This document shows positions 1 through 44,943 of a stretch of DNA of 44,943 bases, one piece after another. Numbering within the stretch: the stretch's first letter is position 1; each line of letters starts with the position of its first letter. The notes beneath the pieces were generated by a model that saw only the letters and a list, made by a program, of their open reading frames with translations, did no database searches and was not told the origin of the DNA. This DNA comes from Capsulimonadales bacterium (GTDB lineage: Bacteria; Armatimonadota; Armatimonadia; Armatimonadales; Armatimonadaceae): positions 1-44,943 of the forward strand of contig JANRLW010000035.1 of assembly GCA_033762295.1 (NCBI GenBank), read 5' to 3'. The position numbers were made by a program, and so were the translations under genes.

Positions 1-1
1 C

Positions 2-457
2 GGTCGGTTCGACATCGTCGGGCAAGTCGATCCGACGGTCGCCAGTAAAGGGAAGCACGACATCGAAGAGCTTCTTCTTCTGCTCCGGAGACAGTTTCTT
101 TTTTCCCACGATCAGACCGAACGCGATCGATTCGAATCCTAACTGATTCAGGTTACGTTCTGTCACATCGGTTTCTTTGACCACCGGACCTTTTTTGACC
201 ACCGCCACCCAGAAATCCGTATCCTCGTCCGAGATCGTCCCGGTCTGATAGATGGACTTACCGATCGCGGATAATCGTTCATAGTCGGAGCGAAGCAAAA
301 GGGCATCCTGATTATAGGGTTTGGCATTTTGATGTTCCTCCTCGCTTGGAACCGACGGTTGGACGGAAACGGATGGATTTTGGGAATTAGATGTTTGTTG
401 GCATCCGCACAGGAACAGAAACCAGCAAATGGTACACAGCGAAAGAACCCGTTTCAT
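2..457 (-). CDS. Predicted lipoprotein, 3' end runs off the window
   Basis: Own translation, not in the ORF track: MKRVLSLCTICWFLFLCGCQQTSNSQNPSVSVQPSVPSEEEH... It has a basic N-terminus, hydrophobic stretch, lipobox-like LCG-C and a Ser/Pro/Gln linker, and stays open to the window edge. Confidence 0.75.
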   Translation of the reverse strand, partial: MKRVLSLCTICWFLFLCGCQQTSNSQNPSVSVQPSVPSEEEHQNAKPYNQDALLLRSDYERLSAIGKSIYQTGTISDEDTDFWVAVVKKGPVVKETDVTERNLNQLGFESIAFGLIVGKKKLSPEQKKKLFDVVLPFTGDRRIDLPDDVEPT

Positions 458-579
458 GTTTTGCGAGACAGCTTTCTATATTTTTCGTTTTTGCCTTGAA
501 GAAACGTTCAGGTTCCTATACGCTATCGTTTTCCATCTTCTCATAACGTATAGGAACCATCCAAGGTCCCTCCGGGAGG

Positions 580-1185
580 TCAAATTCCCGAACCAAAAAT
601 CTTCGCACAAGCGCTCTGACAAGCATGCACAACGGCATCGGCTCGAATACCACAAGGTAGTTTCGGTTTTCCGGGTCCTGGCGTGCAACAATCGCCGCAG
701 GCGCTTTGACAACAGGCAAGGGCATCACCTGGATTGCTTTTTCGGCAAGTTTCCGCGAAGTACGCCGCGCAACCGATACAGGCAGTCTGACCGGGGCACG
801 GTCTCCACGGTATGTTTTGTAACTTTTTGCGATCGGCACATCCCCACCAGGTACACGGCACGCACTCCTTGCCCGGTGTCGGCGTACAATCCGTACTGCA
901 TCCCGGTTCCAGACACCAGCCGGGTGACGGATCCGCTGCGGCAGTAACTGAGATGCCCGCGTCCTTGAACTGCTTGGCGACTTCATGGGTGACGCGGTTG
1001 TTGCGCTCCCGGTTTTTCATGGAGGCCGACGCCGCCTGTGCCAGTTGCTCAACGCTGAACACGCCCAAAACTGCCATAGCGGATTGGACACCAATCTTCT
1101 TTAACGCGGCACGACGCGACATCTTTTCCTGTTCAAAACGCGCCCGCGCCTCCACAATGCCTTCCTCATTCATTTCGTCAGACAC
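580..1185 (-). CDS. Twin-arginine-like exported protein with Cys-rich C-terminal half (18 Cys)
   Basis: SRRAALKK motif followed by a hydrophobic segment; 18 Cys after residue ~90; strong RBS (AAGGAGG) upstream. Confidence 0.75.
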   Translation of the reverse strand: MSDEMNEEGIVEARARFEQEKMSRRAALKKIGVQSAMAVLGVFSVEQLAQAASASMKNRERNNRVTHEVAKQFKDAGISVTAAADPSPGWCLEPGCSTDCTPTPGKECVPCTWWGCADRKKLQNIPWRPCPGQTACIGCAAYFAETCRKSNPGDALACCQSACGDCCTPGPGKPKLPCGIRADAVVHACQSACAKIFGSGI

Positions 1186-1208
1186 AGATGCTTCCTCCTT
1201 GGTTGCTG

Positions 1209-1454
1209 TCAGGGAACGATTTTCGTTTTCCCGGTCGTCTCCTCTTCGTCCTTGTCAGTTACGAACCCGGAGATCGGTTCCTCATCGGCAAGTTCGTGTT
1301 CTCGTGTCTGCAATTCGGCTTCTTCTCGTTGCAAAGCGAGAACTCGGGCCGTGACCATCTCCACAAGATACGCGACCTGATCGCGTTGCTCGATGCGGTC
1401 AATCACGGCCTGAGCGACCCGGTCAACAAAGTCGTCGCTGTTATCAAGTAGCAT
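1209..1454 (-). CDS. Small acidic helical hypothetical protein (81 aa)
   Basis: Protein-like amphipathic helix, GGAGA RBS upstream, ends 23 nt before the Cys-rich gene. Confidence 0.65.
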   Translation of the reverse strand: MLLDNSDDFVDRVAQAVIDRIEQRDQVAYLVEMVTARVLALQREEAELQTREHELADEEPISGFVTDKDEEETTGKTKIVP

Positions 1455-1583
1455 AGATTTTCTCCGATACGGAATCTTCGTAGAGTGCCCGTACGAAAGA
1501 GAATATAGGTCAAAAAACCGCAGTAAGGAATGCCAAAATTGGTAAATCTACTTGCTGTCCTTGGTATTTTTTGTAGGGACGTC

Positions 1584-1601
1584 GGGGGGGGGGGGGGGGG
1601 G
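1584..1601. repeat. Homopolymer G18 tract
   Basis: 18 consecutive G in the intergenic region between the LuxR-type gene and the 81-aa gene. Confidence 0.9.
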
Positions 1602-1610
1602 AACACTGGC

Positions 1611-1865
1611 TTAAAATAAGGAATGACAGGGAAACCAGCCTTCGTGCAGTGCCGTCAGAAGCACCTCGGAACGATCCTCCACACCAAGTCGTGCAATCAT
1701 GCTCTTGAACCGACGATCTATCGTATGAGGCGAAAGACAGAGACGGTCCGCGAGCTTGCGCGAGGTGGCAGACCGTATTTCGACCGCTTTGCAAAGCACG
1801 TCCCATTCGGCCTCCGATAGGTCAAGCGACGGCATCGGTACGGCAGTCTTCTTACTGTTGGGCAT
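1611..1865 (-). CDS. Stand-alone LuxR/GerE-type HTH regulator
   Basis: LSEAEWDVL...SRKLADRLCLSPHTIDRRFKSMIARLGVEDRSE matches the LuxR C-terminal HTH pattern; no receiver domain. Confidence 0.8.
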   Translation of the reverse strand: MPNSKKTAVPMPSLDLSEAEWDVLCKAVEIRSATSRKLADRLCLSPHTIDRRFKSMIARLGVEDRSEVLLTALHEGWFPCHSLF

Positions 1866-2146
1866 ATTGTCCCCAATCTAATCCGGCCAAAATATACCGG
1901 CATGTTTTACGAACACTTTCTTTATATATATGCGCAAAATTTATTGATAATCAGCTAGAATTTGGTAGTAGAACAAGAAAATTAGGATCAAACCTTTTTT
2001 TGAGGTAGGTAAACGAGGTCTGATAGAGAACTGCTCGCACAAAGCGGGGACCATGCCTCCCCCCAATCCAAGGGCCATCCCTTCAACCGGACGGATCCGG
2101 TGGCGTCGCTCACTCCATGCCGTCGGGAACCGGTACCGGGACGTCA

Positions 2147-2155
2147 TGGTATACT
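2147..2155 (+). promoter_or_regulatory. Extended -10 promoter element for prfB
   Basis: TGGTATACT (TGn-TATACT) about 70 nt upstream of the prfB start. Confidence 0.5.
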
Positions 2156-2161
2156 GTTTGG

Positions 2162-2190
2162 GCTCCGGCGAGGGTAACCCTCGCCGGAGC
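2162..2190 (+). other. Perfect 13-bp GC-rich hairpin in the prfB 5' UTR
   Basis: GCTCCGGCGAGGG-TAA-CCCTCGCCGGAGC. Confidence 0.8.
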
Positions 2191-2224
2191 GTGCATTCCT
2201 GCACAAGAAGGGAAGTGAAACGTC

Positions 2225-3368
2225 TTGCTGAGTGAACTGTCAAAGGATATGCAGAGGCTTGGTGAGCGCGTCGTAGAGCTGGGTGGTCATCTTTGACATC
2301 ACCCAACGCGAAAAAGAGTTAGCCCTCCTGGAGGCGCAGTCCGAACAACCGGGCCTCTGGGACGATACGGCGCGGGCGCAGGCGGTGATGCGCAAACTGT
2401 CGCGGGTGAAACTGGACGTCCAGCCCTACCGCGAACTGGTCAAGCGTTTCGAGGATGCTCAGGTGCTGCTGGAGATGGCGCTGGCCGAAAAGGACGGCGA
2501 CCAGTTCGAGGCGGAGATCGAGGCCGAACTGAAAGGCATGCTGGCCGACGTGGAAGCGCAGGAGATCAAAGCTCTCCTGTCGGGTCCGCACGATGCCGCC
2601 TCCGCTTATCTTGAATTGAAGCCGGGGGCCGGTGGGACCGAGGCCTGTGACTGGGCACAGATGCTGTTGCGAATGTATCTGCGCTGGGCGCAGGATCACG
2701 GATTCAAGGCGGAGATCGTGGACGAACTGCCGGGGGATGTCGCCGGTATCTCGTCGGCGACCGTGCGCGTGGACGGACCGAACGCCTACGGTTTTTTGAA
2801 GTCCGAGCACGGGGTCCATCGACTGGTGCGCATCTCGCCGTTCAATGCGAACGGCAAGCGGCAGACGTCGTTCGCGGCGGTGGAAGTCGCTCCCCAGATC
2901 GAGGACGACTCGGAGATCGTGATCGATCCGGACGATCTGGAGATCGATACCTATCGCGCGAGCGGCGCGGGCGGCCAGCACGTCAACAAGACGTCCTCGG
3001 CGGTCCGGATCACGCACCGTCCGACCGGTATCGTCGTGCAGTGTCAGAATGAGCGGTCGCAGTTGCAGAACAAAGAGGTCGCGATGAAGATTCTCGCCGG
3101 GCGACTGGCGGAATTGAAGGAGCGCGAGGAGGAGGCCAAAATGGCCGCCATTAAAGGGGAGCAACGCGCGATCGAGTTCGGGAGTCAGATCCGGAACTAT
3201 ACGTTTCAGCCGTACACTCTGGTGAAGGATGTACGGACCGGCGCGGAAAGCGGAGATATACAGCGCGTGATGAACGGGGATATCGACCCGTTTGTGACCG
3301 CCTATCTGCGATGGCGCGCCGGTGAAGGAAGAAGCGGAGACGATGGAACGACAACAGACGACGAATAA
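2225..3368 (+). CDS. prfB: Peptide chain release factor 2, with programmed +1 frameshift at 2291-2297
   Basis: Short frame from TTG 2225 (MLSELSKDMQRLGERVVELGGHL) ends at GGT GGT CAT CTT TGA C. The +1 frame carries the SPF and GGQ motifs of RF2. Confidence 0.97.
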
Positions 3369-4032
3369 GCGTCGCAATTTCCGGAGCGGAGCAGGGATTC
3401 TGATCGGATCTCTGCTGCTGACCGGTCTCGGGGCGACCGTTCTGCCGGTCGGCTCCGCCATCGCCGCTCAGGCGACGATCTCGACAGCGAACGTCCGAAC
3501 CGCCGAAACCGAAGCCGGAAACCTTCTGGCTGACGCGGTTCGTAGCGCGGCGGGGGCGGAGATCGGATTTTTTCCGGCAGCGGCCTTCAAACCGGGCGTC
3601 TCGGTCGCCCGACCGGTCACCGCCGCGCAGGCGGCCACTCTGGTCGACCCGCCCACCGATGTCATCGTCGTGCTGAACCTGCGCGGCGATCAGGTCCTGG
3701 CCGCGCTCGAGCGATCCGTTTCGTTCGCGCCGCAGCCCAGCGCCGGCTTTTTGCAGGTTTCGGGCCTGCGATTTTCTTTCGATGTGCGTAAGGAGAGCCA
3801 GAAACGGGTCTCCAATGTCACCGTCAACGACCGTCCGCTGGAATCGGGCCGGGTCTATAAGGTCGCGACCACCCGGCCCCTCGGCAACGGTCAGCAGGGA
3901 TACGGTCGGGTCTGGGATCGCGCCAGCATCGCGTCCGATACGGGCAAGTCGCTGGAAGCCGCCCTCGCCGATTTCGCGCGCGGCGGAACGCTGTCACCGT
4001 CGCTCGATCGGCGGATCACGCAGACCCCCTGA
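3343..4032 (+). CDS. Secreted protein consisting of a 5'-nucleotidase C-terminal domain only
   Basis: Signal peptide, then ETEAGNLLADAVR...FLQVSGLRFSFD...YKVATT...GQQGY, typical of 5_nucleotid_C. ATG 3343 preferred over GTG 3322. Confidence 0.8.
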   Translation: MERQQTTNKRRNFRSGAGILIGSLLLTGLGATVLPVGSAIAAQATISTANVRTAETEAGNLLADAVRSAAGAEIGFFPAAAFKPGVSVARPVTAAQAATLVDPPTDVIVVLNLRGDQVLAALERSVSFAPQPSAGFLQVSGLRFSFDVRKESQKRVSNVTVNDRPLESGRVYKVATTRPLGNGQQGYGRVWDRASIASDTGKSLEAALADFARGGTLSPSLDRRITQTP

Positions 4033-4040
4033 GGCCCGAA

Positions 4041-4943
4041 GTGCGGCCCGATGAGCGGTCCGATGAGCGGCCCGACGAGGGAGCGATCGAACATGGAATG
4101 GTCGATGGCTCGTCGTCGGGCCGCTTCCGCTTCGATGGCGACCGCGCCTTCGTCGACCTCCGACAACAGACCGATTTCGGCCCCCGCGTTCCCGGAACCC
4201 CCGGACACCGTCAATGCCGCGACTGGCTTCTCGCCGAATGGGAGTCCGTTTGCGGAAACTGCCGGGCGCAGGACTTCCTGGCCGCCCCGCGCGGTCGTCC
4301 CCTGCCGATGACCAATATCCTCTCGGTACTCCGCCCGGAACTCCCCTCCCCGGTCCTGCTCTGCGCCCACTGGGATACCCGTCCCACCGCCGACCGGGAG
4401 CCGGACCCGTCGATGCGTCGACAGCCGATTTGCGGCGCGAACGACGGCGCGTCGGGGGTCGCCGTCCTGCTGCAACTGGCGCGGCATCTGGCCCTTGATC
4501 CGCCGCCGGTCGGCGTTCAGTTCGTCCTGTTCGACGGCGAGGACTACGGGCCGGGCCGGAAGAGTATGTTCCTCGGTTCGCGGCATTATGCCGCCGCGCC
4601 GGTCCTGCCCCGACCCCGGTTCGCGATTCTCCTGGACATGGTCGGCAGGCAGGGACTTCGCCTGCGCCGGGAGTACTTCAGTGAGCGGTTCGCGCCGGAG
4701 GTCAACGATCGCCTCCGGGCATCCGCCGTCGCGCTCGGCCTTCCCGAATACATCGATGAGATCGGAGCGGCGGTGGAGGACGATCATCTGTTTCTGCAGG
4801 CGATCGGATGGCCCGCCGTGGCGCTGATCGATATCGACGACCCGCACTGGCACACGCTCGCGGACACGCCGGAACACTGTTCCCCCCGCTCTCTGGCGGC
4901 GGTCGGGTCGCTGCTGTGGCATCTGCTCCATCAATGCGCGTGA
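4041..4943 (+). CDS. M28 family peptidase (glutaminyl-cyclase-like)
   Basis: AHWDTRP, GANDGASGVA, FDGEDYG, LDMVG, EDDH and HWHT..DT motifs. The true start may be ATG 4098. Confidence 0.88.
   Translation: MRPDERSDERPDEGAIEHGMVDGSSSGRFRFDGDRAFVDLRQQTDFGPRVPGTPGHRQCRDWLLAEWESVCGNCRAQDFLAAPRGRPLPMTNILSVLRPELPSPVLLCAHWDTRPTADREPDPSMRRQPICGANDGASGVAVLLQLARHLALDPPPVGVQFVLFDGEDYGPGRKSMFLGSRHYAAAPVLPRPRFAILLDMVGRQGLRLRREYFSERFAPEVNDRLRASAVALGLPEYIDEIGAAVEDDHLFLQAIGWPAVALIDIDDPHWHTLADTPEHCSPRSLAAVGSLLWHLLHQCA
4043..4078. repeat. 12-bp tandem repeat x3 (GCGGYCCGAYGA)
   Basis: Units at 4043, 4055 and 4067, plus a degenerate unit at 4031. Confidence 0.8.
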
Positions 4944-5004
4944 TGTTCCGCGGAAGGCCTCGCCTCCGACAAAAAAGGAAAGCGGATTTCGTTTGCTCGA
5001 TTTA

Positions 5005-5033
5005 ATGCACTTTTAATGAAATTATGCTATGGT
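5005..5033 (+). promoter_or_regulatory. Putative sigma70 promoter between convergent genes
   Basis: ATGCAC-17 nt-TATGGT with extended TG, in an AT-rich patch. Confidence 0.45.
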
Positions 5034-5039
5034 TGTTTT

Positions 5040-5107
5040 GTGTGATCTCCTTTTCTCTCTCCGTGCTGGGGAAGCGTCGTTTTCAGTAGAATTCGGCGCT
5101 TTTTTTT
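5040..5107 (+). ncRNA. Candidate small RNA with a CU-rich anti-SD-like tract
   Basis: Lies between the promoter-like site and the terminator; contains GATCTCCTTTTCTCTCTCC; no ORF. Confidence 0.4.
5072..5107 (+). terminator. Rho-independent terminator
   Basis: AAGCGTCG...CGGCGCTT stem with a T8 run (5100-5107). Confidence 0.75.
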
Positions 5108-5116
5108 CGTTCGGGG

Positions 5117-6199
5117 TCAGGCGATTTGCAGGTAGCGCAGGAGAAGCCGCATCAGGTGCTCCATCGCCTCCTGGTGCATGATCTCAAAGCCGTGGGAGTT
5201 GTCGGCGGCGAACGCGATCGTCACGGGCCGGGCGCAGAGTCCGCGGGCGGCGGCGCAGGACGCATCCGATCCGCCACGGGTCACCGCCTGCCAGTGCGGC
5301 GAGAGTCCTTCCGCCTGGGCCGCCTCCGCCAGCCGTTCGAGGTCGCGCGGATCGGTCGCCGCGAACGAGTCCGACACCCAGATGGTCGGCATCGCATCGA
5401 TCTCGAACGGCGCGTCGGGCGTGGTCGGCCCGATCTCCAGAGCGACGCAGATCTCCGGACGGTAGTTCTGCATCAGGTATTGCGCCCCCTCGCCGCCCAC
5501 CTCCTCGGAAGAGGTCGCCGCAAAAAGGATCTCCGGACGGTCGCCGAGCCGTTCCAGAGCCATCAGCCAGGTGACCAGATCCGCGCGGTCATCGAGGAAG
5601 TACGAACCGAGGAAACGCCCGCCGAAGTGCCAGAGTCGCCGCCGCTCCCGCGCGAGCACGACCCGACTGCCGGGACGGACCCCCGACCGTTCCAGTTCGC
5701 GCGGCGTTCGCCCCGGCAGAACTCGCACCTGATCCCAGGTGACGGCTCGCCCCTCCCGTACCTGCTGTATGGTCGAGGCAGGCGCGGTCGTATGGATGGA
5801 ACCGAACGACAGGACGGCGGGAACGAACGTCGGGGCGGCGACGGAACCGGCCAGAATCTCCACCGGTCCCTCCCCCCACTTATACGGGTGCGCCCCGCCC
5901 AGCGGCATTACCCGCAGATTCCCGTCGCTCTCCACGCCGGTCACCATCAGGGCGATCTCATCCAGATGGGCGGTCACCAGAATACGCGGACGCTTCGCCC
6001 CCTCCCGAAACGCCGGGTCGCCGACCAGGAGATTCCCTTTCGGATCCTCCCAACTTTGACGGCGCAGAGCGGCGATATAGACAGCAAGCGCGCCGCGAAC
6101 GGCGCCCTCCTGTCCGGGCGGTCCCGGGACGGCGACAAGCTCGCTCAACAGTTCGTGAGAGGATGGAAGAATGGACATGACCGTTGGTTTCCCACCCAT
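5117..6199 (-). CDS. M42 family metallo-aminopeptidase
   Basis: PGPPGQE, AHLDEI, LDDR, EEVG and HGFE motifs. The start may be ATG 6178. Confidence 0.9.
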   Translation of the reverse strand: MGGKPTVMSILPSSHELLSELVAVPGPPGQEGAVRGALAVYIAALRRQSWEDPKGNLLVGDPAFREGAKRPRILVTAHLDEIALMVTGVESDGNLRVMPLGGAHPYKWGEGPVEILAGSVAAPTFVPAVLSFGSIHTTAPASTIQQVREGRAVTWDQVRVLPGRTPRELERSGVRPGSRVVLARERRRLWHFGGRFLGSYFLDDRADLVTWLMALERLGDRPEILFAATSSEEVGGEGAQYLMQNYRPEICVALEIGPTTPDAPFEIDAMPTIWVSDSFAATDPRDLERLAEAAQAEGLSPHWQAVTRGGSDASCAAARGLCARPVTIAFAADNSHGFEIMHQEAMEHLMRLLLRYLQIA

Positions 6200-6202
6200 A
6201 CC

Positions 6203-6625
6203 CTACGACGAGGAAGCCACCTTCCCCTCCCCGGCAACGACCGGGGAAGCGGATTCTCCCGGTACGGAAGACGCGGGGGCGATCCGGGCGGTCGGGTCCT
6301 CGGCGACGGGTTCTTGTTCGTCTTGTTCGAAGGGCAGGAGACGCCACAGGCCCGTTCGAGTCAGCGTCCCCCGCAACTCCTCCGACGGCAGGACCACACA
6401 GCAGACCTTGACCAGACGGGCAACGCGCGCGATCGTGACCAGGGTGTTGATTCCGGCAATCTCGATATGAGACACCGAACGCAAGTCCAGCAGCAGCAGC
6501 GAGGGACGCTCGCCGATCGCCGAGAAGGCGACGTCGCGCAGGCGCAGGATCGATCCCAGATCGATCGCGCCCGTCAGTCGCAGGAGCAGAGAAGCCCCCT
6601 CATATCGCCGCTCAATCTGCAGCAT
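6203..6625 (-). CDS. STAS domain protein (anti-sigma-factor antagonist-like)
   Basis: LRLTGAIDL...LLLDLRSVSHIEIAGINTLV...LTRTGL pattern. The usual phosphoacceptor DSSG is replaced by EIAG. Confidence 0.8.
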   Translation of the reverse strand: MLQIERRYEGASLLLRLTGAIDLGSILRLRDVAFSAIGERPSLLLLDLRSVSHIEIAGINTLVTIARVARLVKVCCVVLPSEELRGTLTRTGLWRLLPFEQDEQEPVAEDPTARIAPASSVPGESASPVVAGEGKVASSS

Positions 6626-6838
6626 GTCGTCGCCAGACCCTTTGCGTTCCGTTATGGATTCGTACGTAATGCCTCGCCGGAATTTCGCTGTCGCGCCATC
6701 GTACCCTGTACGACTCCTTCCGGCAAACCGATAAATGGCTCAGGCACCGGCAGATTCGACCGGCGGCGGTTCCTGCCCGATCGGCGAGCGTACCATCGCC
6801 TCGAATCAGGTACAACCATTCCGTAAGGAGCATACGTT

Positions 6839-7465
6839 ATGGCCAATTCCCTCTCCCCCGCGGCCGTTACCGTCGCCGTTCGCAAGCCGATAAACCATCG
6901 GTTTCTTGTCATGGCGGCCGCCCCGATTCTTTTGCTGGTTCTCGCTATGGCCGCCCTGCGATTCCTGCCGAACGAGGAGGCGGACCCTGAGGCACGGCCT
7001 CGCCTCCGGCGTGTCCGCCTTCCTTCCCGGCCCTTCACTCCGGGTCCGCCGCTTTCCGAAAAATCCCGGCGGGCGATCCGTGACGTGGTTCAAGGTCAAC
7101 TCGACGCTTTCCGCCGCAACGACTACGCGGCGGCGCTTCGCTTCTCCGCCAGCGACTTCCGGGCGACGACCTCTCCGGAACAGTTCCGCGACCTGATTCG
7201 CGCACGGTACACGCCTCTCAGCACCAATGTCCGCGTGTATGTCCGTCCGCCGAGAAGCACGCCGAACGGTGCGAACCTGCTGGTGATCGTCCAGGACAAG
7301 CAGGGCAACCAGTCCGGGTTCTTCTATCAGGTGATTCGAGAGAGGGAAAACTGGCAGATCGCCGGTTGCGCCCCCGCCCCGCTCTATGATCTGGAACCGC
7401 CCGAACGTCGCCGCCGGAACGGTTTCGCGCCGTCGCCCACCGACTCACAGTACCGCCTGCACTGA
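6839..7465 (+). CDS. Membrane-anchored DUF4864-like protein
   Basis: N-terminal TM segment; IRDVVQGQLDAFRRNDYAAALRFSA...FRDLIRARY...WQIAGC pattern. Confidence 0.75.
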   Translation: MANSLSPAAVTVAVRKPINHRFLVMAAAPILLLVLAMAALRFLPNEEADPEARPRLRRVRLPSRPFTPGPPLSEKSRRAIRDVVQGQLDAFRRNDYAAALRFSASDFRATTSPEQFRDLIRARYTPLSTNVRVYVRPPRSTPNGANLLVIVQDKQGNQSGFFYQVIRERENWQIAGCAPAPLYDLEPPERRRRNGFAPSPTDSQYRLH

Positions 7466-7503
7466 TTCCTGACCGATTCCTGACCGATCCCTGACCGATT
7501 CCT
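7464..7503. repeat. 11-bp tandem repeat (GATTCCTGACC) x3.6
   Basis: Units at 7464, 7475 and 7486 and a partial unit at 7497, starting inside the stop codon of the upstream gene. Confidence 0.85.
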
Positions 7504-7592
7504 CGTCGCAGGCCGGTGCAGGAATCTCCGAACGCCGCCGCGTATGAAACGATAACACCTGTTTTCCCGGTATCCGGAAGGATTATACGAGT

Positions 7593-8351
7593 ATGGCGCT
7601 CTGCCACCTGAACTATTTCAGCCACGTCCTGCAAAAGCAGTCTGCCGCATTTATCATTGTGCCGGAAACCGGAACACCACCTTACCCGGTGTTATACCTG
7701 CTCCATGGTCTCTCGGACGACTATACGATCTGGCTTCGCCAAACCTCCGTGGAACGGTACGTCGCCGACCTCCCGCTGATGGTGGTTCTGGCCGACGGCG
7801 GACGCGGCTTCTACTGCGATGCGGAGGAAGGGTTCGCCTACGGCACGGCGATCGGCGTCGAACTGCCGGAGCGGATCGAGCGCACCTTTCCGGCAATGCG
7901 GACACGTGAGGGACGCTGCCTGGCCGGCCTCTCGATGGGCGGATACGGCGCCACCCGATTGGCGCTGACCTATCCGGATCGCTTCGCCGCCGCCGTCTCT
8001 CACTCCGGCGCGATGGGTTTCGGACATTTCCCGGTCGGTCACGACGCCCGGCCCTACCCCGCCGAGTTTCGCCGCATTCTCGGACCGACCCCCACCGGCG
8101 GGCCGAACGATCTCTTTGCTCTGGCCGAGAACGTCGCTCCCGCCGACCGCCCCGCCCTGCGGATCGATTGCGGGGTCGATGACTTCCTGATCGAACCCAA
8201 CCGGCAGTTCCACGCCCATCTGGAGTCCATCGGCTACCCGCATGAGTACGAGGAGTTTCCCGGTGCGCATACGTGGGACTACTGGGATGTCCACATTCGG
8301 GAAGCGATCGCCTTCCTGCGCGGTCAACTGCTCGATAAAACCGGAGCATAG
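7593..8351 (+). CDS. Alpha/beta-hydrolase esterase (FrmB/XynC-like)
   Basis: YPVLYLLHGLSD, GLSMGG nucleophile elbow, DCGVDD and GAHTWDYW. Confidence 0.9.
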   Translation: MALCHLNYFSHVLQKQSAAFIIVPETGTPPYPVLYLLHGLSDDYTIWLRQTSVERYVADLPLMVVLADGGRGFYCDAEEGFAYGTAIGVELPERIERTFPAMRTREGRCLAGLSMGGYGATRLALTYPDRFAAAVSHSGAMGFGHFPVGHDARPYPAEFRRILGPTPTGGPNDLFALAENVAPADRPALRIDCGVDDFLIEPNRQFHAHLESIGYPHEYEEFPGAHTWDYWDVHIREAIAFLRGQLLDKTGA

Positions 8352-8410
8352 AGGGTATACGGGTCCGAAAACGGCGAGTTTCCTCTCGTCGTCCGCGATA
8401 TCCTTCGGTC

Positions 8411-9844
8411 ATGGAACTGACGTCCGATGCCTGTTACCAGGCGTTACAAACCCATGATCGACGCTTCGACGGGGTGTTTTTCGTCGGGGTGGCGACCACC
8501 GGTATCTACTGCCGTCCGGTCTGCCCGGCACGCACCCCGCTTCGGAGGAACTGCCGGTTCTTCGACAACGCGGCGGCGGCGGAAAAGGCCGGGTTTCGTC
8601 CCTGTCTGCGCTGTCGCCCCGAACTCGCGCCCGGCCGGGCGACCGTCGATGCCGGACGCCGCCTCGCGGAACGAATCGCCGGACACATCGAGGACGGTGC
8701 GCTGTCAAACGGCGATACCGCTGCCCTGGCCGCGGCCGTCGGGATCGGCGCACGCCACCTGCGGCGGGTCATTCAGGACGCCTACGGCGTCGCCCCGGTC
8801 GAACTGGCCCAGACCCACCGCTTGCTTCTCGCCAAACGCCTGCTCACCGACACCGACCTGCCGGTCACCGAGGTCGCCTTCGCCAGCGGGTTTCGCAGTC
8901 TGCGCCGGTTCAACGCCCTGTTCCGGGAACGGTATCGCCTGAATCCGACCGAACTGCGGCGACAGCGAGGAACCGACCGGCCCGAGACACTCACCTGCGA
9001 ACTGCGTTACCTGCCCCCGTTCGACTGGCCGTTTCTGACCCGGTTCCTGGCCGGGCGGGCGTCGTGCGGCACCGAGGCGGTGGTCGACGGGCAGTATCGC
9101 CGCACCGTTCGCAGGGAGGGCCGGATCGGCTGGCTGACGGTCGACCCCGTGCCGGACCGCCCGGCGTTGCGGGTTACCCTTTCGACGTCGCTGGCCCCGG
9201 TCACTCTGCCCGTGCTGACCCGTGTCCGCCGTCTGTTCGACCTGCACGCCGACCCGGATCGCATCGTGGCCCACCTCGGCGCGATCGCCGACGCCTCACC
9301 CGGTCTGCGTGTCCCCGGCGCGTTCGACGGCTTCGAGATGGCCGTCCGGGCGATTCTGGGCCAGCAGGTGAGTGTCCGGGCGGCGTCCACCCTTTCCGGG
9401 CGATTCGCCCGCGCGTTCGGCGAGGAGATCGTGACCCCCTACCCGGAACTGACACACCTGTTTCCGACGCCGGAAACGGTGGCCGGGTTGTGTGTCGACG
9501 ACATCGCGCGTCTCGGCATCTTCGCCTCGCGCGCGACAACCCTCCTTGCCCTGGCCCGCGCCGTCACCGGGGGCGTCGTCACACTGGAGCCGACCCCCGA
9601 TATCGAGCCGACCGTACGCCGTCTGCGGACGCTGCCCGGTATCGGGGAGTGGACCGCCGAATATATTGCCCTGCGTGCTCTGTGCTGGCCGGATGCCTTT
9701 CCGCACGGCGACCTGGGCATTCAACGAGCCCTCGGTGAAACGAAAAAAGAGCGTCTGCTGGAAAGGGCGGACGCCTGGCGGCCCTTCCGTTCCTATGCCG
9801 TGCTGCACCTGTGGAAAAGCCTGGAGGAGAACGAAACGAAATGA
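8411..9844 (+). CDS. alkA: Ada Zn-binding/AraC HTH fused to AlkA DNA-3-methyladenine glycosylase
   Basis: TGIYCRPVC and FRPCLRCRP (Ada-Zn), AraC HTH, ILGQQVS, HhH motif LPGIGEWTA. Confidence 0.95.
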   Translation: MELTSDACYQALQTHDRRFDGVFFVGVATTGIYCRPVCPARTPLRRNCRFFDNAAAAEKAGFRPCLRCRPELAPGRATVDAGRRLAERIAGHIEDGALSNGDTAALAAAVGIGARHLRRVIQDAYGVAPVELAQTHRLLLAKRLLTDTDLPVTEVAFASGFRSLRRFNALFRERYRLNPTELRRQRGTDRPETLTCELRYLPPFDWPFLTRFLAGRASCGTEAVVDGQYRRTVRREGRIGWLTVDPVPDRPALRVTLSTSLAPVTLPVLTRVRRLFDLHADPDRIVAHLGAIADASPGLRVPGAFDGFEMAVRAILGQQVSVRAASTLSGRFARAFGEEIVTPYPELTHLFPTPETVAGLCVDDIARLGIFASRATTLLALARAVTGGVVTLEPTPDIEPTVRRLRTLPGIGEWTAEYIALRALCWPDAFPHGDLGIQRALGETKKERLLERADAWRPFRSYAVLHLWKSLEENETK

Positions 9845-10344
9845 CGACCTTCTACGCGTATACCGAAAGCCCGATCGGACGACTGCTGCTCACCGCCGAC
9901 GAAGAGGCCCTGACCGGACTGTATATGAACGACTCTGCTACCGCCCTGAGGACCGCGCCGGACGCCGTCGAGCGGGATGACCATCCGATTCTGGCGGAGG
10001 CGAGACGGCAGATCGCGGAATACTTCACCGGATCGCGCCGGACCTTCGACCTGCCACTGAGAACCGAGGGCACCCCGTTTCAGCGGCGCGTCTGGGAGGA
10101 ATTGAAGGCCATTCCGTACGGGGAGACGATCTCCTACGGCGAACTGGCGCGACGGATCGGTGATCCGAACGCCTCCCGCGCGGTCGGCATGGCGAACGGC
10201 CGCAATCCGATCTCGATTATCGTCCCGTGCCATCGGGTCATCGGCGCGAATCAACGGTTGACCGGTTACGGCGGGGGACTGGAACGCAAGGCCACCCTTC
10301 TCACTCTGGAATCGGGTCAGTGCGCAATGCCCTCATCGATGTAG
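9841..10344 (+). CDS. ogt: Methylated-DNA--protein-cysteine methyltransferase
   Basis: GTPFQRRVW, RAVG and active-site PCHRV. ATGA overlap with alkA; GGAGGAG RBS. Confidence 0.95.
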   Translation: MTTFYAYTESPIGRLLLTADEEALTGLYMNDSATALRTAPDAVERDDHPILAEARRQIAEYFTGSRRTFDLPLRTEGTPFQRRVWEELKAIPYGETISYGELARRIGDPNASRAVGMANGRNPISIIVPCHRVIGANQRLTGYGGGLERKATLLTLESGQCAMPSSM

Positions 10345-12263
10345 TTCCTGGAGTGCCCCAGTTCCTCGGGGGCGTGAAGACGCAGCATCTTCAGATCGAT
10401 ATCCGTCGGCACCTGCGACCGGGTCGCGGCGGAGACGACGAACATCAGGACGAGGGCCAGCGGCACGCCCCAGATTGCCGGCTGTTCGAGCAGTCCCTTG
10501 ACCAGCGGATCGACCGGGAAGGTGAGTACCTTCTTGTCGATCAGCATGAAAGTGATAATCGCGCCGAGGGAGGCGGTACCGCCGATCAGCATTCCGGCCG
10601 CCGCTCCGGGCATCGTCAATCCGCGCCACCAGGCACCGAGCAGGAGCAGCGGGAAGTAGCTTGCGGCGGCGATGGCGAACGCCCAGCCGACGAGCAGGGC
10701 GATATCGAACGTTTCGACCAGAAGACCGAGCCCCATGGACGCGACGCCGACCACGATTGCGGCCACCTTGAAAGCGTTCAGCCGCTCGTTCGGGGTCGCC
10801 GAGGGCTTCAGGATCTTTCCGTAGATATCATGGGCGAACGCGCCCGACATCGACACCAGCAGGCCGGAGAAGGTGGACATGAACGCGGCGAACGCGCCCG
10901 CCGCCGTAATTCCGGACAGCACCTGGCCAAGAACCTTATTCTCCAGCATCTTTGGCAGGGCGATTACCACGGCGTCGGTTTTGTTATTCGCGAGCAGTTC
11001 GGGAATATGGTTGCGCCCCAGCGTTCCCCAGATCGGCGTGAACAGATAGAACGCCCCGATCAGCACCATGACCAGGAGAGTGGTCCGTTTCGCCGCGCGT
11101 CCGTCCGGATTGGTATAAAACCGGACGAGGATATGGGGCAGACCGGCGGTTCCGCAAACCAGAGCGATAATCAGCGAATAGGTGTAGAGCAACGGATACC
11201 CGTATTTCGAGGTCAGGGTACCGTAGGGTTCGATCCACTTGCCGTTGTTCTGCGCATTGGGAATCCGGTCCCCCTGTCGGAAGGCGACCTCGGTCGGCGC
11301 GGCAAACTCGATCCTGGGCGCGGTCGTCACCGGGTTTCCGCCCTTCTCGACCGGCATTCCGCCTTTCGTCACCGGAATCGAGGTCAGAGAAACGACCGTT
11401 CCCTCGTCGATCCTGCCCCGATCCGGAAGGTCGGGCGAGAAGATCGCCGGATCCTCCCCCGCTTCGGGTTTCCGGACGGTGGTAATCCTTTCGATCTCGC
11501 CGCCTTTTGGGAAGGTCAACCTTGTCTCGCCGATGGGCGACACGGACAGGACGTTTGACGGTGCCTTATCCTTGCCCGGATATTTGAGGGTGATGTCTCC
11601 GGCGAAGGTCGGCGCATCCTTCGGTTGCGCGGCAAGCCTGTCCAGGTTGGAATCGTAGCCGCCGAAGACCGCCATCAGGATAAAGACCGGGGCGGCAATG
11701 GCGAACGCCTTCATCCAGTATTGAAACGCCTGAACCAGCGTAATGCCTTTCATTCCGCCGACGGCAACGTTAAAGGTGATAACGCCGCCGACCACGACGA
11801 TCCCGACCCAGTACGGCCATCCCAGGATCGTATTCATGGTCACCCCCGCGCCCTTCATCTGCGGCATCGTGTAGAACAGGCCGATCGCGACGACATAGGA
11901 GACGGCAATCTTCCGGAAAAGCGGGGAATCGAAGCGACCCTCGGCGAAATCCGGGATCGTGTACGCGCCGAACCGGCGCAACGGTCCGGCGATAAAGAGC
12001 AACAGGAACAGATAGCCGACCGCGTAGCCGACCGGATACCAGAGAGCGTCGTAGCCGTGTTTCATGACGAGTCCGGCGACGCCCATGAACGAGGCGGCGG
12101 ACAGGTACTCCCCGGAGATCGCCGACGCGTTCATGAAGACGCTGACCTGCCGCCCGGCGACAAAGAAGTCCGAGGCCGACTTCGCCTTCGCGGTCGCCGC
12201 CATTCCCAGGCCGACGGTTGCCACAATCACCGCAAACACAAACAGAAGCGGGATAAACTCCAT
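10317..12263 (-). CDS. Sodium:solute symporter, cation/acetate (ActP-like)
   Basis: NASAISGEYLSAASFMG and GTAGLPHILVRFYT motifs; multiple TMs; adjacent to a DUF485 gene. Confidence 0.9.
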   Translation of the reverse strand: MEFIPLLFVFAVIVATVGLGMAATAKAKSASDFFVAGRQVSVFMNASAISGEYLSAASFMGVAGLVMKHGYDALWYPVGYAVGYLFLLLFIAGPLRRFGAYTIPDFAEGRFDSPLFRKIAVSYVVAIGLFYTMPQMKGAGVTMNTILGWPYWVGIVVVGGVITFNVAVGGMKGITLVQAFQYWMKAFAIAAPVFILMAVFGGYDSNLDRLAAQPKDAPTFAGDITLKYPGKDKAPSNVLSVSPIGETRLTFPKGGEIERITTVRKPEAGEDPAIFSPDLPDRGRIDEGTVVSLTSIPVTKGGMPVEKGGNPVTTAPRIEFAAPTEVAFRQGDRIPNAQNNGKWIEPYGTLTSKYGYPLLYTYSLIIALVCGTAGLPHILVRFYTNPDGRAAKRTTLLVMVLIGAFYLFTPIWGTLGRNHIPELLANNKTDAVVIALPKMLENKVLGQVLSGITAAGAFAAFMSTFSGLLVSMSGAFAHDIYGKILKPSATPNERLNAFKVAAIVVGVASMGLGLLVETFDIALLVGWAFAIAAASYFPLLLLGAWWRGLTMPGAAAGMLIGGTASLGAIITFMLIDKKVLTFPVDPLVKGLLEQPAIWGVPLALVLMFVVSAATRSQVPTDIDLKMLRLHAPEELGHSRNYIDEGIAH

Positions 12264-12266
12264 TCC

Positions 12267-12587
12267 TTACCCCTCCCGGTGTTCCGAAACGAGTTCGGAC
12301 TCGATTCGATCGGATTCCCGAATGAAATATCCTGAGAGGAACCAGGTCAGGGGATAGAAAAGGATGCCCAGCAGGAGCCAGGTCAGGGTGAATCCGCTCA
12401 GAATCGTGCCGGCAAGGTCCGGGAGGAGAAAATTAAACAGGGGCAGTCCGAGCAACAGGATCAGAAACACGACGGCGACACGAATGCTCAGTGCCACCTG
12501 TTTGCGCATGACCTCGTCGGCCAATCGTCGCTGTTCTTCGACGGTCAGGCCCGCCGTCAGTGCCTCCGGTTCGTTGGAAATACGCAT
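12267..12587 (-). CDS. DUF485 (YjcH-like) small membrane protein
   Basis: Two TMs; canonical position directly upstream of the ActP-like symporter. Confidence 0.8.
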   Translation of the reverse strand: MRISNEPEALTAGLTVEEQRRLADEVMRKQVALSIRVAVVFLILLLGLPLFNFLLPDLAGTILSGFTLTWLLLGILFYPLTWFLSGYFIRESDRIESELVSEHREG

Positions 12588-12787
12588 CGCCGCAATCCTG
12601 CTCCCTCTTCGGATGGTGAACGCCGCTTCAATTGGACAACACCGGTCCGGATTCCTTCCCGGACCCCGTTCCGTCGCGGGACGGTATCGCGTCGTGAACG
12701 GAGAGTCGGGACATGGTACGATCGTTTTCGGAGAACGTTCCCCCCGGCCATCCGTGGCGACCGCCCTTGTTACCGGAGTGAAGATCG

Positions 12788-13651
12788 ATGATGACGAACG
12801 AATCGACGTCCGAAAACGTCCTGAGCGACGAGCAGAAGCAAGATTTTATCGAGAAAGGCTACATCGTCCTGCGCGGCGCGTTCGACGGCGAGGAGGCGAA
12901 AGCCTGGGTCAATGACGAACTACGCCGGGCGGGGTACGATCCGGACGACGCCTCCACCTGGACGAAACCGTATCTGCGCCTGCCGACCGTCCGCCGGGAA
13001 TCGCTCGCGACATTCGCCCCCGCCGCCTGGGCCGCCTCCTGCGAACTGATGGGTGGCGAAGCGCGGGTGAAAAACCGGGCGGGCATCGGTCTGTTCGCCG
13101 TCAACCTCGGCGAGGGAGCGGATCGGCCGTTCGAACCCGCGTCTCCGCAGTCTCCCGGCTGGCATAAGGACGGGTGGCATTTTCGACATTTTCTCGACAG
13201 CCCGGACCAGGGCCTTCTCGGCATTCCTCTGCTGACCGATGTACTGCCGCAGGGCGGCGCGACCTTTATCGCCGAGGGTTCGGTCGCCCGTGTCGCCCGG
13301 TTTCTGGCCGACCATCCGGAGGGCGTCCTGCCGGACGGTTTCCCGGTGCGTGATCTGCTTTCCGCCGAGGTTATCTTCCATGAGGCGACCGGCGCGGCGG
13401 GCGACTTCTACCTGTGTCATCCGTATCTGCTCCATGCCGTCTCGCAAAACGTCCTGCGTCGGGTCCGGGCCATCAGCAATATCCTCTACGAACTGAACGA
13501 ACCGATGAACTTTGACCGGGCCGACGGCGACTACTCGCCGGTCGAGGAGGCGGTCCTGCACGGACTCGGCGTCGACCGCTACCCATTCGGGATTACCGGA
13601 GAGCGTTATCGCACACCGGACTACGGCCCCATCAACGCCAAGTACCGGTAA
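12788..13651 (+). CDS. Phytanoyl-CoA dioxygenase family (2OG-Fe(II)) protein
   Basis: LSDEQKQDFIEKGYIVL, WHKD (HxD) and distal HPYLLH. Confidence 0.8.
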   Translation: MMTNESTSENVLSDEQKQDFIEKGYIVLRGAFDGEEAKAWVNDELRRAGYDPDDASTWTKPYLRLPTVRRESLATFAPAAWAASCELMGGEARVKNRAGIGLFAVNLGEGADRPFEPASPQSPGWHKDGWHFRHFLDSPDQGLLGIPLLTDVLPQGGATFIAEGSVARVARFLADHPEGVLPDGFPVRDLLSAEVIFHEATGAAGDFYLCHPYLLHAVSQNVLRRVRAISNILYELNEPMNFDRADGDYSPVEEAVLHGLGVDRYPFGITGERYRTPDYGPINAKYR

Positions 13652-13701
13652 AATACGAACCGGCAGAAGGAATCAGGCGGATAGCTGACGAATCCCCCTC
13701 C

Positions 13702-15021
13702 ATGAAACGGACACTTCCGGTTCTGATCGCGCTCTCCCTGTTCCTGAACACCGGCTGCCACTTCGAAAAGGAAACAGGGCGCAACCATGTCACCCTCGAG
13801 GTCGCCGTCTTCGAGGGTGGGTTCGGTATCGACTGGCACAAAGACGTCGCCCGCCAGTACGAGGCGTTGCATCCCGACATCAAGATCAACCTCTGGGGCG
13901 ACCCGCGCGTCGATGAGAAGATCAAGCCGCGTATTCTTCGGGGTGACCCGCCCGATCTGGCGTCGTGCAACGTTCCGATCTGGAAGCTGATTGTTGCCGG
14001 AAAGCTCTACCCGCTCGACGACGCTCTCGATTCGCCCGCCTACGGGCAGGACATTTCCTGGCGGCAGTCCCTGATCCCCGGTATTCTGAACGATTCCCGG
14101 TACAAGGGCAAGACGTACGCGATGCCGACCAACCTGGGTAGCTGGGTGTGCTGGTACAACAAAAAACAGTTCCGGGACAATGGCTGGACCCCGCCGACGA
14201 CCTGGGCGGAGTTCATGGCCCTCTGTGAAAAGATCAAAGCATCCGGAACCGCTCCCCTCGCCTTCCAGGGGAAATATCCCACCTACGCCTGGGCGGTTCT
14301 TCTCAGCATCTACCAGCGGCGGGTGCCGTTCGAGAAATGGTACGAGATGCAGGACCTCAAACCCGGCGCGTTCCAGGACCCGGAGTTCATCGAAGCCGCC
14401 CGCATGATGCAGGAGATGGCGACGAAATACTATCAGCCGGGCGCGTTGGCCATGACCCATACCGAATCCCAGCTGGAATGGGTGAACGGACGCGCCGCGA
14501 TGGTCTTCTGCGGACTCTGGCTCAAAAATGAAATGAAGAAGGCGCTGCCGCCCGATTTCGAAATGGCCTGCTTCCCGGTCCCTCCGGTCGAAGCCGGCAA
14601 AGGCGACCCGAACGCCATCTATGCGGGGGGTGGCGAGAACTTTTTCGTCTTTGCCCAGGCAAAGCATCCGAAAGAGGCGGCGGACTTCCTGAAATACCTG
14701 ACGAGCATGGAACCGGCGCACTCCTACATCCTGAAACTCGATACGCTGTCGCCGGTCAAGGACAGTGTCAAGGGTCTGAAAATCTCTCCCGAACTGCAGA
14801 GCGCGGTCGATATCATGGATCGCAGTTCGCGCATCTTCAGCGATAAGCTGGGCGGTCTCTACCCGGAGTTCAACAAGGGGGTGGTCCAGGATAACCTGGC
14901 GGCTCTGGTGTCGGGGAAATGCACGCCGGAGGAGTTCGGGCAGCGTCTGGAAACGGCCGCCGAACAGCTGCGGCGCGACCCCGAAATCTACAAGCCGCCG
15001 GCGATGGGGGTGCCGAAGTGA
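13702..15021 (+). CDS. Carbohydrate ABC transporter substrate-binding lipoprotein (NgcE-like)
   Basis: Lipobox NTG-C; LEVAVFEGGFG, WYNKK, PTTWAEF and MTHTESQ, resembling GlcNAc/chitobiose-binding proteins. Confidence 0.88.
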   Translation: MKRTLPVLIALSLFLNTGCHFEKETGRNHVTLEVAVFEGGFGIDWHKDVARQYEALHPDIKINLWGDPRVDEKIKPRILRGDPPDLASCNVPIWKLIVAGKLYPLDDALDSPAYGQDISWRQSLIPGILNDSRYKGKTYAMPTNLGSWVCWYNKKQFRDNGWTPPTTWAEFMALCEKIKASGTAPLAFQGKYPTYAWAVLLSIYQRRVPFEKWYEMQDLKPGAFQDPEFIEAARMMQEMATKYYQPGALAMTHTESQLEWVNGRAAMVFCGLWLKNEMKKALPPDFEMACFPVPPVEAGKGDPNAIYAGGGENFFVFAQAKHPKEAADFLKYLTSMEPAHSYILKLDTLSPVKDSVKGLKISPELQSAVDIMDRSSRIFSDKLGGLYPEFNKGVVQDNLAALVSGKCTPEEFGQRLETAAEQLRRDPEIYKPPAMGVPK

Positions 15022-15899
15022 AACGCAAAGAGCAGCGGAACCTGATCCTGACCTTTCTTACCCCGGCCCTCGCCCTCTATTCGCTCTTCGTACTGTTGCC
15101 GACCGTGAACGCTTTCCGATACAGCCTCACCCGCTGGGACGGACTGAGCGATCCGGTGTGGGTCGGGCTTGCCAACTTCGGCCGCATTCTCAACCCTAAA
15201 TCGCCGTTTCTCACCGCCCTGGGTCACAACGCCTTTCTGATGTTCGCGCCGGGTGTGATCATTCTTACGCTCGCTCTTTTCTTCGCCTATCAGATCCATC
15301 AGCGGGTCCGGGGAGCGCGATTGTTCCGGGTGACGTTTTTCTTCCCCAACGTCATCAGTTCCGTCGCCATTTCAATCCTTTGGGTCCTGATTTACAGCAC
15401 GTCGGCGGCCGGATTGCTCAATAACCTGCTGAAAACCTTCTTCAACGTCAAGGAAGCGATCCCGTTTACGGAAAGCAGTCACCTGCTCTGGGCGATCGTT
15501 CCGATGATCGTCTGGAGCGCGACCGGCTTCTACATGGTGCTGTTTCTGGCCGCGATGGAGAATATTCCGGAGTCGTTCTACGAATCGGCGCGGCTGGACG
15601 GAGCGACCAACTTCGTGCTCTTCCGCCATATCACGCTGCCGCTGATGTGGGATGTTCTGACCACCGGCATCATCTTCCTGATCATCGGCGGTCTGAAAAT
15701 CTTCGACAGCATCTGGGTCATGGAGAACGGTCGCCCGTCGACATCGACGCACACGCTCTCCACCCTGATGTACTCGAAAGTGTTCGAGGAGTACAACATC
15801 GGGTACGGCACGGCGATCGCCGTTCTTCTCTTTCTTCTGGTCATGGCGGCCACCCTGGTCAGCCGTCGTCTGCTGCAGCGAGAAAGGCTGGAGTATTGA
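15018..15899 (+). CDS. Carbohydrate ABC transporter permease
   Basis: GTGA overlap with the binding-protein gene; EAA-like motif IPESFYESARLDGA. Confidence 0.92.
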   Translation: MKRKEQRNLILTFLTPALALYSLFVLLPTVNAFRYSLTRWDGLSDPVWVGLANFGRILNPKSPFLTALGHNAFLMFAPGVIILTLALFFAYQIHQRVRGARLFRVTFFFPNVISSVAISILWVLIYSTSAAGLLNNLLKTFFNVKEAIPFTESSHLLWAIVPMIVWSATGFYMVLFLAAMENIPESFYESARLDGATNFVLFRHITLPLMWDVLTTGIIFLIIGGLKIFDSIWVMENGRPSTSTHTLSTLMYSKVFEEYNIGYGTAIAVLLFLLVMAATLVSRRLLQRERLEY

Positions 15900-16819
15900 A
15901 ACCGCTCGGAAACGCCCTCAAATACGGACTGCTCGTTCTGTACCTTCTCGCCGTCATCTACCCGATGTTCTGGGTGTTCTATACGAGCGCGAAAAGTACG
16001 CAGGAGTTTTATAAGAATCCCATCGGTCTGCCGCAGGTGTTCACCGCTCCGAACGCCGACGTGGCGCGCGCGGCGATCGACAACTACGAGAAGGCCTGGA
16101 TCGGCAGCAAGTTCAGCGGGTACTTCATCAACAGCCTGATCGTCGTCAGCATCAGCCTGACACTGATCATCCTTCTGGGCAGCATGGCGGCGTACGTGCT
16201 GGCGCGGTTTGAGTTTCGCGGTCGGAACCTGATCTACATTCTGTTTCTGAGCGGGCTGCTCATCCCGATGCAGTTGATTCTGATCCCGCTCTTTTTTCAG
16301 TTCTCCGACATCGGCGAGACGCTGACGCGGGTTTTCGCCCCCCCGGCGCGGTCGATGGGACTGGGCAACCTGACGGTTTCCCTGCACAACTCCCATATCG
16401 GCCTGATCCTGATCTACGTGGCGGCGAGCCTTCCGTTCACGGTGTTCACCCTGACCGCCTTCTTCCGGACCTTGCCGGGGGAGTTGCGCGAGGCGGCGAT
16501 GATGGACGGGGCGAGCGAATACCGGACGTTCTTTCAGGTGATGATGCCGGTCGCCCGCGCCGGTCTGGTGACGGTGACGATCTTCAACTTCCTCGGTCTC
16601 TGGAACGAGTATCTGTTCGGCCTGGTGTTTCTGAGCGACGACCGTCTGAAGACGCTTCCCCTCGGACTGGCGAGTATCAGCATGCAGGCGCAATACAAAA
16701 GCGACTTCGGTCTGCTGTTCGCCGGTCTGGTTATCGCCATGCTCCCGACCCTGATCGTCTACATCTTTCTTCAGGAGCAACTCACCAAAGGCATCACCAC
16801 CGGAGCCGTCAAAGGCTAA
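15896..16819 (+). CDS. Carbohydrate ABC transporter permease
   Basis: TTGA overlap start; LPGELREAAMMDGA and WNEY motifs. Confidence 0.92.
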   Translation: MKPLGNALKYGLLVLYLLAVIYPMFWVFYTSAKSTQEFYKNPIGLPQVFTAPNADVARAAIDNYEKAWIGSKFSGYFINSLIVVSISLTLIILLGSMAAYVLARFEFRGRNLIYILFLSGLLIPMQLILIPLFFQFSDIGETLTRVFAPPARSMGLGNLTVSLHNSHIGLILIYVAASLPFTVFTLTAFFRTLPGELREAAMMDGASEYRTFFQVMMPVARAGLVTVTIFNFLGLWNEYLFGLVFLSDDRLKTLPLGLASISMQAQYKSDFGLLFAGLVIAMLPTLIVYIFLQEQLTKGITTGAVKG

Positions 16820-16913
16820 TCCTTTTTATCCTCGAAGCCTGTTCGTCGTCCAGCCGTGCCAAAAAGCGCTCCACCACTTGGCGTTCCTCCTCGGTCATGT
16901 TGCGCCAACGCTC

Positions 16914-17056
16914 TCCTACCGGACTCTGCCCGGAGGCGGCATCGAGAGAAATGAAACACCTGCCCAAGCCGCTGTCCGCGAGATGTGGGAGGAAACCGGC
17001 GTGCGTGTTCGTGTCCTGCGCCTGCTTTGGGTGGGAGTGTATGGAGGTGATGTCTG
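16914..17056 (+). pseudogene. NUDIX hydrolase fragment
   Basis: Own translation, SYRTLPGGGIERNETPAQAAVREMWEETGVRVRVLRLL, is a complete Nudix box GX5EX7REUXEEXGU. There is no good start and an early stop at 17054-17056. Confidence 0.75.
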
Positions 17057-17085
17057 ACGAGTTATCGGGTGCATTGAACGGGGAC

Positions 17086-17175
17086 GCAACCCCGACTATG
17101 GAGAAAAAGAAATGCCCCAAGCACGGTGACCGCAAGCGCCGGGAGGCGAACTTCGAATGTACCTGCCGAAACGGA
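17086..17175 (+). pseudogene. Decayed, internally deleted duplicate of the 5' end of the dehydrogenase gene at 18049
   Basis: 17094-17118 is identical to 18031-18055 (25 bp); 17115-17126 is identical to 18156-18167; 17128-17175 aligns with 18202-18251 with a few mismatches. Confidence 0.85.
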
Positions 17176-17234
17176 TGGAAGCCTTTCCAAGGTTTTCGTG
17201 GTTAAGCCATTGGTCGTGCTAAAATGAGAACGGA

Positions 17235-17657
17235 ATGGCGGCGAGGGATATTTTTCATGACCCGTTCGTCCGGTCTCTGACAAAGGCAGGCTGGACGATT
17301 ACTCATGACCCGCTGACGCTGGTCATCGGAAAACGCGACCTTCTGATCGATATCGGTGCGGAACGTATCGTCGGAGCGGAACGGAACGGTGAGCGAATCG
17401 CGGTCGAAATCAAGAGTTTTCTCAATCCCTCTCCCGTTCAGGATTTGAAAGAGGCGTTGGGCCAATTCATCCTGTATTCGGATATCCTGGCGCAAGACCA
17501 CACGGAATCGGATCGTATTCTCTTTCTCGCCATTCGCGAAACCTCCTACGAAGAGATTTTTGAGGAGCCCATCGGCGAGGTTTTACTGGCCAACCACCGG
17601 CTTCGTCTGATTCTGTTCGACGAAATCCGCGAGGAGATAACGCGATGGATAAATTAG
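17235..17657 (+). CDS. xisH: XisH family protein (fdxN-element excision controlling factor)
   Basis: MAARDIFH...GWTITHDPL...DIGAE...IAVEIKSF...ALGQFILY...LFLAI, the typical XisH pattern. Confidence 0.93.
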   Translation: MAARDIFHDPFVRSLTKAGWTITHDPLTLVIGKRDLLIDIGAERIVGAERNGERIAVEIKSFLNPSPVQDLKEALGQFILYSDILAQDHTESDRILFLAIRETSYEEIFEEPIGEVLLANHRLRLILFDEIREEITRWIN

Positions 17658-17983
17658 CGCATTACCGGGAAATCATTCGACAGGTCCTGACTCCGCTAAC
17701 GGCGCGCCGTTATGCGAATGCCGATCTGACCAATGAGGCCGTGTTCGATGAATCCCATGACCGTTACCTGATTATGTCCGTGGGGTGGCAGGGACGTACC
17801 CGTCGAATGCATGGTTGCCTCATCCACCTCGATATCATCGAGGGCAAGATCTGGATACAACGGGATGGAACCGAAGACGGAATCGCCTACGATCTGGAGG
17901 CGGCGGGCGTCCCCAAAAGCGACATCGTTCTTGCCTTCCACCCACCGGATGTCCGACAGCATACCGGCTACGCGGTCGCGTGA
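17645..17983 (+). CDS. xisI: XisI family protein
   Basis: MDKL..YR...D..HDRY...GW...HGCLIHLDI..GKIWIQ.DGTEDGIA..L...GVPK.DIVLAFHPP..R..TGYA. Confidence 0.95.
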   Translation: MDKLAHYREIIRQVLTPLTARRYANADLTNEAVFDESHDRYLIMSVGWQGRTRRMHGCLIHLDIIEGKIWIQRDGTEDGIAYDLEAAGVPKSDIVLAFHPPDVRQHTGYAVA

Positions 17984-18048
17984 TGGTGCAGGGGTTCTCC
18001 TCCGGGAAACGGAACGTTATGGCAACGACGGACTATGGAGAAAAAGAA

Positions 18049-19101
18049 ATGCCCCGACGAATCGTGACTGTCGACGGAAAGACCTTTCGCATCGCCGATT
18101 ACGACCTGAAACCGCTGGAAGCCGGCGAAATCAGGGTCACCCTGACTTTCGCCGCCCCCAAGCACGGCACCGAACTGCACAGTCTGGGCGGCAGTGTCTT
18201 CGACCGTAAGCGCTGGGACGGCGAACTCCGAATGTTCCTGCCGAAACCGGACGATGCCCCGCCACCGGCCGCGCCGGCCGAACGCGGGATCGGGAACATG
18301 GTCGTCGGGACGGTTTCCGAGGTCGGCCCGGAGGTAACTCGCTGGCAGGTCGGAGACAGCGTGTTCGGCTACGGGCAGGTCCGGGAGATCGTTCAGGGGC
18401 CGGAAAGTTCCTGGTACCCGCTGGGCGATCTGACCCCGGAAAGCGCGGTCTGCATCGACCCGGCGCATGTCGCCTTCGTCGCCGTTCGCGACGGCAATAT
18501 CCGGATCGGGGACACGGTCGCGATCTACGGTCTGGGCGCGATCGGACTGTGCGCCGTTCAGATCGCGCGGGCGGGCGGGGCGCGGCAGGTGTTCGCGGTC
18601 GATCCGCTGGCGATCCGTCGGGAGTACGCCGTCGCTCACGGCGCGGATGCGGCGTTCGACCCGACCGCCGTCGATGCGGGACTGCAGATCAAACTCGCCA
18701 CCGGCAAAGCCGGGGTCGATGTCTCGATCGAAACCAGCGGCAATGCGCGCGCGCTTCAGGATGCCATCCGGTGTATCCGGCAGTGCGGGACGGTCGTTCA
18801 TGTGCCGTGGGGACCGCGCGACTGTACTCACCTTCATCTGGACGAGGAGTTTCATATCAATCGCCCGACCCTGATCGGCAGTCAGGCATGGGCCGGTTGG
18901 GGCAATCCGGATCGCGACTACCCGCTCTGGAACTGGGACCGCGCCTACGACGCCACGATCGAACTGTTCCGAGCGGGCCTGGTGACCGGCGAGGGAATGG
19001 TGACCCCGATCGCCTCGTTCGCCGACGCGCCGCAAATGCTCGCGGACGCCTTCGCCCATCCGGAAACGGCGATCAAAGCTGGAATCCGCTTTTCGTCCTG
19101 A
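18049..19101 (+). CDS. MDR-superfamily (zinc-binding alcohol dehydrogenase-like) oxidoreductase
   Basis: KHGTE, GLGAIG Rossmann motif, GVDVSIETSG; GGAG RBS before ATG 18049. Confidence 0.88.
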   Translation: MPRRIVTVDGKTFRIADYDLKPLEAGEIRVTLTFAAPKHGTELHSLGGSVFDRKRWDGELRMFLPKPDDAPPPAAPAERGIGNMVVGTVSEVGPEVTRWQVGDSVFGYGQVREIVQGPESSWYPLGDLTPESAVCIDPAHVAFVAVRDGNIRIGDTVAIYGLGAIGLCAVQIARAGGARQVFAVDPLAIRREYAVAHGADAAFDPTAVDAGLQIKLATGKAGVDVSIETSGNARALQDAIRCIRQCGTVVHVPWGPRDCTHLHLDEEFHINRPTLIGSQAWAGWGNPDRDYPLWNWDRAYDATIELFRAGLVTGEGMVTPIASFADAPQMLADAFAHPETAIKAGIRFSS

Positions 19102-19115
19102 GGTAATTTCGCTTT

Positions 19116-19553
19116 ATGATCCGACCGATTTCACCGAACGATGAAGCCCAATGGCGCGTCCTCTGGGCAGGCTACTGCACGTTCTACAAAGAGGATGTCG
19201 CTGAGGAGGTAACGTCCGGCCTGCTGAATCGCCTGTTCGCGCCGGAAGGCGTCGTTCGCGGCATCGTGGCGACGGATGACGAGGGCTATCTCCTCGGATT
19301 CGCGCACTACGTCCTGCATCCGCACACCTGGAGCGAGCGGACCCTCTGCTATCTCGAGGACCTGTATGTCTCTCCGGACGCGCGCGGGAAGGGAGTCGGC
19401 AAGGCGCTGATTGACCACCTGATCGCTCTCGGGCGGGAAAACCACTGGAAACGCGTCTACTGGCATACCGAGATCGACAATGAGACCGCGCGACGACTGT
19501 ACGATCGATTCGGCCCCGCCGATCCGTACGTGCGCTACACGGTCTCGCTATAG
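19116..19553 (+). CDS. GNAT family N-acetyltransferase
   Basis: CYLEDLYVSPDARGKGVG acetyl-CoA motif; N.TARRLY. Confidence 0.92.
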   Translation: MIRPISPNDEAQWRVLWAGYCTFYKEDVAEEVTSGLLNRLFAPEGVVRGIVATDDEGYLLGFAHYVLHPHTWSERTLCYLEDLYVSPDARGKGVGKALIDHLIALGRENHWKRVYWHTEIDNETARRLYDRFGPADPYVRYTVSL

Positions 19554-19564
19554 GAACCACGGGC

Positions 19565-20245
19565 ATGTCCATTCGAACGGCGGTTCTGATCCACGGCGCG
19601 GGTGGCGGCGGATGGGAGTTCGATCTCTGGCTGCCCGTTTTTGAGAAGGCGGGCGTTCGTCCGGTCGTATTCGATCTGGTTCCGGCGAAGGGCGGTCCGG
19701 AGAGCACGACCTTCGACGACTACGTCGAGCAGGTACGCGCCCAGGTGCCCCGTACCGGGCGGTTCGCTTTGATCGGGGCAAGTCTGGGCGGCATTCTTTC
19801 TTTGAAGGTGGCGGAGCAGGCGCGGCCGGCGGCTCTCGTCCTCGTCAACAGCGTGCCTCCCGCCGGAGTCGGGCCGCCGAACCCCTCGCCCCCCTACCCG
19901 GAGATTGTCCGCTGGGCGAACGGTCCGCTGGAGGAAACGCGTTTGGCGATGCCGGACAGTGACGAAGCGACGATACAAAAAGCCTGGAAGCGATGGCGGG
20001 ACGAGTCCGGCACGGTCCTGAACGCGATCACGAAAAAGATCCCGGTTCGGAAACCCGCCTGTCCCACCCTGGTCGTGATCGGCGCGGAGGATACCGATAT
20101 CCGCCCGACCACGAGCGTTGCCCTGGCCGACTGGGCAAAGGCGGACGTGCTTCGCTACGCCGGGATGAGCCATGTCGGCCCGCTGCTCGGTCGGCGCGCC
20201 CCGGAGGTCGCCGGGACGATTGTCCAGTGGCTGAAAAGCCGCTGA
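19565..20245 (+). CDS. Alpha/beta hydrolase
   Basis: LIHGAGGGGW, GASLGG, D(TD) and MSH catalytic-triad pattern. Confidence 0.88.
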   Translation: MSIRTAVLIHGAGGGGWEFDLWLPVFEKAGVRPVVFDLVPAKGGPESTTFDDYVEQVRAQVPRTGRFALIGASLGGILSLKVAEQARPAALVLVNSVPPAGVGPPNPSPPYPEIVRWANGPLEETRLAMPDSDEATIQKAWKRWRDESGTVLNAITKKIPVRKPACPTLVVIGAEDTDIRPTTSVALADWAKADVLRYAGMSHVGPLLGRRAPEVAGTIVQWLKSR

Positions 20246-20261
20246 CCGGCCGGGGCATCGA

Positions 20262-21452
20262 TCAGGGCGTCGGCGAGGGCGTCGTGGCGGCCTTTTCGAC
20301 CCGCGCAGCATCGGACGGCGACAGTTTGGTCCTTGCCAGAGCGACCAGTTCCCGGACGGAATCCGGCTTCCCGGCGCGGGCGGCGCGTTTCACCAGCAGG
20401 AGGAACGTCTCCGCCGTTCCTTCAAAGCCGATCAGTTTGTCCCGAATGGCGTCGCCCTCGGTTTTCCGATCCGCGCCGATCGCCGCCTCGTAGAATGTTG
20501 CGCCGCTCTCCACTGCCTCCCGGCGGAAATCCCGGATCGCGCCGGGCGGGAAACCGCTGGCGGAGGTCGTCATCCGGCATCGCTCGATCGTCTCGTCCGT
20601 CTTTTGTATGACATCCATCGCGGCGACCAGATCGGCATACCGCTTTTTCTCGATCAATACCGGCGCGATCTCCTCCAGCAGGACCTCGGCGGTCGGCGTT
20701 TTCTTGTTCGGCAGGGCGTCATATACGATCAGCGTTTTTTCCGATTCACCGAGGCTCCGGTTGTAAGCGACGAAATCCATCGCGATATCGAAGTCTGCCG
20801 TCCCCTTTCGGAGGCGGTCCAGAGCGGCGTCGCGGCGACGGACCAGCGCCGTCCGGGCCGCCGGGTAGGTTTCGGACAGTTGCAGAATGTCGGCAAGCAG
20901 GAACGACAGACGGACACCGTAGAACGCCCGGTCGTAGGCCAATCCCTTATCGAGGCACCAGAGAAACTCGGTCAATCCTTCGGCGGTTCGTCCCTTCCGA
21001 ATCAGAGCGCGGGCGTAGTCCATTCGCGCCATCGGATTGTTGACGCCCTCCGCCTGCCACTTCCGCTTCGCTCGCGCGACGCTGTCCAGCCCGGCCAGAG
21101 CCAGGTTGGCCTCCTCGATGAAGTTCTTCGGGGCCTGAAAGCCGACCAGGCGGTCGATCTCACGCCCGTCGGGCCGCAGCAGGAGGATCGTGGGGTAGGC
21201 ATCGATCCGGTAACGCCGCGCCAGATCGACTTCCTTTTCGGCGTCGATCTTGCGGGAGACGGTTTTCGCGACGAGCCAGCGGCGAACGGCCGGGTCTTTC
21301 CAGGTCTCGGCGTCCAGCTTCTTGCAGGGACCGCACCAGGTGGTGTAGAAGTCGATCAGTACCACCTTTTTGGTCCGTGCCGCCCGGACACAGGCCGAAC
21401 GGACATCCCCCGGCGCGAACGGCTCTTCCGACACTCGTTCCTTTTGCCTCAT
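20262..21452 (-). CDS. Thioredoxin-family protein with helical C-terminal extension
   Basis: DFYTTWCGPCK and YPT cis-Pro, followed by a TPR-like region. Confidence 0.82.
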   Translation of the reverse strand: MRQKERVSEEPFAPGDVRSACVRAARTKKVVLIDFYTTWCGPCKKLDAETWKDPAVRRWLVAKTVSRKIDAEKEVDLARRYRIDAYPTILLLRPDGREIDRLVGFQAPKNFIEEANLALAGLDSVARAKRKWQAEGVNNPMARMDYARALIRKGRTAEGLTEFLWCLDKGLAYDRAFYGVRLSFLLADILQLSETYPAARTALVRRRDAALDRLRKGTADFDIAMDFVAYNRSLGESEKTLIVYDALPNKKTPTAEVLLEEIAPVLIEKKRYADLVAAMDVIQKTDETIERCRMTTSASGFPPGAIRDFRREAVESGATFYEAAIGADRKTEGDAIRDKLIGFEGTAETFLLLVKRAARAGKPDSVRELVALARTKLSPSDAARVEKAATTPSPTP

Positions 21453-21532
21453 GTGCTCATTCCCTTTCGACCGCCCCTGAAAATCGCTTCTTCTATGCTA
21501 CCATAGCGGCATAGCGGGGAGGGAAGCATCTC

Positions 21533-22081
21533 TTGGAAATCACGGAAACGCTTTACGTTCGAAATCGAGAGGAATGGCGGACCTGGCTCGAAGCGAACCA
21601 CACGTCCAAAACCGAAATCTGGCTGCTCTATCCCAACCGTTCGTCCGGCAGACCGTCGATCCCGTATAATGATGCGGTGGAGGAGGCGCTCTGCTTCGGC
21701 TGGATCGACGGACAGGTGAAGAAACCGGACGCCGAGACACAGGCGCAGCGCTTTACCCCGCGCAAACCGAAGAGCAACTGGTCCGCCCTGAACAAGGAGC
21801 GGGTCCGACGTCTGATCGCCGAGGGTCGAATGACGGACGCCGGACGGGCGACGCTCCCCGACCTGTCGACGGACTTGTTCGTTATTCCGGAGGACATCGA
21901 GGCCGCCCTGCGCGCCGATCCGCAGGTCTGGGAGAACTTTCAGAACTTTCCCGAAAGCTACCGACGTATACGTATCGGCTATGTGAACGATGTTCGCCGA
22001 CAGCCACAGGAGTTTGCGAAACGGCTCGCGAATCTCGTCCGGCAGACCGCGCGAAACCGGATGTTCGGTACGATGCCGTGA
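21533..22081 (+). CDS. YdeI/OmpD-associated family protein
   Basis: WRTWLEANH, EEALCFGWIDG, FTPRKPKSNWS and IPEDI. Confidence 0.92.
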   Translation: MEITETLYVRNREEWRTWLEANHTSKTEIWLLYPNRSSGRPSIPYNDAVEEALCFGWIDGQVKKPDAETQAQRFTPRKPKSNWSALNKERVRRLIAEGRMTDAGRATLPDLSTDLFVIPEDIEAALRADPQVWENFQNFPESYRRIRIGYVNDVRRQPQEFAKRLANLVRQTARNRMFGTMP

Positions 22082-22701
22082 CGACGGACCGCTTGGTCCG
22101 ATATTCCAAGGAAATACAGGCAAGAAAAAAAGGTGTCCCGTTGAACCTCTTCGGAATCGACTTTACGCCGTTCTTTCAGCCGCTGCTCGCGCTTTGCGGG
22201 GCGCTGGCCCTCGTGCTGAACGCCCGCAACCAGGACCTGAGCCGTCTGATCCGGAGCGGGACCGAGCAGGTGACCCGCCGGGAGAACGGGCGGGAGACGA
22301 TCGACCCGACGCGTAAGGAGGATTTGCGGCGGCAGGCGGTCGTCTTTCGCGAGCGGATCCTGATCGTTCAGCAGGGACTGTTGCTCACCTATACGGCGGG
22401 CATCTCCCTGACCCTGATGGCCGGTTTCTCACGGGTGCCGTTTCCGTTTCACAACGTGGCGGCGGAGGTCTTCGGGGCGTTCGGGATACTGGCCGTGGTG
22501 ATCGCCTGCGCGTCCGCCGTTCGCGACATCGTCAAATCGATCGACACCACCGAGATGGAGTTGATCTCCGCCTACGGTCCGGAGATCCTTCCGCCGCACG
22601 CGACCGTCTTCCGGCGTCGGCCCGGTGGCGGTCGGCGCAGTTTCCGGGTACGCCTTGCCGACGGTCTGCGCGCCTTCGGCAAGGCTTTTGCCCGGGATTA
22701 G
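22078..22701 (+). CDS. Membrane protein, DUF2721-like
   Basis: Three hydrophobic segments; the start may be TTG 22141. Confidence 0.55.
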   Translation: MTTDRLVRYSKEIQARKKGVPLNLFGIDFTPFFQPLLALCGALALVLNARNQDLSRLIRSGTEQVTRRENGRETIDPTRKEDLRRQAVVFRERILIVQQGLLLTYTAGISLTLMAGFSRVPFPFHNVAAEVFGAFGILAVVIACASAVRDIVKSIDTTEMELISAYGPEILPPHATVFRRRPGGGRRSFRVRLADGLRAFGKAFARD

Positions 22702-23765
22702 GCGACCGCCGCCGGGAAGACTCCCTGGTTCAGCAGATCGACCAGCGGTGAATCGTCGATCGTGAGCGGCAAATCGATCCGTCCGCGCCGCCGCGCCGAT
22801 TCGTAGGTGGCGAAGATGATCTCGGTGGTACGCAGGGCGTTGGTGACGTCCAGAAGCGGGGTTCGTCCGGTTTCCAGCGCCTCGACCAGATCCTTGATTC
22901 CGAGCGTGATCGCCGCGTCGCCGTGGATGCCGCCGCCTCCGTCCTCGACCGGCTTCAGTTCGGTATCGTCCTTGCGGCGCAACCGGACGTTCGGGGCATC
23001 GTTATGAATTTCCAGCATCCCCTCGGTTCCGATCAGGCGGTTCTCACAGCCCATCATTTTGTGCGCCCCCTCGCCGGTGAGGAGCAGTCCGGTGACGCCG
23101 TTGGCGAACTCCATCAGGGACATCGCCTGTGTCTCCATCGGCACCTGAAAGACCTTCTTCGGGTGACGCGCATCGATCTGTCCCATGACCCGGACGGCAG
23201 GCTGCTCGTCGTTGTAGAAGAGGAACATGTTGAGCCAGTGGGTGCCCCAGTCGAGCATATCGCCGCAGGCCCCTTCGATCCGCACCAGTTTCCCGATCGC
23301 TCCCTCGTTCAGAAGGCGTTTCGCCGTTTGGAAGGGGTTATTGAAGCGCCGCTGATGGTTGAACGTCAGCTGGACCCCATTCGCCTTCGCGGCCTCGGCC
23401 ATGCGTCGCGCCTCGCCGAACGTGCCCGCCATCGGCTTCTCGCAATGGATGGCTTTGACTCCGGCCTCGGCGGCCGCGATCACCATCGGCGCATGGAGAG
23501 CGGGAATGGTGCAGACGGAGACGATATCCGGCTTCGCCGTCCGGAGCATCTCGTGGTAATCGGTGAAGACGGCGGCGTTCCCGCCCAGTTTTTCCTGATT
23601 GAACGTGTCCGCGTTCTCTTTGACGATGTCGGCGAGCGCCGTGACCGTACAGTTGCCGGTAGCGGCGTACCCTGCCGCATGAAGATGGGCCATTCCGAAG
23701 CCGGTCGCCCCCGCCGAATTGCGAGGGCGGCCCGTTCCGATGATCCCTACGCTAAAGTTTCCCAT
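22698..23765 (-). CDS. Gfo/Idh/MocA family oxidoreductase
   Basis: GIIGTG, CEKPMA, NHQRRF and DWGTH. Confidence 0.93.
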   Translation of the reverse strand: MGNFSVGIIGTGRPRNSAGATGFGMAHLHAAGYAATGNCTVTALADIVKENADTFNQEKLGGNAAVFTDYHEMLRTAKPDIVSVCTIPALHAPMVIAAAEAGVKAIHCEKPMAGTFGEARRMAEAAKANGVQLTFNHQRRFNNPFQTAKRLLNEGAIGKLVRIEGACGDMLDWGTHWLNMFLFYNDEQPAVRVMGQIDARHPKKVFQVPMETQAMSLMEFANGVTGLLLTGEGAHKMMGCENRLIGTEGMLEIHNDAPNVRLRRKDDTELKPVEDGGGGIHGDAAITLGIKDLVEALETGRTPLLDVTNALRTTEIIFATYESARRRGRIDLPLTIDDSPLVDLLNQGVFPAAVA

Positions 23766-23811
23766 AACCGCATCCTACCCGGTTTCGTACGCGGATCGAT
23801 GGAACGAGTGG

Positions 23812-25776
23812 CTATCGGCGAACCACTTTTTTCGACGGTTCGGCGGGCGACCCGGGCCGGTCACTCATGCGATAGCGGAACGGGTAGCTCTCCGTCACCG
23901 CCCGGATCAGCGTTTGCGCTTTTCCGTCGCTCTTCATCACCGTCTCCTCGATCTTGCGGACGGCGGGCTGATCGTACGGTTCGAGGCCGCGTCCCAGCGC
24001 GTAGGATAGCATTTGTTCGGTCAGATGCCGGACGAACTCCTTTTTGCGGTTCGCGAGCAGGAACTGCTTGAACTCGACCGGACCGGTGAACTTCGCCCCC
24101 TCCGGAAGCGCGCCGACCGCATCGACCGGGACCTCACCGATTTTCTCGCGCCATCGTCCGATCGCGTCGTAGTTCTCCAGCGCGAACCCGAGCGGGTCCA
24201 GACGGGCATGGCACCCGGAACACTCCGGCTTTTCGCGGTGCTTCTCGAGGCGCTGCCGGAAGGTCAATCCCTCCCTGGTCGGCTGGTCGTCGGAGGAAAG
24301 GGTGGCGACCACGGGCGGCGGCGGGGGCGGCGGGGTTCCGAGCAGGTTTCCGAGAATCCACTTGCCGCGCAGTACCGGCGAGGTCCTCTGCGGATAGGAG
24401 GAGAGCGTCAGGATGCTGGCCTGGGACAGAACACCGCCGCGCTTGCCGTCCGGCAGATAGACCCGACGCATCTCCTTGCCGGTCACCCCGGCGATCCCGT
24501 AGTGCTTCGCGAGTTCCTCGTTCAGATAGGTGTAATCGGAGTTCAGCAATCGGTAGACGCTCCGGTCCTCGGTCACCACGCTCCGGAAAAAGCGGATCGT
24601 CTCCTGGTACATGGCATCGCGCAACGACGGTGTAAAGTCGGGGAACTTGCCGGGGTCCGGGTGCGCGGTGGTATAGAGTTCGCGCACGCGTAACCACTGC
24701 CCGGCGAAACTGTCGGCGAACGCGTCGGCTTTCGGGTCTTTCAGCATCCGGACGACCTGCTGGCGCAGGACCTCGGGCCGCCCCAGACGCTTCGCTCCCG
24801 CCAGAGCAAAGAGCGTGTCGTCCGGCATCGATGACCAGAGGAAATAGGACAGGCGGGACGCCAGTTCGTAATCGTTCAGCGGACGCGCCCCCGGCGCGCC
24901 GCTTTCCGGTTCGATACGGAACAGGAAGTGCGGGGAGATCAGCACGGCTTTCAGGGCGAACTTCAACGCGTCCGTGTAGGGCAATCCCTGTTTCCGCGCC
25001 CCGGAAAAGAGCCGAACCAGCCCGTCGATCTCCTCCGTCCGCGCCGGTCGGCGAAAGGCGCGGGAAGCGTGGCGGGTCAATGTTTTCCGGGCAGCCGCCG
25101 TCTCGTCCGGTCGCTTGCCGCCGGGACCGGGCGCGGGCGGCAACAGATTCAGGCGTTTCGGATCGACCGCATTCAGGATTTCGGTCGCCGCCTCGAGATA
25201 CCGCTCCATCAGGACCGGCGGAACGTACAGCGTATCGGCGTTGTTGTCGAAGCCGCCGCCGCCGCCCGCGTCCGCCGGAAACTTCTCCGACAGCTTCTTA
25301 TCGACGCCGAACAGGTCGCGGACGGTGTGGTCGTACTCCGCACGTGAGAGCCGGTGAATCAGGATACGACCGGGGTTTTTCGGAATCAGGCGTTCCGGCG
25401 TGTTTTCGAGCGTATGCCCGATCCAGGCGGTGAGCAGCGAATGCTCGGCGTCGGTCGGTTTCGGCACCCCCTGCGGCGGCATCGTTTTATCGGCGATGCG
25501 GGACAGCACCTTTTGCCAGTGGGTCGGGTCCTTCCATATCTCCTCGACGGTTTTTGTCTTCGTCAGGTCGAGTCCCGTATTGCTGTTGGGGCCATGGCAC
25601 GAATAGCAATACTTTCGGAACAACGGTTCGATCTTCGCCGTGAACTCCTCCTGCGGCGTGGGCGGATCGCTCGCGCTGACCGGACGAAGGAGACCGGGCG
25701 CGAACGCCAGTCCGATCAGCAGGATCGGAGCGACGGCGAACGGCAGACGGACGGACGATATTCGAGGGGACGGCAT
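23812..25776 (-). CDS. DUF1592-type multidomain c-type cytochrome protein (PSCyt/PSD domains)
   Basis: Signal peptide; CYSCH and CSGCH heme motifs; HRLSRAEY, YELASRLSYFLWSSMPD, TSPVLRG and DPLGFALENYD. Confidence 0.92.
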   Translation of the reverse strand: MPSPRISSVRLPFAVAPILLIGLAFAPGLLRPVSASDPPTPQEEFTAKIEPLFRKYCYSCHGPNSNTGLDLTKTKTVEEIWKDPTHWQKVLSRIADKTMPPQGVPKPTDAEHSLLTAWIGHTLENTPERLIPKNPGRILIHRLSRAEYDHTVRDLFGVDKKLSEKFPADAGGGGGFDNNADTLYVPPVLMERYLEAATEILNAVDPKRLNLLPPAPGPGGKRPDETAAARKTLTRHASRAFRRPARTEEIDGLVRLFSGARKQGLPYTDALKFALKAVLISPHFLFRIEPESGAPGARPLNDYELASRLSYFLWSSMPDDTLFALAGAKRLGRPEVLRQQVVRMLKDPKADAFADSFAGQWLRVRELYTTAHPDPGKFPDFTPSLRDAMYQETIRFFRSVVTEDRSVYRLLNSDYTYLNEELAKHYGIAGVTGKEMRRVYLPDGKRGGVLSQASILTLSSYPQRTSPVLRGKWILGNLLGTPPPPPPPVVATLSSDDQPTREGLTFRQRLEKHREKPECSGCHARLDPLGFALENYDAIGRWREKIGEVPVDAVGALPEGAKFTGPVEFKQFLLANRKKEFVRHLTEQMLSYALGRGLEPYDQPAVRKIEETVMKSDGKAQTLIRAVTESYPFRYRMSDRPGSPAEPSKKVVRR

Positions 25777-25900
25777 CGCAGAGACACTTCCTGACCGATC
25801 CGGACGGTAAATTCCTTAAGTCACATTATACGACACCTTGATCCGAACGTCCCGCCGGATTTTGTGATTACCGGCCGGTCGATTTCGGGTACAGTAAGGT

Positions 25901-27352
25901 GTGAAAAAGATCGTTCTTGCCGGTGCGATTCCCGATGCTCTTCGTCATGCGCTCTCCGCTTCCCTGCCCGTTTCCGTGTTCGACGGCGTCCTGACGGACC
26001 CCGATTCGATCGCGGCGGCCCTTGCCGACGCCGACGCCTTGATCTACGCCCCGCCGATCCCCGACGTGCACGAGGCCGGACGGACGATCGGCGACCTGCT
26101 GCGCGGTGGTTACCAGCTTTTCAAGGCCGCTTCGGAGAACGCCGCCACCCGGCGCGTCGTTCTGCTCAGCACGCTCCGCTTCTTCGCCCGGATGCCGCAA
26201 AACTGGCGGGTACATACCGGATGGCGACCTCGCCCCTCGACCGACCCGTCGGAGTTGATGCCCTATCTGACCGAGTGCTCCGTCCGCGAATTGACCCGGG
26301 CCAGCGGTCGGTTCAACGCTTCCGGCGGCCTCCATACCACGGTTCTGCGCCTGAACCCGGAAACCGACACGCAAAAAACGGTGGATTTCCTGAAAGCGTC
26401 TCTGGAAAAGCCGTACCCGGAGCATCACTCCTGCAGTTTCCGCATCCTGCATGCCGGGGACATCGAGGGTCGTCCGCCGGCAACCGGGGCACCGTTTACC
26501 GAGGTGCTCGCCCCGACGGACCCGATTCCGTCGCGTCCTCTGCGCCGGGTGGTTCTTTTCGGCGCGGCCGGCCCGGTACAGGCCGCGACCGCGCAGGAAC
26601 TGGCGCGCGACTATGTTCTGCGCCTGAGCGATGTGCGTACGATGGCCGAAGTCCGTGCCGATGGCAAGCGACAGTCGCCGTTCGCCCCGCTGCCGGTTCC
26701 CCCGGAGGAGTTGCCGCCGAGCCGCTTCGAAATGCCGCACGACGAATTCACGCTGGATATCGCCGATCCGGACGCCGTTCTGGCCGCCTGCGCGGACGGT
26801 GACGCGATCCTCAACGGGTCGGTGCTGCGGCACGAACCGGTCGCCGCCTTTCGCGTCAACGCACAGGGCGTCTATAACCTCTGCCGCGCCGCCGTCGCCC
26901 ACCGTATTCGCCGTCTGGTACAGACCGGACCGCTGCAGACGCAGGGGCATTCCGAGGACGACTACTCCTGGGACTGGGCCGTCGATAACCCGCCCGCTCG
27001 CCCCGGACGCTCCCTCTATGCGCACAGCAAGTACCTGGGTCAGGAGATCGCCCGCGTCTTCGCCGAAAACCATGACCTGTCGGTACCGAACCTTCTCTAC
27101 ACCCAGTTCGTCAGTCCGGAAGCCCGTCCGGGCTGGGGGTCGGCGATGCTGGTCACCTGGGATGACTCCGCCCGCGCGTTACGGGCCGCTCTGGAGGTAT
27201 CCCCGGAACAGCTGGGTTCTCCGTACGAGGAGTTCCAGATCTCCGTGACCGTTCCGCAGGATACCTTCCGCTACGATCGCGCCCGCCGTATCCTCGGCTG
27301 GACACCGCAGGACGATCTGTCCTATCTCTGGCAGGAACCCACCGACGCCTGA
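25901..27352 (+). CDS. NAD-dependent epimerase/dehydratase family protein with two tandem SDR-like domains
   Basis: C-terminal half has VVLFGAAG, VNAQG and YAHSK (YxxxK). N-terminal half is a degenerate SDR-like unit. Confidence 0.75.
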   Translation: MKKIVLAGAIPDALRHALSASLPVSVFDGVLTDPDSIAAALADADALIYAPPIPDVHEAGRTIGDLLRGGYQLFKAASENAATRRVVLLSTLRFFARMPQNWRVHTGWRPRPSTDPSELMPYLTECSVRELTRASGRFNASGGLHTTVLRLNPETDTQKTVDFLKASLEKPYPEHHSCSFRILHAGDIEGRPPATGAPFTEVLAPTDPIPSRPLRRVVLFGAAGPVQAATAQELARDYVLRLSDVRTMAEVRADGKRQSPFAPLPVPPEELPPSRFEMPHDEFTLDIADPDAVLAACADGDAILNGSVLRHEPVAAFRVNAQGVYNLCRAAVAHRIRRLVQTGPLQTQGHSEDDYSWDWAVDNPPARPGRSLYAHSKYLGQEIARVFAENHDLSVPNLLYTQFVSPEARPGWGSAMLVTWDDSARALRAALEVSPEQLGSPYEEFQISVTVPQDTFRYDRARRILGWTPQDDLSYLWQEPTDA

Positions 27353-27359
27353 TCCGCGC

Positions 27360-28463
27360 CTAATCGGCGCGCGGCGGCAGGGTCCACGGGAACGCCGGGG
27401 CCATGCCGGGAAACGGCTCGGGGTCGAACGAATAGCCCGGATCCCGATCGTAGAACATTCGGTCGGAGAAGTCCAGCAGCGTCTGCCAGTCGTCGAGCGA
27501 GTGGTCGTGTCCGCCTTCGCGATACCGGACGCCGATCAGGTCGTCGGCATCCAGGAACCGGTAGACCTCCCGCGCCCCGAGGTAGGTTTGATAGGTGCCG
27601 ATCGGGTTGGCCCAGAGGTCGCCGATCGCCTCCGTGGTCAGCAGGGCGCGCGGCGCGACCAGCGCCTTGACCTCGTGCTGATCGAACGGCAGTTCCTCAT
27701 CGCGCCCGATATAGTCGTTGAGACGCGGCGAGAACCAGTAGGGGAACACACCGAGGATATTTTCCAGCAGTTCGCAGCCCTCGCCCTGTACCCGGAAACT
27801 GCCCGCGCCGCCGCAACCGGAATTATTGGCCGAGGTCAGGGCGATCCGTTCGTCGGTCGCCCCGGCCAGCAACGCCGCCTTCCCGCCGCGAGAATGCCCT
27901 ACAATGGCGATCCGGTCCGGATCGACCCTGGGCAGGTCCTGCAGGACGTCGACCGCCCGATGGTACCCCCAGGCCCAGGCCGCCAGCGCGCCGTAATCCC
28001 CCTCCGGGTACACCTGATGCAGGGCACGATCCCGTTCCGTTCGCTGATCGTCGGGAACGATCTCGGTCCGGTTGAACGTCGCCAGAATATACCCTCGCTG
28101 CAGGATTTCCGACTCGACCCGATGGGTTATGTACCGCCAGCAGGCGTCGCCGCAGAGGACGACCGGGAAGGGACCGTCGCCGGTCGGGGTCAGGACGCTG
28201 AGCAGGAACCAGAACGGGCGCGCTCCGCCCTCGGTGACGACGCGGTAGGTCGCGTGCGAGACGCCGCGCGGATCGTGCAGCGTATAGGCATGGAGGATTT
28301 CGGCATAGACATCGGTCGGTGTCGGCGGCAGGTGCCCGTACTCCGTCCCGAGAATCAGGTTCAAAAGTTCGGCGCGACGCCGACGCCAGTCCCCGGCATC
28401 GGAAACGCGTCCCCCGCCGTCGAACGCGAACGGATCGGGGAGTTCGGCTTTGACCGTATACAT
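27360..28463 (-). CDS. CE15 glucuronoyl-esterase-like hydrolase
   Basis: LPDPF, AWAWG, GHSRGGK, SGCGG and LPFDQH..ALVAPR. ATG 28463 has a GAGAGG RBS. Confidence 0.88.
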   Translation of the reverse strand: MYTVKAELPDPFAFDGGGRVSDAGDWRRRRAELLNLILGTEYGHLPPTPTDVYAEILHAYTLHDPRGVSHATYRVVTEGGARPFWFLLSVLTPTGDGPFPVVLCGDACWRYITHRVESEILQRGYILATFNRTEIVPDDQRTERDRALHQVYPEGDYGALAAWAWGYHRAVDVLQDLPRVDPDRIAIVGHSRGGKAALLAGATDERIALTSANNSGCGGAGSFRVQGEGCELLENILGVFPYWFSPRLNDYIGRDEELPFDQHEVKALVAPRALLTTEAIGDLWANPIGTYQTYLGAREVYRFLDADDLIGVRYREGGHDHSLDDWQTLLDFSDRMFYDRDPGYSFDPEPFPGMAPAFPWTLPPRAD

Positions 28464-28480
28464 GGCACACCTCTCGGAAA

Positions 28481-28516
28481 CGAAAGGAGACGACGCCGGC
28501 GCATCGTCTCCTTTCG
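28481..28516 (-). terminator. 13-bp hairpin after the DUF1501 gene (probable terminator)
   Basis: CGAAAGGAGACGA...TCGTCTCCTTTCG followed by a short T run on the minus strand. Confidence 0.55.
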
Positions 28517-28540
28517 AAATGGGTTGGTTTTTCGGATACG

Positions 28541-29869
28541 TTACGTCAGCGCCGGTTCGATCGGGCGTCCGCCTCGCGAGAGGGTGATGCGCACCCCTTC
28601 CGGCGAGGAGATGGACTGGGTATGATCGATCCCCAGGCACTGGTAGATGGTGGCGGACAGGTCTTCGGGCCGCACCGGCCGCTCGGCGGGTTCGTAACCT
28701 TTGGCGTCCGACGACCCGATGACCTGTCCGCCCTTGATGCCGCCGCCCGCGAGGAGGACGGAGAAGCAGCGCGGATGATGGTCACGCCCGCCGTCCCGGT
28801 TGATGACCGGCGTCCGTCCGAACTCGCCCATGACGATGACCAGGGTCTTTTGCAGCAGGCCGCGCTGACCGAGGTCGTTCAGGAACGCCGCCAGTCCCTG
28901 ATCGAAGGCGGGCAGGGTCCCGCCGCGCAGTGCGTTGAACGCGTTGCTGTGCGTGTCCCAGCCGCCGTGCTGGACGGTGACGAAGCGAACGCCGCCCTCG
29001 ACCAGACGACGCGCGAGCAGGAGCGATTGGCCGAACCCGTTGCGACCGTAGGCGTTTCGCGTCTCGTCCTTCTCCTTCTTCAGGTCGAACGCTTCGCGCG
29101 CCTTATCGGAGGAGAGCAGGGCGTAGGCCCGCTCGTAGAAGGAGTCCACGGTGCGGGCGCGGTCGGACCCCTTCTCGAACCGCGCGAACGCGGCGTCGAC
29201 GGTCTGGCGGAGCGTCCGACGGCGGTCCATCCGCTCGGTGGTGACGCCTGGCGCGAGGTTCAGGTCGCGAACCTGGAAGTTGTTGTCATTCGGGTCGCCG
29301 CCCGGAGAGAACGGGTCGAGCGCCGCGCCGAGGAACCCGGCTCCGCCGTAGAGGACCGGCGAGGGCACCGCGATATACGGCGGCAGCGCGGACAGCGGCG
29401 GCAGCTGGTTGGCCGCGACGGAGCCGTAGGAGGGGACGCCGAATCCGGGGAGCGGTTGAAACCCGGTCATCATGTAGTGGGTGCCCCGTTCGTGCGCCGC
29501 TTCGGGCGTCGTCATCGAGCGGATCAGAGCCACTTTGTTCATCTCTTTGGCAAGCTTCGGCAGGCATTCGCAGATTTCCACGCCGTCCGCGCTGGTTTTG
29601 ATCGGCTGGAATGCCCCGCGGATTTCGGAGGGCGCGTTCGGCTTGAGATCGAACGTATCCAGATGCGACGGACCGCCGCCCAGCCAGATCAGCACCGCCG
29701 AGTTCGCCGTTCCGGCTTCCGGCCCTTTCGCCGACGCCGCGCTCATAGCGAAATACTCGGTCATGGAAAGTCCGAGGGTCGTGAGCATACCGACCCGTAA
29801 AAACTCGCGTCGCCCCATTCGATTCAGGCGGTTGTACTCGTCGCAGGCATTTCGATCCGGACCGTTCAT
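28541..29869 (-). CDS. DUF1501 domain protein with Tat-like signal
   Basis: RREFL, WLGGGPSHLDTFDLKP, ARRLVEGGVRFV, WDTH and GEFGRTP..N...GRDH. GGAGG RBS before ATG 29869. Confidence 0.93.
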   Translation of the reverse strand: MNGPDRNACDEYNRLNRMGRREFLRVGMLTTLGLSMTEYFAMSAASAKGPEAGTANSAVLIWLGGGPSHLDTFDLKPNAPSEIRGAFQPIKTSADGVEICECLPKLAKEMNKVALIRSMTTPEAAHERGTHYMMTGFQPLPGFGVPSYGSVAANQLPPLSALPPYIAVPSPVLYGGAGFLGAALDPFSPGGDPNDNNFQVRDLNLAPGVTTERMDRRRTLRQTVDAAFARFEKGSDRARTVDSFYERAYALLSSDKAREAFDLKKEKDETRNAYGRNGFGQSLLLARRLVEGGVRFVTVQHGGWDTHSNAFNALRGGTLPAFDQGLAAFLNDLGQRGLLQKTLVIVMGEFGRTPVINRDGGRDHHPRCFSVLLAGGGIKGGQVIGSSDAKGYEPAERPVRPEDLSATIYQCLGIDHTQSISSPEGVRITLSRGGRPIEPALT

Positions 29870-30079
29870 CCGATAACCTCCCTGTCGCCGCTTGCTTCGT
29901 CTTACCGTTTCTTCGCTCGGGCATCGCCGACGGCGTCGGTCGCTTCCCCGTCTCCAGTATACCGTTTTAGACGGCTTAATCAACCGCGCGTTACCGATTT
30001 TTTCGCGGGACCGCAGGGAGAAGGCTCGCCGGGGAATAACCTACGCTCAACGGATGACCGATGGAGGAGGAACCGGGCA

Positions 30080-30853
30080 ATGGCTGACGATGTGAAGGCG
30101 CAATACGAACGGGACGGGTATGTTCTGTTTCCCGACGTGCTGGACGCCGACCTGATCCGGGAGGCGAGCGACCATGTCGACTGGCTGCTGGCGAAGAACC
30201 CCGGTCTGCGCCCGGAACAGCTGCACCATCACCTCATCACGCGCGATCCCTTCTGGGTTCGACTTATCTCCGATGACCGACTGCTCGACGTCGCCGAAAA
30301 GTTCATCGGTCCGAATATCGCCCTGTTCGCGAGCCATTACATTTCCAAACCGCCGTACGACGGGCAGGCGGTCCTCTGGCATCAGGACGGCAGTTACTGG
30401 CCGCTCGAACCGATGGAAGTCATCACGCTCTGGCTGGCCATCGATGATTCCCTGCCGGAGAACGGCTGTATGCGGGTCATTCCGGGAACGCAGACGGTCG
30501 ATCTTCAGGAGATGACGCGCCGCACGGACGTCCCCAACGTCCTGAACTCCGAGATCGGCGCGGAGTGGGTGGACGAATCGAAGGCGGTCGACCTGATCCT
30601 GAAGAAGGGCGGGGTCTCCGTCCATCATCCCAACATCATTCACGGGTCGAACGCGAACCATTCTCCGCTCCGTCGGTGCGGACTGACGATCCGCTATATC
30701 CCGACGACCACCCGGATCAAGACGGAAGAAATCTTCCCGAGTGCGTTCCTGTTGCGTGGGGACGCCGTTCCGGGCGTCAACGCGTACCATCCGCGCCCGA
30801 AGTACGTCCCCGGCGAGCATATGCCGTTCCGCGGTTGCGAAGCGTGGCAGTGA
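30080..30853 (+). CDS. Phytanoyl-CoA dioxygenase family protein
   Basis: WHQD, ENGCMRVIPG and HGSNAN.S..RR. Confidence 0.92.
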   Translation: MADDVKAQYERDGYVLFPDVLDADLIREASDHVDWLLAKNPGLRPEQLHHHLITRDPFWVRLISDDRLLDVAEKFIGPNIALFASHYISKPPYDGQAVLWHQDGSYWPLEPMEVITLWLAIDDSLPENGCMRVIPGTQTVDLQEMTRRTDVPNVLNSEIGAEWVDESKAVDLILKKGGVSVHHPNIIHGSNANHSPLRRCGLTIRYIPTTTRIKTEEIFPSAFLLRGDAVPGVNAYHPRPKYVPGEHMPFRGCEAWQ

Positions 30854-30871
30854 CGGGCGGACTACACCCCG

Positions 30872-32383
30872 CTACGGCGTCGCCCCGGTGACGGTGATCG
30901 AGTAAAGGGTGTTCGGTTCGGCGGCAATCTCCAGTCGTCCGCCGCGGATCATCGCCACGGAGCGAAAGAGCCGCTTGGAATGGTCGGTTCCGGTGGCGAC
31001 AACCGCCACCTTCCCGGTCGCCCTCTTCAGGAACCGCAGGTCGTAGGTGATCTTCTGCGCGTTCCCGTAGTTGAGGGTGATCATCACCAGTTCCTTCCGC
31101 CGGTCGTCGTAAGCGACGATGCTGTTGTCGTCGTTGCTGCCGAGAAGGCGAAAGCCGGGGCGAAGAAAGCGGGAGAACTGGGCGAAGACATAGTATTTGG
31201 TATAGATCCAGGTCGGTTTGCCGCGGTCGGGCGCATTTTCGCTTCCGGCATAGTCCCCGTTGACCAACCCCCATCCGGAGTAGGGTTCCAGCGGCTGCCA
31301 GTAGATCCAGGCGGTCGGGCGCAGGTGGTTGATATCCTCGATGATGGTCTGCGCGAGAGCCATGCCCGAGCCGTCGGGGTCGCCGTATTCGCTCATTCGG
31401 ATACGTTTGTCGCCCGCCGACCGGCGCAACCGCTGTCGGGCGGCGTTGTCCCGCCACGGGTCTAGTCCGTTGTAGGCATGGACGTTGACGGTATCCACCA
31501 GGGAATCGACGGTTCGGTTCACGCCGTTCACGGAGACCGATTTCCCCTTGAAGAACTCATGGGTGGATCGGGCCTGCGTCATCGTGTTCTCGTCGGACGC
31601 CGCGATGGCGATGTCTTTCAGGCCCCGGGCGTCCAGTTCCTCGCGCAGGTATCCGAGCATCTCCGCCTGTTCGTTGCCGCCGATATTGCAGCCTTCCTGC
31701 CCCTTGGGATAGGTCCACCACCCGGCGGAGGGTTCGTTGAACGGTTCGATCGATTCGACACGGACGCCCCAGCGATCGCGCGCATATTTCGCGACCGTCG
31801 CCAGGTACCGCATGAAATCCCGCCGGTTCCACCACTGGAGGGCACCGCCCGCCGAACTCTTTTCGTGGGTCATCCACCACATCGGCGCGTTGGCGAAAAA
31901 CTCGACATGGTTCACTCCCCGATCGAGAGCGGCTTTCAGCACGGCGCGCTGCCGGGCATCGCGCGACCAGTCCCATGAATCGGAGGCCGGATCGAAGTTG
32001 TACCAGTTGACCTGATAGCCGTCGATGTCCTTGAACCACGGGAAATCCGAGGGCACGTTCTCGGTCGCGCCGCCGATGTTATCGTTCCGTCCGCCCCCGC
32101 CGACGTTGTACCGGACGAGATTCATTCCGAGACCGGGCAGGGCGTTGCCGAAAAAGGACACGTTCTTCAGGGTGAAGAAGAGGTCGGCGTAGGTATTCTG
32201 ATAGGCGGAGTTTCCAACCCCGTTGCCCCACCAGCAGAGGGAACAGCCCCAGCCCTCCCAGACACCCCGGTTCTCGTCCTTGTTCGGAACCACGGTGTAG
32301 TCCGCCCGCACCGACGACGGCACAAGCAACAACAGCAGAGCCGGAGCGACGATCGCTCGCTTCAGTTGAAATGAAAGATGCAT
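30872..32383 (-). CDS. GH30 glycoside hydrolase, endo-beta-1,6-galactanase-like
   Basis: Signal peptide; WEGWGCSLCWWG, RYNVGG, FNEP (acid/base) and SEYG (nucleophile). Confidence 0.85.
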   Translation of the reverse strand: MHLSFQLKRAIVAPALLLLLVPSSVRADYTVVPNKDENRGVWEGWGCSLCWWGNGVGNSAYQNTYADLFFTLKNVSFFGNALPGLGMNLVRYNVGGGGRNDNIGGATENVPSDFPWFKDIDGYQVNWYNFDPASDSWDWSRDARQRAVLKAALDRGVNHVEFFANAPMWWMTHEKSSAGGALQWWNRRDFMRYLATVAKYARDRWGVRVESIEPFNEPSAGWWTYPKGQEGCNIGGNEQAEMLGYLREELDARGLKDIAIAASDENTMTQARSTHEFFKGKSVSVNGVNRTVDSLVDTVNVHAYNGLDPWRDNAARQRLRRSAGDKRIRMSEYGDPDGSGMALAQTIIEDINHLRPTAWIYWQPLEPYSGWGLVNGDYAGSENAPDRGKPTWIYTKYYVFAQFSRFLRPGFRLLGSNDDNSIVAYDDRRKELVMITLNYGNAQKITYDLRFLKRATGKVAVVATGTDHSKRLFRSVAMIRGGRLEIAAEPNTLYSITVTGATP

Positions 32384-32516
32384 AACGAAGCCTCCATGGC
32401 AAAGCGGACCCTCCCGCGTGAAACCGTCCCGAACGTCGTCCTACCCTTTTTGTATCCGATCGCTCAAGTACTTGATTATACGAGAAGATGGGGACGGTCG
32501 ACAAGGGGCGGGCCGA

Positions 32517-33284
32517 TCAGACGCGGCGAAGCAGGTGGAAGCGCCCGCCGAAACGCAGGTGTCGAATCCGGTCCGGTCGACCGCCGTAGAATGCCAGGAG
32601 TTCTCGTACCAGGAATTGCCGGTGGGTCTCCGGCGACTCGCCCGAGTCCCCGAGGTATTGAAGCGTATTCGAGACCGAAAGGAAAAAATCGGCCAGACGC
32701 TCGGCGGTCATCGGGACCGCCTTCTCATAGCGCCCTTCCCGGACCGGTTCGAAGCCGAACGGCGGTCCGTTCTCCGGTTCGAACGGGGGGTGGCGCGGCG
32801 GTTCCGGGTAACGCGCCAGGTGGACTTCCCGCATCCAGGGCGTGAACTCCGGCACCTCGTCCATGACGCCGCGAATCCCTCCTCCGTAGACCAGGAACCA
32901 CGCGCCCGGTCGGATGACCCGGTGGGCTTCCTCCAGAAACCGCGGTTGATCGAGCCAGTGAAACGCCTCGGACAGGGTCAGCAGGTCGATCCGTTCGGAG
33001 ACGAGGGGCAGACGTTCGGCGGGAGCGACCCGATATCGGATTCGCGGATCGGCGGGGGCGCGAGCGATCATTGCCGGCGAGGCATCGAGGCCGATGATCC
33101 GGCGGGCGTAGGGCAGGAGCGCACGGGTCGACAGTCCGGTCCCGCAACCCACATCGAGGGCGTTCGCGACCGGGCGGGTCCATCCCTCCGCTTCGGCGAC
33201 GGCCTTCAGCGCTTCGTCGTGGTAAAACGGTCGTCCGCGCTCATAGAGTTCGGCAGAACGCGCGGAATCGAAATAGTTGACCAT
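32517..33284 (-). CDS. Class I SAM-dependent methyltransferase
   Basis: Y..GRPFY, LDVGCGTG and AFHW; start ATG 33284. Confidence 0.9.
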   Translation of the reverse strand: MVNYFDSARSAELYERGRPFYHDEALKAVAEAEGWTRPVANALDVGCGTGLSTRALLPYARRIIGLDASPAMIARAPADPRIRYRVAPAERLPLVSERIDLLTLSEAFHWLDQPRFLEEAHRVIRPGAWFLVYGGGIRGVMDEVPEFTPWMREVHLARYPEPPRHPPFEPENGPPFGFEPVREGRYEKAVPMTAERLADFFLSVSNTLQYLGDSGESPETHRQFLVRELLAFYGGRPDRIRHLRFGGRFHLLRRV

Positions 33285-33636
33285 CCCGACGGTATTGTAT
33301 CGCCGTGCGGATTTCCTCACGACGATACGATTTTCGTCCGTTCACGCGGTCGGTAGTGCGCCCTCCGGGTCTTTATCGCGGTTTCTCCTGACCGCACGGC
33401 AGACGGACCTTGCAGGGTTCTTCAGGGTTATTGCGGTAGAATACGTCGTTATGTCGTCCGTTTTCAAACCCCGGCCCCGTATGGGCGGTGTCCCGGAATC
33501 GCCTCGCGACCCGCCGTCGTCCCCGACGCCGGGCGGAACGATGCTGTAAACGACGATGTAACCAATCGTCCTCCTCCTCCCGTCCCTCCGTTTCTCCGAC
33601 GTCCCGTTCGCTCTCATTTCGTTCAGGAGACCCTTC

Positions 33637-34947
33637 ATGGAATCCGCCGCAGGTCATGGCGGGGTCGGTATTCTGCTGACCCTGTTTATCGTTTACGTCG
33701 CCGCTCAGATCGGCGCGGAGGTCGCCGGTCGCCTGCGCCTGCCGTCGGTCGTGGGCGAGATCGCCGCCGGCTGTCTGGTCGGGCCGTCCGTGCTCAACTG
33801 GGTGCATATCAACGAGCCTCTGGAAGTGCTGGCCGAGATCGGCGCGGTCCTGTTGCTCTTCTCGGTGGGCCTGGAAACACGTCTGGCGGATCTACGCCGG
33901 GTGGGCCGGTCGGCCGCTCTCGTCGGAGTGCTCGGGGTGATTTTTCCGTTCGCCCTGGGCGCGTTCTGGGCCTATTTTTCCGGCTTTGAGACGGCGAAGG
34001 CGCTGTTCGTCGCCGCCGCGTTCGTCGCGACGTCCGCGGGCATCACGGCGCGCGTGCTGTCCGATCTGGGCGTTCTCGGCCGAACCGAGTCGCGCGTCAT
34101 CCTGGGCGCGGCGGTGATCGACGATATCCTTGCCATGCTGCTTCTGGGCGTCGTGACCGCCCTTCAGGGGGATGGCGGGACGCGTTCGATCGACTGGGTG
34201 CAACTCGGGCTGGTGCTGGTGCAGGCAATCGGCTTTATCGTCATCGTCGCTCTGGTCGGCACCCGTATCATTCGCAAACGCTCCCGTCTGCTCGATCTGC
34301 CGATCCACCCGCTGTCCCCTCTGACGCTGTCTCTCGCACTCTGTCTCGGGTTGGCGGCGGCGGCGGCCAACCTGGGATTGGCGGCGATCATCGGCGCATT
34401 CCTCGCCGGGACGGTGCTGGCGGAATCGCAGCAACGACTGGCGCTGGAGCGGCAGATTCAGCCGATCATGGCGTTCGTCGTGCCTTTTTTCTTTGTCGTC
34501 ACCGGCGCACAGATCGATTTGAAGGCTCTGTCCAACGGACCGGCCTTACTTTCGCTGGGCATCGTCACGGCCCTCGCGGTGGTCAGTAAACTGGTGGGCG
34601 GCGGACTGGGTGCGCTTTCCCTGGGGAAGAGACGCGCTCTGATCGTCGGCTGGGGAATGGTCCCTCGTGGTGAGGTGGGGATCATCGTGGCCAGCCTGGG
34701 CCGGGACGCCGGTGTGTTTACCGGACGGACGTACGCCTTGATTATCGCGATGTCGCTTCTGACATCGGTGATCGCTCCGCCCGTACTCAATTTTCTTCTG
34801 GCGAAGGAAAAGGCGAAGGATTCGGAACCTCCGCCGTCCCCGGACACGAGCGAGGACGGCCATGAGGACGGTTCGGAACCGTTCCATCTCCATCGGGTGG
34901 ACGAGTGCGGATACGACCGTCCCGCCGCGGAGGTCAGGCGCTCCTGA
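33637..34947 (+). CDS. Cation:proton antiporter (CPA2/NapA-like)
   Basis: LFSVGLET, ATSAGIT, AAVIDD, IIGAF and GMVPRGEVG. Confidence 0.93.
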   Translation: MESAAGHGGVGILLTLFIVYVAAQIGAEVAGRLRLPSVVGEIAAGCLVGPSVLNWVHINEPLEVLAEIGAVLLLFSVGLETRLADLRRVGRSAALVGVLGVIFPFALGAFWAYFSGFETAKALFVAAAFVATSAGITARVLSDLGVLGRTESRVILGAAVIDDILAMLLLGVVTALQGDGGTRSIDWVQLGLVLVQAIGFIVIVALVGTRIIRKRSRLLDLPIHPLSPLTLSLALCLGLAAAAANLGLAAIIGAFLAGTVLAESQQRLALERQIQPIMAFVVPFFFVVTGAQIDLKALSNGPALLSLGIVTALAVVSKLVGGGLGALSLGKRRALIVGWGMVPRGEVGIIVASLGRDAGVFTGRTYALIIAMSLLTSVIAPPVLNFLLAKEKAKDSEPPPSPDTSEDGHEDGSEPFHLHRVDECGYDRPAAEVRRS

Positions 34948-36161
34948 TGTCCGACCCCGTCTCCGCTCCCGTCTCCGCCCCGCTCCGGGAGATCGCCGGT
35001 GTGTTCCTCCGCCTGGGCTTTACGGCCTTCGGCGGACCGGCGGCGCACATCGCCCTGATGAAGGAGGAGTTCGTCGTCCGGCGAAAATGGCTGACGGAGG
35101 CGGAGTTTCTCGATCTGCTGGGGGCGACCAACCTGATTCCGGGACCGAACTCCACGGAGATGGCGATCCATCTCGGCTACCGGCGCGGCGGTTGGATCGG
35201 TCTGATCGTTGCCGGCCTCTGCTTCCTCCTCCCGGCGGCCCTGATCGTTTCCGGGTTCGCCTGGGCGTACGTCCGGTTCGGCGCGTTACCCACGGTCGCG
35301 GGTCTGCTTCAGGCGGTCAAACCGGTCGTGGTGGCGGTGGTTCTGCAGGCGATGGCGGGGCTGGTTCGTCCCGCTCTGAAAAACGTGCCGCTGACGGTCC
35401 TTGGCATCGCCGTGCTGGGCGCGGCGCTTTTCGGTCTCGCCCCCCCTTACCTCCTGTTCGGCGCGGGCTTCCTCACCGGTCTCGCGCGCTGGTGGCAGGG
35501 CGAGTCGTCCCCGGTGCGGCGTTCGCCGGGTTCCCTGCTGGCCCTGCTCGCCGGTGTGGCGGGAATGATCGGCTTGCCCGTCCTGCTGACCTTCGTTTCG
35601 TTCTCTTCCCGAGGAGCGGTTCCGCTCTCCTCCGGAGCGCTGTTCGCCTTCTTTCTGAAGGTCGGCGCGACCCTCTACGGCAGCGGTTACGTGCTTCTTT
35701 CCTTCCTGCGGGAGGAGCCGGTACTGCGCTGGCGGTGGCTGACCGAGGGGCAACTGCTCGACGCGGTCGCCGTCGGGCAGGTGACGCCGGGGCCGGTCTT
35801 CACGACGGCGACATTTATCGGATACGTTCTCAGCGGACCCTTCGGAGCGTTCCTGGCGACCCTTGGCATCTTTCTGCCCTCGTTCGTCTTCGTCGCCCTC
35901 AGTGGTCCGCTGATCCCCCGCCTGCGACAATCGCCGGTCATGGCGGCGTTCCTCGATGGGGTCAATGTCGCCGCTCTCGCACTCCTGGCGACGGTTGTCT
36001 GGGAGACGGCCCGGACCGCGTTCACCGGCCCGTTCACCGTCTCGCTGGCCATCCTGAGCGCGGTTCTCCTGATCCGTTACCGCGTCAACTCCGCCTGGTT
36101 GTTGCTGGCGGCGGCGGGGTTCGGCGCGGTCTGCGGATGGCTCGGTCTTCGCGTCTCCTGA
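34947..36161 (+). CDS. chrA: Chromate efflux transporter (long-chain CHR)
   Basis: LGFTAFGGP, PGPNS, YGSGYV and QVTPGP; TGATG coupling to the antiporter gene. Confidence 0.93.
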   Translation: MSDPVSAPVSAPLREIAGVFLRLGFTAFGGPAAHIALMKEEFVVRRKWLTEAEFLDLLGATNLIPGPNSTEMAIHLGYRRGGWIGLIVAGLCFLLPAALIVSGFAWAYVRFGALPTVAGLLQAVKPVVVAVVLQAMAGLVRPALKNVPLTVLGIAVLGAALFGLAPPYLLFGAGFLTGLARWWQGESSPVRRSPGSLLALLAGVAGMIGLPVLLTFVSFSSRGAVPLSSGALFAFFLKVGATLYGSGYVLLSFLREEPVLRWRWLTEGQLLDAVAVGQVTPGPVFTTATFIGYVLSGPFGAFLATLGIFLPSFVFVALSGPLIPRLRQSPVMAAFLDGVNVAALALLATVVWETARTAFTGPFTVSLAILSAVLLIRYRVNSAWLLLAAAGFGAVCGWLGLRVS

Positions 36162-36165
36162 CCGG

Positions 36166-36612
36166 TTACCCGGTGAGGGAGGCGCGAACGATTGCGGACA
36201 GACGGGCCTTATCGGCGCCTGCCAGGCGGGCCGACGCGGCGGCGATGACCTTTCCCATCTCCTTCACCGAGGCCGCGCCCAGACGAGCGATCTCCTCGGC
36301 CACGATGGCGCGCATCGCCTCCTCGGACGGCGCGGCGGGCAGAAACTCCTCGACGACCGCGATCTCGTAGGTCGTTCGCTCGATCAGTTCGGCCCGCTCC
36401 CCTTTCCGCGCGCTGTCCAGCGTCTCCTGGAACTGCTTCCGCAGTTTTTGCAGAAGCGTTACCGCCAGGGCATCGTCCGGATGGTCCTGTCGCGCGTCCA
36501 CCGCCGCTTTCTTGAGCGCGGCGAGCAGGAACGACAGGATCGAACGACGCTGCCGGTCCTGCTGCCGGAGCGCCTCCCTGCTCGCATCGTCAATTCGCTG
36601 TTGAATGGTCAT
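36166..36612 (-). CDS. yqeY: GatB/YqeY domain protein
   Basis: EIAVVEEFLP and KEMGKVI...GAD...LSAIVR pattern. Confidence 0.88.
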   Translation of the reverse strand: MTIQQRIDDASREALRQQDRQRRSILSFLLAALKKAAVDARQDHPDDALAVTLLQKLRKQFQETLDSARKGERAELIERTTYEIAVVEEFLPAAPSEEAMRAIVAEEIARLGAASVKEMGKVIAAASARLAGADKARLSAIVRASLTG

Positions 36613-36629
36613 TTATAATCTCCCTGTTG

Positions 36630-36673
36630 AAAAGACAAACCCCGACGGCCCTGGAGGAAAGCGGTCGGGGTTT
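36630..36673 (-). terminator. Terminator-like hairpin immediately upstream of the yqeY RBS
   Basis: AAACCCCGAC...GTCGGGGTTT stem, then GTCTTTT on the minus strand. Confidence 0.6.
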
Positions 36674-36811
36674 CGGAAATCGATCGGAACAAGGATGTTA
36701 CGACGTCTCCCCTCCCCCGGCTTCGAGGAGCGAAAGCGGTTCCGGTGTCGGGTTATCGATCGAAAGTATCATCACTGTCCGTTACACCCTTTATCGGGAC
36801 CGGGTTCCCGG

Positions 36812-36840
36812 TTGCTAAACGGGGCGAAAAGGGTTAAGGT
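36812..36840 (+). promoter_or_regulatory. Putative sigma70 promoter
   Basis: TTGCTA-17 nt-TAAGGT upstream of the AAGGAGG RBS of the PNPOx-like gene. Confidence 0.5.
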
Positions 36841-36860
36841 AAGCAACAAGGAGGACGTAG

Positions 36861-37406
36861 ATGGGCAAGGTGTCGGAGACGGGGATCGATTCCGAACTGG
36901 CTGCCTGGCTGGAAGCGCAGCCGGTGTTCTTTACGGCGACGGCGCCGCTGTCGCCGGACGGGCATGTGAACTGCTCCCCCAAGGGCGGCGAGGCGTTTCG
37001 AGTTCTCGGGCCATGGGAGGTCGTTTATGTCGACTTCACCGGAAGCGGTATCGAGACCGTGGCGCATCTGCGGGAGAACGGGCGGATCGTCCTGATGTTC
37101 TGTGCGTTTGCCGGTCGTCCGACGATTGTCCGTCTGCACGGACGCGGCGACGTTCTGTCGCCGGACAGCGCCGCCGGGCGTGCGTTCCTCAAGCGTTTCC
37201 CGCCGAATCCGGGAATTCGGGCGATCATTCGCATCTCGGTCGAACGGGTTGCGACGTCGTGCGGGTATGCGGTTCCGGAGATGGAGTTCAAAGCGCGACG
37301 TGACATCCTCGACCGCTGGGCGACGAACCGGGGCGAGGACGGACTGACGGCGTATCGCGCGGAGAAAAACGCGGTGAGTATCGACGGTCTGCCCGGTCTT
37401 GACTGA
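36861..37406 (+). CDS. Pyridoxamine 5'-phosphate oxidase family protein
   Basis: VFFTATAP, NCSPKG, DFTGSGIET.AHL.ENGR and SCGYAVP. Confidence 0.92.
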   Translation: MGKVSETGIDSELAAWLEAQPVFFTATAPLSPDGHVNCSPKGGEAFRVLGPWEVVYVDFTGSGIETVAHLRENGRIVLMFCAFAGRPTIVRLHGRGDVLSPDSAAGRAFLKRFPPNPGIRAIIRISVERVATSCGYAVPEMEFKARRDILDRWATNRGEDGLTAYRAEKNAVSIDGLPGLD

Positions 37407-37466
37407 CCGTTGCCACCTTAAACCGCAGCGTCGTTCCCGTCGGATGAAAGGTAAACTGGTGACGTT

Positions 37467-38150
37467 ATGCCTGCCGCGACCCGCTTTGTGACCCTCAGTT
37501 TCGACGACGGTTTTCGGACGTCGTCCGTCCGGACCGCCGAACTGTACGAACGGTTCGGCCTGCGCGCGGAGTTCCATGTCGTCGCCACCTACGGACTTCG
37601 CGATCCGGTCACCTTCGGCGACTGGGCTCTGTGGAACGATCTGGCGGCGCGCGGCCATGTTATCCACCCCCACGGATACGACCATACCAACAAGACGAGC
37701 CTCCCGACGGAACGGGCGCAGGATTCGATTCTGCAATGTCTGGAGGAGTTTCAGGCCCACCTGCACGGTTTCGATCCGGCGCAGGCGATCTTCGCGTTTC
37801 CGTACAATGCGTCCACTCCGGAACTCGAGGCATGGCTTCCAACCGTCGTAAGGGCGTTCCGGACCGGCCACACCGCGCTTAACCCCCTGCCGTCCGCAGG
37901 CACGGTGCGGCTGACGACCGGCGGATGGGAGGACGCCGAACCGTGGCTGGATCGGTGTACCGAGGACCTTCTGGCCCTGAACGAAGGCTGGCTCATCTAC
38001 TGTGCGCACGGCCTGGACGGCGAGGGTTGGGGGCCGTTGCGACACGACTATCTCGAACGTCTGCTGGAAAGGCTGGTCGCGACGGAGAACCTGGAAATAC
38101 TGCCGGCCCGTGACATTCTCCGCCGCTTCGATGCCGCTCCGGAAGCCTAG
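37467..38150 (+). CDS. Polysaccharide deacetylase family (CE4-like) protein
   Basis: LSFDDG, HGYDH and FAFPY. Confidence 0.85.
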   Translation: MPAATRFVTLSFDDGFRTSSVRTAELYERFGLRAEFHVVATYGLRDPVTFGDWALWNDLAARGHVIHPHGYDHTNKTSLPTERAQDSILQCLEEFQAHLHGFDPAQAIFAFPYNASTPELEAWLPTVVRAFRTGHTALNPLPSAGTVRLTTGGWEDAEPWLDRCTEDLLALNEGWLIYCAHGLDGEGWGPLRHDYLERLLERLVATENLEILPARDILRRFDAAPEA

Positions 38151-38836
38151 TCGGCTTCCAGCGCCTTGCGGATCGCCGCCTCCACCGTCGCCGGACGGAC
38201 TTTCCCGGACCAGGCGTCGATGATCCGCCCGTCGCGCACCAGCAGGACGGTCGGCAGCGATTTGACGCCCCACTGTTTCCAAACGTCGCCCGAATCGATG
38301 AGCATCGGGTAACTGAACCGGGTCTTGCTTTTCGCCAGGAAGGGCGCGACCTTTTTTGCGCCTTCCTCATCGATGGAGATGCCGACCACGGAGAAACGCC
38401 CGTCCGCGCCGAGCCGTTCGTGCAGTTTTTGCAGTTCGGGCATGGCTTTGACGCACGGTCCGCACCAGGTCGCCCAGAAATCCACGAGCAGCACCCGGTT
38501 TTTCATCAGTTGCTCCGACGTGATCGTCTCGCCGGCAACGGTTTTCAGGGCGAACGCCGGGGCGGGCCGGGGCAATGGGGCGGGCAGGTAGGCGTCCGGA
38601 TTCTTGACGAAGGCATCGATCTCCCGTCGGTTGCAGAAGTAATAGGTCTTGCCTCCGTACGCGACGCCGCCCGCCGGTTTCTCCTCGCCATGCTCCTCGC
38701 CGCCCTGGGAGCAGACGAGGCAGACGGCCTTTTTCGGCAGATTTTCCCGGACCATGACCGGGCGATCCTGCGCCCGCGCCATCGTGGACAGCGAACACAG
38801 GCAGGCGGCGGCGATGGCCGCTCCGATTTCTCTCAT
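38147..38836 (-). CDS. Exported TlpA-family redoxin with N-terminal YHS/TRASH metal-binding domain
   Basis: Signal peptide; CLVC...YGGKTYYFC...FVKNPDAY (YHS); DFWATWCGPC and LPT (TlpA). Confidence 0.88.
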   Translation of the reverse strand: MREIGAAIAAACLCSLSTMARAQDRPVMVRENLPKKAVCLVCSQGGEEHGEEKPAGGVAYGGKTYYFCNRREIDAFVKNPDAYLPAPLPRPAPAFALKTVAGETITSEQLMKNRVLLVDFWATWCGPCVKAMPELQKLHERLGADGRFSVVGISIDEEGAKKVAPFLAKSKTRFSYPMLIDSGDVWKQWGVKSLPTVLLVRDGRIIDAWSGKVRPATVEAAIRKALEAD

Positions 38837-38848
38837 GATCGTTCCCTT

Positions 38849-39538
38849 TCAGAAGTTTTGCGCGAAGGCGAACCCGATTCGCCGATTGAACGGCGCCACC
38901 AGCGAAAAGGAGCGGCCCGTTCCGTCGAACCAGGAAAGCGTCGTATGACCGTATTTGCCGTCGCACATCGGAATCAGCACCAGGTCGTCTCGCAGGGCGA
39001 CGCTCGCCCCGAACGGCACCAGCACCTCACGCCCCCATTCCGAGTAGGACAGCCCGATATACGGGGCGAATCGTCCGCTCTCCCCGCCGATCTGTTTCTG
39101 GGCGGTGACGAAATAGGCCATTCCGGACGGGGTTCCGATCCGGTCGCTGGAGAACCCGGCCACGATTCCGGGGCGACGGTCATCTTCCGTCCGCACGAAC
39201 CAGTTGCCGATAGGATTGGCCTTTTCTTCCGGCGCGAGCGGATTGTACTCGATCCCGAGTTGCAGACGCGGCGAGAGCCGCGCCGACAGAGTCGTGCGCC
39301 AGCGGGGCCGTTCCTGCCGGGTATCGGCATAGCGCTGTGCGAACTGCCATCGTCCCTGAACGCCGCTCGCACGGAGCGGCGACCCTTCGCCGGGTCAGCC
39401 CGTTCACGGGGGAAGGGTCGACCGCAGTCGGTCTCGCTCATCGGGTCCCTGAGCGAACGCGGCGACGGGCAGCAGGAAGACACCGCCGAAGGTAACGAGA
39501 ACGACGGCAACGACGGCAGGACCGGACATGGTCCGCAT
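38849..39538 (-). CDS. Predicted selenoprotein (229 aa): signal peptide, UxxU motif (Sec45, Sec48), beta-barrel-like domain ending in Phe
   Basis: GAGG RBS and ATG 39538. In-frame TGA at 39404-39406 and 39395-39397 (CCG TGA ACG GGC TGA CCC). The same frame then stays open to 38849, with alternating beta-strand patterns and C-terminal FAFAQNF. Confidence 0.72.
39361..39381 (-). promoter_or_regulatory. Candidate bacterial SECIS hairpin
   Basis: mRNA CGCCGCUC-CGUGC-GAGCGGCG: 8-bp stem, loop with GU. The loop starts 21 nt after the second UGA and 30 nt after the first. Confidence 0.55.
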
Positions 39539-39570
39539 GGTTTTCCTCGGGATGCGGGGAGCGAAAGACG

Positions 39571-39915
39571 TCATTTGCCGGAGACGAAGGCCGCGATCCC
39601 GGCAAGGGCTTCGGGCCGGACTCGACAACGGACGACTCGCCCTTGCCGTTCGGTGGTGATCAGGCCCGCCGCTCGCAACTCGTTCAGGTGGTGTGTCAGA
39701 GTGGACGGAGCGCAGGGAACCACACAGCGGATACGGCAGGCGGTCACGCCGCCCGCCCGGTCGTCGTCGCCTTCGGCGTTACAGCAGGTTCCCTGCTCGG
39801 TATCGTAACCGCAGGTCGGCCCGCAGCAACGGATGCACCGGAAGACCGCCAGACGGGTCGGATCGGCGAGCGCCTTAAAGATCGCGGAAAGGTCGAGTGT
39901 GGGTTCGTCGGCCAT
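39571..39915 (-). CDS. ArsR/SmtB family repressor with Cys-rich insertion (10 Cys)
   Basis: FKALADPTRL and STLTHHLNELRAAGLI...RQGR; insertion CIRCCGPTC...GTCC. Alternative start ATG 39918. Confidence 0.92.
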   Translation of the reverse strand: MADEPTLDLSAIFKALADPTRLAVFRCIRCCGPTCGYDTEQGTCCNAEGDDDRAGGVTACRIRCVVPCAPSTLTHHLNELRAAGLITTERQGRVVRCRVRPEALAGIAAFVSGK

Positions 39916-39920
39916 CATTT

Positions 39921-39961
39921 CCTTTCGATGGCTATCGAAATATTCGACAACCATCGAAAGG
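39921..39961. promoter_or_regulatory. Palindromic operator, probably bound by the ArsR protein
   Basis: CCTTTCGATGG-19 nt-CCATCGAAAGG inverted repeat built from two imperfect TTCGA-N6-TCGAA palindromes; it overlaps the -10 and the RBS. Confidence 0.75.
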
Positions 39962-39987
39962 TTATCATGCCTCGCCGGGTTTGTCCA
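39959..39987 (-). promoter_or_regulatory. Sigma70 promoter of the arsR operon
   Basis: TGGACA-17 nt-TAACCT with extended TG on the minus strand. Confidence 0.6.
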
Positions 39988-39991
39988 TCCT

Positions 39992-41002
39992 TTACGATTG
40001 CCGGGGAAGGGAAGCGACGACGCCGGCTTTCCAGGCGGCGATCAGCTGATCCTCATACTCGTCCGGGGTGACGGCTGCGTGCTTGCCGTGGGCGTCCATC
40101 CATTCGACGGTTCGTCGGACGCCCTCTCGCCAGGAGACGGTCTGTCCCGTGTAGTTCGTGTCGCGCTTGATCTTGGCGTTGTCGAAGATGGAAGTCCAGG
40201 CGAAAATCTCCTTCAATCCCCCGCTGTACTTCGGCGCGACCTCGATCAGGATATCGGTCGGAAGGTAGACCGGTTCGTACTTGCCCCCGACCACCTCCGC
40301 CACCTGTTCGTGGTAGGTGTTCCAGGTAAACCACTCATCGGCCGTGATGTTGTACGCCTGTCCGAGCGATAGGTCGTTGCCCATGACGCCGATGAATCCG
40401 CGCGCGACGTCGTCCACATGGCAGGAGGCCCAGAGTCCGGTTCCGTCGCCGGGGACGATCACCGGCAGACCGGCGCGCACCCGGGAAATAAAGCTGTCGG
40501 CGGGTCCGAACGGACGGATCAACAGACCGCCTTCACCGTAGGAGTGGGACGGGCGCATGATCGTCGCCGGGAAGCCCGAATCGGCATGGGTCCGCAACAG
40601 CAACTCCTCGCAGGCGATCTTGTTTTTGCCGTAACCGCCGATCGAATGGTACGGTTCGGTCTCGGTGGTCGGGATCTGCTGCGGCGGCCCGGAGTAGACG
40701 CAGACGGTCGAGCAGTGGATAAACTGCCCGCACTTGCCGGTGAACGCGCGGATCGCGGAGGCGGTGTCGTCCGGATGGTAGGCGACCATATCGACGACGA
40801 CATCATAATGCTGGCCGTCGAACGTCTTTTCGAAGGTCGCATAGTCCCGGCGGTCTCCGGTGATGACCTGGTAGGTTCCTTCCGGGAGGCGGCTTTCGCT
40901 GCGTCCGCGGTTGAAGCAGACGACTTCATGGTTCTCGGCGATGAGCTGGCGGGCGATGGCGGTGGAGATCAGGCCGGTGCCGCCGATAAAAAGCACTTTC
41001 AT
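39992..41002 (-). CDS. NAD-dependent epimerase/dehydratase family protein
   Basis: FIGGTGLIS, YGKNK and RPSHSYG. Confidence 0.92.
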   Translation of the reverse strand: MKVLFIGGTGLISTAIARQLIAENHEVVCFNRGRSESRLPEGTYQVITGDRRDYATFEKTFDGQHYDVVVDMVAYHPDDTASAIRAFTGKCGQFIHCSTVCVYSGPPQQIPTTETEPYHSIGGYGKNKIACEELLLRTHADSGFPATIMRPSHSYGEGGLLIRPFGPADSFISRVRAGLPVIVPGDGTGLWASCHVDDVARGFIGVMGNDLSLGQAYNITADEWFTWNTYHEQVAEVVGGKYEPVYLPTDILIEVAPKYSGGLKEIFAWTSIFDNAKIKRDTNYTGQTVSWREGVRRTVEWMDAHGKHAAVTPDEYEDQLIAAWKAGVVASLPRQS

Positions 41003-41116
41003 AGGTTTCGTTTCGACGGCGCTCCGAACTTCTCCTTTTCTCCTGAGCGGTTCCCCTTCTTTCCCGGCGTGTTCGCTCGCAGAGAATATCGATATTCAGG
41101 TACAATGCGCGCAGTC

Positions 41117-42010
41117 ATGTCGCCTTCGGAAATTCGGTTCGATTATCATAGCCATCACCACCGTTGCGGCCACGCTTCGGGGGACATATCCGACTACATC
41201 GAGCGGGCTCTTTCTCTCGGGATGGTCGCTTTTGGCGTCTCCGACCATGGTCCGGCCTACTGGCTTCCCGGCGACCACGATCAGCCGTTGACCCAGATGG
41301 CAAAGAGCGAACTGCCGCGCTATGTGGAGGAGGGCCGGAACCTGCAGCGGCATTACCGGGACCGGATCGCGGTCCGGGTCGGACTGGAAGCGGACTATAT
41401 CGAGGGCCGGGAGGCGGAACTGGCCACGATCCTGGCGGCGCATTCCTTCGATTACGTTCTCGGGTCGGTCCACTATGCGTTCGGTCGCAACATCTTTAAC
41501 CCCGCCCGATGGACGCACCCGGTCCCCGCCGTCTACGAGGAGTATTACCGTCTGGTCGCGAAGGCTGCGGCGAGCGGGCTGTTCGATATACTGTCTCATC
41601 TGACGGCTGTCGAGGCATACGCGCCTCCGCCAACCGATGCTCAGGCGGAACAATTCTACGTGCCGGTCGCCGATGCCGTCGCCGCCTCCGGGGCGGTCGT
41701 TGAGATCAATACGTCAGGATACCGGAAAATGGGGGGCGACGAACCGTTTCCCAACCGGCGTATGCTGCGTCTGCTGATCGAACGGGGTGTGCCGTTGACC
41801 TTCTCGTCGGACTGCCACTCGCCCGCCGAGGTCGGGTTCGGTCGCGAGCGGGTCGCGGGCTTGCTCAGGGAACTGGGCATCGAAACGTCCGAGGCGCAAC
41901 CCGTTCGGAGGAAATCGCGTCAGACCCCTGGCGGTTCCGACGGACGGGGCGAGGTGATTGCGTTTCAACCGACGCCCAATCAGGGCCAGCCGAACGAAAG
42001 CGGAGCGTAA
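41117..42010 (+). CDS. Histidinol-phosphatase HisJ/HisK family (PHP domain)
   Basis: DYHSH..CGHA, SDHGP, GLEADY, GSVH, EINTSG and SDCH. Alternative start ATG 41105. Confidence 0.9.
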   Translation: MSPSEIRFDYHSHHHRCGHASGDISDYIERALSLGMVAFGVSDHGPAYWLPGDHDQPLTQMAKSELPRYVEEGRNLQRHYRDRIAVRVGLEADYIEGREAELATILAAHSFDYVLGSVHYAFGRNIFNPARWTHPVPAVYEEYYRLVAKAAASGLFDILSHLTAVEAYAPPPTDAQAEQFYVPVADAVAASGAVVEINTSGYRKMGGDEPFPNRRMLRLLIERGVPLTFSSDCHSPAEVGFGRERVAGLLRELGIETSEAQPVRRKSRQTPGGSDGRGEVIAFQPTPNQGQPNESGA

Positions 42011-42013
42011 AGA

Positions 42014-42844
42014 GTGAATCTTCAACAGCTATTAAATTTTTCCTGGGTTACCGATGCCACGGCCTGGGTCGGTCTTCTGACGCTGGTCGCGCTGGAGATC
42101 GTTCTGGGGATCGACAATATCGTTTTTATTTCGATTCTGTCCGGGAAGCTTCCGGAGGCGGAACAACCACGCGCCCGCAAACTGGGACTGATTCTGGCGG
42201 TGATTCCACGCCTTCTTTTGCTCCTGTTCCTTCCGATCGTTCTCAGTCTGGACCAGCCGATCATCCGGCTGCCGTTCGAACTTCCGGGGAACCACGAGGG
42301 GCCGCTCGGCCTCTCGATCCAGGACCTGATCATCTTTGTCGGCGGTCTCTTCCTGCTGGCGAAGGCGACACGCGAGATCCATCATAACCTGGAGGGCGAG
42401 GAGCATCACGTCGATGAAGCCGGTGTCGTAACGAAAAAAACGGCCTCCTTTTCGTCGGTCATTGCCTCCGTCATGCTTCTGAACATCGTCTTCTCGCTGG
42501 ACTCGATCATTACGGCGATCGGGATGGTGCCCAAGGAACAGATCACGGTCATGGTGCTGGCCGTCCTCGTCTCCACGGCGATCATGGCGTTTGCGGTCAA
42601 CTCGGTCAGCAAGTTCGTCGAGCGACACCCGACGGTCAAGATGCTCGCTCTCTCGTTCCTGTTGCTGATCGGGATGACGCTTGTCGCCGAGGGCCTGCAT
42701 GTCGAGATTCCGAAGGGTTACGTCTACTTCGCGATGGGCTTTTCCGTCTTCGTCGAGATGCTCAACCTCCGGGCGGCGAAAAGCAAGAAGACCGCGCCGG
42801 TCCAGCTTCGCACCACGTCGCCCGATCAGTATCTGCGTCCCTGA
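42014..42844 (+). CDS. TerC family membrane protein
   Basis: LEIVLGIDN, KATREIH, VFSLDSIITAIG, LALSFL and PKGYVYFAM.FS..VE.LN. Confidence 0.94.
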   Translation: MNLQQLLNFSWVTDATAWVGLLTLVALEIVLGIDNIVFISILSGKLPEAEQPRARKLGLILAVIPRLLLLLFLPIVLSLDQPIIRLPFELPGNHEGPLGLSIQDLIIFVGGLFLLAKATREIHHNLEGEEHHVDEAGVVTKKTASFSSVIASVMLLNIVFSLDSIITAIGMVPKEQITVMVLAVLVSTAIMAFAVNSVSKFVERHPTVKMLALSFLLLIGMTLVAEGLHVEIPKGYVYFAMGFSVFVEMLNLRAAKSKKTAPVQLRTTSPDQYLRP

Positions 42845-43101
42845 ACCTTGCCCCCGGTGAATTTCGGCGAAACTTTTCCCCGGTTCATTTATCAGGGGAA
42901 GAGGATGCGAACGGTAGCGGTGCGTCATCGGTGTGCAATATTCTACTGACCAAAACCCGGTGACGCTTCGACCAAAGCGCCTCCGGCGGGGTAGTATGAA
43001 TTCGAGGGAGAACCGGGAACCATCGCCGGGTCGCCGTCCAAACGTACATTCTCATCGTCGCTGTCTCGGACATCGCACTGTCGGCAGTCAGGGGTACGCT
43101 A

Positions 43102-44190
43102 ATGAATAGGGCCGTTCGCAGGGAGTTCGTCGCCTCCGCAATCATTCTGGCGATTCTGGGCGCAGGCTCAACGTCGTACGCGCAGGCGGTCATCCGCAAC
43201 CAGACGACGTACAACAGCTTGACGGCGATCGCCGGCAACAATCCGAACCAGTCGGATGTCACCGGCAATATCCTCACCCTGACGGGACACGGGGTCGAAC
43301 CGCTCAAAAACGTTCAGACCGGTCCGGCGGCGTATGCGTTCCGCTTCGGCAGCGACGGCACCACGGACGGTTCCGTCGATCCGGCGTTGGGAACGGCCAA
43401 TGTCGGCAACAATACGCTGTCCACCATTCTCATTGCCGACGACCTCTGGCTTCAGGCGGACACGACCGGTCTGGGCAGCGCGCGGCTGGCATCGGTCAAC
43501 CTGACCGGCATGCAGTTTCTGTTGAGCAATGCGAACGCGGAAGCGATCACGGTCAATGCCCATGTCCGCCTCTACGACACCCTGGCGACCGGTTTTGCCG
43601 GAGACCTGGTCGGTTCGTACGACCTCGGCGCGGTCACGCTGAACGGCAACGGCGGCGGCTACGCCAGCGTCACCCAGTTAAGCGTCCCCTCCTCCTCCTT
43701 CGCTCTCGATCCGGTGTCGCTCGCCGGTTCGACCTTCGATCGTGTGAGTGCGGGGAGGTATGAAAAGCGTATCTGGGCCGGTCTTTTCTTCACCGCCGAT
43801 GCCACGACAACCACAACCACCCAGTTGTCCAACATCGGTTCGGTCGTCTTCGACCCGAACACGGCGGTGCTTTCGGAAAACGTCTCCTCGAAAGGTACCT
43901 TCTTCGATGTCGGTCGCAGCAACGATCAGATCGTCGGGGACGATATCAGCGGGGCGAACAACGGTCCTCAGGTGAACTTTTCCTATACACAGGACTTCGA
44001 CGAGCTTTTCTATACCTCACTGTTCAAAACCTGGTCGCTCGATACGAACAACCAGGGTCAGGGTCCGGAGGCGAACTTTGCCTGGCTTTTCCGTGCCGAT
44101 ATTGTCATCACGCCGGAACCGGGAACTGTCTCTCTGCTGATTCTGGGCGCGCTTCCGGCGGCGATCCTGATTCGCCGTCGCCGCCGCTGA
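43102..44190 (+). CDS. PEP-CTERM sorting-domain surface protein
   Basis: Signal peptide; C-terminal TPEPGTVSLLILGALPAAILIRRRRR. Confidence 0.92.
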   Translation: MNRAVRREFVASAIILAILGAGSTSYAQAVIRNQTTYNSLTAIAGNNPNQSDVTGNILTLTGHGVEPLKNVQTGPAAYAFRFGSDGTTDGSVDPALGTANVGNNTLSTILIADDLWLQADTTGLGSARLASVNLTGMQFLLSNANAEAITVNAHVRLYDTLATGFAGDLVGSYDLGAVTLNGNGGGYASVTQLSVPSSSFALDPVSLAGSTFDRVSAGRYEKRIWAGLFFTADATTTTTTQLSNIGSVVFDPNTAVLSENVSSKGTFFDVGRSNDQIVGDDISGANNGPQVNFSYTQDFDELFYTSLFKTWSLDTNNQGQGPEANFAWLFRADIVITPEPGTVSLLILGALPAAILIRRRRR

Positions 44191-44237
44191 CCGCGGAGGC
44201 AGGAATTCCCTTTTCCGTTCGGTAATTTTCGCTCGTC

Positions 44238-44943
44238 ATGCGATTTTCGACACTTTTCGGGGACCGCCGACCGATCATCGGTATGGTTCATCTGGGGCCT
44301 CTTCCCGGCAGTCCCCGTGATCCCGGCGGTTCCGACGGCTTTCCTTCGGTTTTGCGGCGCGCCACCGAGGATGCGGTCGCTCTGAAGGAAGGCGGCTGCG
44401 ACGGCGTGATGGTCGAGAACTTTTTCGATGCCCCGTTCGCCCGAGATCAGGTTCCCCCACATACCCTGGCAGCCATGACGCGTGCGGTTCTGGCCGTGCG
44501 CGACGCGGTTGGCCCCTCGTTTCCCGTCGGCGTCAATGTTCTGCGGAACGACGCCCGTGCGGCCCTGGCTATCGCCCATATCGCGTCGGCACAGTTTGTG
44601 CGCATCAATGTCTTCGTCGGAGCGGCCGTCACCGACCAGGGGATCATTGAAGGCGCGGCTCGTACGGCCTTGCTGTACCGGCGTGAACTCGGTGCGGACG
44701 TCGCGATTTTCGCCGATATCTTTGTCAAACACGCTGCCTCCCTGGGCGGGTCGGACTATACGCTCGAGGACGCGGCCCGGGATGCCTTCTACCGTGGATT
44801 GGCGGAGGCGTTGATCGTCAGCGGGTCGGCGACCGGCATGTCCACCGACCCCTCCGTGGTGGAACGGGTACGGATCGCCGTGCCGGAGGCTCCCGTGCTG
44901 GTCGGCAGCGGGTTCGATCGACGGACCGCCGCCGGGCTGCTGG
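44238..44943 (+). CDS. BtpA/SgcQ family protein, truncated by the window end
   Basis: Own translation: IIGMVHLGPLPGSP...DGVMVENFFDAPF...GVNVLRND...FVRINV...IFADIFVKH...IVSGSATG...LVGSG. Confidence 0.92.
   Translation, partial: MRFSTLFGDRRPIIGMVHLGPLPGSPRDPGGSDGFPSVLRRATEDAVALKEGGCDGVMVENFFDAPFARDQVPPHTLAAMTRAVLAVRDAVGPSFPVGVNVLRNDARAALAIAHIASAQFVRINVFVGAAVTDQGIIEGAARTALLYRRELGADVAIFADIFVKHAASLGGSDYTLEDAARDAFYRGLAEALIVSGSATGMSTDPSVVERVRIAVPEAPVLVGSGFDRRTAAGLL

Follow-up and report, generated by a model that had tools for sequence, protein, structure and literature searches.

A stretch of 44,943 nucleotides from a Capsulimonadales bacterium (Armatimonadota; assembly GCA_033762295.1, contig JANRLW010000035.1), here called the window, encodes an uncatalogued outer-membrane beta-barrel that very probably carries two selenocysteines (Sec). 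We tentatively propose, a little short of an even call, that soft-metal stress is met in the envelope by a module with this barrel at its centre and an ArsR as its repressor. Such a module would amount to a so far undescribed, selenium-based means of coping with toxic soft metals in the bacterial envelope. The features of the locus are as follows.

38147..38836, minus strand: exported protein, a YHS/TRASH domain fused to a TlpA/ResA-type thioredoxin (CLVC at 39-42, YYFC at 65-68, WCGPC at 124-128)
38849..39538, minus strand: barrel with an N-terminal UxxU arm (229 aa precursor, exported, predicted 12-stranded outer-membrane beta-barrel, C-terminal Phe)
39362..39380, minus strand: putative SECIS hairpin, covarying across homologues
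39395..39406, minus strand: UxxU, with in-frame TGA at 39406-39404 (U45) and 39397-39395 (U48)
39452..39538, minus strand: probable signal peptide of the barrel (residues ~1-29, ending AFA; hydrophobic core, similar leaders in homologues; cleavage site placed by eye)
39571..39918, minus strand: ArsR/SmtB-family repressor, identified from NF033788, PF12840 and orthologues (115 aa, 10 Cys in CIRCC, TCC, C-x3-C and VPC)
39924..39958, no strand assigned: tandem operator lying between the -10 box and the start of ArsR, made up of one TTCGA-N6-TCGAA palindrome at 39924 and a second 19 nt away at 39943
39959..39987, minus strand: sigma70-type promoter (-35 TGGACA at 39987-39982, 17 nt spacer, -10 TAACCT at 39964-39959)

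The ArsR, barrel and YHS-TlpA genes follow one another on the minus strand, with gaps of exactly 32 nt between ArsR and barrel and 12 nt between barrel and YHS-TlpA, just as the original prediction of three closely spaced co-directional genes had it. It is highly likely that they form a single operon. The single promoter and operator expected ahead of all three genes were also found: TTGACA-17/18-TAACCT precedes the orthologous ArsRs at two other loci (L009 and L041), matching the window's TGGACA-17-TAACCT. A consensus promoter scan returned no sites, and the operon promoter scores below its threshold. The two palindromes together make up an inverted repeat with 27-nt arms (39913-39969), and orthologous ArsRs are preceded by one or two copies of the same palindrome. 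Across the genome the lone palindrome shows no enrichment, with 14 occurrences against an expectation of 17.5. The tandem form (at most two mismatches) occurs three times in the genome, upstream of both copies of the window ArsR and once on C122, the last lying inside a coding region and being taken as chance. The ATG at 39954 would give a longer ArsR, but this codon is part of the operator and probably does not serve as the start. We also rejected one fusion across all three genes with TGA read as Sec (a 493 aa ORF), since the ArsR lies in a different frame, barrel orthologues terminate at TAA or TAG in 41 of 99 cases, and both an RBS and a signal peptide belong to the YHS-TlpA itself. A plasmid match was sought and none was found.

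The first gene encodes the Cys-rich ArsR that had been predicted. It scores 63.5 bits against the NF033788 cut-off of 55 (on a 127-aa ORF), also matches PF12840, and has a palindromic operator before its own gene, as ArsR/SmtB metalloregulators do. Scores against the characterised subfamilies CmtR, BigR, TsoR, Rv2640c and SdpR are all far below their cut-offs. The likeness to the Tso operon is that an ArsR heads a selenoprotein operon; in contrast, the TsoR model gives 19.6 on the window ArsR (cut-off 115) and there are no Tso genes. Within the genome's family, nine of ten close ArsR orthologues head the barrel gene, and this linkage is limited to that family, other leaders taking the place of the ArsR elsewhere. 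At 36-45% identity, the family's ten next-closest ArsRs stand at the head of ArsI/CadI or arsM genes, of which three ArsI/CadI and one ArsM were confirmed over cut-off. Together with vicinal CC pairs, which suit As(III), this would fit an arsenic/antimony module, with As(III) or organoarsenicals as the ArsR's signal and the Se pair as their binder or reductant in the envelope. We consider that quite unlikely: the ArsRs linked to a barrel group apart from the others (66-100% identity) and have a different operator, five of nine of their operons have metallothionein-like ORFs between ArsR and barrel, and no ars gene adjoins any barrel locus scanned. The layout of those five operons resembles SmtB-SmtA, in which an ArsR/SmtB repressor sits over a metallothionein-like gene, whereas the window copy has no metallothionein.

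Codons 45 and 48 of the barrel gene are both TGA (context PP-U-TG-U-PG), with the UGAs 9 nt apart, and comparative evidence makes it very likely that both are decoded as Sec. TGA/TGA is found in 101 of 103 distinct homologous loci, the others being TGC/TGA and TGT/TGT (one each), and neither position is TAA or TAG in any of the 103. UxxU occurs in 30/33 genome loci and 79/80 metagenome loci, and CxxC orthologues form a sister clade. The loop of the SECIS hairpin starts 21 nt after the second UGA and 30 nt after the first; the stem has 7-8 bp, and the loop is CGUGC, with a G that is invariant across the alignment. Single-sequence folding of this region was uninformative (z -0.99); the SECIS was decided by a comparative test: 84% of alignment cells are paired compared with 41-51% when the structure is slid along, seven of eight pairs show compensatory change, and the covariation score is 0.574 compared with 0.13-0.22 when slid. 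The hairpin lies within the limits given for bacterial SECIS elements (stem of 4-16 bp, loop of 3-9 nt having a G within its first two nucleotides, 16-37 nt from the UGA, MFE <= -7.5; PMC13188914), and the Cys-form locus L040 has no SECIS. The genome encodes a complete Sec machinery (selA, selB, selD and the tRNA-Sec gene selC), selD itself having an in-frame TGA, and selA is present in 29/30 barrel-carrying genomes compared with 107/201 of genomes sampled. Thus the original reading as a UxxU selenoprotein gains support from TGA conservation, Cys orthologues, the covarying SECIS and selA co-occurrence. In a small natural setting, the locus lets one examine how a single bacterial SECIS may decode two UGAs 9 nt apart.

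Two other readings of the UGAs, applying to one of them or to both, are highly improbable: insertion of Cys through a tRNA-ReC system, or termination, which would divide the barrel gene. tRNA-ReC is enriched where genomes have UXXU hydrogenases, including 5/5 Armatimonadota (PMC13582414), and most database proteins of the barrel family begin downstream of the UGAs. Against a Cys reading, the genome has a single UCA tRNA, with G73 and 69.9 bits for tRNA-Sec, and one cysS and one selB over cut-off, though at 94% completeness a second tRNA is conceivable. Against stops, a barrel begun downstream of the UGAs would be without a signal peptide, and TAA or TAG never replaces the UxxU TGAs, although such codons make up the 41 of 99 true terminal stops mentioned above. 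Sec decoding remains our reading, and gene finders shorten the protein at the double UGA. A TGA=Trp code was rejected as well, given that TGA ends ordinary genes in this genome and its tRNA-Trp has the anticodon CCA. Two database entries (P0038 and P0041) render the UxxU motif as W.

The protein that carries these residues has a signal peptide, an even number of amphipathically alternating strands and a C-terminal aromatic, as outer-membrane beta-barrels do; Phe201 is nearly invariant (mature model numbering). AF2 models show 12 strands (pLDDT 82.4 and 84.6, pTM 0.77-0.81) and match 12-stranded channels (Z 15-16, rmsd 2.5-3.9, identity 8-13%). The UxxU arm is modelled at a low pLDDT of 45-60 and aligns with the lumenal plugs of these fold matches. 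COG4313 (4rl8), KdgM/NanC, FapF and autotransporter beta-domains likewise have 12 strands with an N-terminal segment in the lumen, but the window barrel is much shorter and has a redox/metal UxxU arm. The protein has no match in Pfam or NCBIfam 20.0, and there is no meaningful one among 77 family members. It belongs to a widespread family (312 cluster representatives at E <= 0.001; 548 metagenome stretches), the taxa outside Armatimonadota resting on Atlas labels. This family, truncated by annotation, is thus an addition to the known selenoproteins: it is absent from Table 1 of the 2026 catalogue of 119 families (PMC13188914). We found no prior description of the family or system in the article text of CC-licensed PMC and bioRxiv papers. 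A YjbH cluster of the Atlas has a feature score of 0.96 to the barrel and is a look-alike only; PF06082 (YjbH) does not match the window protein and matches 1/77 members, at E 0.011.

Known UxxU selenoproteins include Prx-like (PF00578 UxxU), metal-binding (NF041115) and FmdB-family (TIGR02605) proteins and the Group 4 [NiFeSe] hydrogenase (UXXU). They share with the barrel two Sec three residues apart in place of CxxC, and one downstream SECIS that probably decodes both (PMC13188914; PMC13582414). Unlike the barrel, which has the motif on a short arm and does not match their models, they have soluble or enzyme folds. Sec in an outer-membrane beta-barrel, a location with few known selenoproteins, also occurs in the MtrB/PioB-type GSU2204 (NF041027) and the FCYXU TonB-dependent receptor (NF049945). 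These are larger, unrelated proteins with one Sec each, whereas the window barrel would hold two and has no NCBIfam match; the catalogue (PMC13188914) describes no dedicated YHS-TlpA for them.

The third gene had been predicted to encode an exported TlpA fused to a YHS/TRASH domain. The fusion probably stands; the full TRASH Cys set does not, three of the four ligands being Cys (C39, C42 and C68, all invariant) and the fourth Glu72. Across 47 partners this fourth position is Cys in 31 and Glu in 16. PF04945 (YHS) reaches E 1e-4 and 22.7 bits on the window protein (cut-off 30.3), and the orthologue at L041 exceeds the cut-off with 31.8. The remainder is thioredoxin-like, with PF00578 and PF08534 over cut-off, a redoxin fold, WCGPC, an export signal, and C97 and C100 invariant in alignment A5; ResA/TlpA are the closest solved structures in PDB, although the named equivalogs TlpA (NF047696) and ResA score below cut-off. 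By analogy with TlpA proteins, it is somewhat more probable than not that this protein acts directly on the UxxU arm. A point against the proposal is that the redox potentials of diselenides are very low, so reductants of the thioredoxin type may fail to open them. TlpA with ScoI/CoxB in Bradyrhizobium, like ResA/CcmG, is a periplasmic thioredoxin that keeps a partner Cys pair reduced for metal or cofactor, TlpA itself reducing Cu-binding Cys pairs (PMC6669012), and a YHS domain is reported to sense Cu (PMC4626032). The window protein differs from these thioredoxins in that it is apparently soluble once its signal is cleaved, has its own YHS and has an outer-membrane selenoprotein as presumed client. 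A mirror-tree correlation between barrel and YHS-TlpA (r 0.815) was set aside as a sign of binding because it reflects shared descent.

Synteny of all three genes had been anticipated. It holds for barrel and YHS-TlpA, which are the conserved core, and fails for the ArsR beyond the genome's family. YHS-TlpA lies immediately downstream of the barrel in 55/67 metagenome loci; a TlpA adjoins it in 18/33 genome loci and was not seen adjacent in the other 15. In several lineages YHS is fused to the barrel N-terminus (L022, L031, L035, L037 and L040). Metallothionein-like ORFs precede the barrel at 13 loci, compared with 113 that have at least 500 nt upstream, duplicates included. Cys-rich leader ORFs that share an export signal, a Cys cluster and a terminal RAPP/RGPP precede it at nine loci, and another such ORF at L059. 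CusA/CzcA, Cu-/Cd-type P1B-ATPases, ZIP or a TolC-type exporter lie within ~6 kb at 7/20 genome loci (two of them, L049 and L055, near-identical), 13 being negative. Of 140 neighbours picked from metagenome loci, 70 were scanned, and none of these proved to be a heavy-metal transporter.

On these metal genes of relatives, the CruR/CutF-like leaders included, stress by Cu, Ag, Cd, Zn or Hg is favoured over Se/Te, and a soft-metal role is somewhat more probable than its absence. Hg, As, Cu or Se/Te handling had been suggested; the soft-metal context stands, and Se/Te is left unsupported. We counted against the module that metallothionein, RAPP leader and metal transporter are all missing from the surroundings of the window copy, that the UxxU arm is of low pLDDT, and that the nearest ArsR sister clade heads arsenic genes.

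Copper acquisition is an improbable alternative, in which the barrel would be a small Cu import or loading channel, the selenolates would scavenge Cu, and the YHS-TlpA would act as chaperone as well as reductant, with expression turned on when Cu is scarce, as for CruR-led operons. CruR-like RAPP leaders directly upstream in several lineages, and the Cu channel PcoB as a weak fold match (Z 8.1), are compatible with this. CruR and CutF head copper operons (PMC9426467, PMC9973294); CruR heads that of a Cu-repressed TonB importer, with AhpC/TSA genes in such operons (PMC9426467), but CutF-type leaders also activate detoxification genes, often ahead of Cus/Czc efflux (PMC9973294). The candidate leaders differ from CruR/CutF in that 0/10 RAPP-type or Cys-rich ORFs match DUF2946 (PF11162) and none has a Pfam match at E <= 1. 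ArsR derepression, metallothioneins and efflux pumps point to metal excess.

A redox relay or catalyst across the outer membrane is rather unlikely, though less so than copper acquisition. Electrons would pass from TlpA to the UxxU arm in the pore and on to external disulfides, polysulfides, peroxides or metal(loid) oxyanions; the metal genes would be lineage-specific add-ons and the ArsR would sense thiol or sulfur stress. Consistent with it, the widely conserved core is limited to barrel and YHS-TlpA, metal transporters are not seen at most of the metagenome loci, lumenal plugs are what the arm aligns with, and the invariant polar residues R41, R53, E69, D104, R105, D165 and H170 (mature model) could make a catalytic pocket. 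On the other hand, several lineages have independently come by metallothionein-like genes, RAPP leaders and YHS fusions, and YHS is a metal-binding module.

In the soft-metal module that we favour, the ArsR would occupy the tandem palindrome, whose anatomy is observed, and would leave it once a soft metal is bound by its Cys cluster, the likeliest ligands being Cu(I)/Ag(I) or Cd/Zn/Hg. One SECIS hairpin would insert Sec at both UGAs, as the comparative data strongly support, and the exported precursor would fold into the well-modelled 12-stranded barrel, with the UxxU-PGEG arm possibly plugging the lumen from its periplasmic end. The YHS-TlpA exported along with it, which probably draws its electrons from DsbD (present in the genome), would keep or restore the reduced Se pair, by analogy with TlpA and copper Cys pairs. 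At the outer membrane the selenolates may then take up metal and trade it with the YHS/TRASH domain, to be buffered or handed to Cus/Czc-type efflux. A bolder and doubtful version has the barrel as a selenium-gated metal pore, its diselenide/diselenol plug switched by YHS-TlpA, so that Cu, Ag or Hg would be trapped and reduced and would cross the outer membrane with neither TonB nor an RND pump involved. If true, a new class of systems that handle metals in the envelope would exist in several phyla, concealed so far because genes with a double UGA are wrongly annotated. The operon offers experimental handles (repressor, operator and candidate reductase) and has aerobic, culturable relatives such as Armatimonas, allowing direct tests of the role of a diselenide in the envelope and of which metal triggers the system.

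We rejected chrA and terC as members of the system, neither being found beside homologues in 33 loci (flanks of ±1.5 kb for the most part) or in scans of 127 and a further 70 proteins encoded nearby, and the Se/Te and chromate suggestions are therefore left without support. In the window, chrA (34905-36161, PF02417) and terC (42014-42844, PF03741) each lie ~2 kb from the operon on the opposite strand, near it and in separate units as originally described.

The ArsR, barrel and YHS-TlpA genes are co-directional on the minus strand, with intergenic gaps of exactly the 32 and 12 nt first noted. The features are as follows:

39571-39918, minus strand: ArsR gene
38849-39538, minus strand: middle gene, encoding the barrel
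38147-38836, minus strand: YHS-TlpA gene
39380-39362, minus strand: SECIS hairpin, with compensatory changes at 7/8 pairs

A promoter and operator had also been proposed ahead of these genes. The inverted repeat 5' of ArsR (27-nt arms) comprises a pair of TTCGA-N6-TCGAA palindromes set 19 nt apart. The lone palindrome is frequent genome-wide (14 found vs 17.5 expected); the tandem arrangement is confined to three places, 5' of each of the two ArsR copies and within one coding region. A consensus scan called no promoter 5' of ArsR, and the TGGACA-17-TAACCT found there resembles TTGACA-17/18-TAACCT in loci L009 and L041. The palindromes, in one or two copies, likewise recur before orthologous ArsRs, bearing out the proposed control region. 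Judged from sequence, the three genes are a real, regulated operon. At another locus (L142; G223:C3:710291), the same tandem operator lies before an ArsR of 81% identity, and a prepilin-like gene follows in place of the barrel.

The genome encodes selA, selB, selD and tRNA-Sec. Reading upstream of homologous barrels identified UxxU in 30 of 33 genome loci, the window counted (the remainder comprise a CxxU, a CxxC and a truncated locus), and in 79 of 80 metagenome loci (script-based calls in 78, plus L099 on inspection; the L104 sequence starts after the motif). Both codons are TGA in 101/103 distinct loci and never TAA or TAG, whereas the genuine terminal stops of barrel genes (n=99) comprise 58 TGA, 23 TAA and 18 TAG. 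In a tree built from 10 Cys and 48 Sec rows, the Cys orthologues group together on one well-supported side. With the conserved SECIS and the sel genes, these observations uphold the predicted UxxU protein, and selenocysteine at both TGAs of the middle gene is a well supported reading. Recoding of UGA as Cys, or a split gene, is highly improbable; against recoding, the genome has a single UCA tRNA (G73) and a single cysS. Genome-wide, 4 of 2098 in-frame TGA-N6-TGA occurrences passed an open-frame and hairpin filter, two of them these barrels. Across the phylum sample, in which kin are not independent, the barrel occurs in 30/201 genomes, and selA in 29/30 of these vs 107/201 overall; the sole exception, G191, is 86% complete. 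The selD gene itself encodes a selenoprotein (CAG-U-ASK via an in-frame TGA, with a hairpin downstream; G000:C128:21777-22718). Second, weaker tRNA-Sec-like matches (57-60 bits) in two other genomes (G137:C7:60135 and G083:C202:18665) could be tRNA-ReC-type genes.

The hairpin pairs in 84% of cells, vs 41-51% when slid (29 distinct sequences), and is absent from the Cys form. The distances from the two UGAs to its loop are 21 and 30 nt. Each falls within the 16-37 nt window given in the accessible text of PMC13188914, so one SECIS could serve both UGAs, as the available part of PMC13582414 proposes for UXXU hydrogenases. In L023, L037 and L039 the hairpin is ~4 nt nearer the UGAs; L023 and L037 retain the CGUGC loop in a different reading frame, a sign that the RNA may be under selection.

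The window protein matched no Pfam or NCBIfam family, and the 77 family members scanned gave no meaningful match. Two AlphaFold2 models with 12 strands (pLDDT 82.4 and 84.6) make a barrel fold well supported; the closest folds are COG4313, KdgM, FapF and autotransporter barrels (Z 15-16, 8-13% identity). Residues from about 17-20 on of the second model align with lumenal plugs of the matched proteins, and placing the arm as a plug is a lead only, because its pLDDT is 45-60. The family comprises 312 representatives at E <= 0.001 and 548 metagenome stretches, with Acidobacteriota and Armatimonadota most frequent among Atlas clusters. It is not among the 119 selenoprotein families of Table 1 in the accessible text of PMC13188914, nor mentioned in the available part of PMC9312934, and the open literature searched gave no prior description. 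At its core the operon has a double-Sec outer-membrane barrel that is not catalogued, and a YHS-TlpA dedicated to it. Each element has precedent (UxxU motifs, outer-membrane selenoproteins, TlpA-metal partnerships), but their combination is undescribed in that literature.

The predicted three-gene synteny holds for the barrel and YHS-TlpA, which directly follows it in 55/67 metagenome loci having at least 400 nt downstream; TlpA adjoins the barrel in 18/33 genome loci, with none seen in the other 15. It does not hold for ArsR, which is specific to the genome's own family, probably Armatimonadaceae, to which its closest named relatives belong; there, 9/10 close orthologues head a barrel. A metallothionein-like small gene intervenes in five of those nine operons (the window copy is without), and such ORFs lie 5' of the barrel in 13 loci, set against 113 with enough upstream sequence, duplicates included. 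Several lineages have YHS fused to the barrel N-terminus. Barrels of the Cys form that carry fused tandem YHS domains (~390-420 aa) include L040/L059 (G090:C8), P0162, P0179, P0183 and P0189, and in L059 a stand-alone TlpA follows. Weaker second matches in G025, G120 and G192 have open frames of ~415 aa; these genomes also have the Sec form.

Cys-rich exported ORFs ending RAPP/RGPP occur at 11 loci (14 matches among 114 loci, less three Cys-poor chance matches), upstream in nine and downstream in three (L044 both), the downstream ones preceding an efflux gene (L041, L042, L044); L059 is an additional such locus. No Pfam family matched any of the ten candidates scanned. They resemble the copper-sensing leaders CruR and CutF, as described in the accessible parts of PMC9426467 and PMC9973294, respectively. 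CusA/CzcA, Cu- or Cd-type P1B-ATPases, ZIP or TolC-type exporters lie within ~6 kb at 7/20 genome loci, two of them near-identical, and no heavy-metal transporter was found among 70 metagenome-locus neighbours scanned (70 of 140 picked). That the module serves copper uptake is unlikely. An arsenic module is similarly improbable. It stays in play because the ArsRs of the next-closest clade (10 loci, 36-45% identity) lead ArsI/CadI and arsM genes, though no ars gene flanks any barrel scanned. In L045 (G012:C21; 5300-5850), the gene just 5' of the barrel reads GATCPT-U-AISL across a TGA and resembles a CxxU selenoprotein of the HMA type, encoded within the same operon; its downstream part matched no Pfam or NCBIfam family.

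Which metal acts as ligand, how TlpA reacts with the arm and which way the metal flows are inferred. The barrel would be made with two selenocysteines, exported and assembled with the UxxU arm as plug. YHS-TlpA would keep the arm reduced, by analogy with TlpA readying Cys pairs for copper (PMC6669012, accessible text), and the reduced arm would capture metal and exchange it with the YHS domain, leading to its buffering or efflux, modelled on a Cu-sensing YHS domain (PMC4626032, accessible text). Electrons would come from DsbD, present in this genome, and a soft metal would most likely release ArsR. Diselenides are difficult to reduce, so TlpA could instead act in biogenesis or on another client. 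A general redox relay, rather than metal capture, is unlikely, though somewhat more probable than the copper-uptake, arsenic and recoding readings.

A second copy in the same genome (L041; G000:C21:1-5300) lies within a larger island: an RGPP leader, a Cys-rich exported protein, a divergent second barrel, ArsR, a 52-aa metallothionein-like ORF, a UTGU barrel, YHS-TlpA, a RAPP leader and a TolC-type gene. The divergent barrel (PP-U-PL-U-P; 3173-3877; hhalign 98% to the family) has its own hairpin, and a resolvase-domain gene lies ~3 kb upstream.

As originally noted, chrA and terC belong to separate units. Neither was found beside barrel homologues among the genome or metagenome neighbours scanned. 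A Na+/H+ antiporter gene overlaps chrA in a separate two-gene unit (33637-36161, plus strand), and terC (42014-42844) comes after a PHP-family gene. An exported 362-aa protein (43102-44190, plus strand), with no Pfam match, ends in TPEPGT, a hydrophobic stretch and RRRRR, a tail we take to be PEP-CTERM-like.

Follow-up and report, generated by a model that had tools for sequence, protein, structure and literature searches.

The middle gene of a three-gene operon in the window (the whole stretch of DNA analysed, 44,943 nt) encodes what is apparently an undescribed, widespread protein, predicted from its sequence to carry two selenocysteine (Sec) residues. Very likely this protein is an exported one that forms a small barrel of 12 strands in the outer membrane. 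The operon at 38147..39987 is real; its conserved core is the barrel together with a YHS-TlpA fusion protein, to which Armatimonadaceae add the ArsR regulator and its operator, neither of them part of that core. The features of the locus are listed in Table 1.

Table 1. Features of the locus, in positions of the window
Feature	Position	Strand	Basis or remark
Putative −35 hexamer TGGACA	39982..39987	-	sequence read by eye
Putative extended −10, TG-A-TAACCT	39959..39967	-	abuts operator directly; by-eye reading
ArsR operator, two TTCGA-N6-TCGAA palindromes	39924..39958 (39943-39958, 39924-39939)	.	count and conservation
ArsR gene	39918/39915-39571	-	first of three co-directional genes
UxxU barrel gene	39538-38849	-	229 aa with both TGAs read through
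Sec-type signal peptide, residues 1-29, ending AFA-Q	39452..39538	-	read from sequence
U45-T-G-U48, two in-frame TGAs (39406-39404, 39397-39395)	39395..39406	-	80/80 loci
SECIS-type hairpin	39362..39380	-	covariation; 7-bp stem, CGUGC loop in window copy
Predicted 12-stranded beta-barrel, residues 64-229, ending in Phe	38852..39349	-	AF2 model and structure search
YHS-TlpA fusion gene	38836-38147	-	229 aa, exported
YHS/TRASH domain, C39, C42, C68, E72	38582..38731	-	Pfam, orthologue alignment
TlpA/ResA-like thioredoxin domain, WC125-G-P-C128	38150..38569	-	PF00578 and PF08534 above cut-off
chrA	34905-36161	opposite to operon	about 2 kb from operon
TerC gene	42014-42844	opposite to operon	about 2 kb from operon

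The operon and its regulator

A preliminary description of this DNA had placed three co-directional genes, for a Cys-rich ArsR, an exported UxxU protein and an exported YHS-TlpA protein, behind a single promoter and operator. The gene coordinates are borne out on the minus strand, with 32 nt between the ArsR and barrel genes and 12 nt between the barrel and YHS-TlpA genes, and so are the three assignments by the evidence given below. The operator also stands. TTCGA-N6-TCGAA occurs twice in the window versus 0.16 expected (2 of 100 shuffles reach two), and a site lies directly upstream of ArsR in all six homologous loci with upstream DNA. The promoter was recognized by eye, with a 17-nt spacer from TGGACA to TAACCT, and was not called by a consensus promoter scan of the window. 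Locus L001 has TTGACA at the position equivalent to the −35 hexamer, and in all six homologous loci that include upstream DNA, a −10-like hexamer read by eye immediately precedes an operator site. An epimerase gene upstream of the operon ends at 39992; since a scan of the window found no minus-strand terminator between this end and the promoter, read-through from the epimerase gene into the operon is possible.

The first protein has a winged-helix ArsR domain (64 bits against NF033788, cut-off 55), and its palindromic operator overlaps its own promoter, as in ArsR/SmtB regulators. Six Cys residues are near-invariant (C27, C31, C44, C60, C64 and C68, numbered from 39915), each being kept in 67-72 of 72 close homologues. 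Models of characterized sensor classes were not reached, namely Rv2640c (46.9 versus 155), CmtR (19.1 versus 150), BigR (14 versus 155) and TsoR (20 versus 115), nor was the As(III) ArsR model PRK10141 (24.7 versus 97). Some homologues are labeled generically as arsenic-responsive by their source; these labels are automatic. ArsR is found in 7 of 16 Armatimonadaceae/Armatimonadia loci; of the other loci, 58 extend 700 nt or more upstream, and none of these has it.

Two in-frame UGA codons in the barrel gene

The middle gene reads P-P-U-T-G-U only when the two TGAs listed in Table 1 are read through. Homologues were collected from GTDB with a query that excluded the two TGA codons, and the best 80 of at least 596 matches were analysed, a set biased towards SECIS-bearing members. 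In all 80 loci, which span Armatimonadota, Acidobacteriota, Eisenbacteria, Poribacteria, Latescibacterota and others, both TGAs (TGA-xx-xx-TGA) are kept, and neither position has a TGC/TGT mosaic. A homologue from Armatimonas rosea (P0009) is 70% identical. The TGA sites align without gaps to the C-A-G-C of Cys-containing homologues, the 15-residue spacer is kept, and PTCAGC is found in 47 of 48 Cys-clade matches. The Pro upstream of the TGAs is invariant and encoded by four synonymous codons. Apart from P0069, the Cys forms make up one clade (SH-aLRT 97) in a quick, midpoint-rooted tree of 72 rows from which about half of the loci were excluded; the taxonomy of this clade comes from three source names (two Fimbriimonadaceae, one Armatimonadetes).

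Most homologues carry a SECIS-type hairpin with an 8 bp stem and a G-G/U-G loop. The copy in the window has a 5-nt loop, beginning 30 nt past the first UGA and 21 nt past the second, with G at the second position, C-C at the optional N1-N2 loop pair and a folding energy of −23.5 kcal/mol over a 43-nt segment. These values lie within the bSECIS model, with a 3-9 nt loop, a 4-16 bp stem, a distance of 16-37 nt from the UGA, a G within the first two loop positions and an MFE of −7.5 or lower (PMC13188914). The hairpin is 94% paired with nine cells changed on both sides, which was reached by none of 500 shuffles, and controls slid along the alignment gave 40-68%. A second hairpin right after the second UGA was considered and rejected, being 58.7% paired versus 94.2% for the distal one (45 sequences). 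Codon entropy is 0.88 bits past the UGAs compared with 1.75 in the barrel. Rfam gave no match in the window or in 14 loci.

A conserved TGA with coding conservation on both sides, Cys homologues and a bSECIS element, three in silico marks of a selenoprotein, are present, and we believe that Sec is very probably inserted at one or both UGAs. Genes for the machinery are rarely close by. selB lies 2.6-3.0 kb downstream in 3 of 80 loci, all of one lineage, and was above cut-off in both that were scanned. No selA, selC or selD was seen in the flanks of the loci, ARAGORN found two tRNAs across the 80 loci, neither of them tRNA-Sec, and the window contains neither selB nor tRNA-Sec. A scan for further recurring Sec motifs gave 459 candidates, of which only a pair of HMA CPTU proteins looked real, the others being shadow frames.

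A serious though unlikely alternative is that a SelB-dependent tRNA-ReC (SelC*) inserts Cys at one UGA or at both, which would give CxxU, UxxC or CxxC; this concerns the identity of the residues and is compatible with any of the mechanisms considered below. Natural CxxC forms do occur. In a report on UXXU hydrogenases, UGA-reading genes of this kind are described in 5/5 Armatimonadota genomes with such hydrogenases and tRNA-ReC-like genes are enriched among UXXU genomes, although the same report describes canonical tRNA-Sec beside tRNA-ReC (PMC13582414). Cys is disfavoured because drift to Cys codons would be expected were the two residues equivalent, while both TGAs are fixed in 80/80 loci and many phyla.

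We regard it as extremely improbable that the TGAs are true stops in a pseudogene or split gene, or that they belong to hosts with genetic code 4 or 25. All 42 public matches are annotated as starting past the TGAs (104-175 aa), and P0069 reads C-V-G-W at the motif. On the other side, the stops are fixed at CxxC positions in every locus below an invariant Pro, and a signal-like stretch lies in the frame upstream in 74 of 79 loci. The same genes terminate at nearly the same residue with TGA (45), TAA (20) or TAG (14; n = 79), so TGA is normally a stop in these hosts. With predicted Sec insertion, the short annotations have a simple cause: the family is hidden because annotation halts at the UGAs, and its recognition corrects a systematic truncation in protein databases.

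The barrel, its YHS-TlpA partner and their possible function

The in-frame hydrophobic stretch at the start of the gene is present in 74/79 loci versus 1 and 0 in the other frames. The rest of the protein has the hallmarks of an outer-membrane beta-barrel, namely an even number of strands, amphipathic strands with alternating hydrophobicity behind a signal peptide, and a C-terminal aromatic residue (Phe in 77 of 79 homologues). AF2 models the barrel at a pLDDT of about 90, the UxxU segment being of low confidence in both models, and the structure matches FapF, EstA, KdgM and COG4313 (Z 15.7-15.8). In these alignments, which begin at model residues 11-19, the low-confidence N-terminal tail falls where autotransporters, FapF and COG4313 have their lumen helix or plug. 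Conserved polar residues of the barrel include R69, E97, E118, D132, R133, D193 and H198; Arg, Asp and Glu residues and an SSDRIG loop are invariant, basic residues are present, and some homologues have His-rich insertions in barrel loop 2.

The protein in the window had no NCBIfam or Pfam match at E 0.1. Curated models gave three weak, unrelated matches to 37 barrel members (E 0.087 or worse) and none to the barrel region of seven further homologues. Sequence searches found unrelated matches in the PDB (E 0.07 or worse) and no match in a plasmid collection. The family is not described in the literature searched, Haft and Tolstoy 2025 and table S2 of BSepDB being beyond reach.

Of the 73 loci whose flanks are long enough, 52 have the YHS-TlpA gene directly downstream of the barrel gene. 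A synteny check suggested in the preliminary description is thus answered in favour of this pair and against the three-gene unit. The third protein contains CLVC...YYFC and WCGPC motifs, and a thioredoxin fold, WCxxC and an export signal mark it as TlpA/ResA-like, at 58.8 bits versus a cut-off of 230 for the TlpA equivalog NF047696. Its YHS domain scores 22.7 bits, below the Pfam cut-off of 30.3, and that of an orthologue (L048) is above it at 39 bits. The three YHS Cys residues and the CxPC of the TlpA domain are invariant in 48/48 sequences, and at the fourth YHS ligand position the window copy has Glu, as do 13 of 53 orthologues, the other 40 having Cys. YHS/TRASH domains bind metal through four ligands (Cys or Asp, Cys, Cys, Cys), and one YHS tested responds to copper (PMC4626032). 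A signal-like stretch is found in 48 of 53 orthologues. In L038 the YHS domain is fused to the UxxU barrel, as it is to the barrel in 43 of 48 Cys-clade matches. A complex prediction with the YHS-TlpA protein and the barrel from residue 49, the UxxU tail being omitted, scored 0.00 and weighs neither way.

In an uncontrolled count, metal genes of any kind are near 10 of 80 loci, several of them close relatives. CusA/CzcA pumps are near five loci and P1B ATPases near four; in two loci (L007 and L008) the barrel has a nearby HMA-like CxxU protein with a signal. In Armatimonas loci, metal-efflux or HMA-type genes share the operator region, and L003 has a second operator in front of an RND operon, the adaptor of which contains YtkA and cupredoxin domains. 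A scan of 215 neighbouring ORFs revealed no further recurring partner. A metal theme is thus supported by the YHS ligands, by the YHS-barrel fusions and by the metal genes under a shared operator in Armatimonas.

Since YHS-TlpA is its usual neighbour, the barrel probably has a role in moving soft metals or guarding against them. We give about an even chance to a two-protein envelope module in which a channel for a soft metal (Cu/Ag, Zn/Cd or Hg type) carries selenols that exchange the metal with YHS, with TlpA as the reductant. SelB and one SECIS hairpin would recode the two UGAs into the U-x-x-U pair, carried by a linker of 15 residues where strand 1 begins on the periplasmic side. The selenol pair would probably fold into the pore as a plug and, as synteny and the fusions suggest, may capture an ion and exchange it with the Cys-rich YHS/TRASH domain, adjacent or fused. 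By analogy with TlpA acting on ScoI/CoxB, the TlpA domain would counter the oxidising periplasm by holding the selenols and the thiols of YHS in their reduced state. In Armatimonadaceae, the six-Cys ArsR on TTCGA-N6-TCGAA would free the operon upon build-up of an ion or oxidant. Derepression, together with the efflux genes that share the operator, would point to detoxification or export more than to uptake. More tentatively, and on the doubtful side, the channel may be plugged by a diselenide/diselenol switch, with the Sec residues in the lumen binding or gating a soft metal and being reset by the dedicated YHS-TlpA. If this is true, many diderm phyla would possess a porin gated by selenium, which would also serve to relay metal across the outer membrane by means of Sec.

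Several observations count against a metal module. Most loci have no metal gene nearby, and the adjacent partner is absent in 21/73, including 13/13 Poribacteria and both Chthonomonad loci. The partner has no signal peptide in Armatimonas L004-L007, and the Cys-clade fusions scanned contain YHS but no thioredoxin domain (3/3). At least two full-length homologues (P0079 and P0143) have a signal peptide and no CxxC, the UxxU segment is of low confidence in the models, and some ArsR proteins sense persulfide or peroxide (PMC11672702).

This kind of sensing would also suit a redox relay, in which electrons pass from TlpA to a UxxU pair lying in the pore or threaded through it, and this pair reduces oxidants such as disulfides or persulfides at the cell surface or the outer membrane, with YHS in a structural or docking role. 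Pairing UxxU/CxxC with a CxPC thioredoxin of its own is a classic relay arrangement, and the overlay of the low-confidence tail with lumen plugs agrees with it. However, the domain fused to the barrel is YHS, not TlpA, and metal-efflux and HMA-type genes share the operator region in Armatimonas; we consider such a relay unlikely. The nearest folds belong to small-solute channels and plugged barrels, Cys forms too keep the length of the spacer unchanged, and the barrel has the invariant Arg, Asp and Glu residues and SSDRIG loop, all of which would fit a KdgM/COG4313-sized porin for small solutes that opens or shuts as its plug passes between diselenide and dithiol, a gate set by YHS-TlpA according to metal or redox state. 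Yet a common fold says nothing of function and the 215 neighbours include no recurring catabolic or transport gene, which makes a redox-gated porin quite improbable.

The preliminary description had named As and Se/Te beside Hg and Cu, and had noted chrA and a TerC-family gene nearby. Both genes are close to the operon, but neither is linked to the barrel at any of the 80 loci. The same is true of deacetylase, epimerase, PNPOx, YqeY and HisJ genes (0/80 each), and CPA2 is linked in 2/80. Uptake or reduction of Se, Te or As oxyanions would draw on basic barrel residues that could pass anions, on selB near three related loci and on the arsenic-responsive labels of ArsR homologues. The selB linkage is confined to one lineage, however, the labels are automatic, and the 215 neighbours contain no ars or ter gene except one MIP channel in L023, so we hold this reading to be very improbable. 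The general soft-metal theme of the preliminary description survives, without its As, Se or Te specificity.

Comparison with known systems

No row in a table of 119 prokaryotic selenoprotein families fits the UxxU barrel, which would join the roughly 119 known or predicted families as an apparently unlisted one with two Sec. There is little precedent for Sec in a small pore of the outer membrane. The family also provides test cases for one SECIS decoding two UGAs three codons apart, whether as Sec or as Cys by tRNA-ReC, and for the benefit of Sec in metal handling in an oxidising envelope, with the natural Cys versions as a built-in control.

GSU2204/MtrB-PioB-type proteins and FCYXU TonB-dependent receptors are much larger barrels. 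Like the UxxU barrel, they are Sec-carrying outer-membrane barrels (NF041027 and NF049945; PMC13188914, Table 1), but they have one Sec each, whereas the UxxU barrel has two on an N-terminal tail followed by 12 strands in about 165 residues, and neither model matches it (0 NCBIfam matches). The UxxU metal-binding (seleno)protein NF041115 and MerP/CopZ-type HMA selenoproteins share two Sec in UxxU and a presumed soft-metal role with the barrel; these are small soluble domains (a 74-position model), and the barrel does not match them.

The fold is shared with FapF, COG4313, KdgM/NanC and autotransporter translocators (Z 15.7-15.8, rmsd 2.6-3.0 over 155-167 residues) at 8-13% identity. Among the Atlas matches listed, one of four is a cluster with 83% PF06082 YjbH (score 0.96), and Pfam YjbH does not match the UxxU barrel. 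We know of no UxxU tail in FapF, COG4313, KdgM/NanC, autotransporter or YjbH-domain barrels.

PcoB is likewise a small barrel of the outer membrane; its N-terminal tail, which bears metal ligands, is disordered, and its operon encodes a periplasmic partner (PMC12509749). It uses His/Met and a multicopper oxidase in place of Sec/Cys and YHS-TlpA. In structural comparison PcoB reaches Z 8.1 (rmsd 4.7 over 157 residues), a much poorer match than the 12-strand channels. The UxxU barrel has no Pfam or NCBIfam sequence match to PcoB and no His/Met cluster in its tail, and its partner is YHS-TlpA, not PcoA, though a similar mode of action is conceivable. According to work on Bradyrhizobium TlpA, that periplasmic thioredoxin keeps the metal-ligand cysteines of ScoI and CoxB reduced before copper loading; it is membrane-anchored and serves cytochrome oxidase assembly, whereas the present TlpA is fused to YHS and has a cleavable-looking signal (PMC6669012).

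Finally, NCBIfam includes an ArsR-type TsoR (NF045707) and the selenoproteins TsoA/B/C/X/Y of the Tso operon, so an ArsR beside selenoprotein genes seems to have a precedent. Against the TsoR cut-off of 115, however, the present ArsR scores 20, and the barrel matches none of the Tso families.

Operon architecture and predicted read-through of the middle gene

The preliminary description of three minus-strand genes with gaps of 32 and 12 nt, and the motifs it cited, were borne out when the window sequence was read again. Scans with family models identified the first product as an ArsR/SmtB protein and the third as a fusion that joins a YHS-like domain with a TlpA/ResA-like thioredoxin. The middle gene forms a single frame, of 229 residues, only when two TGAs are read through; its product then contains a signal peptide, P-P-U-T-G-U (U, predicted Sec) and a 181-residue remainder. 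Two TTCGA-N6-TCGAA palindromes lie 5′ of the operon, and such a site precedes ArsR in all six homologous loci with upstream DNA. The operon promoter was found by eye, the promoter scan having made no call there.

In a GTDB scan, at least 596 of 598 pattern matches were confirmed and the best 80 loci, including two pairs that share a genome, were kept for analysis. Among these and the protein matches, the nearest relatives are from Armatimonadaceae. An in-frame TGA-xx-xx-TGA was present in 80/80 of these best loci (of at least 596), a count that is not a family-wide rate since the query opened with the SECIS-encoded peptide and so biased the set to SECIS-bearing members; the TGA codons themselves were not selected for, because the query began 3′ of the second one. 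Upstream of the TGAs the gene's own frame encodes a hydrophobic stretch in 74 of 79 sequences, a set that counts the window itself; the two alternative frames do so in 1 and 0. A protein search with the downstream part permitted lengths of 99-317 aa, yet all 42 matches measure 104-175 aa, which indicates that database gene starts were placed after the TGAs. Those full-length homologues that carry C-A-G-C can be aligned with the UxxU form without gaps, and in them too 15 residues separate the motif from strand 1; PTCAGC was found in 47 of 48 matches of this Cys clade. Barrel genes end in TGA (45), TAA (20) or TAG (14) at a nearly identical residue, so that these hosts use TGA as an ordinary stop codon. 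From these sequence comparisons we regard the two TGAs of the middle gene as recoded; that they are true stops is hardly tenable.

When 192 protein matches were classed by our own rule for signal and CxxC, 161 began 3′ of the motif (many mere fragments), 12 had CxxC, 15 extended upstream without either feature and 4 had a signal without CxxC, which suggests that some members are motif-less. Seventeen of the 192 begin with M/V-S/R-G directly 3′ of the motif position (e.g. P0045, P0053, P0056, P0061, P0165 and P0171) and are probably further truncated UxxU forms in distant clades.

Hairpin and decoding of the UGAs

A hairpin begins 14 nt 3′ of the second UGA and is 94.2% paired across 45 sequences, compared with 40-68% for slid controls. 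Nine cells changed on both sides, a result obtained in 0/500 shuffles, a control that ignores relatedness of the sequences. Codon entropy was 0.88 bits at 8 conserved positions 3′ of the UGAs versus 1.75 bits at 22 barrel positions, the sequences not being independent and one position being a two-codon Ser box. The loop G, stem, energy and spacing (30 and 21 nt to the two UGAs) agree with the bacterial SECIS model of PMC13188914. Three related Armatimonadota loci have a selB gene 2.6-3.0 kb downstream; selA, selC and selD were not found in the window or in the scanned parts of the flanks. Sec is the likeliest residue predicted at the UGAs. Decoding as Cys, which is orthogonal to the other alternatives, appears rather unlikely. 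The accessible text of PMC13582414 reports tRNA-ReC, a UGA-reading Cys tRNA, in 5/5 Armatimonadota genomes with UXXU hydrogenases and cautions that Cys is possible at one or both UGAs.

Partner, regulator and metal context

Across the homologous loci it is the barrel/YHS-TlpA pair that is conserved; conservation of all three genes as a unit is not supported. Of the 73 loci whose downstream sequence spans 700 nt or more, 52 have YHS-TlpA immediately after the barrel gene: 13/13 in Armatimonadaceae/Armatimonadia, 0/13 in Poribacteria, 0/2 in Chthonomonads and 39/45 in others. A profile of 91 homologues, which could miss remote ArsRs, detected ArsR in 7/16 Armatimonadaceae/Armatimonadia loci and in 0/58 loci from elsewhere whose upstream sequence covers 700 nt or more. 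Six Cys of the ArsR are near-invariant, and it scores below the cut-off of every characterised class model (background from the accessible text of PMC11672702).

YHS is fused to the UxxU barrel at one locus (L038) and present in 43 of 48 Cys-clade matches; judged by adjacency and fusions together, no partner is more constant. Of the YHS ligands, three Cys are invariant; at the fourth ligand position 40 of 53 sequences have Cys and the other 13 Glu. Four Armatimonas loci (L004-L007) have YHS-TlpA without a signal peptide; at L053 most of YHS is lost from the partner protein. No thioredoxin domain was found in the three YHS-barrel fusions scanned, and we consider a redox relay unlikely.

The neighbouring chrA and TerC-family genes, to which the preliminary description had drawn attention, recur in 0/80 homologous loci and are ordinary neighbours; handling of Se, Te or As is very doubtful. 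CusA/CzcA pumps occur in 5/80 loci (three from Armatimonas and one each from Eisenbacteria and Krumholzibacteriota). P1B ATPases are found in 4/80, of which two lie at the 10-kb edge, and 2/80 (L007 and L008) encode an exported HMA-like CxxU protein; 70/80 have none of these genes, all being raw counts with no random-locus baseline. At L007 and L008 the HMA gene lies within a gene run diverging from the ArsR operator, and at L003 a second copy of the operator stands in front of an RND operon. No further recurring partner was found among 215 neighbouring ORFs scanned, a rough heuristic choice that left out 12 Poribacteria loci, L010 and L011. L042, which lacks YHS-TlpA, has a nosD-like copper-binding gene and an ABC permease (nos-type cluster) 1.2-7.4 kb downstream, and msrA upstream.

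Coordinates of the operon and of other features in the window and in homologous GTDB loci (L handles)
Feature	Position (strand)	Observation
arsR	window 39918/39915-39571 (-)	
UxxU barrel gene	window 39538-38849 (-)	
YHS-TlpA gene	window 38836-38147 (-)	
CPA2 antiporter and chromate transporter	window 33637-36161 (+)	CPA2 in 2/80 loci; ordinary neighbours
TerC-family gene	window 42014-42844 (+)	
Other thioredoxin-domain protein	window 20262-21452 (-)	WCGPC; long helical C-terminal part; no in-frame TGA
Cys-rich 201-aa ORF	window 580-1185 (-)	Twin-arginine-like leader; near low-GC left end
RND operon	L003 about 500-8074 (+)	Directly upstream of arsR; operator, Cys-rich small ORF (relatives in L007, L008, L015), adaptor with YtkA and cupredoxin domains, RND permease, TolC-type gene
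Exported HMA/MerP-CopZ-like protein	L008:2777-3250 (-) and L007 counterpart	C-P-T-U; hairpin downstream; below all NCBIfam cut-offs
Protein with signal-like start	L007:520-1014 (-), L008:3283-3942 (-)	Between Cys-rich small ORF and HMA selenoprotein; no Pfam or NCBIfam match; looks like another beta-rich outer-membrane protein
Barrel paralogue, divergently transcribed	L006:2023-2700 (-)	E 3e-22 to family profile; signal peptide, G-U-P-L-U-P; probably a second UxxU subfamily
Upstream gene (one locus only)	L052:1772-2551 (+)	W-P-Y-T-TGA in frame with TlpA domain; possible further selenoprotein

Barrel fold, proposed function and known systems

Two AlphaFold2 models gave a 12-stranded barrel at pLDDT about 90; confidence was low for the N-tail. 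Hydrophobic and polar faces alternate along the strands, and a C-terminal Phe is present in 77 of 79 sequences. The top structural matches were FapF, EstA, KdgM and COG4313 (Z 15.7-15.8, rmsd 2.6-3.0, identity 8-13%). In the usual barrel topology the N-terminus begins on the periplasmic side. Alignments to plugged barrels start at the UxxU segment, where tail pLDDT does not exceed about 50, and the spacer keeps its length in the Cys forms too; together these give a hint that the N-tail may enter the pore. A redox-gated solute porin seems quite unlikely. His-rich insertions occur in barrel loop 2 of five protein matches (P0102, P0111, P0120, P0321 and P0324).

The best reading, to which we give about an even chance, is that the barrel and YHS-TlpA relay a soft metal across the outer membrane. 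In this scheme the two selenols would be placed at the pore, YHS would provide a periplasmic metal site and TlpA would be the reductant; ArsR derepression, in one family, would point to detoxification. We regard the recoding, the fold and the linkage to the partner as well-supported predictions; we infer the identity of the metal, the direction, that the proteins bind each other and what TlpA reduces.

According to the accessible texts, TlpA reduces ScoI and CoxB ahead of copper loading (PMC6669012), a YHS domain senses copper (PMC4626032) and PcoB uses a disordered N-tail (PMC12509749); PcoB matches the barrel model at a structural Z of 8.1. No family in Pfam or NCBIfam (June 2026) matches the barrel, nor does it correspond to any row in the accessible part of the 119-family table of PMC13188914. 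It is unmentioned in the accessible parts of deep-Sep (PMC12013277), SelCysML (PMC13745706) and BSepDB (PMC13326102), and no description of it was found in the open-access literature, subscription papers being outside this scope. Taken singly, selenoproteins, UxxU motifs and Sec-bearing barrels all have precedents; the UxxU barrel is apparently a new family and, with YHS-TlpA, a new gene pair.

Follow-up and report, generated by a model that had tools for sequence, protein, structure and literature searches.

The minus strand of the window (the whole 44,943-nt stretch of DNA analyzed) contains, at 38849–39538, a 229-aa read-through frame that very likely encodes an outer-membrane β-barrel with two selenocysteine (Sec, U) residues. 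The frame runs from an ATG at 39538 to a terminal TGA at 38851–38849, and its sole interruptions are two TGA codons, at 39404–39406 (position 45) and 39395–39397 (position 48), both on the minus strand. The initial annotation had described two ORFs sharing one frame and split by two TGAs three codons apart, and retranslation agreed, with the frame open to its terminal stop. The good ribosome-binding site it proposed is the GAGGA at 39544–39548 (minus strand), and its signal peptide was recovered, by eye and with a hydropathy rule, as a probable export signal covering residues 1–29 (39452–39538, minus strand). With TGA read as U, the product starts with a hydrophobic leader that ends in AFA followed by Q, continues through PPUTGUPGEG, and finishes in a strand-rich domain whose last residue is Phe.

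The next gene (38147–38836, minus strand) begins 12 bases past the barrel stop and encodes an exported protein in which a YHS/TRASH-like domain (CxxC...YFC) is fused to a TlpA-type thioredoxin (WCGPC). The YHS score of this partner, 22.7 bits, is below the Pfam cutoff of 30.3. Upstream of the barrel gene, at 39571–39918 (minus strand), lies a gene for an ArsR/SmtB metalloregulator with a Cys-rich insertion (NF033788, 63.5 bits; cutoff 55); the listed ORF starts at 39954, and we place the start at 39918 or 39915. An inverted repeat with 27-nt arms that are 81% complementary spans the ArsR start (39913–39969) and is likely the ArsR operator. No match to a sigma-70 promoter was found. Elsewhere in the window, positions 43102–44190 (plus strand) encode an exported protein that presumably ends in a PEP-CTERM-like tail.

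UGA had been called a normal stop in this organism, and the genome bears this out: 953 of its 1910 long ORFs (shadow ORFs included) end in TGA. A CTT-TGA-C site also occurs at window position 2291 (plus strand), followed by a +1 frame that we recognize as RF2-like; we take the site to be the prfB programmed frameshift.

Conservation of the Internal UGA Codons

When 41 related genomes were searched, 14 were found to carry the gene, and chance or sequencing error was dismissed because all 19 matches from these 14 genomes share the same two TGAs. Both TGAs are also kept in a second copy of the gene on another contig (C21) of the same genome. A scan of GTDB located relatives in at least 598 contig stretches. 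In the best 80 of these, TGA-x-x-TGA was present at 80/80 loci, as the variants USGU (45), UTGU (20), USAU (8), UVGU (4), and UAGU (3), and the closest named matches were from Armatimonadaceae. The hosts represent at least seven named phyla, including Armatimonadota, Poribacteria, Eisenbacteria, Acidobacteriota, Latescibacterota, Gemmatimonadota, and Deferribacterota. One carrier is labeled "uncultured Cytophagia" (L092) and has both the UxxU motif and SelA; Sec use is uncommon in Bacteroidota, and the label, or a possible transfer, deserves a look. In metagenomes, the best 80 of 548 confirmed matches gave UxxU in 79 (77 by pattern and 2 by eye), and the one other match ends at a contig edge. 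The total over the best 80 loci of each scan is therefore 159/160, in sets that comprise the matches nearest the query and so over-represent its own subfamily. No relative of the barrel was found in the viral contigs searched.

The terminal stop codons of the 159 loci served as a control. These were TGA in 91, TAA in 40, and TAG in 23, with 5 loci truncated; the internal codons were always TGA and never TAA or TAG. An in-frame start and a hydrophobic leader were located upstream of the TGAs in 150 of 155 scorable loci, and in three of the other five, which are YHS fusions, the start falls outside the searched window. Two loci (L068 and L085) belong to genomes marked as unpublished, and the conclusions are independent of both.

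Counterparts with Cys at one or both positions were identified. A profile search of 1.84 billion protein representatives gave 314 matches, of which 150 were listed, and the pattern among 264 gathered proteins was CxxC in 8, WxxW in 2, and CxxW in 1. Cys-bearing motifs include CAGC, CPIC, CPLU, CPGU, and UAGC, so that Cys occupies the first position in CxxU and CxxC homologues and the second in UxxC and CxxC homologues; a CAGC protein matches the barrel across the motif (E = 8e-29). Within Armatimonadota, the barrel profile found matches in 54 of 301 genomes, and most of the matches were read, giving UxxU, CxxU, UxxC, and CxxC forms in two subfamilies (four weak matches had no motif or no retrieved sequence, and one was cut at a contig end). 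The homologue comparison on which the initial annotation had staked its proposal thus came out in its favor, with TGA at both positions, conserved flanks on both sides, and Cys in other homologues. Three proteins have W at Sec positions, and one of them clusters at 90% with truncated proteins from Poribacteria, whose genomes have TGA at both motif positions. The probable origin of the W forms is gene calling that assumed a TGA=W code.

A quick tree of 79 barrels, rooted at the midpoint, gathered the seven CAGC rows into a single long-branched group within the UxxU groups, which hints at reversion from Sec to Cys. A divergent subfamily (L110, L005:2284, L152, and L160–L175) carries UPLU, CPLU, CPMU, or CPIC; it has no YHS-TlpA neighbor, and in most of its members the SECIS is off the common register.

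A SECIS-Type Hairpin Within the Coding Sequence

Downstream of the two UGAs, the minus strand can form a SECIS-type hairpin (39362–39380) with a 7-bp stem and a 5-nt loop, CGUGC, that contains G then U; the calculated energy is −12.4 kcal/mol, and the distance to the loop is 30 nt from the first UGA and 21 nt from the second. The accessible text of PMC13188914 gives as consensus a loop of 3–9 nt, a stem of 4–16 bp, a G in the first two loop positions, a distance of 16–37 nt from the UGA, and an energy of at most −7.5 kcal/mol. The hairpin agrees with all of these values, with the loop G at the second position.

Pairing was then scored in 84 distinct sequences, hand-picked from 109 UxxU segments. 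Six stem pairs were formed in 97.8% of cells, compared with 39–60% in slid controls, a score that is favored by the derivation of the structure from the same sequences. Five of the six pairs showed compensatory change, with 63 cells altered on both sides, and this was seen in 0/500 shuffles. All six pairs were intact in 100 of the 109 segments vs. 7% after synonymous recoding (the encoded peptide varies), and the loop G was kept in 106. None of the three CxxC segments caught by pattern had all six pairs, and the folds of further CAGC forms agree; among CxxU paralogues, a hairpin occurred at the same register in 3 of 13. Taken as a whole, the UGA region of 62 nt did not fold with unusual stability (z = −0.73), and the case for a SECIS is carried by covariation. 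Since the segment PGEGSPLRASG is constrained by the SECIS, its conservation says little about function.

Co-occurrence with the Selenium Machinery

The sel genes by which the initial annotation had set store (selA, selB, selC, and selD) were all found in the host genome, including one tRNA-Sec, and the host selD (L023, contig C128) itself has an in-frame TGA inside a CAGUASK motif. At the family level, selA was present in 14/14 carriers, and nine genomes with no strong selA match also had no barrel gene. Across Armatimonadota, selA was found in 157 of 301 genomes. Among genomes of this phylum with U forms, 41/43 have selA; in the remaining two, which are 86% and 92% complete, selB scores above the cutoff. 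Four selA-negative, 98%-complete genomes that hold the family contain CAGC or CPIC only, and the three of these that were checked for selB and tRNA-Sec had neither above the cutoff. Outside Armatimonadota, 50 of 62 carrier loci were checked: SelA was detected for 47, the SelB wing domain for 41, and either for 48, with both unseen in the remaining two (G333 and G360; completeness not given). No P value was assigned to the co-occurrence because related genomes are not independent. A selenium-metabolism operon beside the barrel gene is not conserved; selB is nearby in three related loci only, some 2 kb past the cassette (L032, L036, and L037; L036:6708–8609).

Collectively, the genomic sequences indicate that the two internal TGAs almost certainly encode Sec. 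Conservation of the codons over at least seven phyla and covariation in the SECIS uphold the initial preference for a UxxU selenoprotein over two nonsense mutations.

Predicted Fold and Position of the UxxU Motif

The barrel proposed in the initial annotation was borne out by structure prediction. Two AlphaFold models, computed with U as C, had pLDDT values of 78.1 and 85.6 (pTM 0.81 for the second) and contained twelve main strands between residues 64 and 229 (38852–39349, minus strand), in keeping with a 12-strand outer-membrane β-barrel. Hydropathy alternates in most strands, and the terminal Phe to which attention had been drawn earlier is F229, kept in 95%. Omp85 genes are present in the host genome. 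The top structural matches are all 12-strand outer-membrane barrels (KdgM, FapF, COG4313, and autotransporters) with Z scores of 15–17; these are tied, so no single 12-strand family is closest. The values were Z 16.5, rmsd 2.7, and 155 aligned residues for KdgM (4pr7); Z 15.8–16.8, rmsd 2.6–2.7, and ~170 aligned residues for FapF (5o65); and Z 15.7, rmsd 3.0, and 163 aligned residues for COG4313 (4rl8). No PDB chain matched the barrel by sequence, and weak Pfam matches were obtained for 2 of 62 members (DUF5777, E = 3.6e-4; OMP_b-brl, E = 4.5e-3). Near-invariant residues are R69, E97, D132, R133, Y160, D193, and H198.

In the second model, mature residues 10–200 align with FapF 88–406, a range that includes the FapF plug helix A89–G101; the placement was read from the first and last aligned residues of the structural match. 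In FapF, this N-terminal plug enters the pore from the periplasm, as described in the accessible text of PMC5557850. The alignment suggests that the UxxU arm may likewise lie in the pore, in a part of the model with low confidence (pLDDT ~53 for mature residues 11–20 and <50 for residues 20–30).

Association with YHS/TRASH Domains and Metal-Related Genes

A YHS/TRASH-TlpA gene follows the barrel gene in 94 of the 129 loci with enough DNA (53/73 from GTDB and 41/56 from metagenomes). It is missing in the other 35, Poribacteria included, where the neighbors are unrelated. YHS domains are also fused to the barrel itself, in UxxU and CxxC forms, which ties the YHS domain and the barrel to the same process. 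Fusions with one or more YHS/TRASH domains, in both UxxU and CAGC forms, were observed in L067:92–991, L130, L134, L140, L143, L144, L202, L203, P0166, P0179, P0182, P0189, and P0191. The accessible text of PMC4626032 describes a YHS domain that acts as a copper sensor.

Neighbors in 145 loci included ArsR (13), heavy-metal-type P-type ATPases (8), TolC-type proteins (6), and efflux adaptors (4). The ArsR, efflux, and short Cys-rich neighbors recur mostly in Armatimonadota, whose members are not independent; one locus (L106) has a full RND efflux set and an HMA gene. An inverted repeat over the ArsR start was seen in the three loci examined (the window, L105, and L106). The Cys-rich insertion in ArsR has nine Cys residues, replaces the usual middle helix region, and is kept in Armatimonadaceae homologues. 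The second copy in the same genome is part of a cassette (L105:537–5066, contig C21) with a UTGU barrel, YHS-TlpA, and ArsR, the last accompanied by a perfect inverted repeat of 23 nt; this cassette also contains a 52-aa Cys-rich metallothionein-like ORF, a third, divergent barrel that carries UPLU, and three Cys-rich ORFs that look exported and match nothing in Pfam. The YHS fusions, together with ArsR and the metallothionein-like and metal-efflux genes, suggest a role in handling soft metals.

Discussion

The recoding and the fold are well supported, and each functional step is one that we infer. On balance, the exported selenoprotein probably catches a soft metal at its pore with a selenolate pair and passes it to the YHS-TlpA partner. 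In the proposed sequence of events, SelB bound to the single hairpin within the coding sequence would deliver Sec to both UGAs, the use of one SECIS being itself presumed. After export and signal cleavage, BamA would insert the predicted 12-strand barrel in the outer membrane. The UxxU arm, joined to strand 1 at its periplasmic end by a flexible 15-residue linker, might then fold into the pore in the manner of the FapF plug. There, the selenolate pair would capture the metal, Cu(I) in the first place, with Ag, Hg, Cd, and As as further possibilities, and the ion would be handed to the partner's YHS/TRASH domain; the TlpA domain of the same protein may keep the selenolate pair reduced. In some lineages, ArsR could turn the operon on under metal stress.

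The main competitor is a redox device, in which a diselenide would form a redox-operated gate, or would serve as an electron relay from periplasmic TlpA to the cell surface and partners there such as oxidants, disulfides, or selenium or sulfur compounds passing the pore. The CxxC spacing and the adjacent TlpA with WCxxC fit this reading, as does the predominance of thiol-type oxidoreductases among characterized bacterial selenoproteins (PMC13188914), and the conserved polar residues R69, E97, D132-R133, and H198 suggest a specific small solute. We consider it unlikely, although a serious contender: the barrel is fused to YHS/TRASH and not to thioredoxin, its neighborhood in Armatimonadota consists of metal regulators and exporters, and a conserved selenium-metabolism operon does not adjoin the gene. 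The YHS fusions, the metal-related neighbors, and the copper-sensing precedent for YHS therefore lead us to prefer a pore site for soft metals to a redox gate or relay. A different decoding of the UGAs, by a SECIS-dependent tRNA-ReC that reads one or both as Cys and yields CxxU, UxxC, or CxxC, has a precedent of sorts, because the accessible text of PMC13582414 reports tRNA-ReC-like genes in 5/5 Armatimonadota genomes that encode UxxU hydrogenases and cautions about Cys decoding; Cys is also tolerated at both positions here. We judge it improbable, as the host genome (94% complete) has one credible tRNA with a UCA anticodon, one ordinary tRNA-Cys, and one SelB, and neither a tRNA search of it at relaxed settings nor a pattern search turned up a second UCA tRNA above noise.

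Slightly further down the scale of likelihood is a selenium-dependent translation switch in which the residues themselves matter little. Because both UGAs precede the entire barrel, only a short leader would be made when selenium is lacking; a switch would need one UGA and no fixed spacing, however, and the replacing residue is always Cys and no other. Artefacts of one kind or another are highly improbable, even though the database products of 130–170 aa begin after the UGAs and three proteins have W. A pseudogene was rejected on the retention of TGA-x-x-TGA across phyla while the terminal stop varies, and, like sequencing error, it is at odds with covariation in the SECIS. The use of TGA as an ordinary stop in this genome, and its presence in the Poribacteria genomes, led to rejection of a UGA=Trp code. 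The conserved start and leader upstream of the TGAs speak against an independent downstream gene, which was discarded; the annotated starts after the UGAs are inconsistent (products of 141–170 aa) and have no signal peptide. A broader picture may be sketched, tentatively and with some doubt: a hitherto undescribed envelope system in hundreds of species from diderm phyla that have received little study. It would be a selenium-gated metal channel whose pore is plugged by the protein's own diselenide/selenolate arm, which a periplasmic TlpA-TRASH partner opens or loads, with Sec prevalent and probably ancestral and Cys rare and derived.

The family of outer-membrane barrels with two Sec residues is real, widespread, and, it appears, uncatalogued. 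The UxxU barrel matched no family model in Pfam or NCBIfam 20.0 (E up to 1 for the protein in NCBIfam), and comparison of 103 family members with NCBIfam gave a best E of 0.004, in one member. None of the 119 selenoprotein families in Table 1 of the 2026 review PMC13188914 matches; for entries that have no model, archaeal Sec.1/Sec.2 among them, the comparison was of name and motif only. No prior description was found in the literature searched, subscription papers and supplements aside; the accessible texts of PMC9312934, PMC12013277, and bioRxiv 10.1101/2022.07.06.499078 contain no such protein. A barrel that pairs YHS/TRASH-TlpA with selenium was likewise not found in the literature searched. 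The initial annotation had predicted that standard pipelines would miss the gene, and the public proteins examined are indeed truncated "hypothetical proteins"; that first reading included neither the SECIS nor the YHS-TlpA partner, and it did not reach the metal-related surroundings or the wide spread of the family. The RefSeq protein WP_184204005.1 of Armatimonas rosea begins immediately past the position of the motif. A large selenoprotein family, with relatives in at least 598 GTDB contig stretches, has thus been overlooked by annotation. With its two UGAs nine bases apart, it is also a small natural system in which to ask if a single SECIS serves both, which the accessible text of PMC13582414 leaves unsettled.

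The 12-strand channels KdgM, FapF, COG4313, and NanC and the autotransporter barrels share the predicted fold with the UxxU barrel, at 8–14% identity. To our knowledge, none of them has a Sec or a CxxC arm. YHS/TRASH domains with TlpA-type thioredoxins, another known element, are present in the partner gene and the fused forms. Sec is extremely uncommon in transporters, according to the accessible text of bioRxiv 10.1101/2022.07.06.499078. Two cases of Sec in an outer-membrane barrel are the GSU2204/MtrB-PioB family (NF041027) and the TonB-dependent receptor FCYXU (NF049945; PMC13188914, Table 1). These have one Sec each, in contrast to two here, and there was no NCBIfam match to them in the 103 members. 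Both are also much larger barrels. The UxxU motif is listed for a Prx-like family (PF00578), a metal-binding family (NF041115), and the FmdB family (TIGR02605) (PMC13188914, Table 1), and occurs in Group 4 [NiFeSe] hydrogenases (accessible text of PMC13582414). All of these share with the barrel two UGAs three codons apart, one downstream SECIS, and homologues with Cys, CxxU, and UxxC variants. The known UxxU proteins are soluble redox, metal-binding, or enzyme domains, whereas the protein described here, which does not match their models, places the motif on a predicted outer-membrane barrel.
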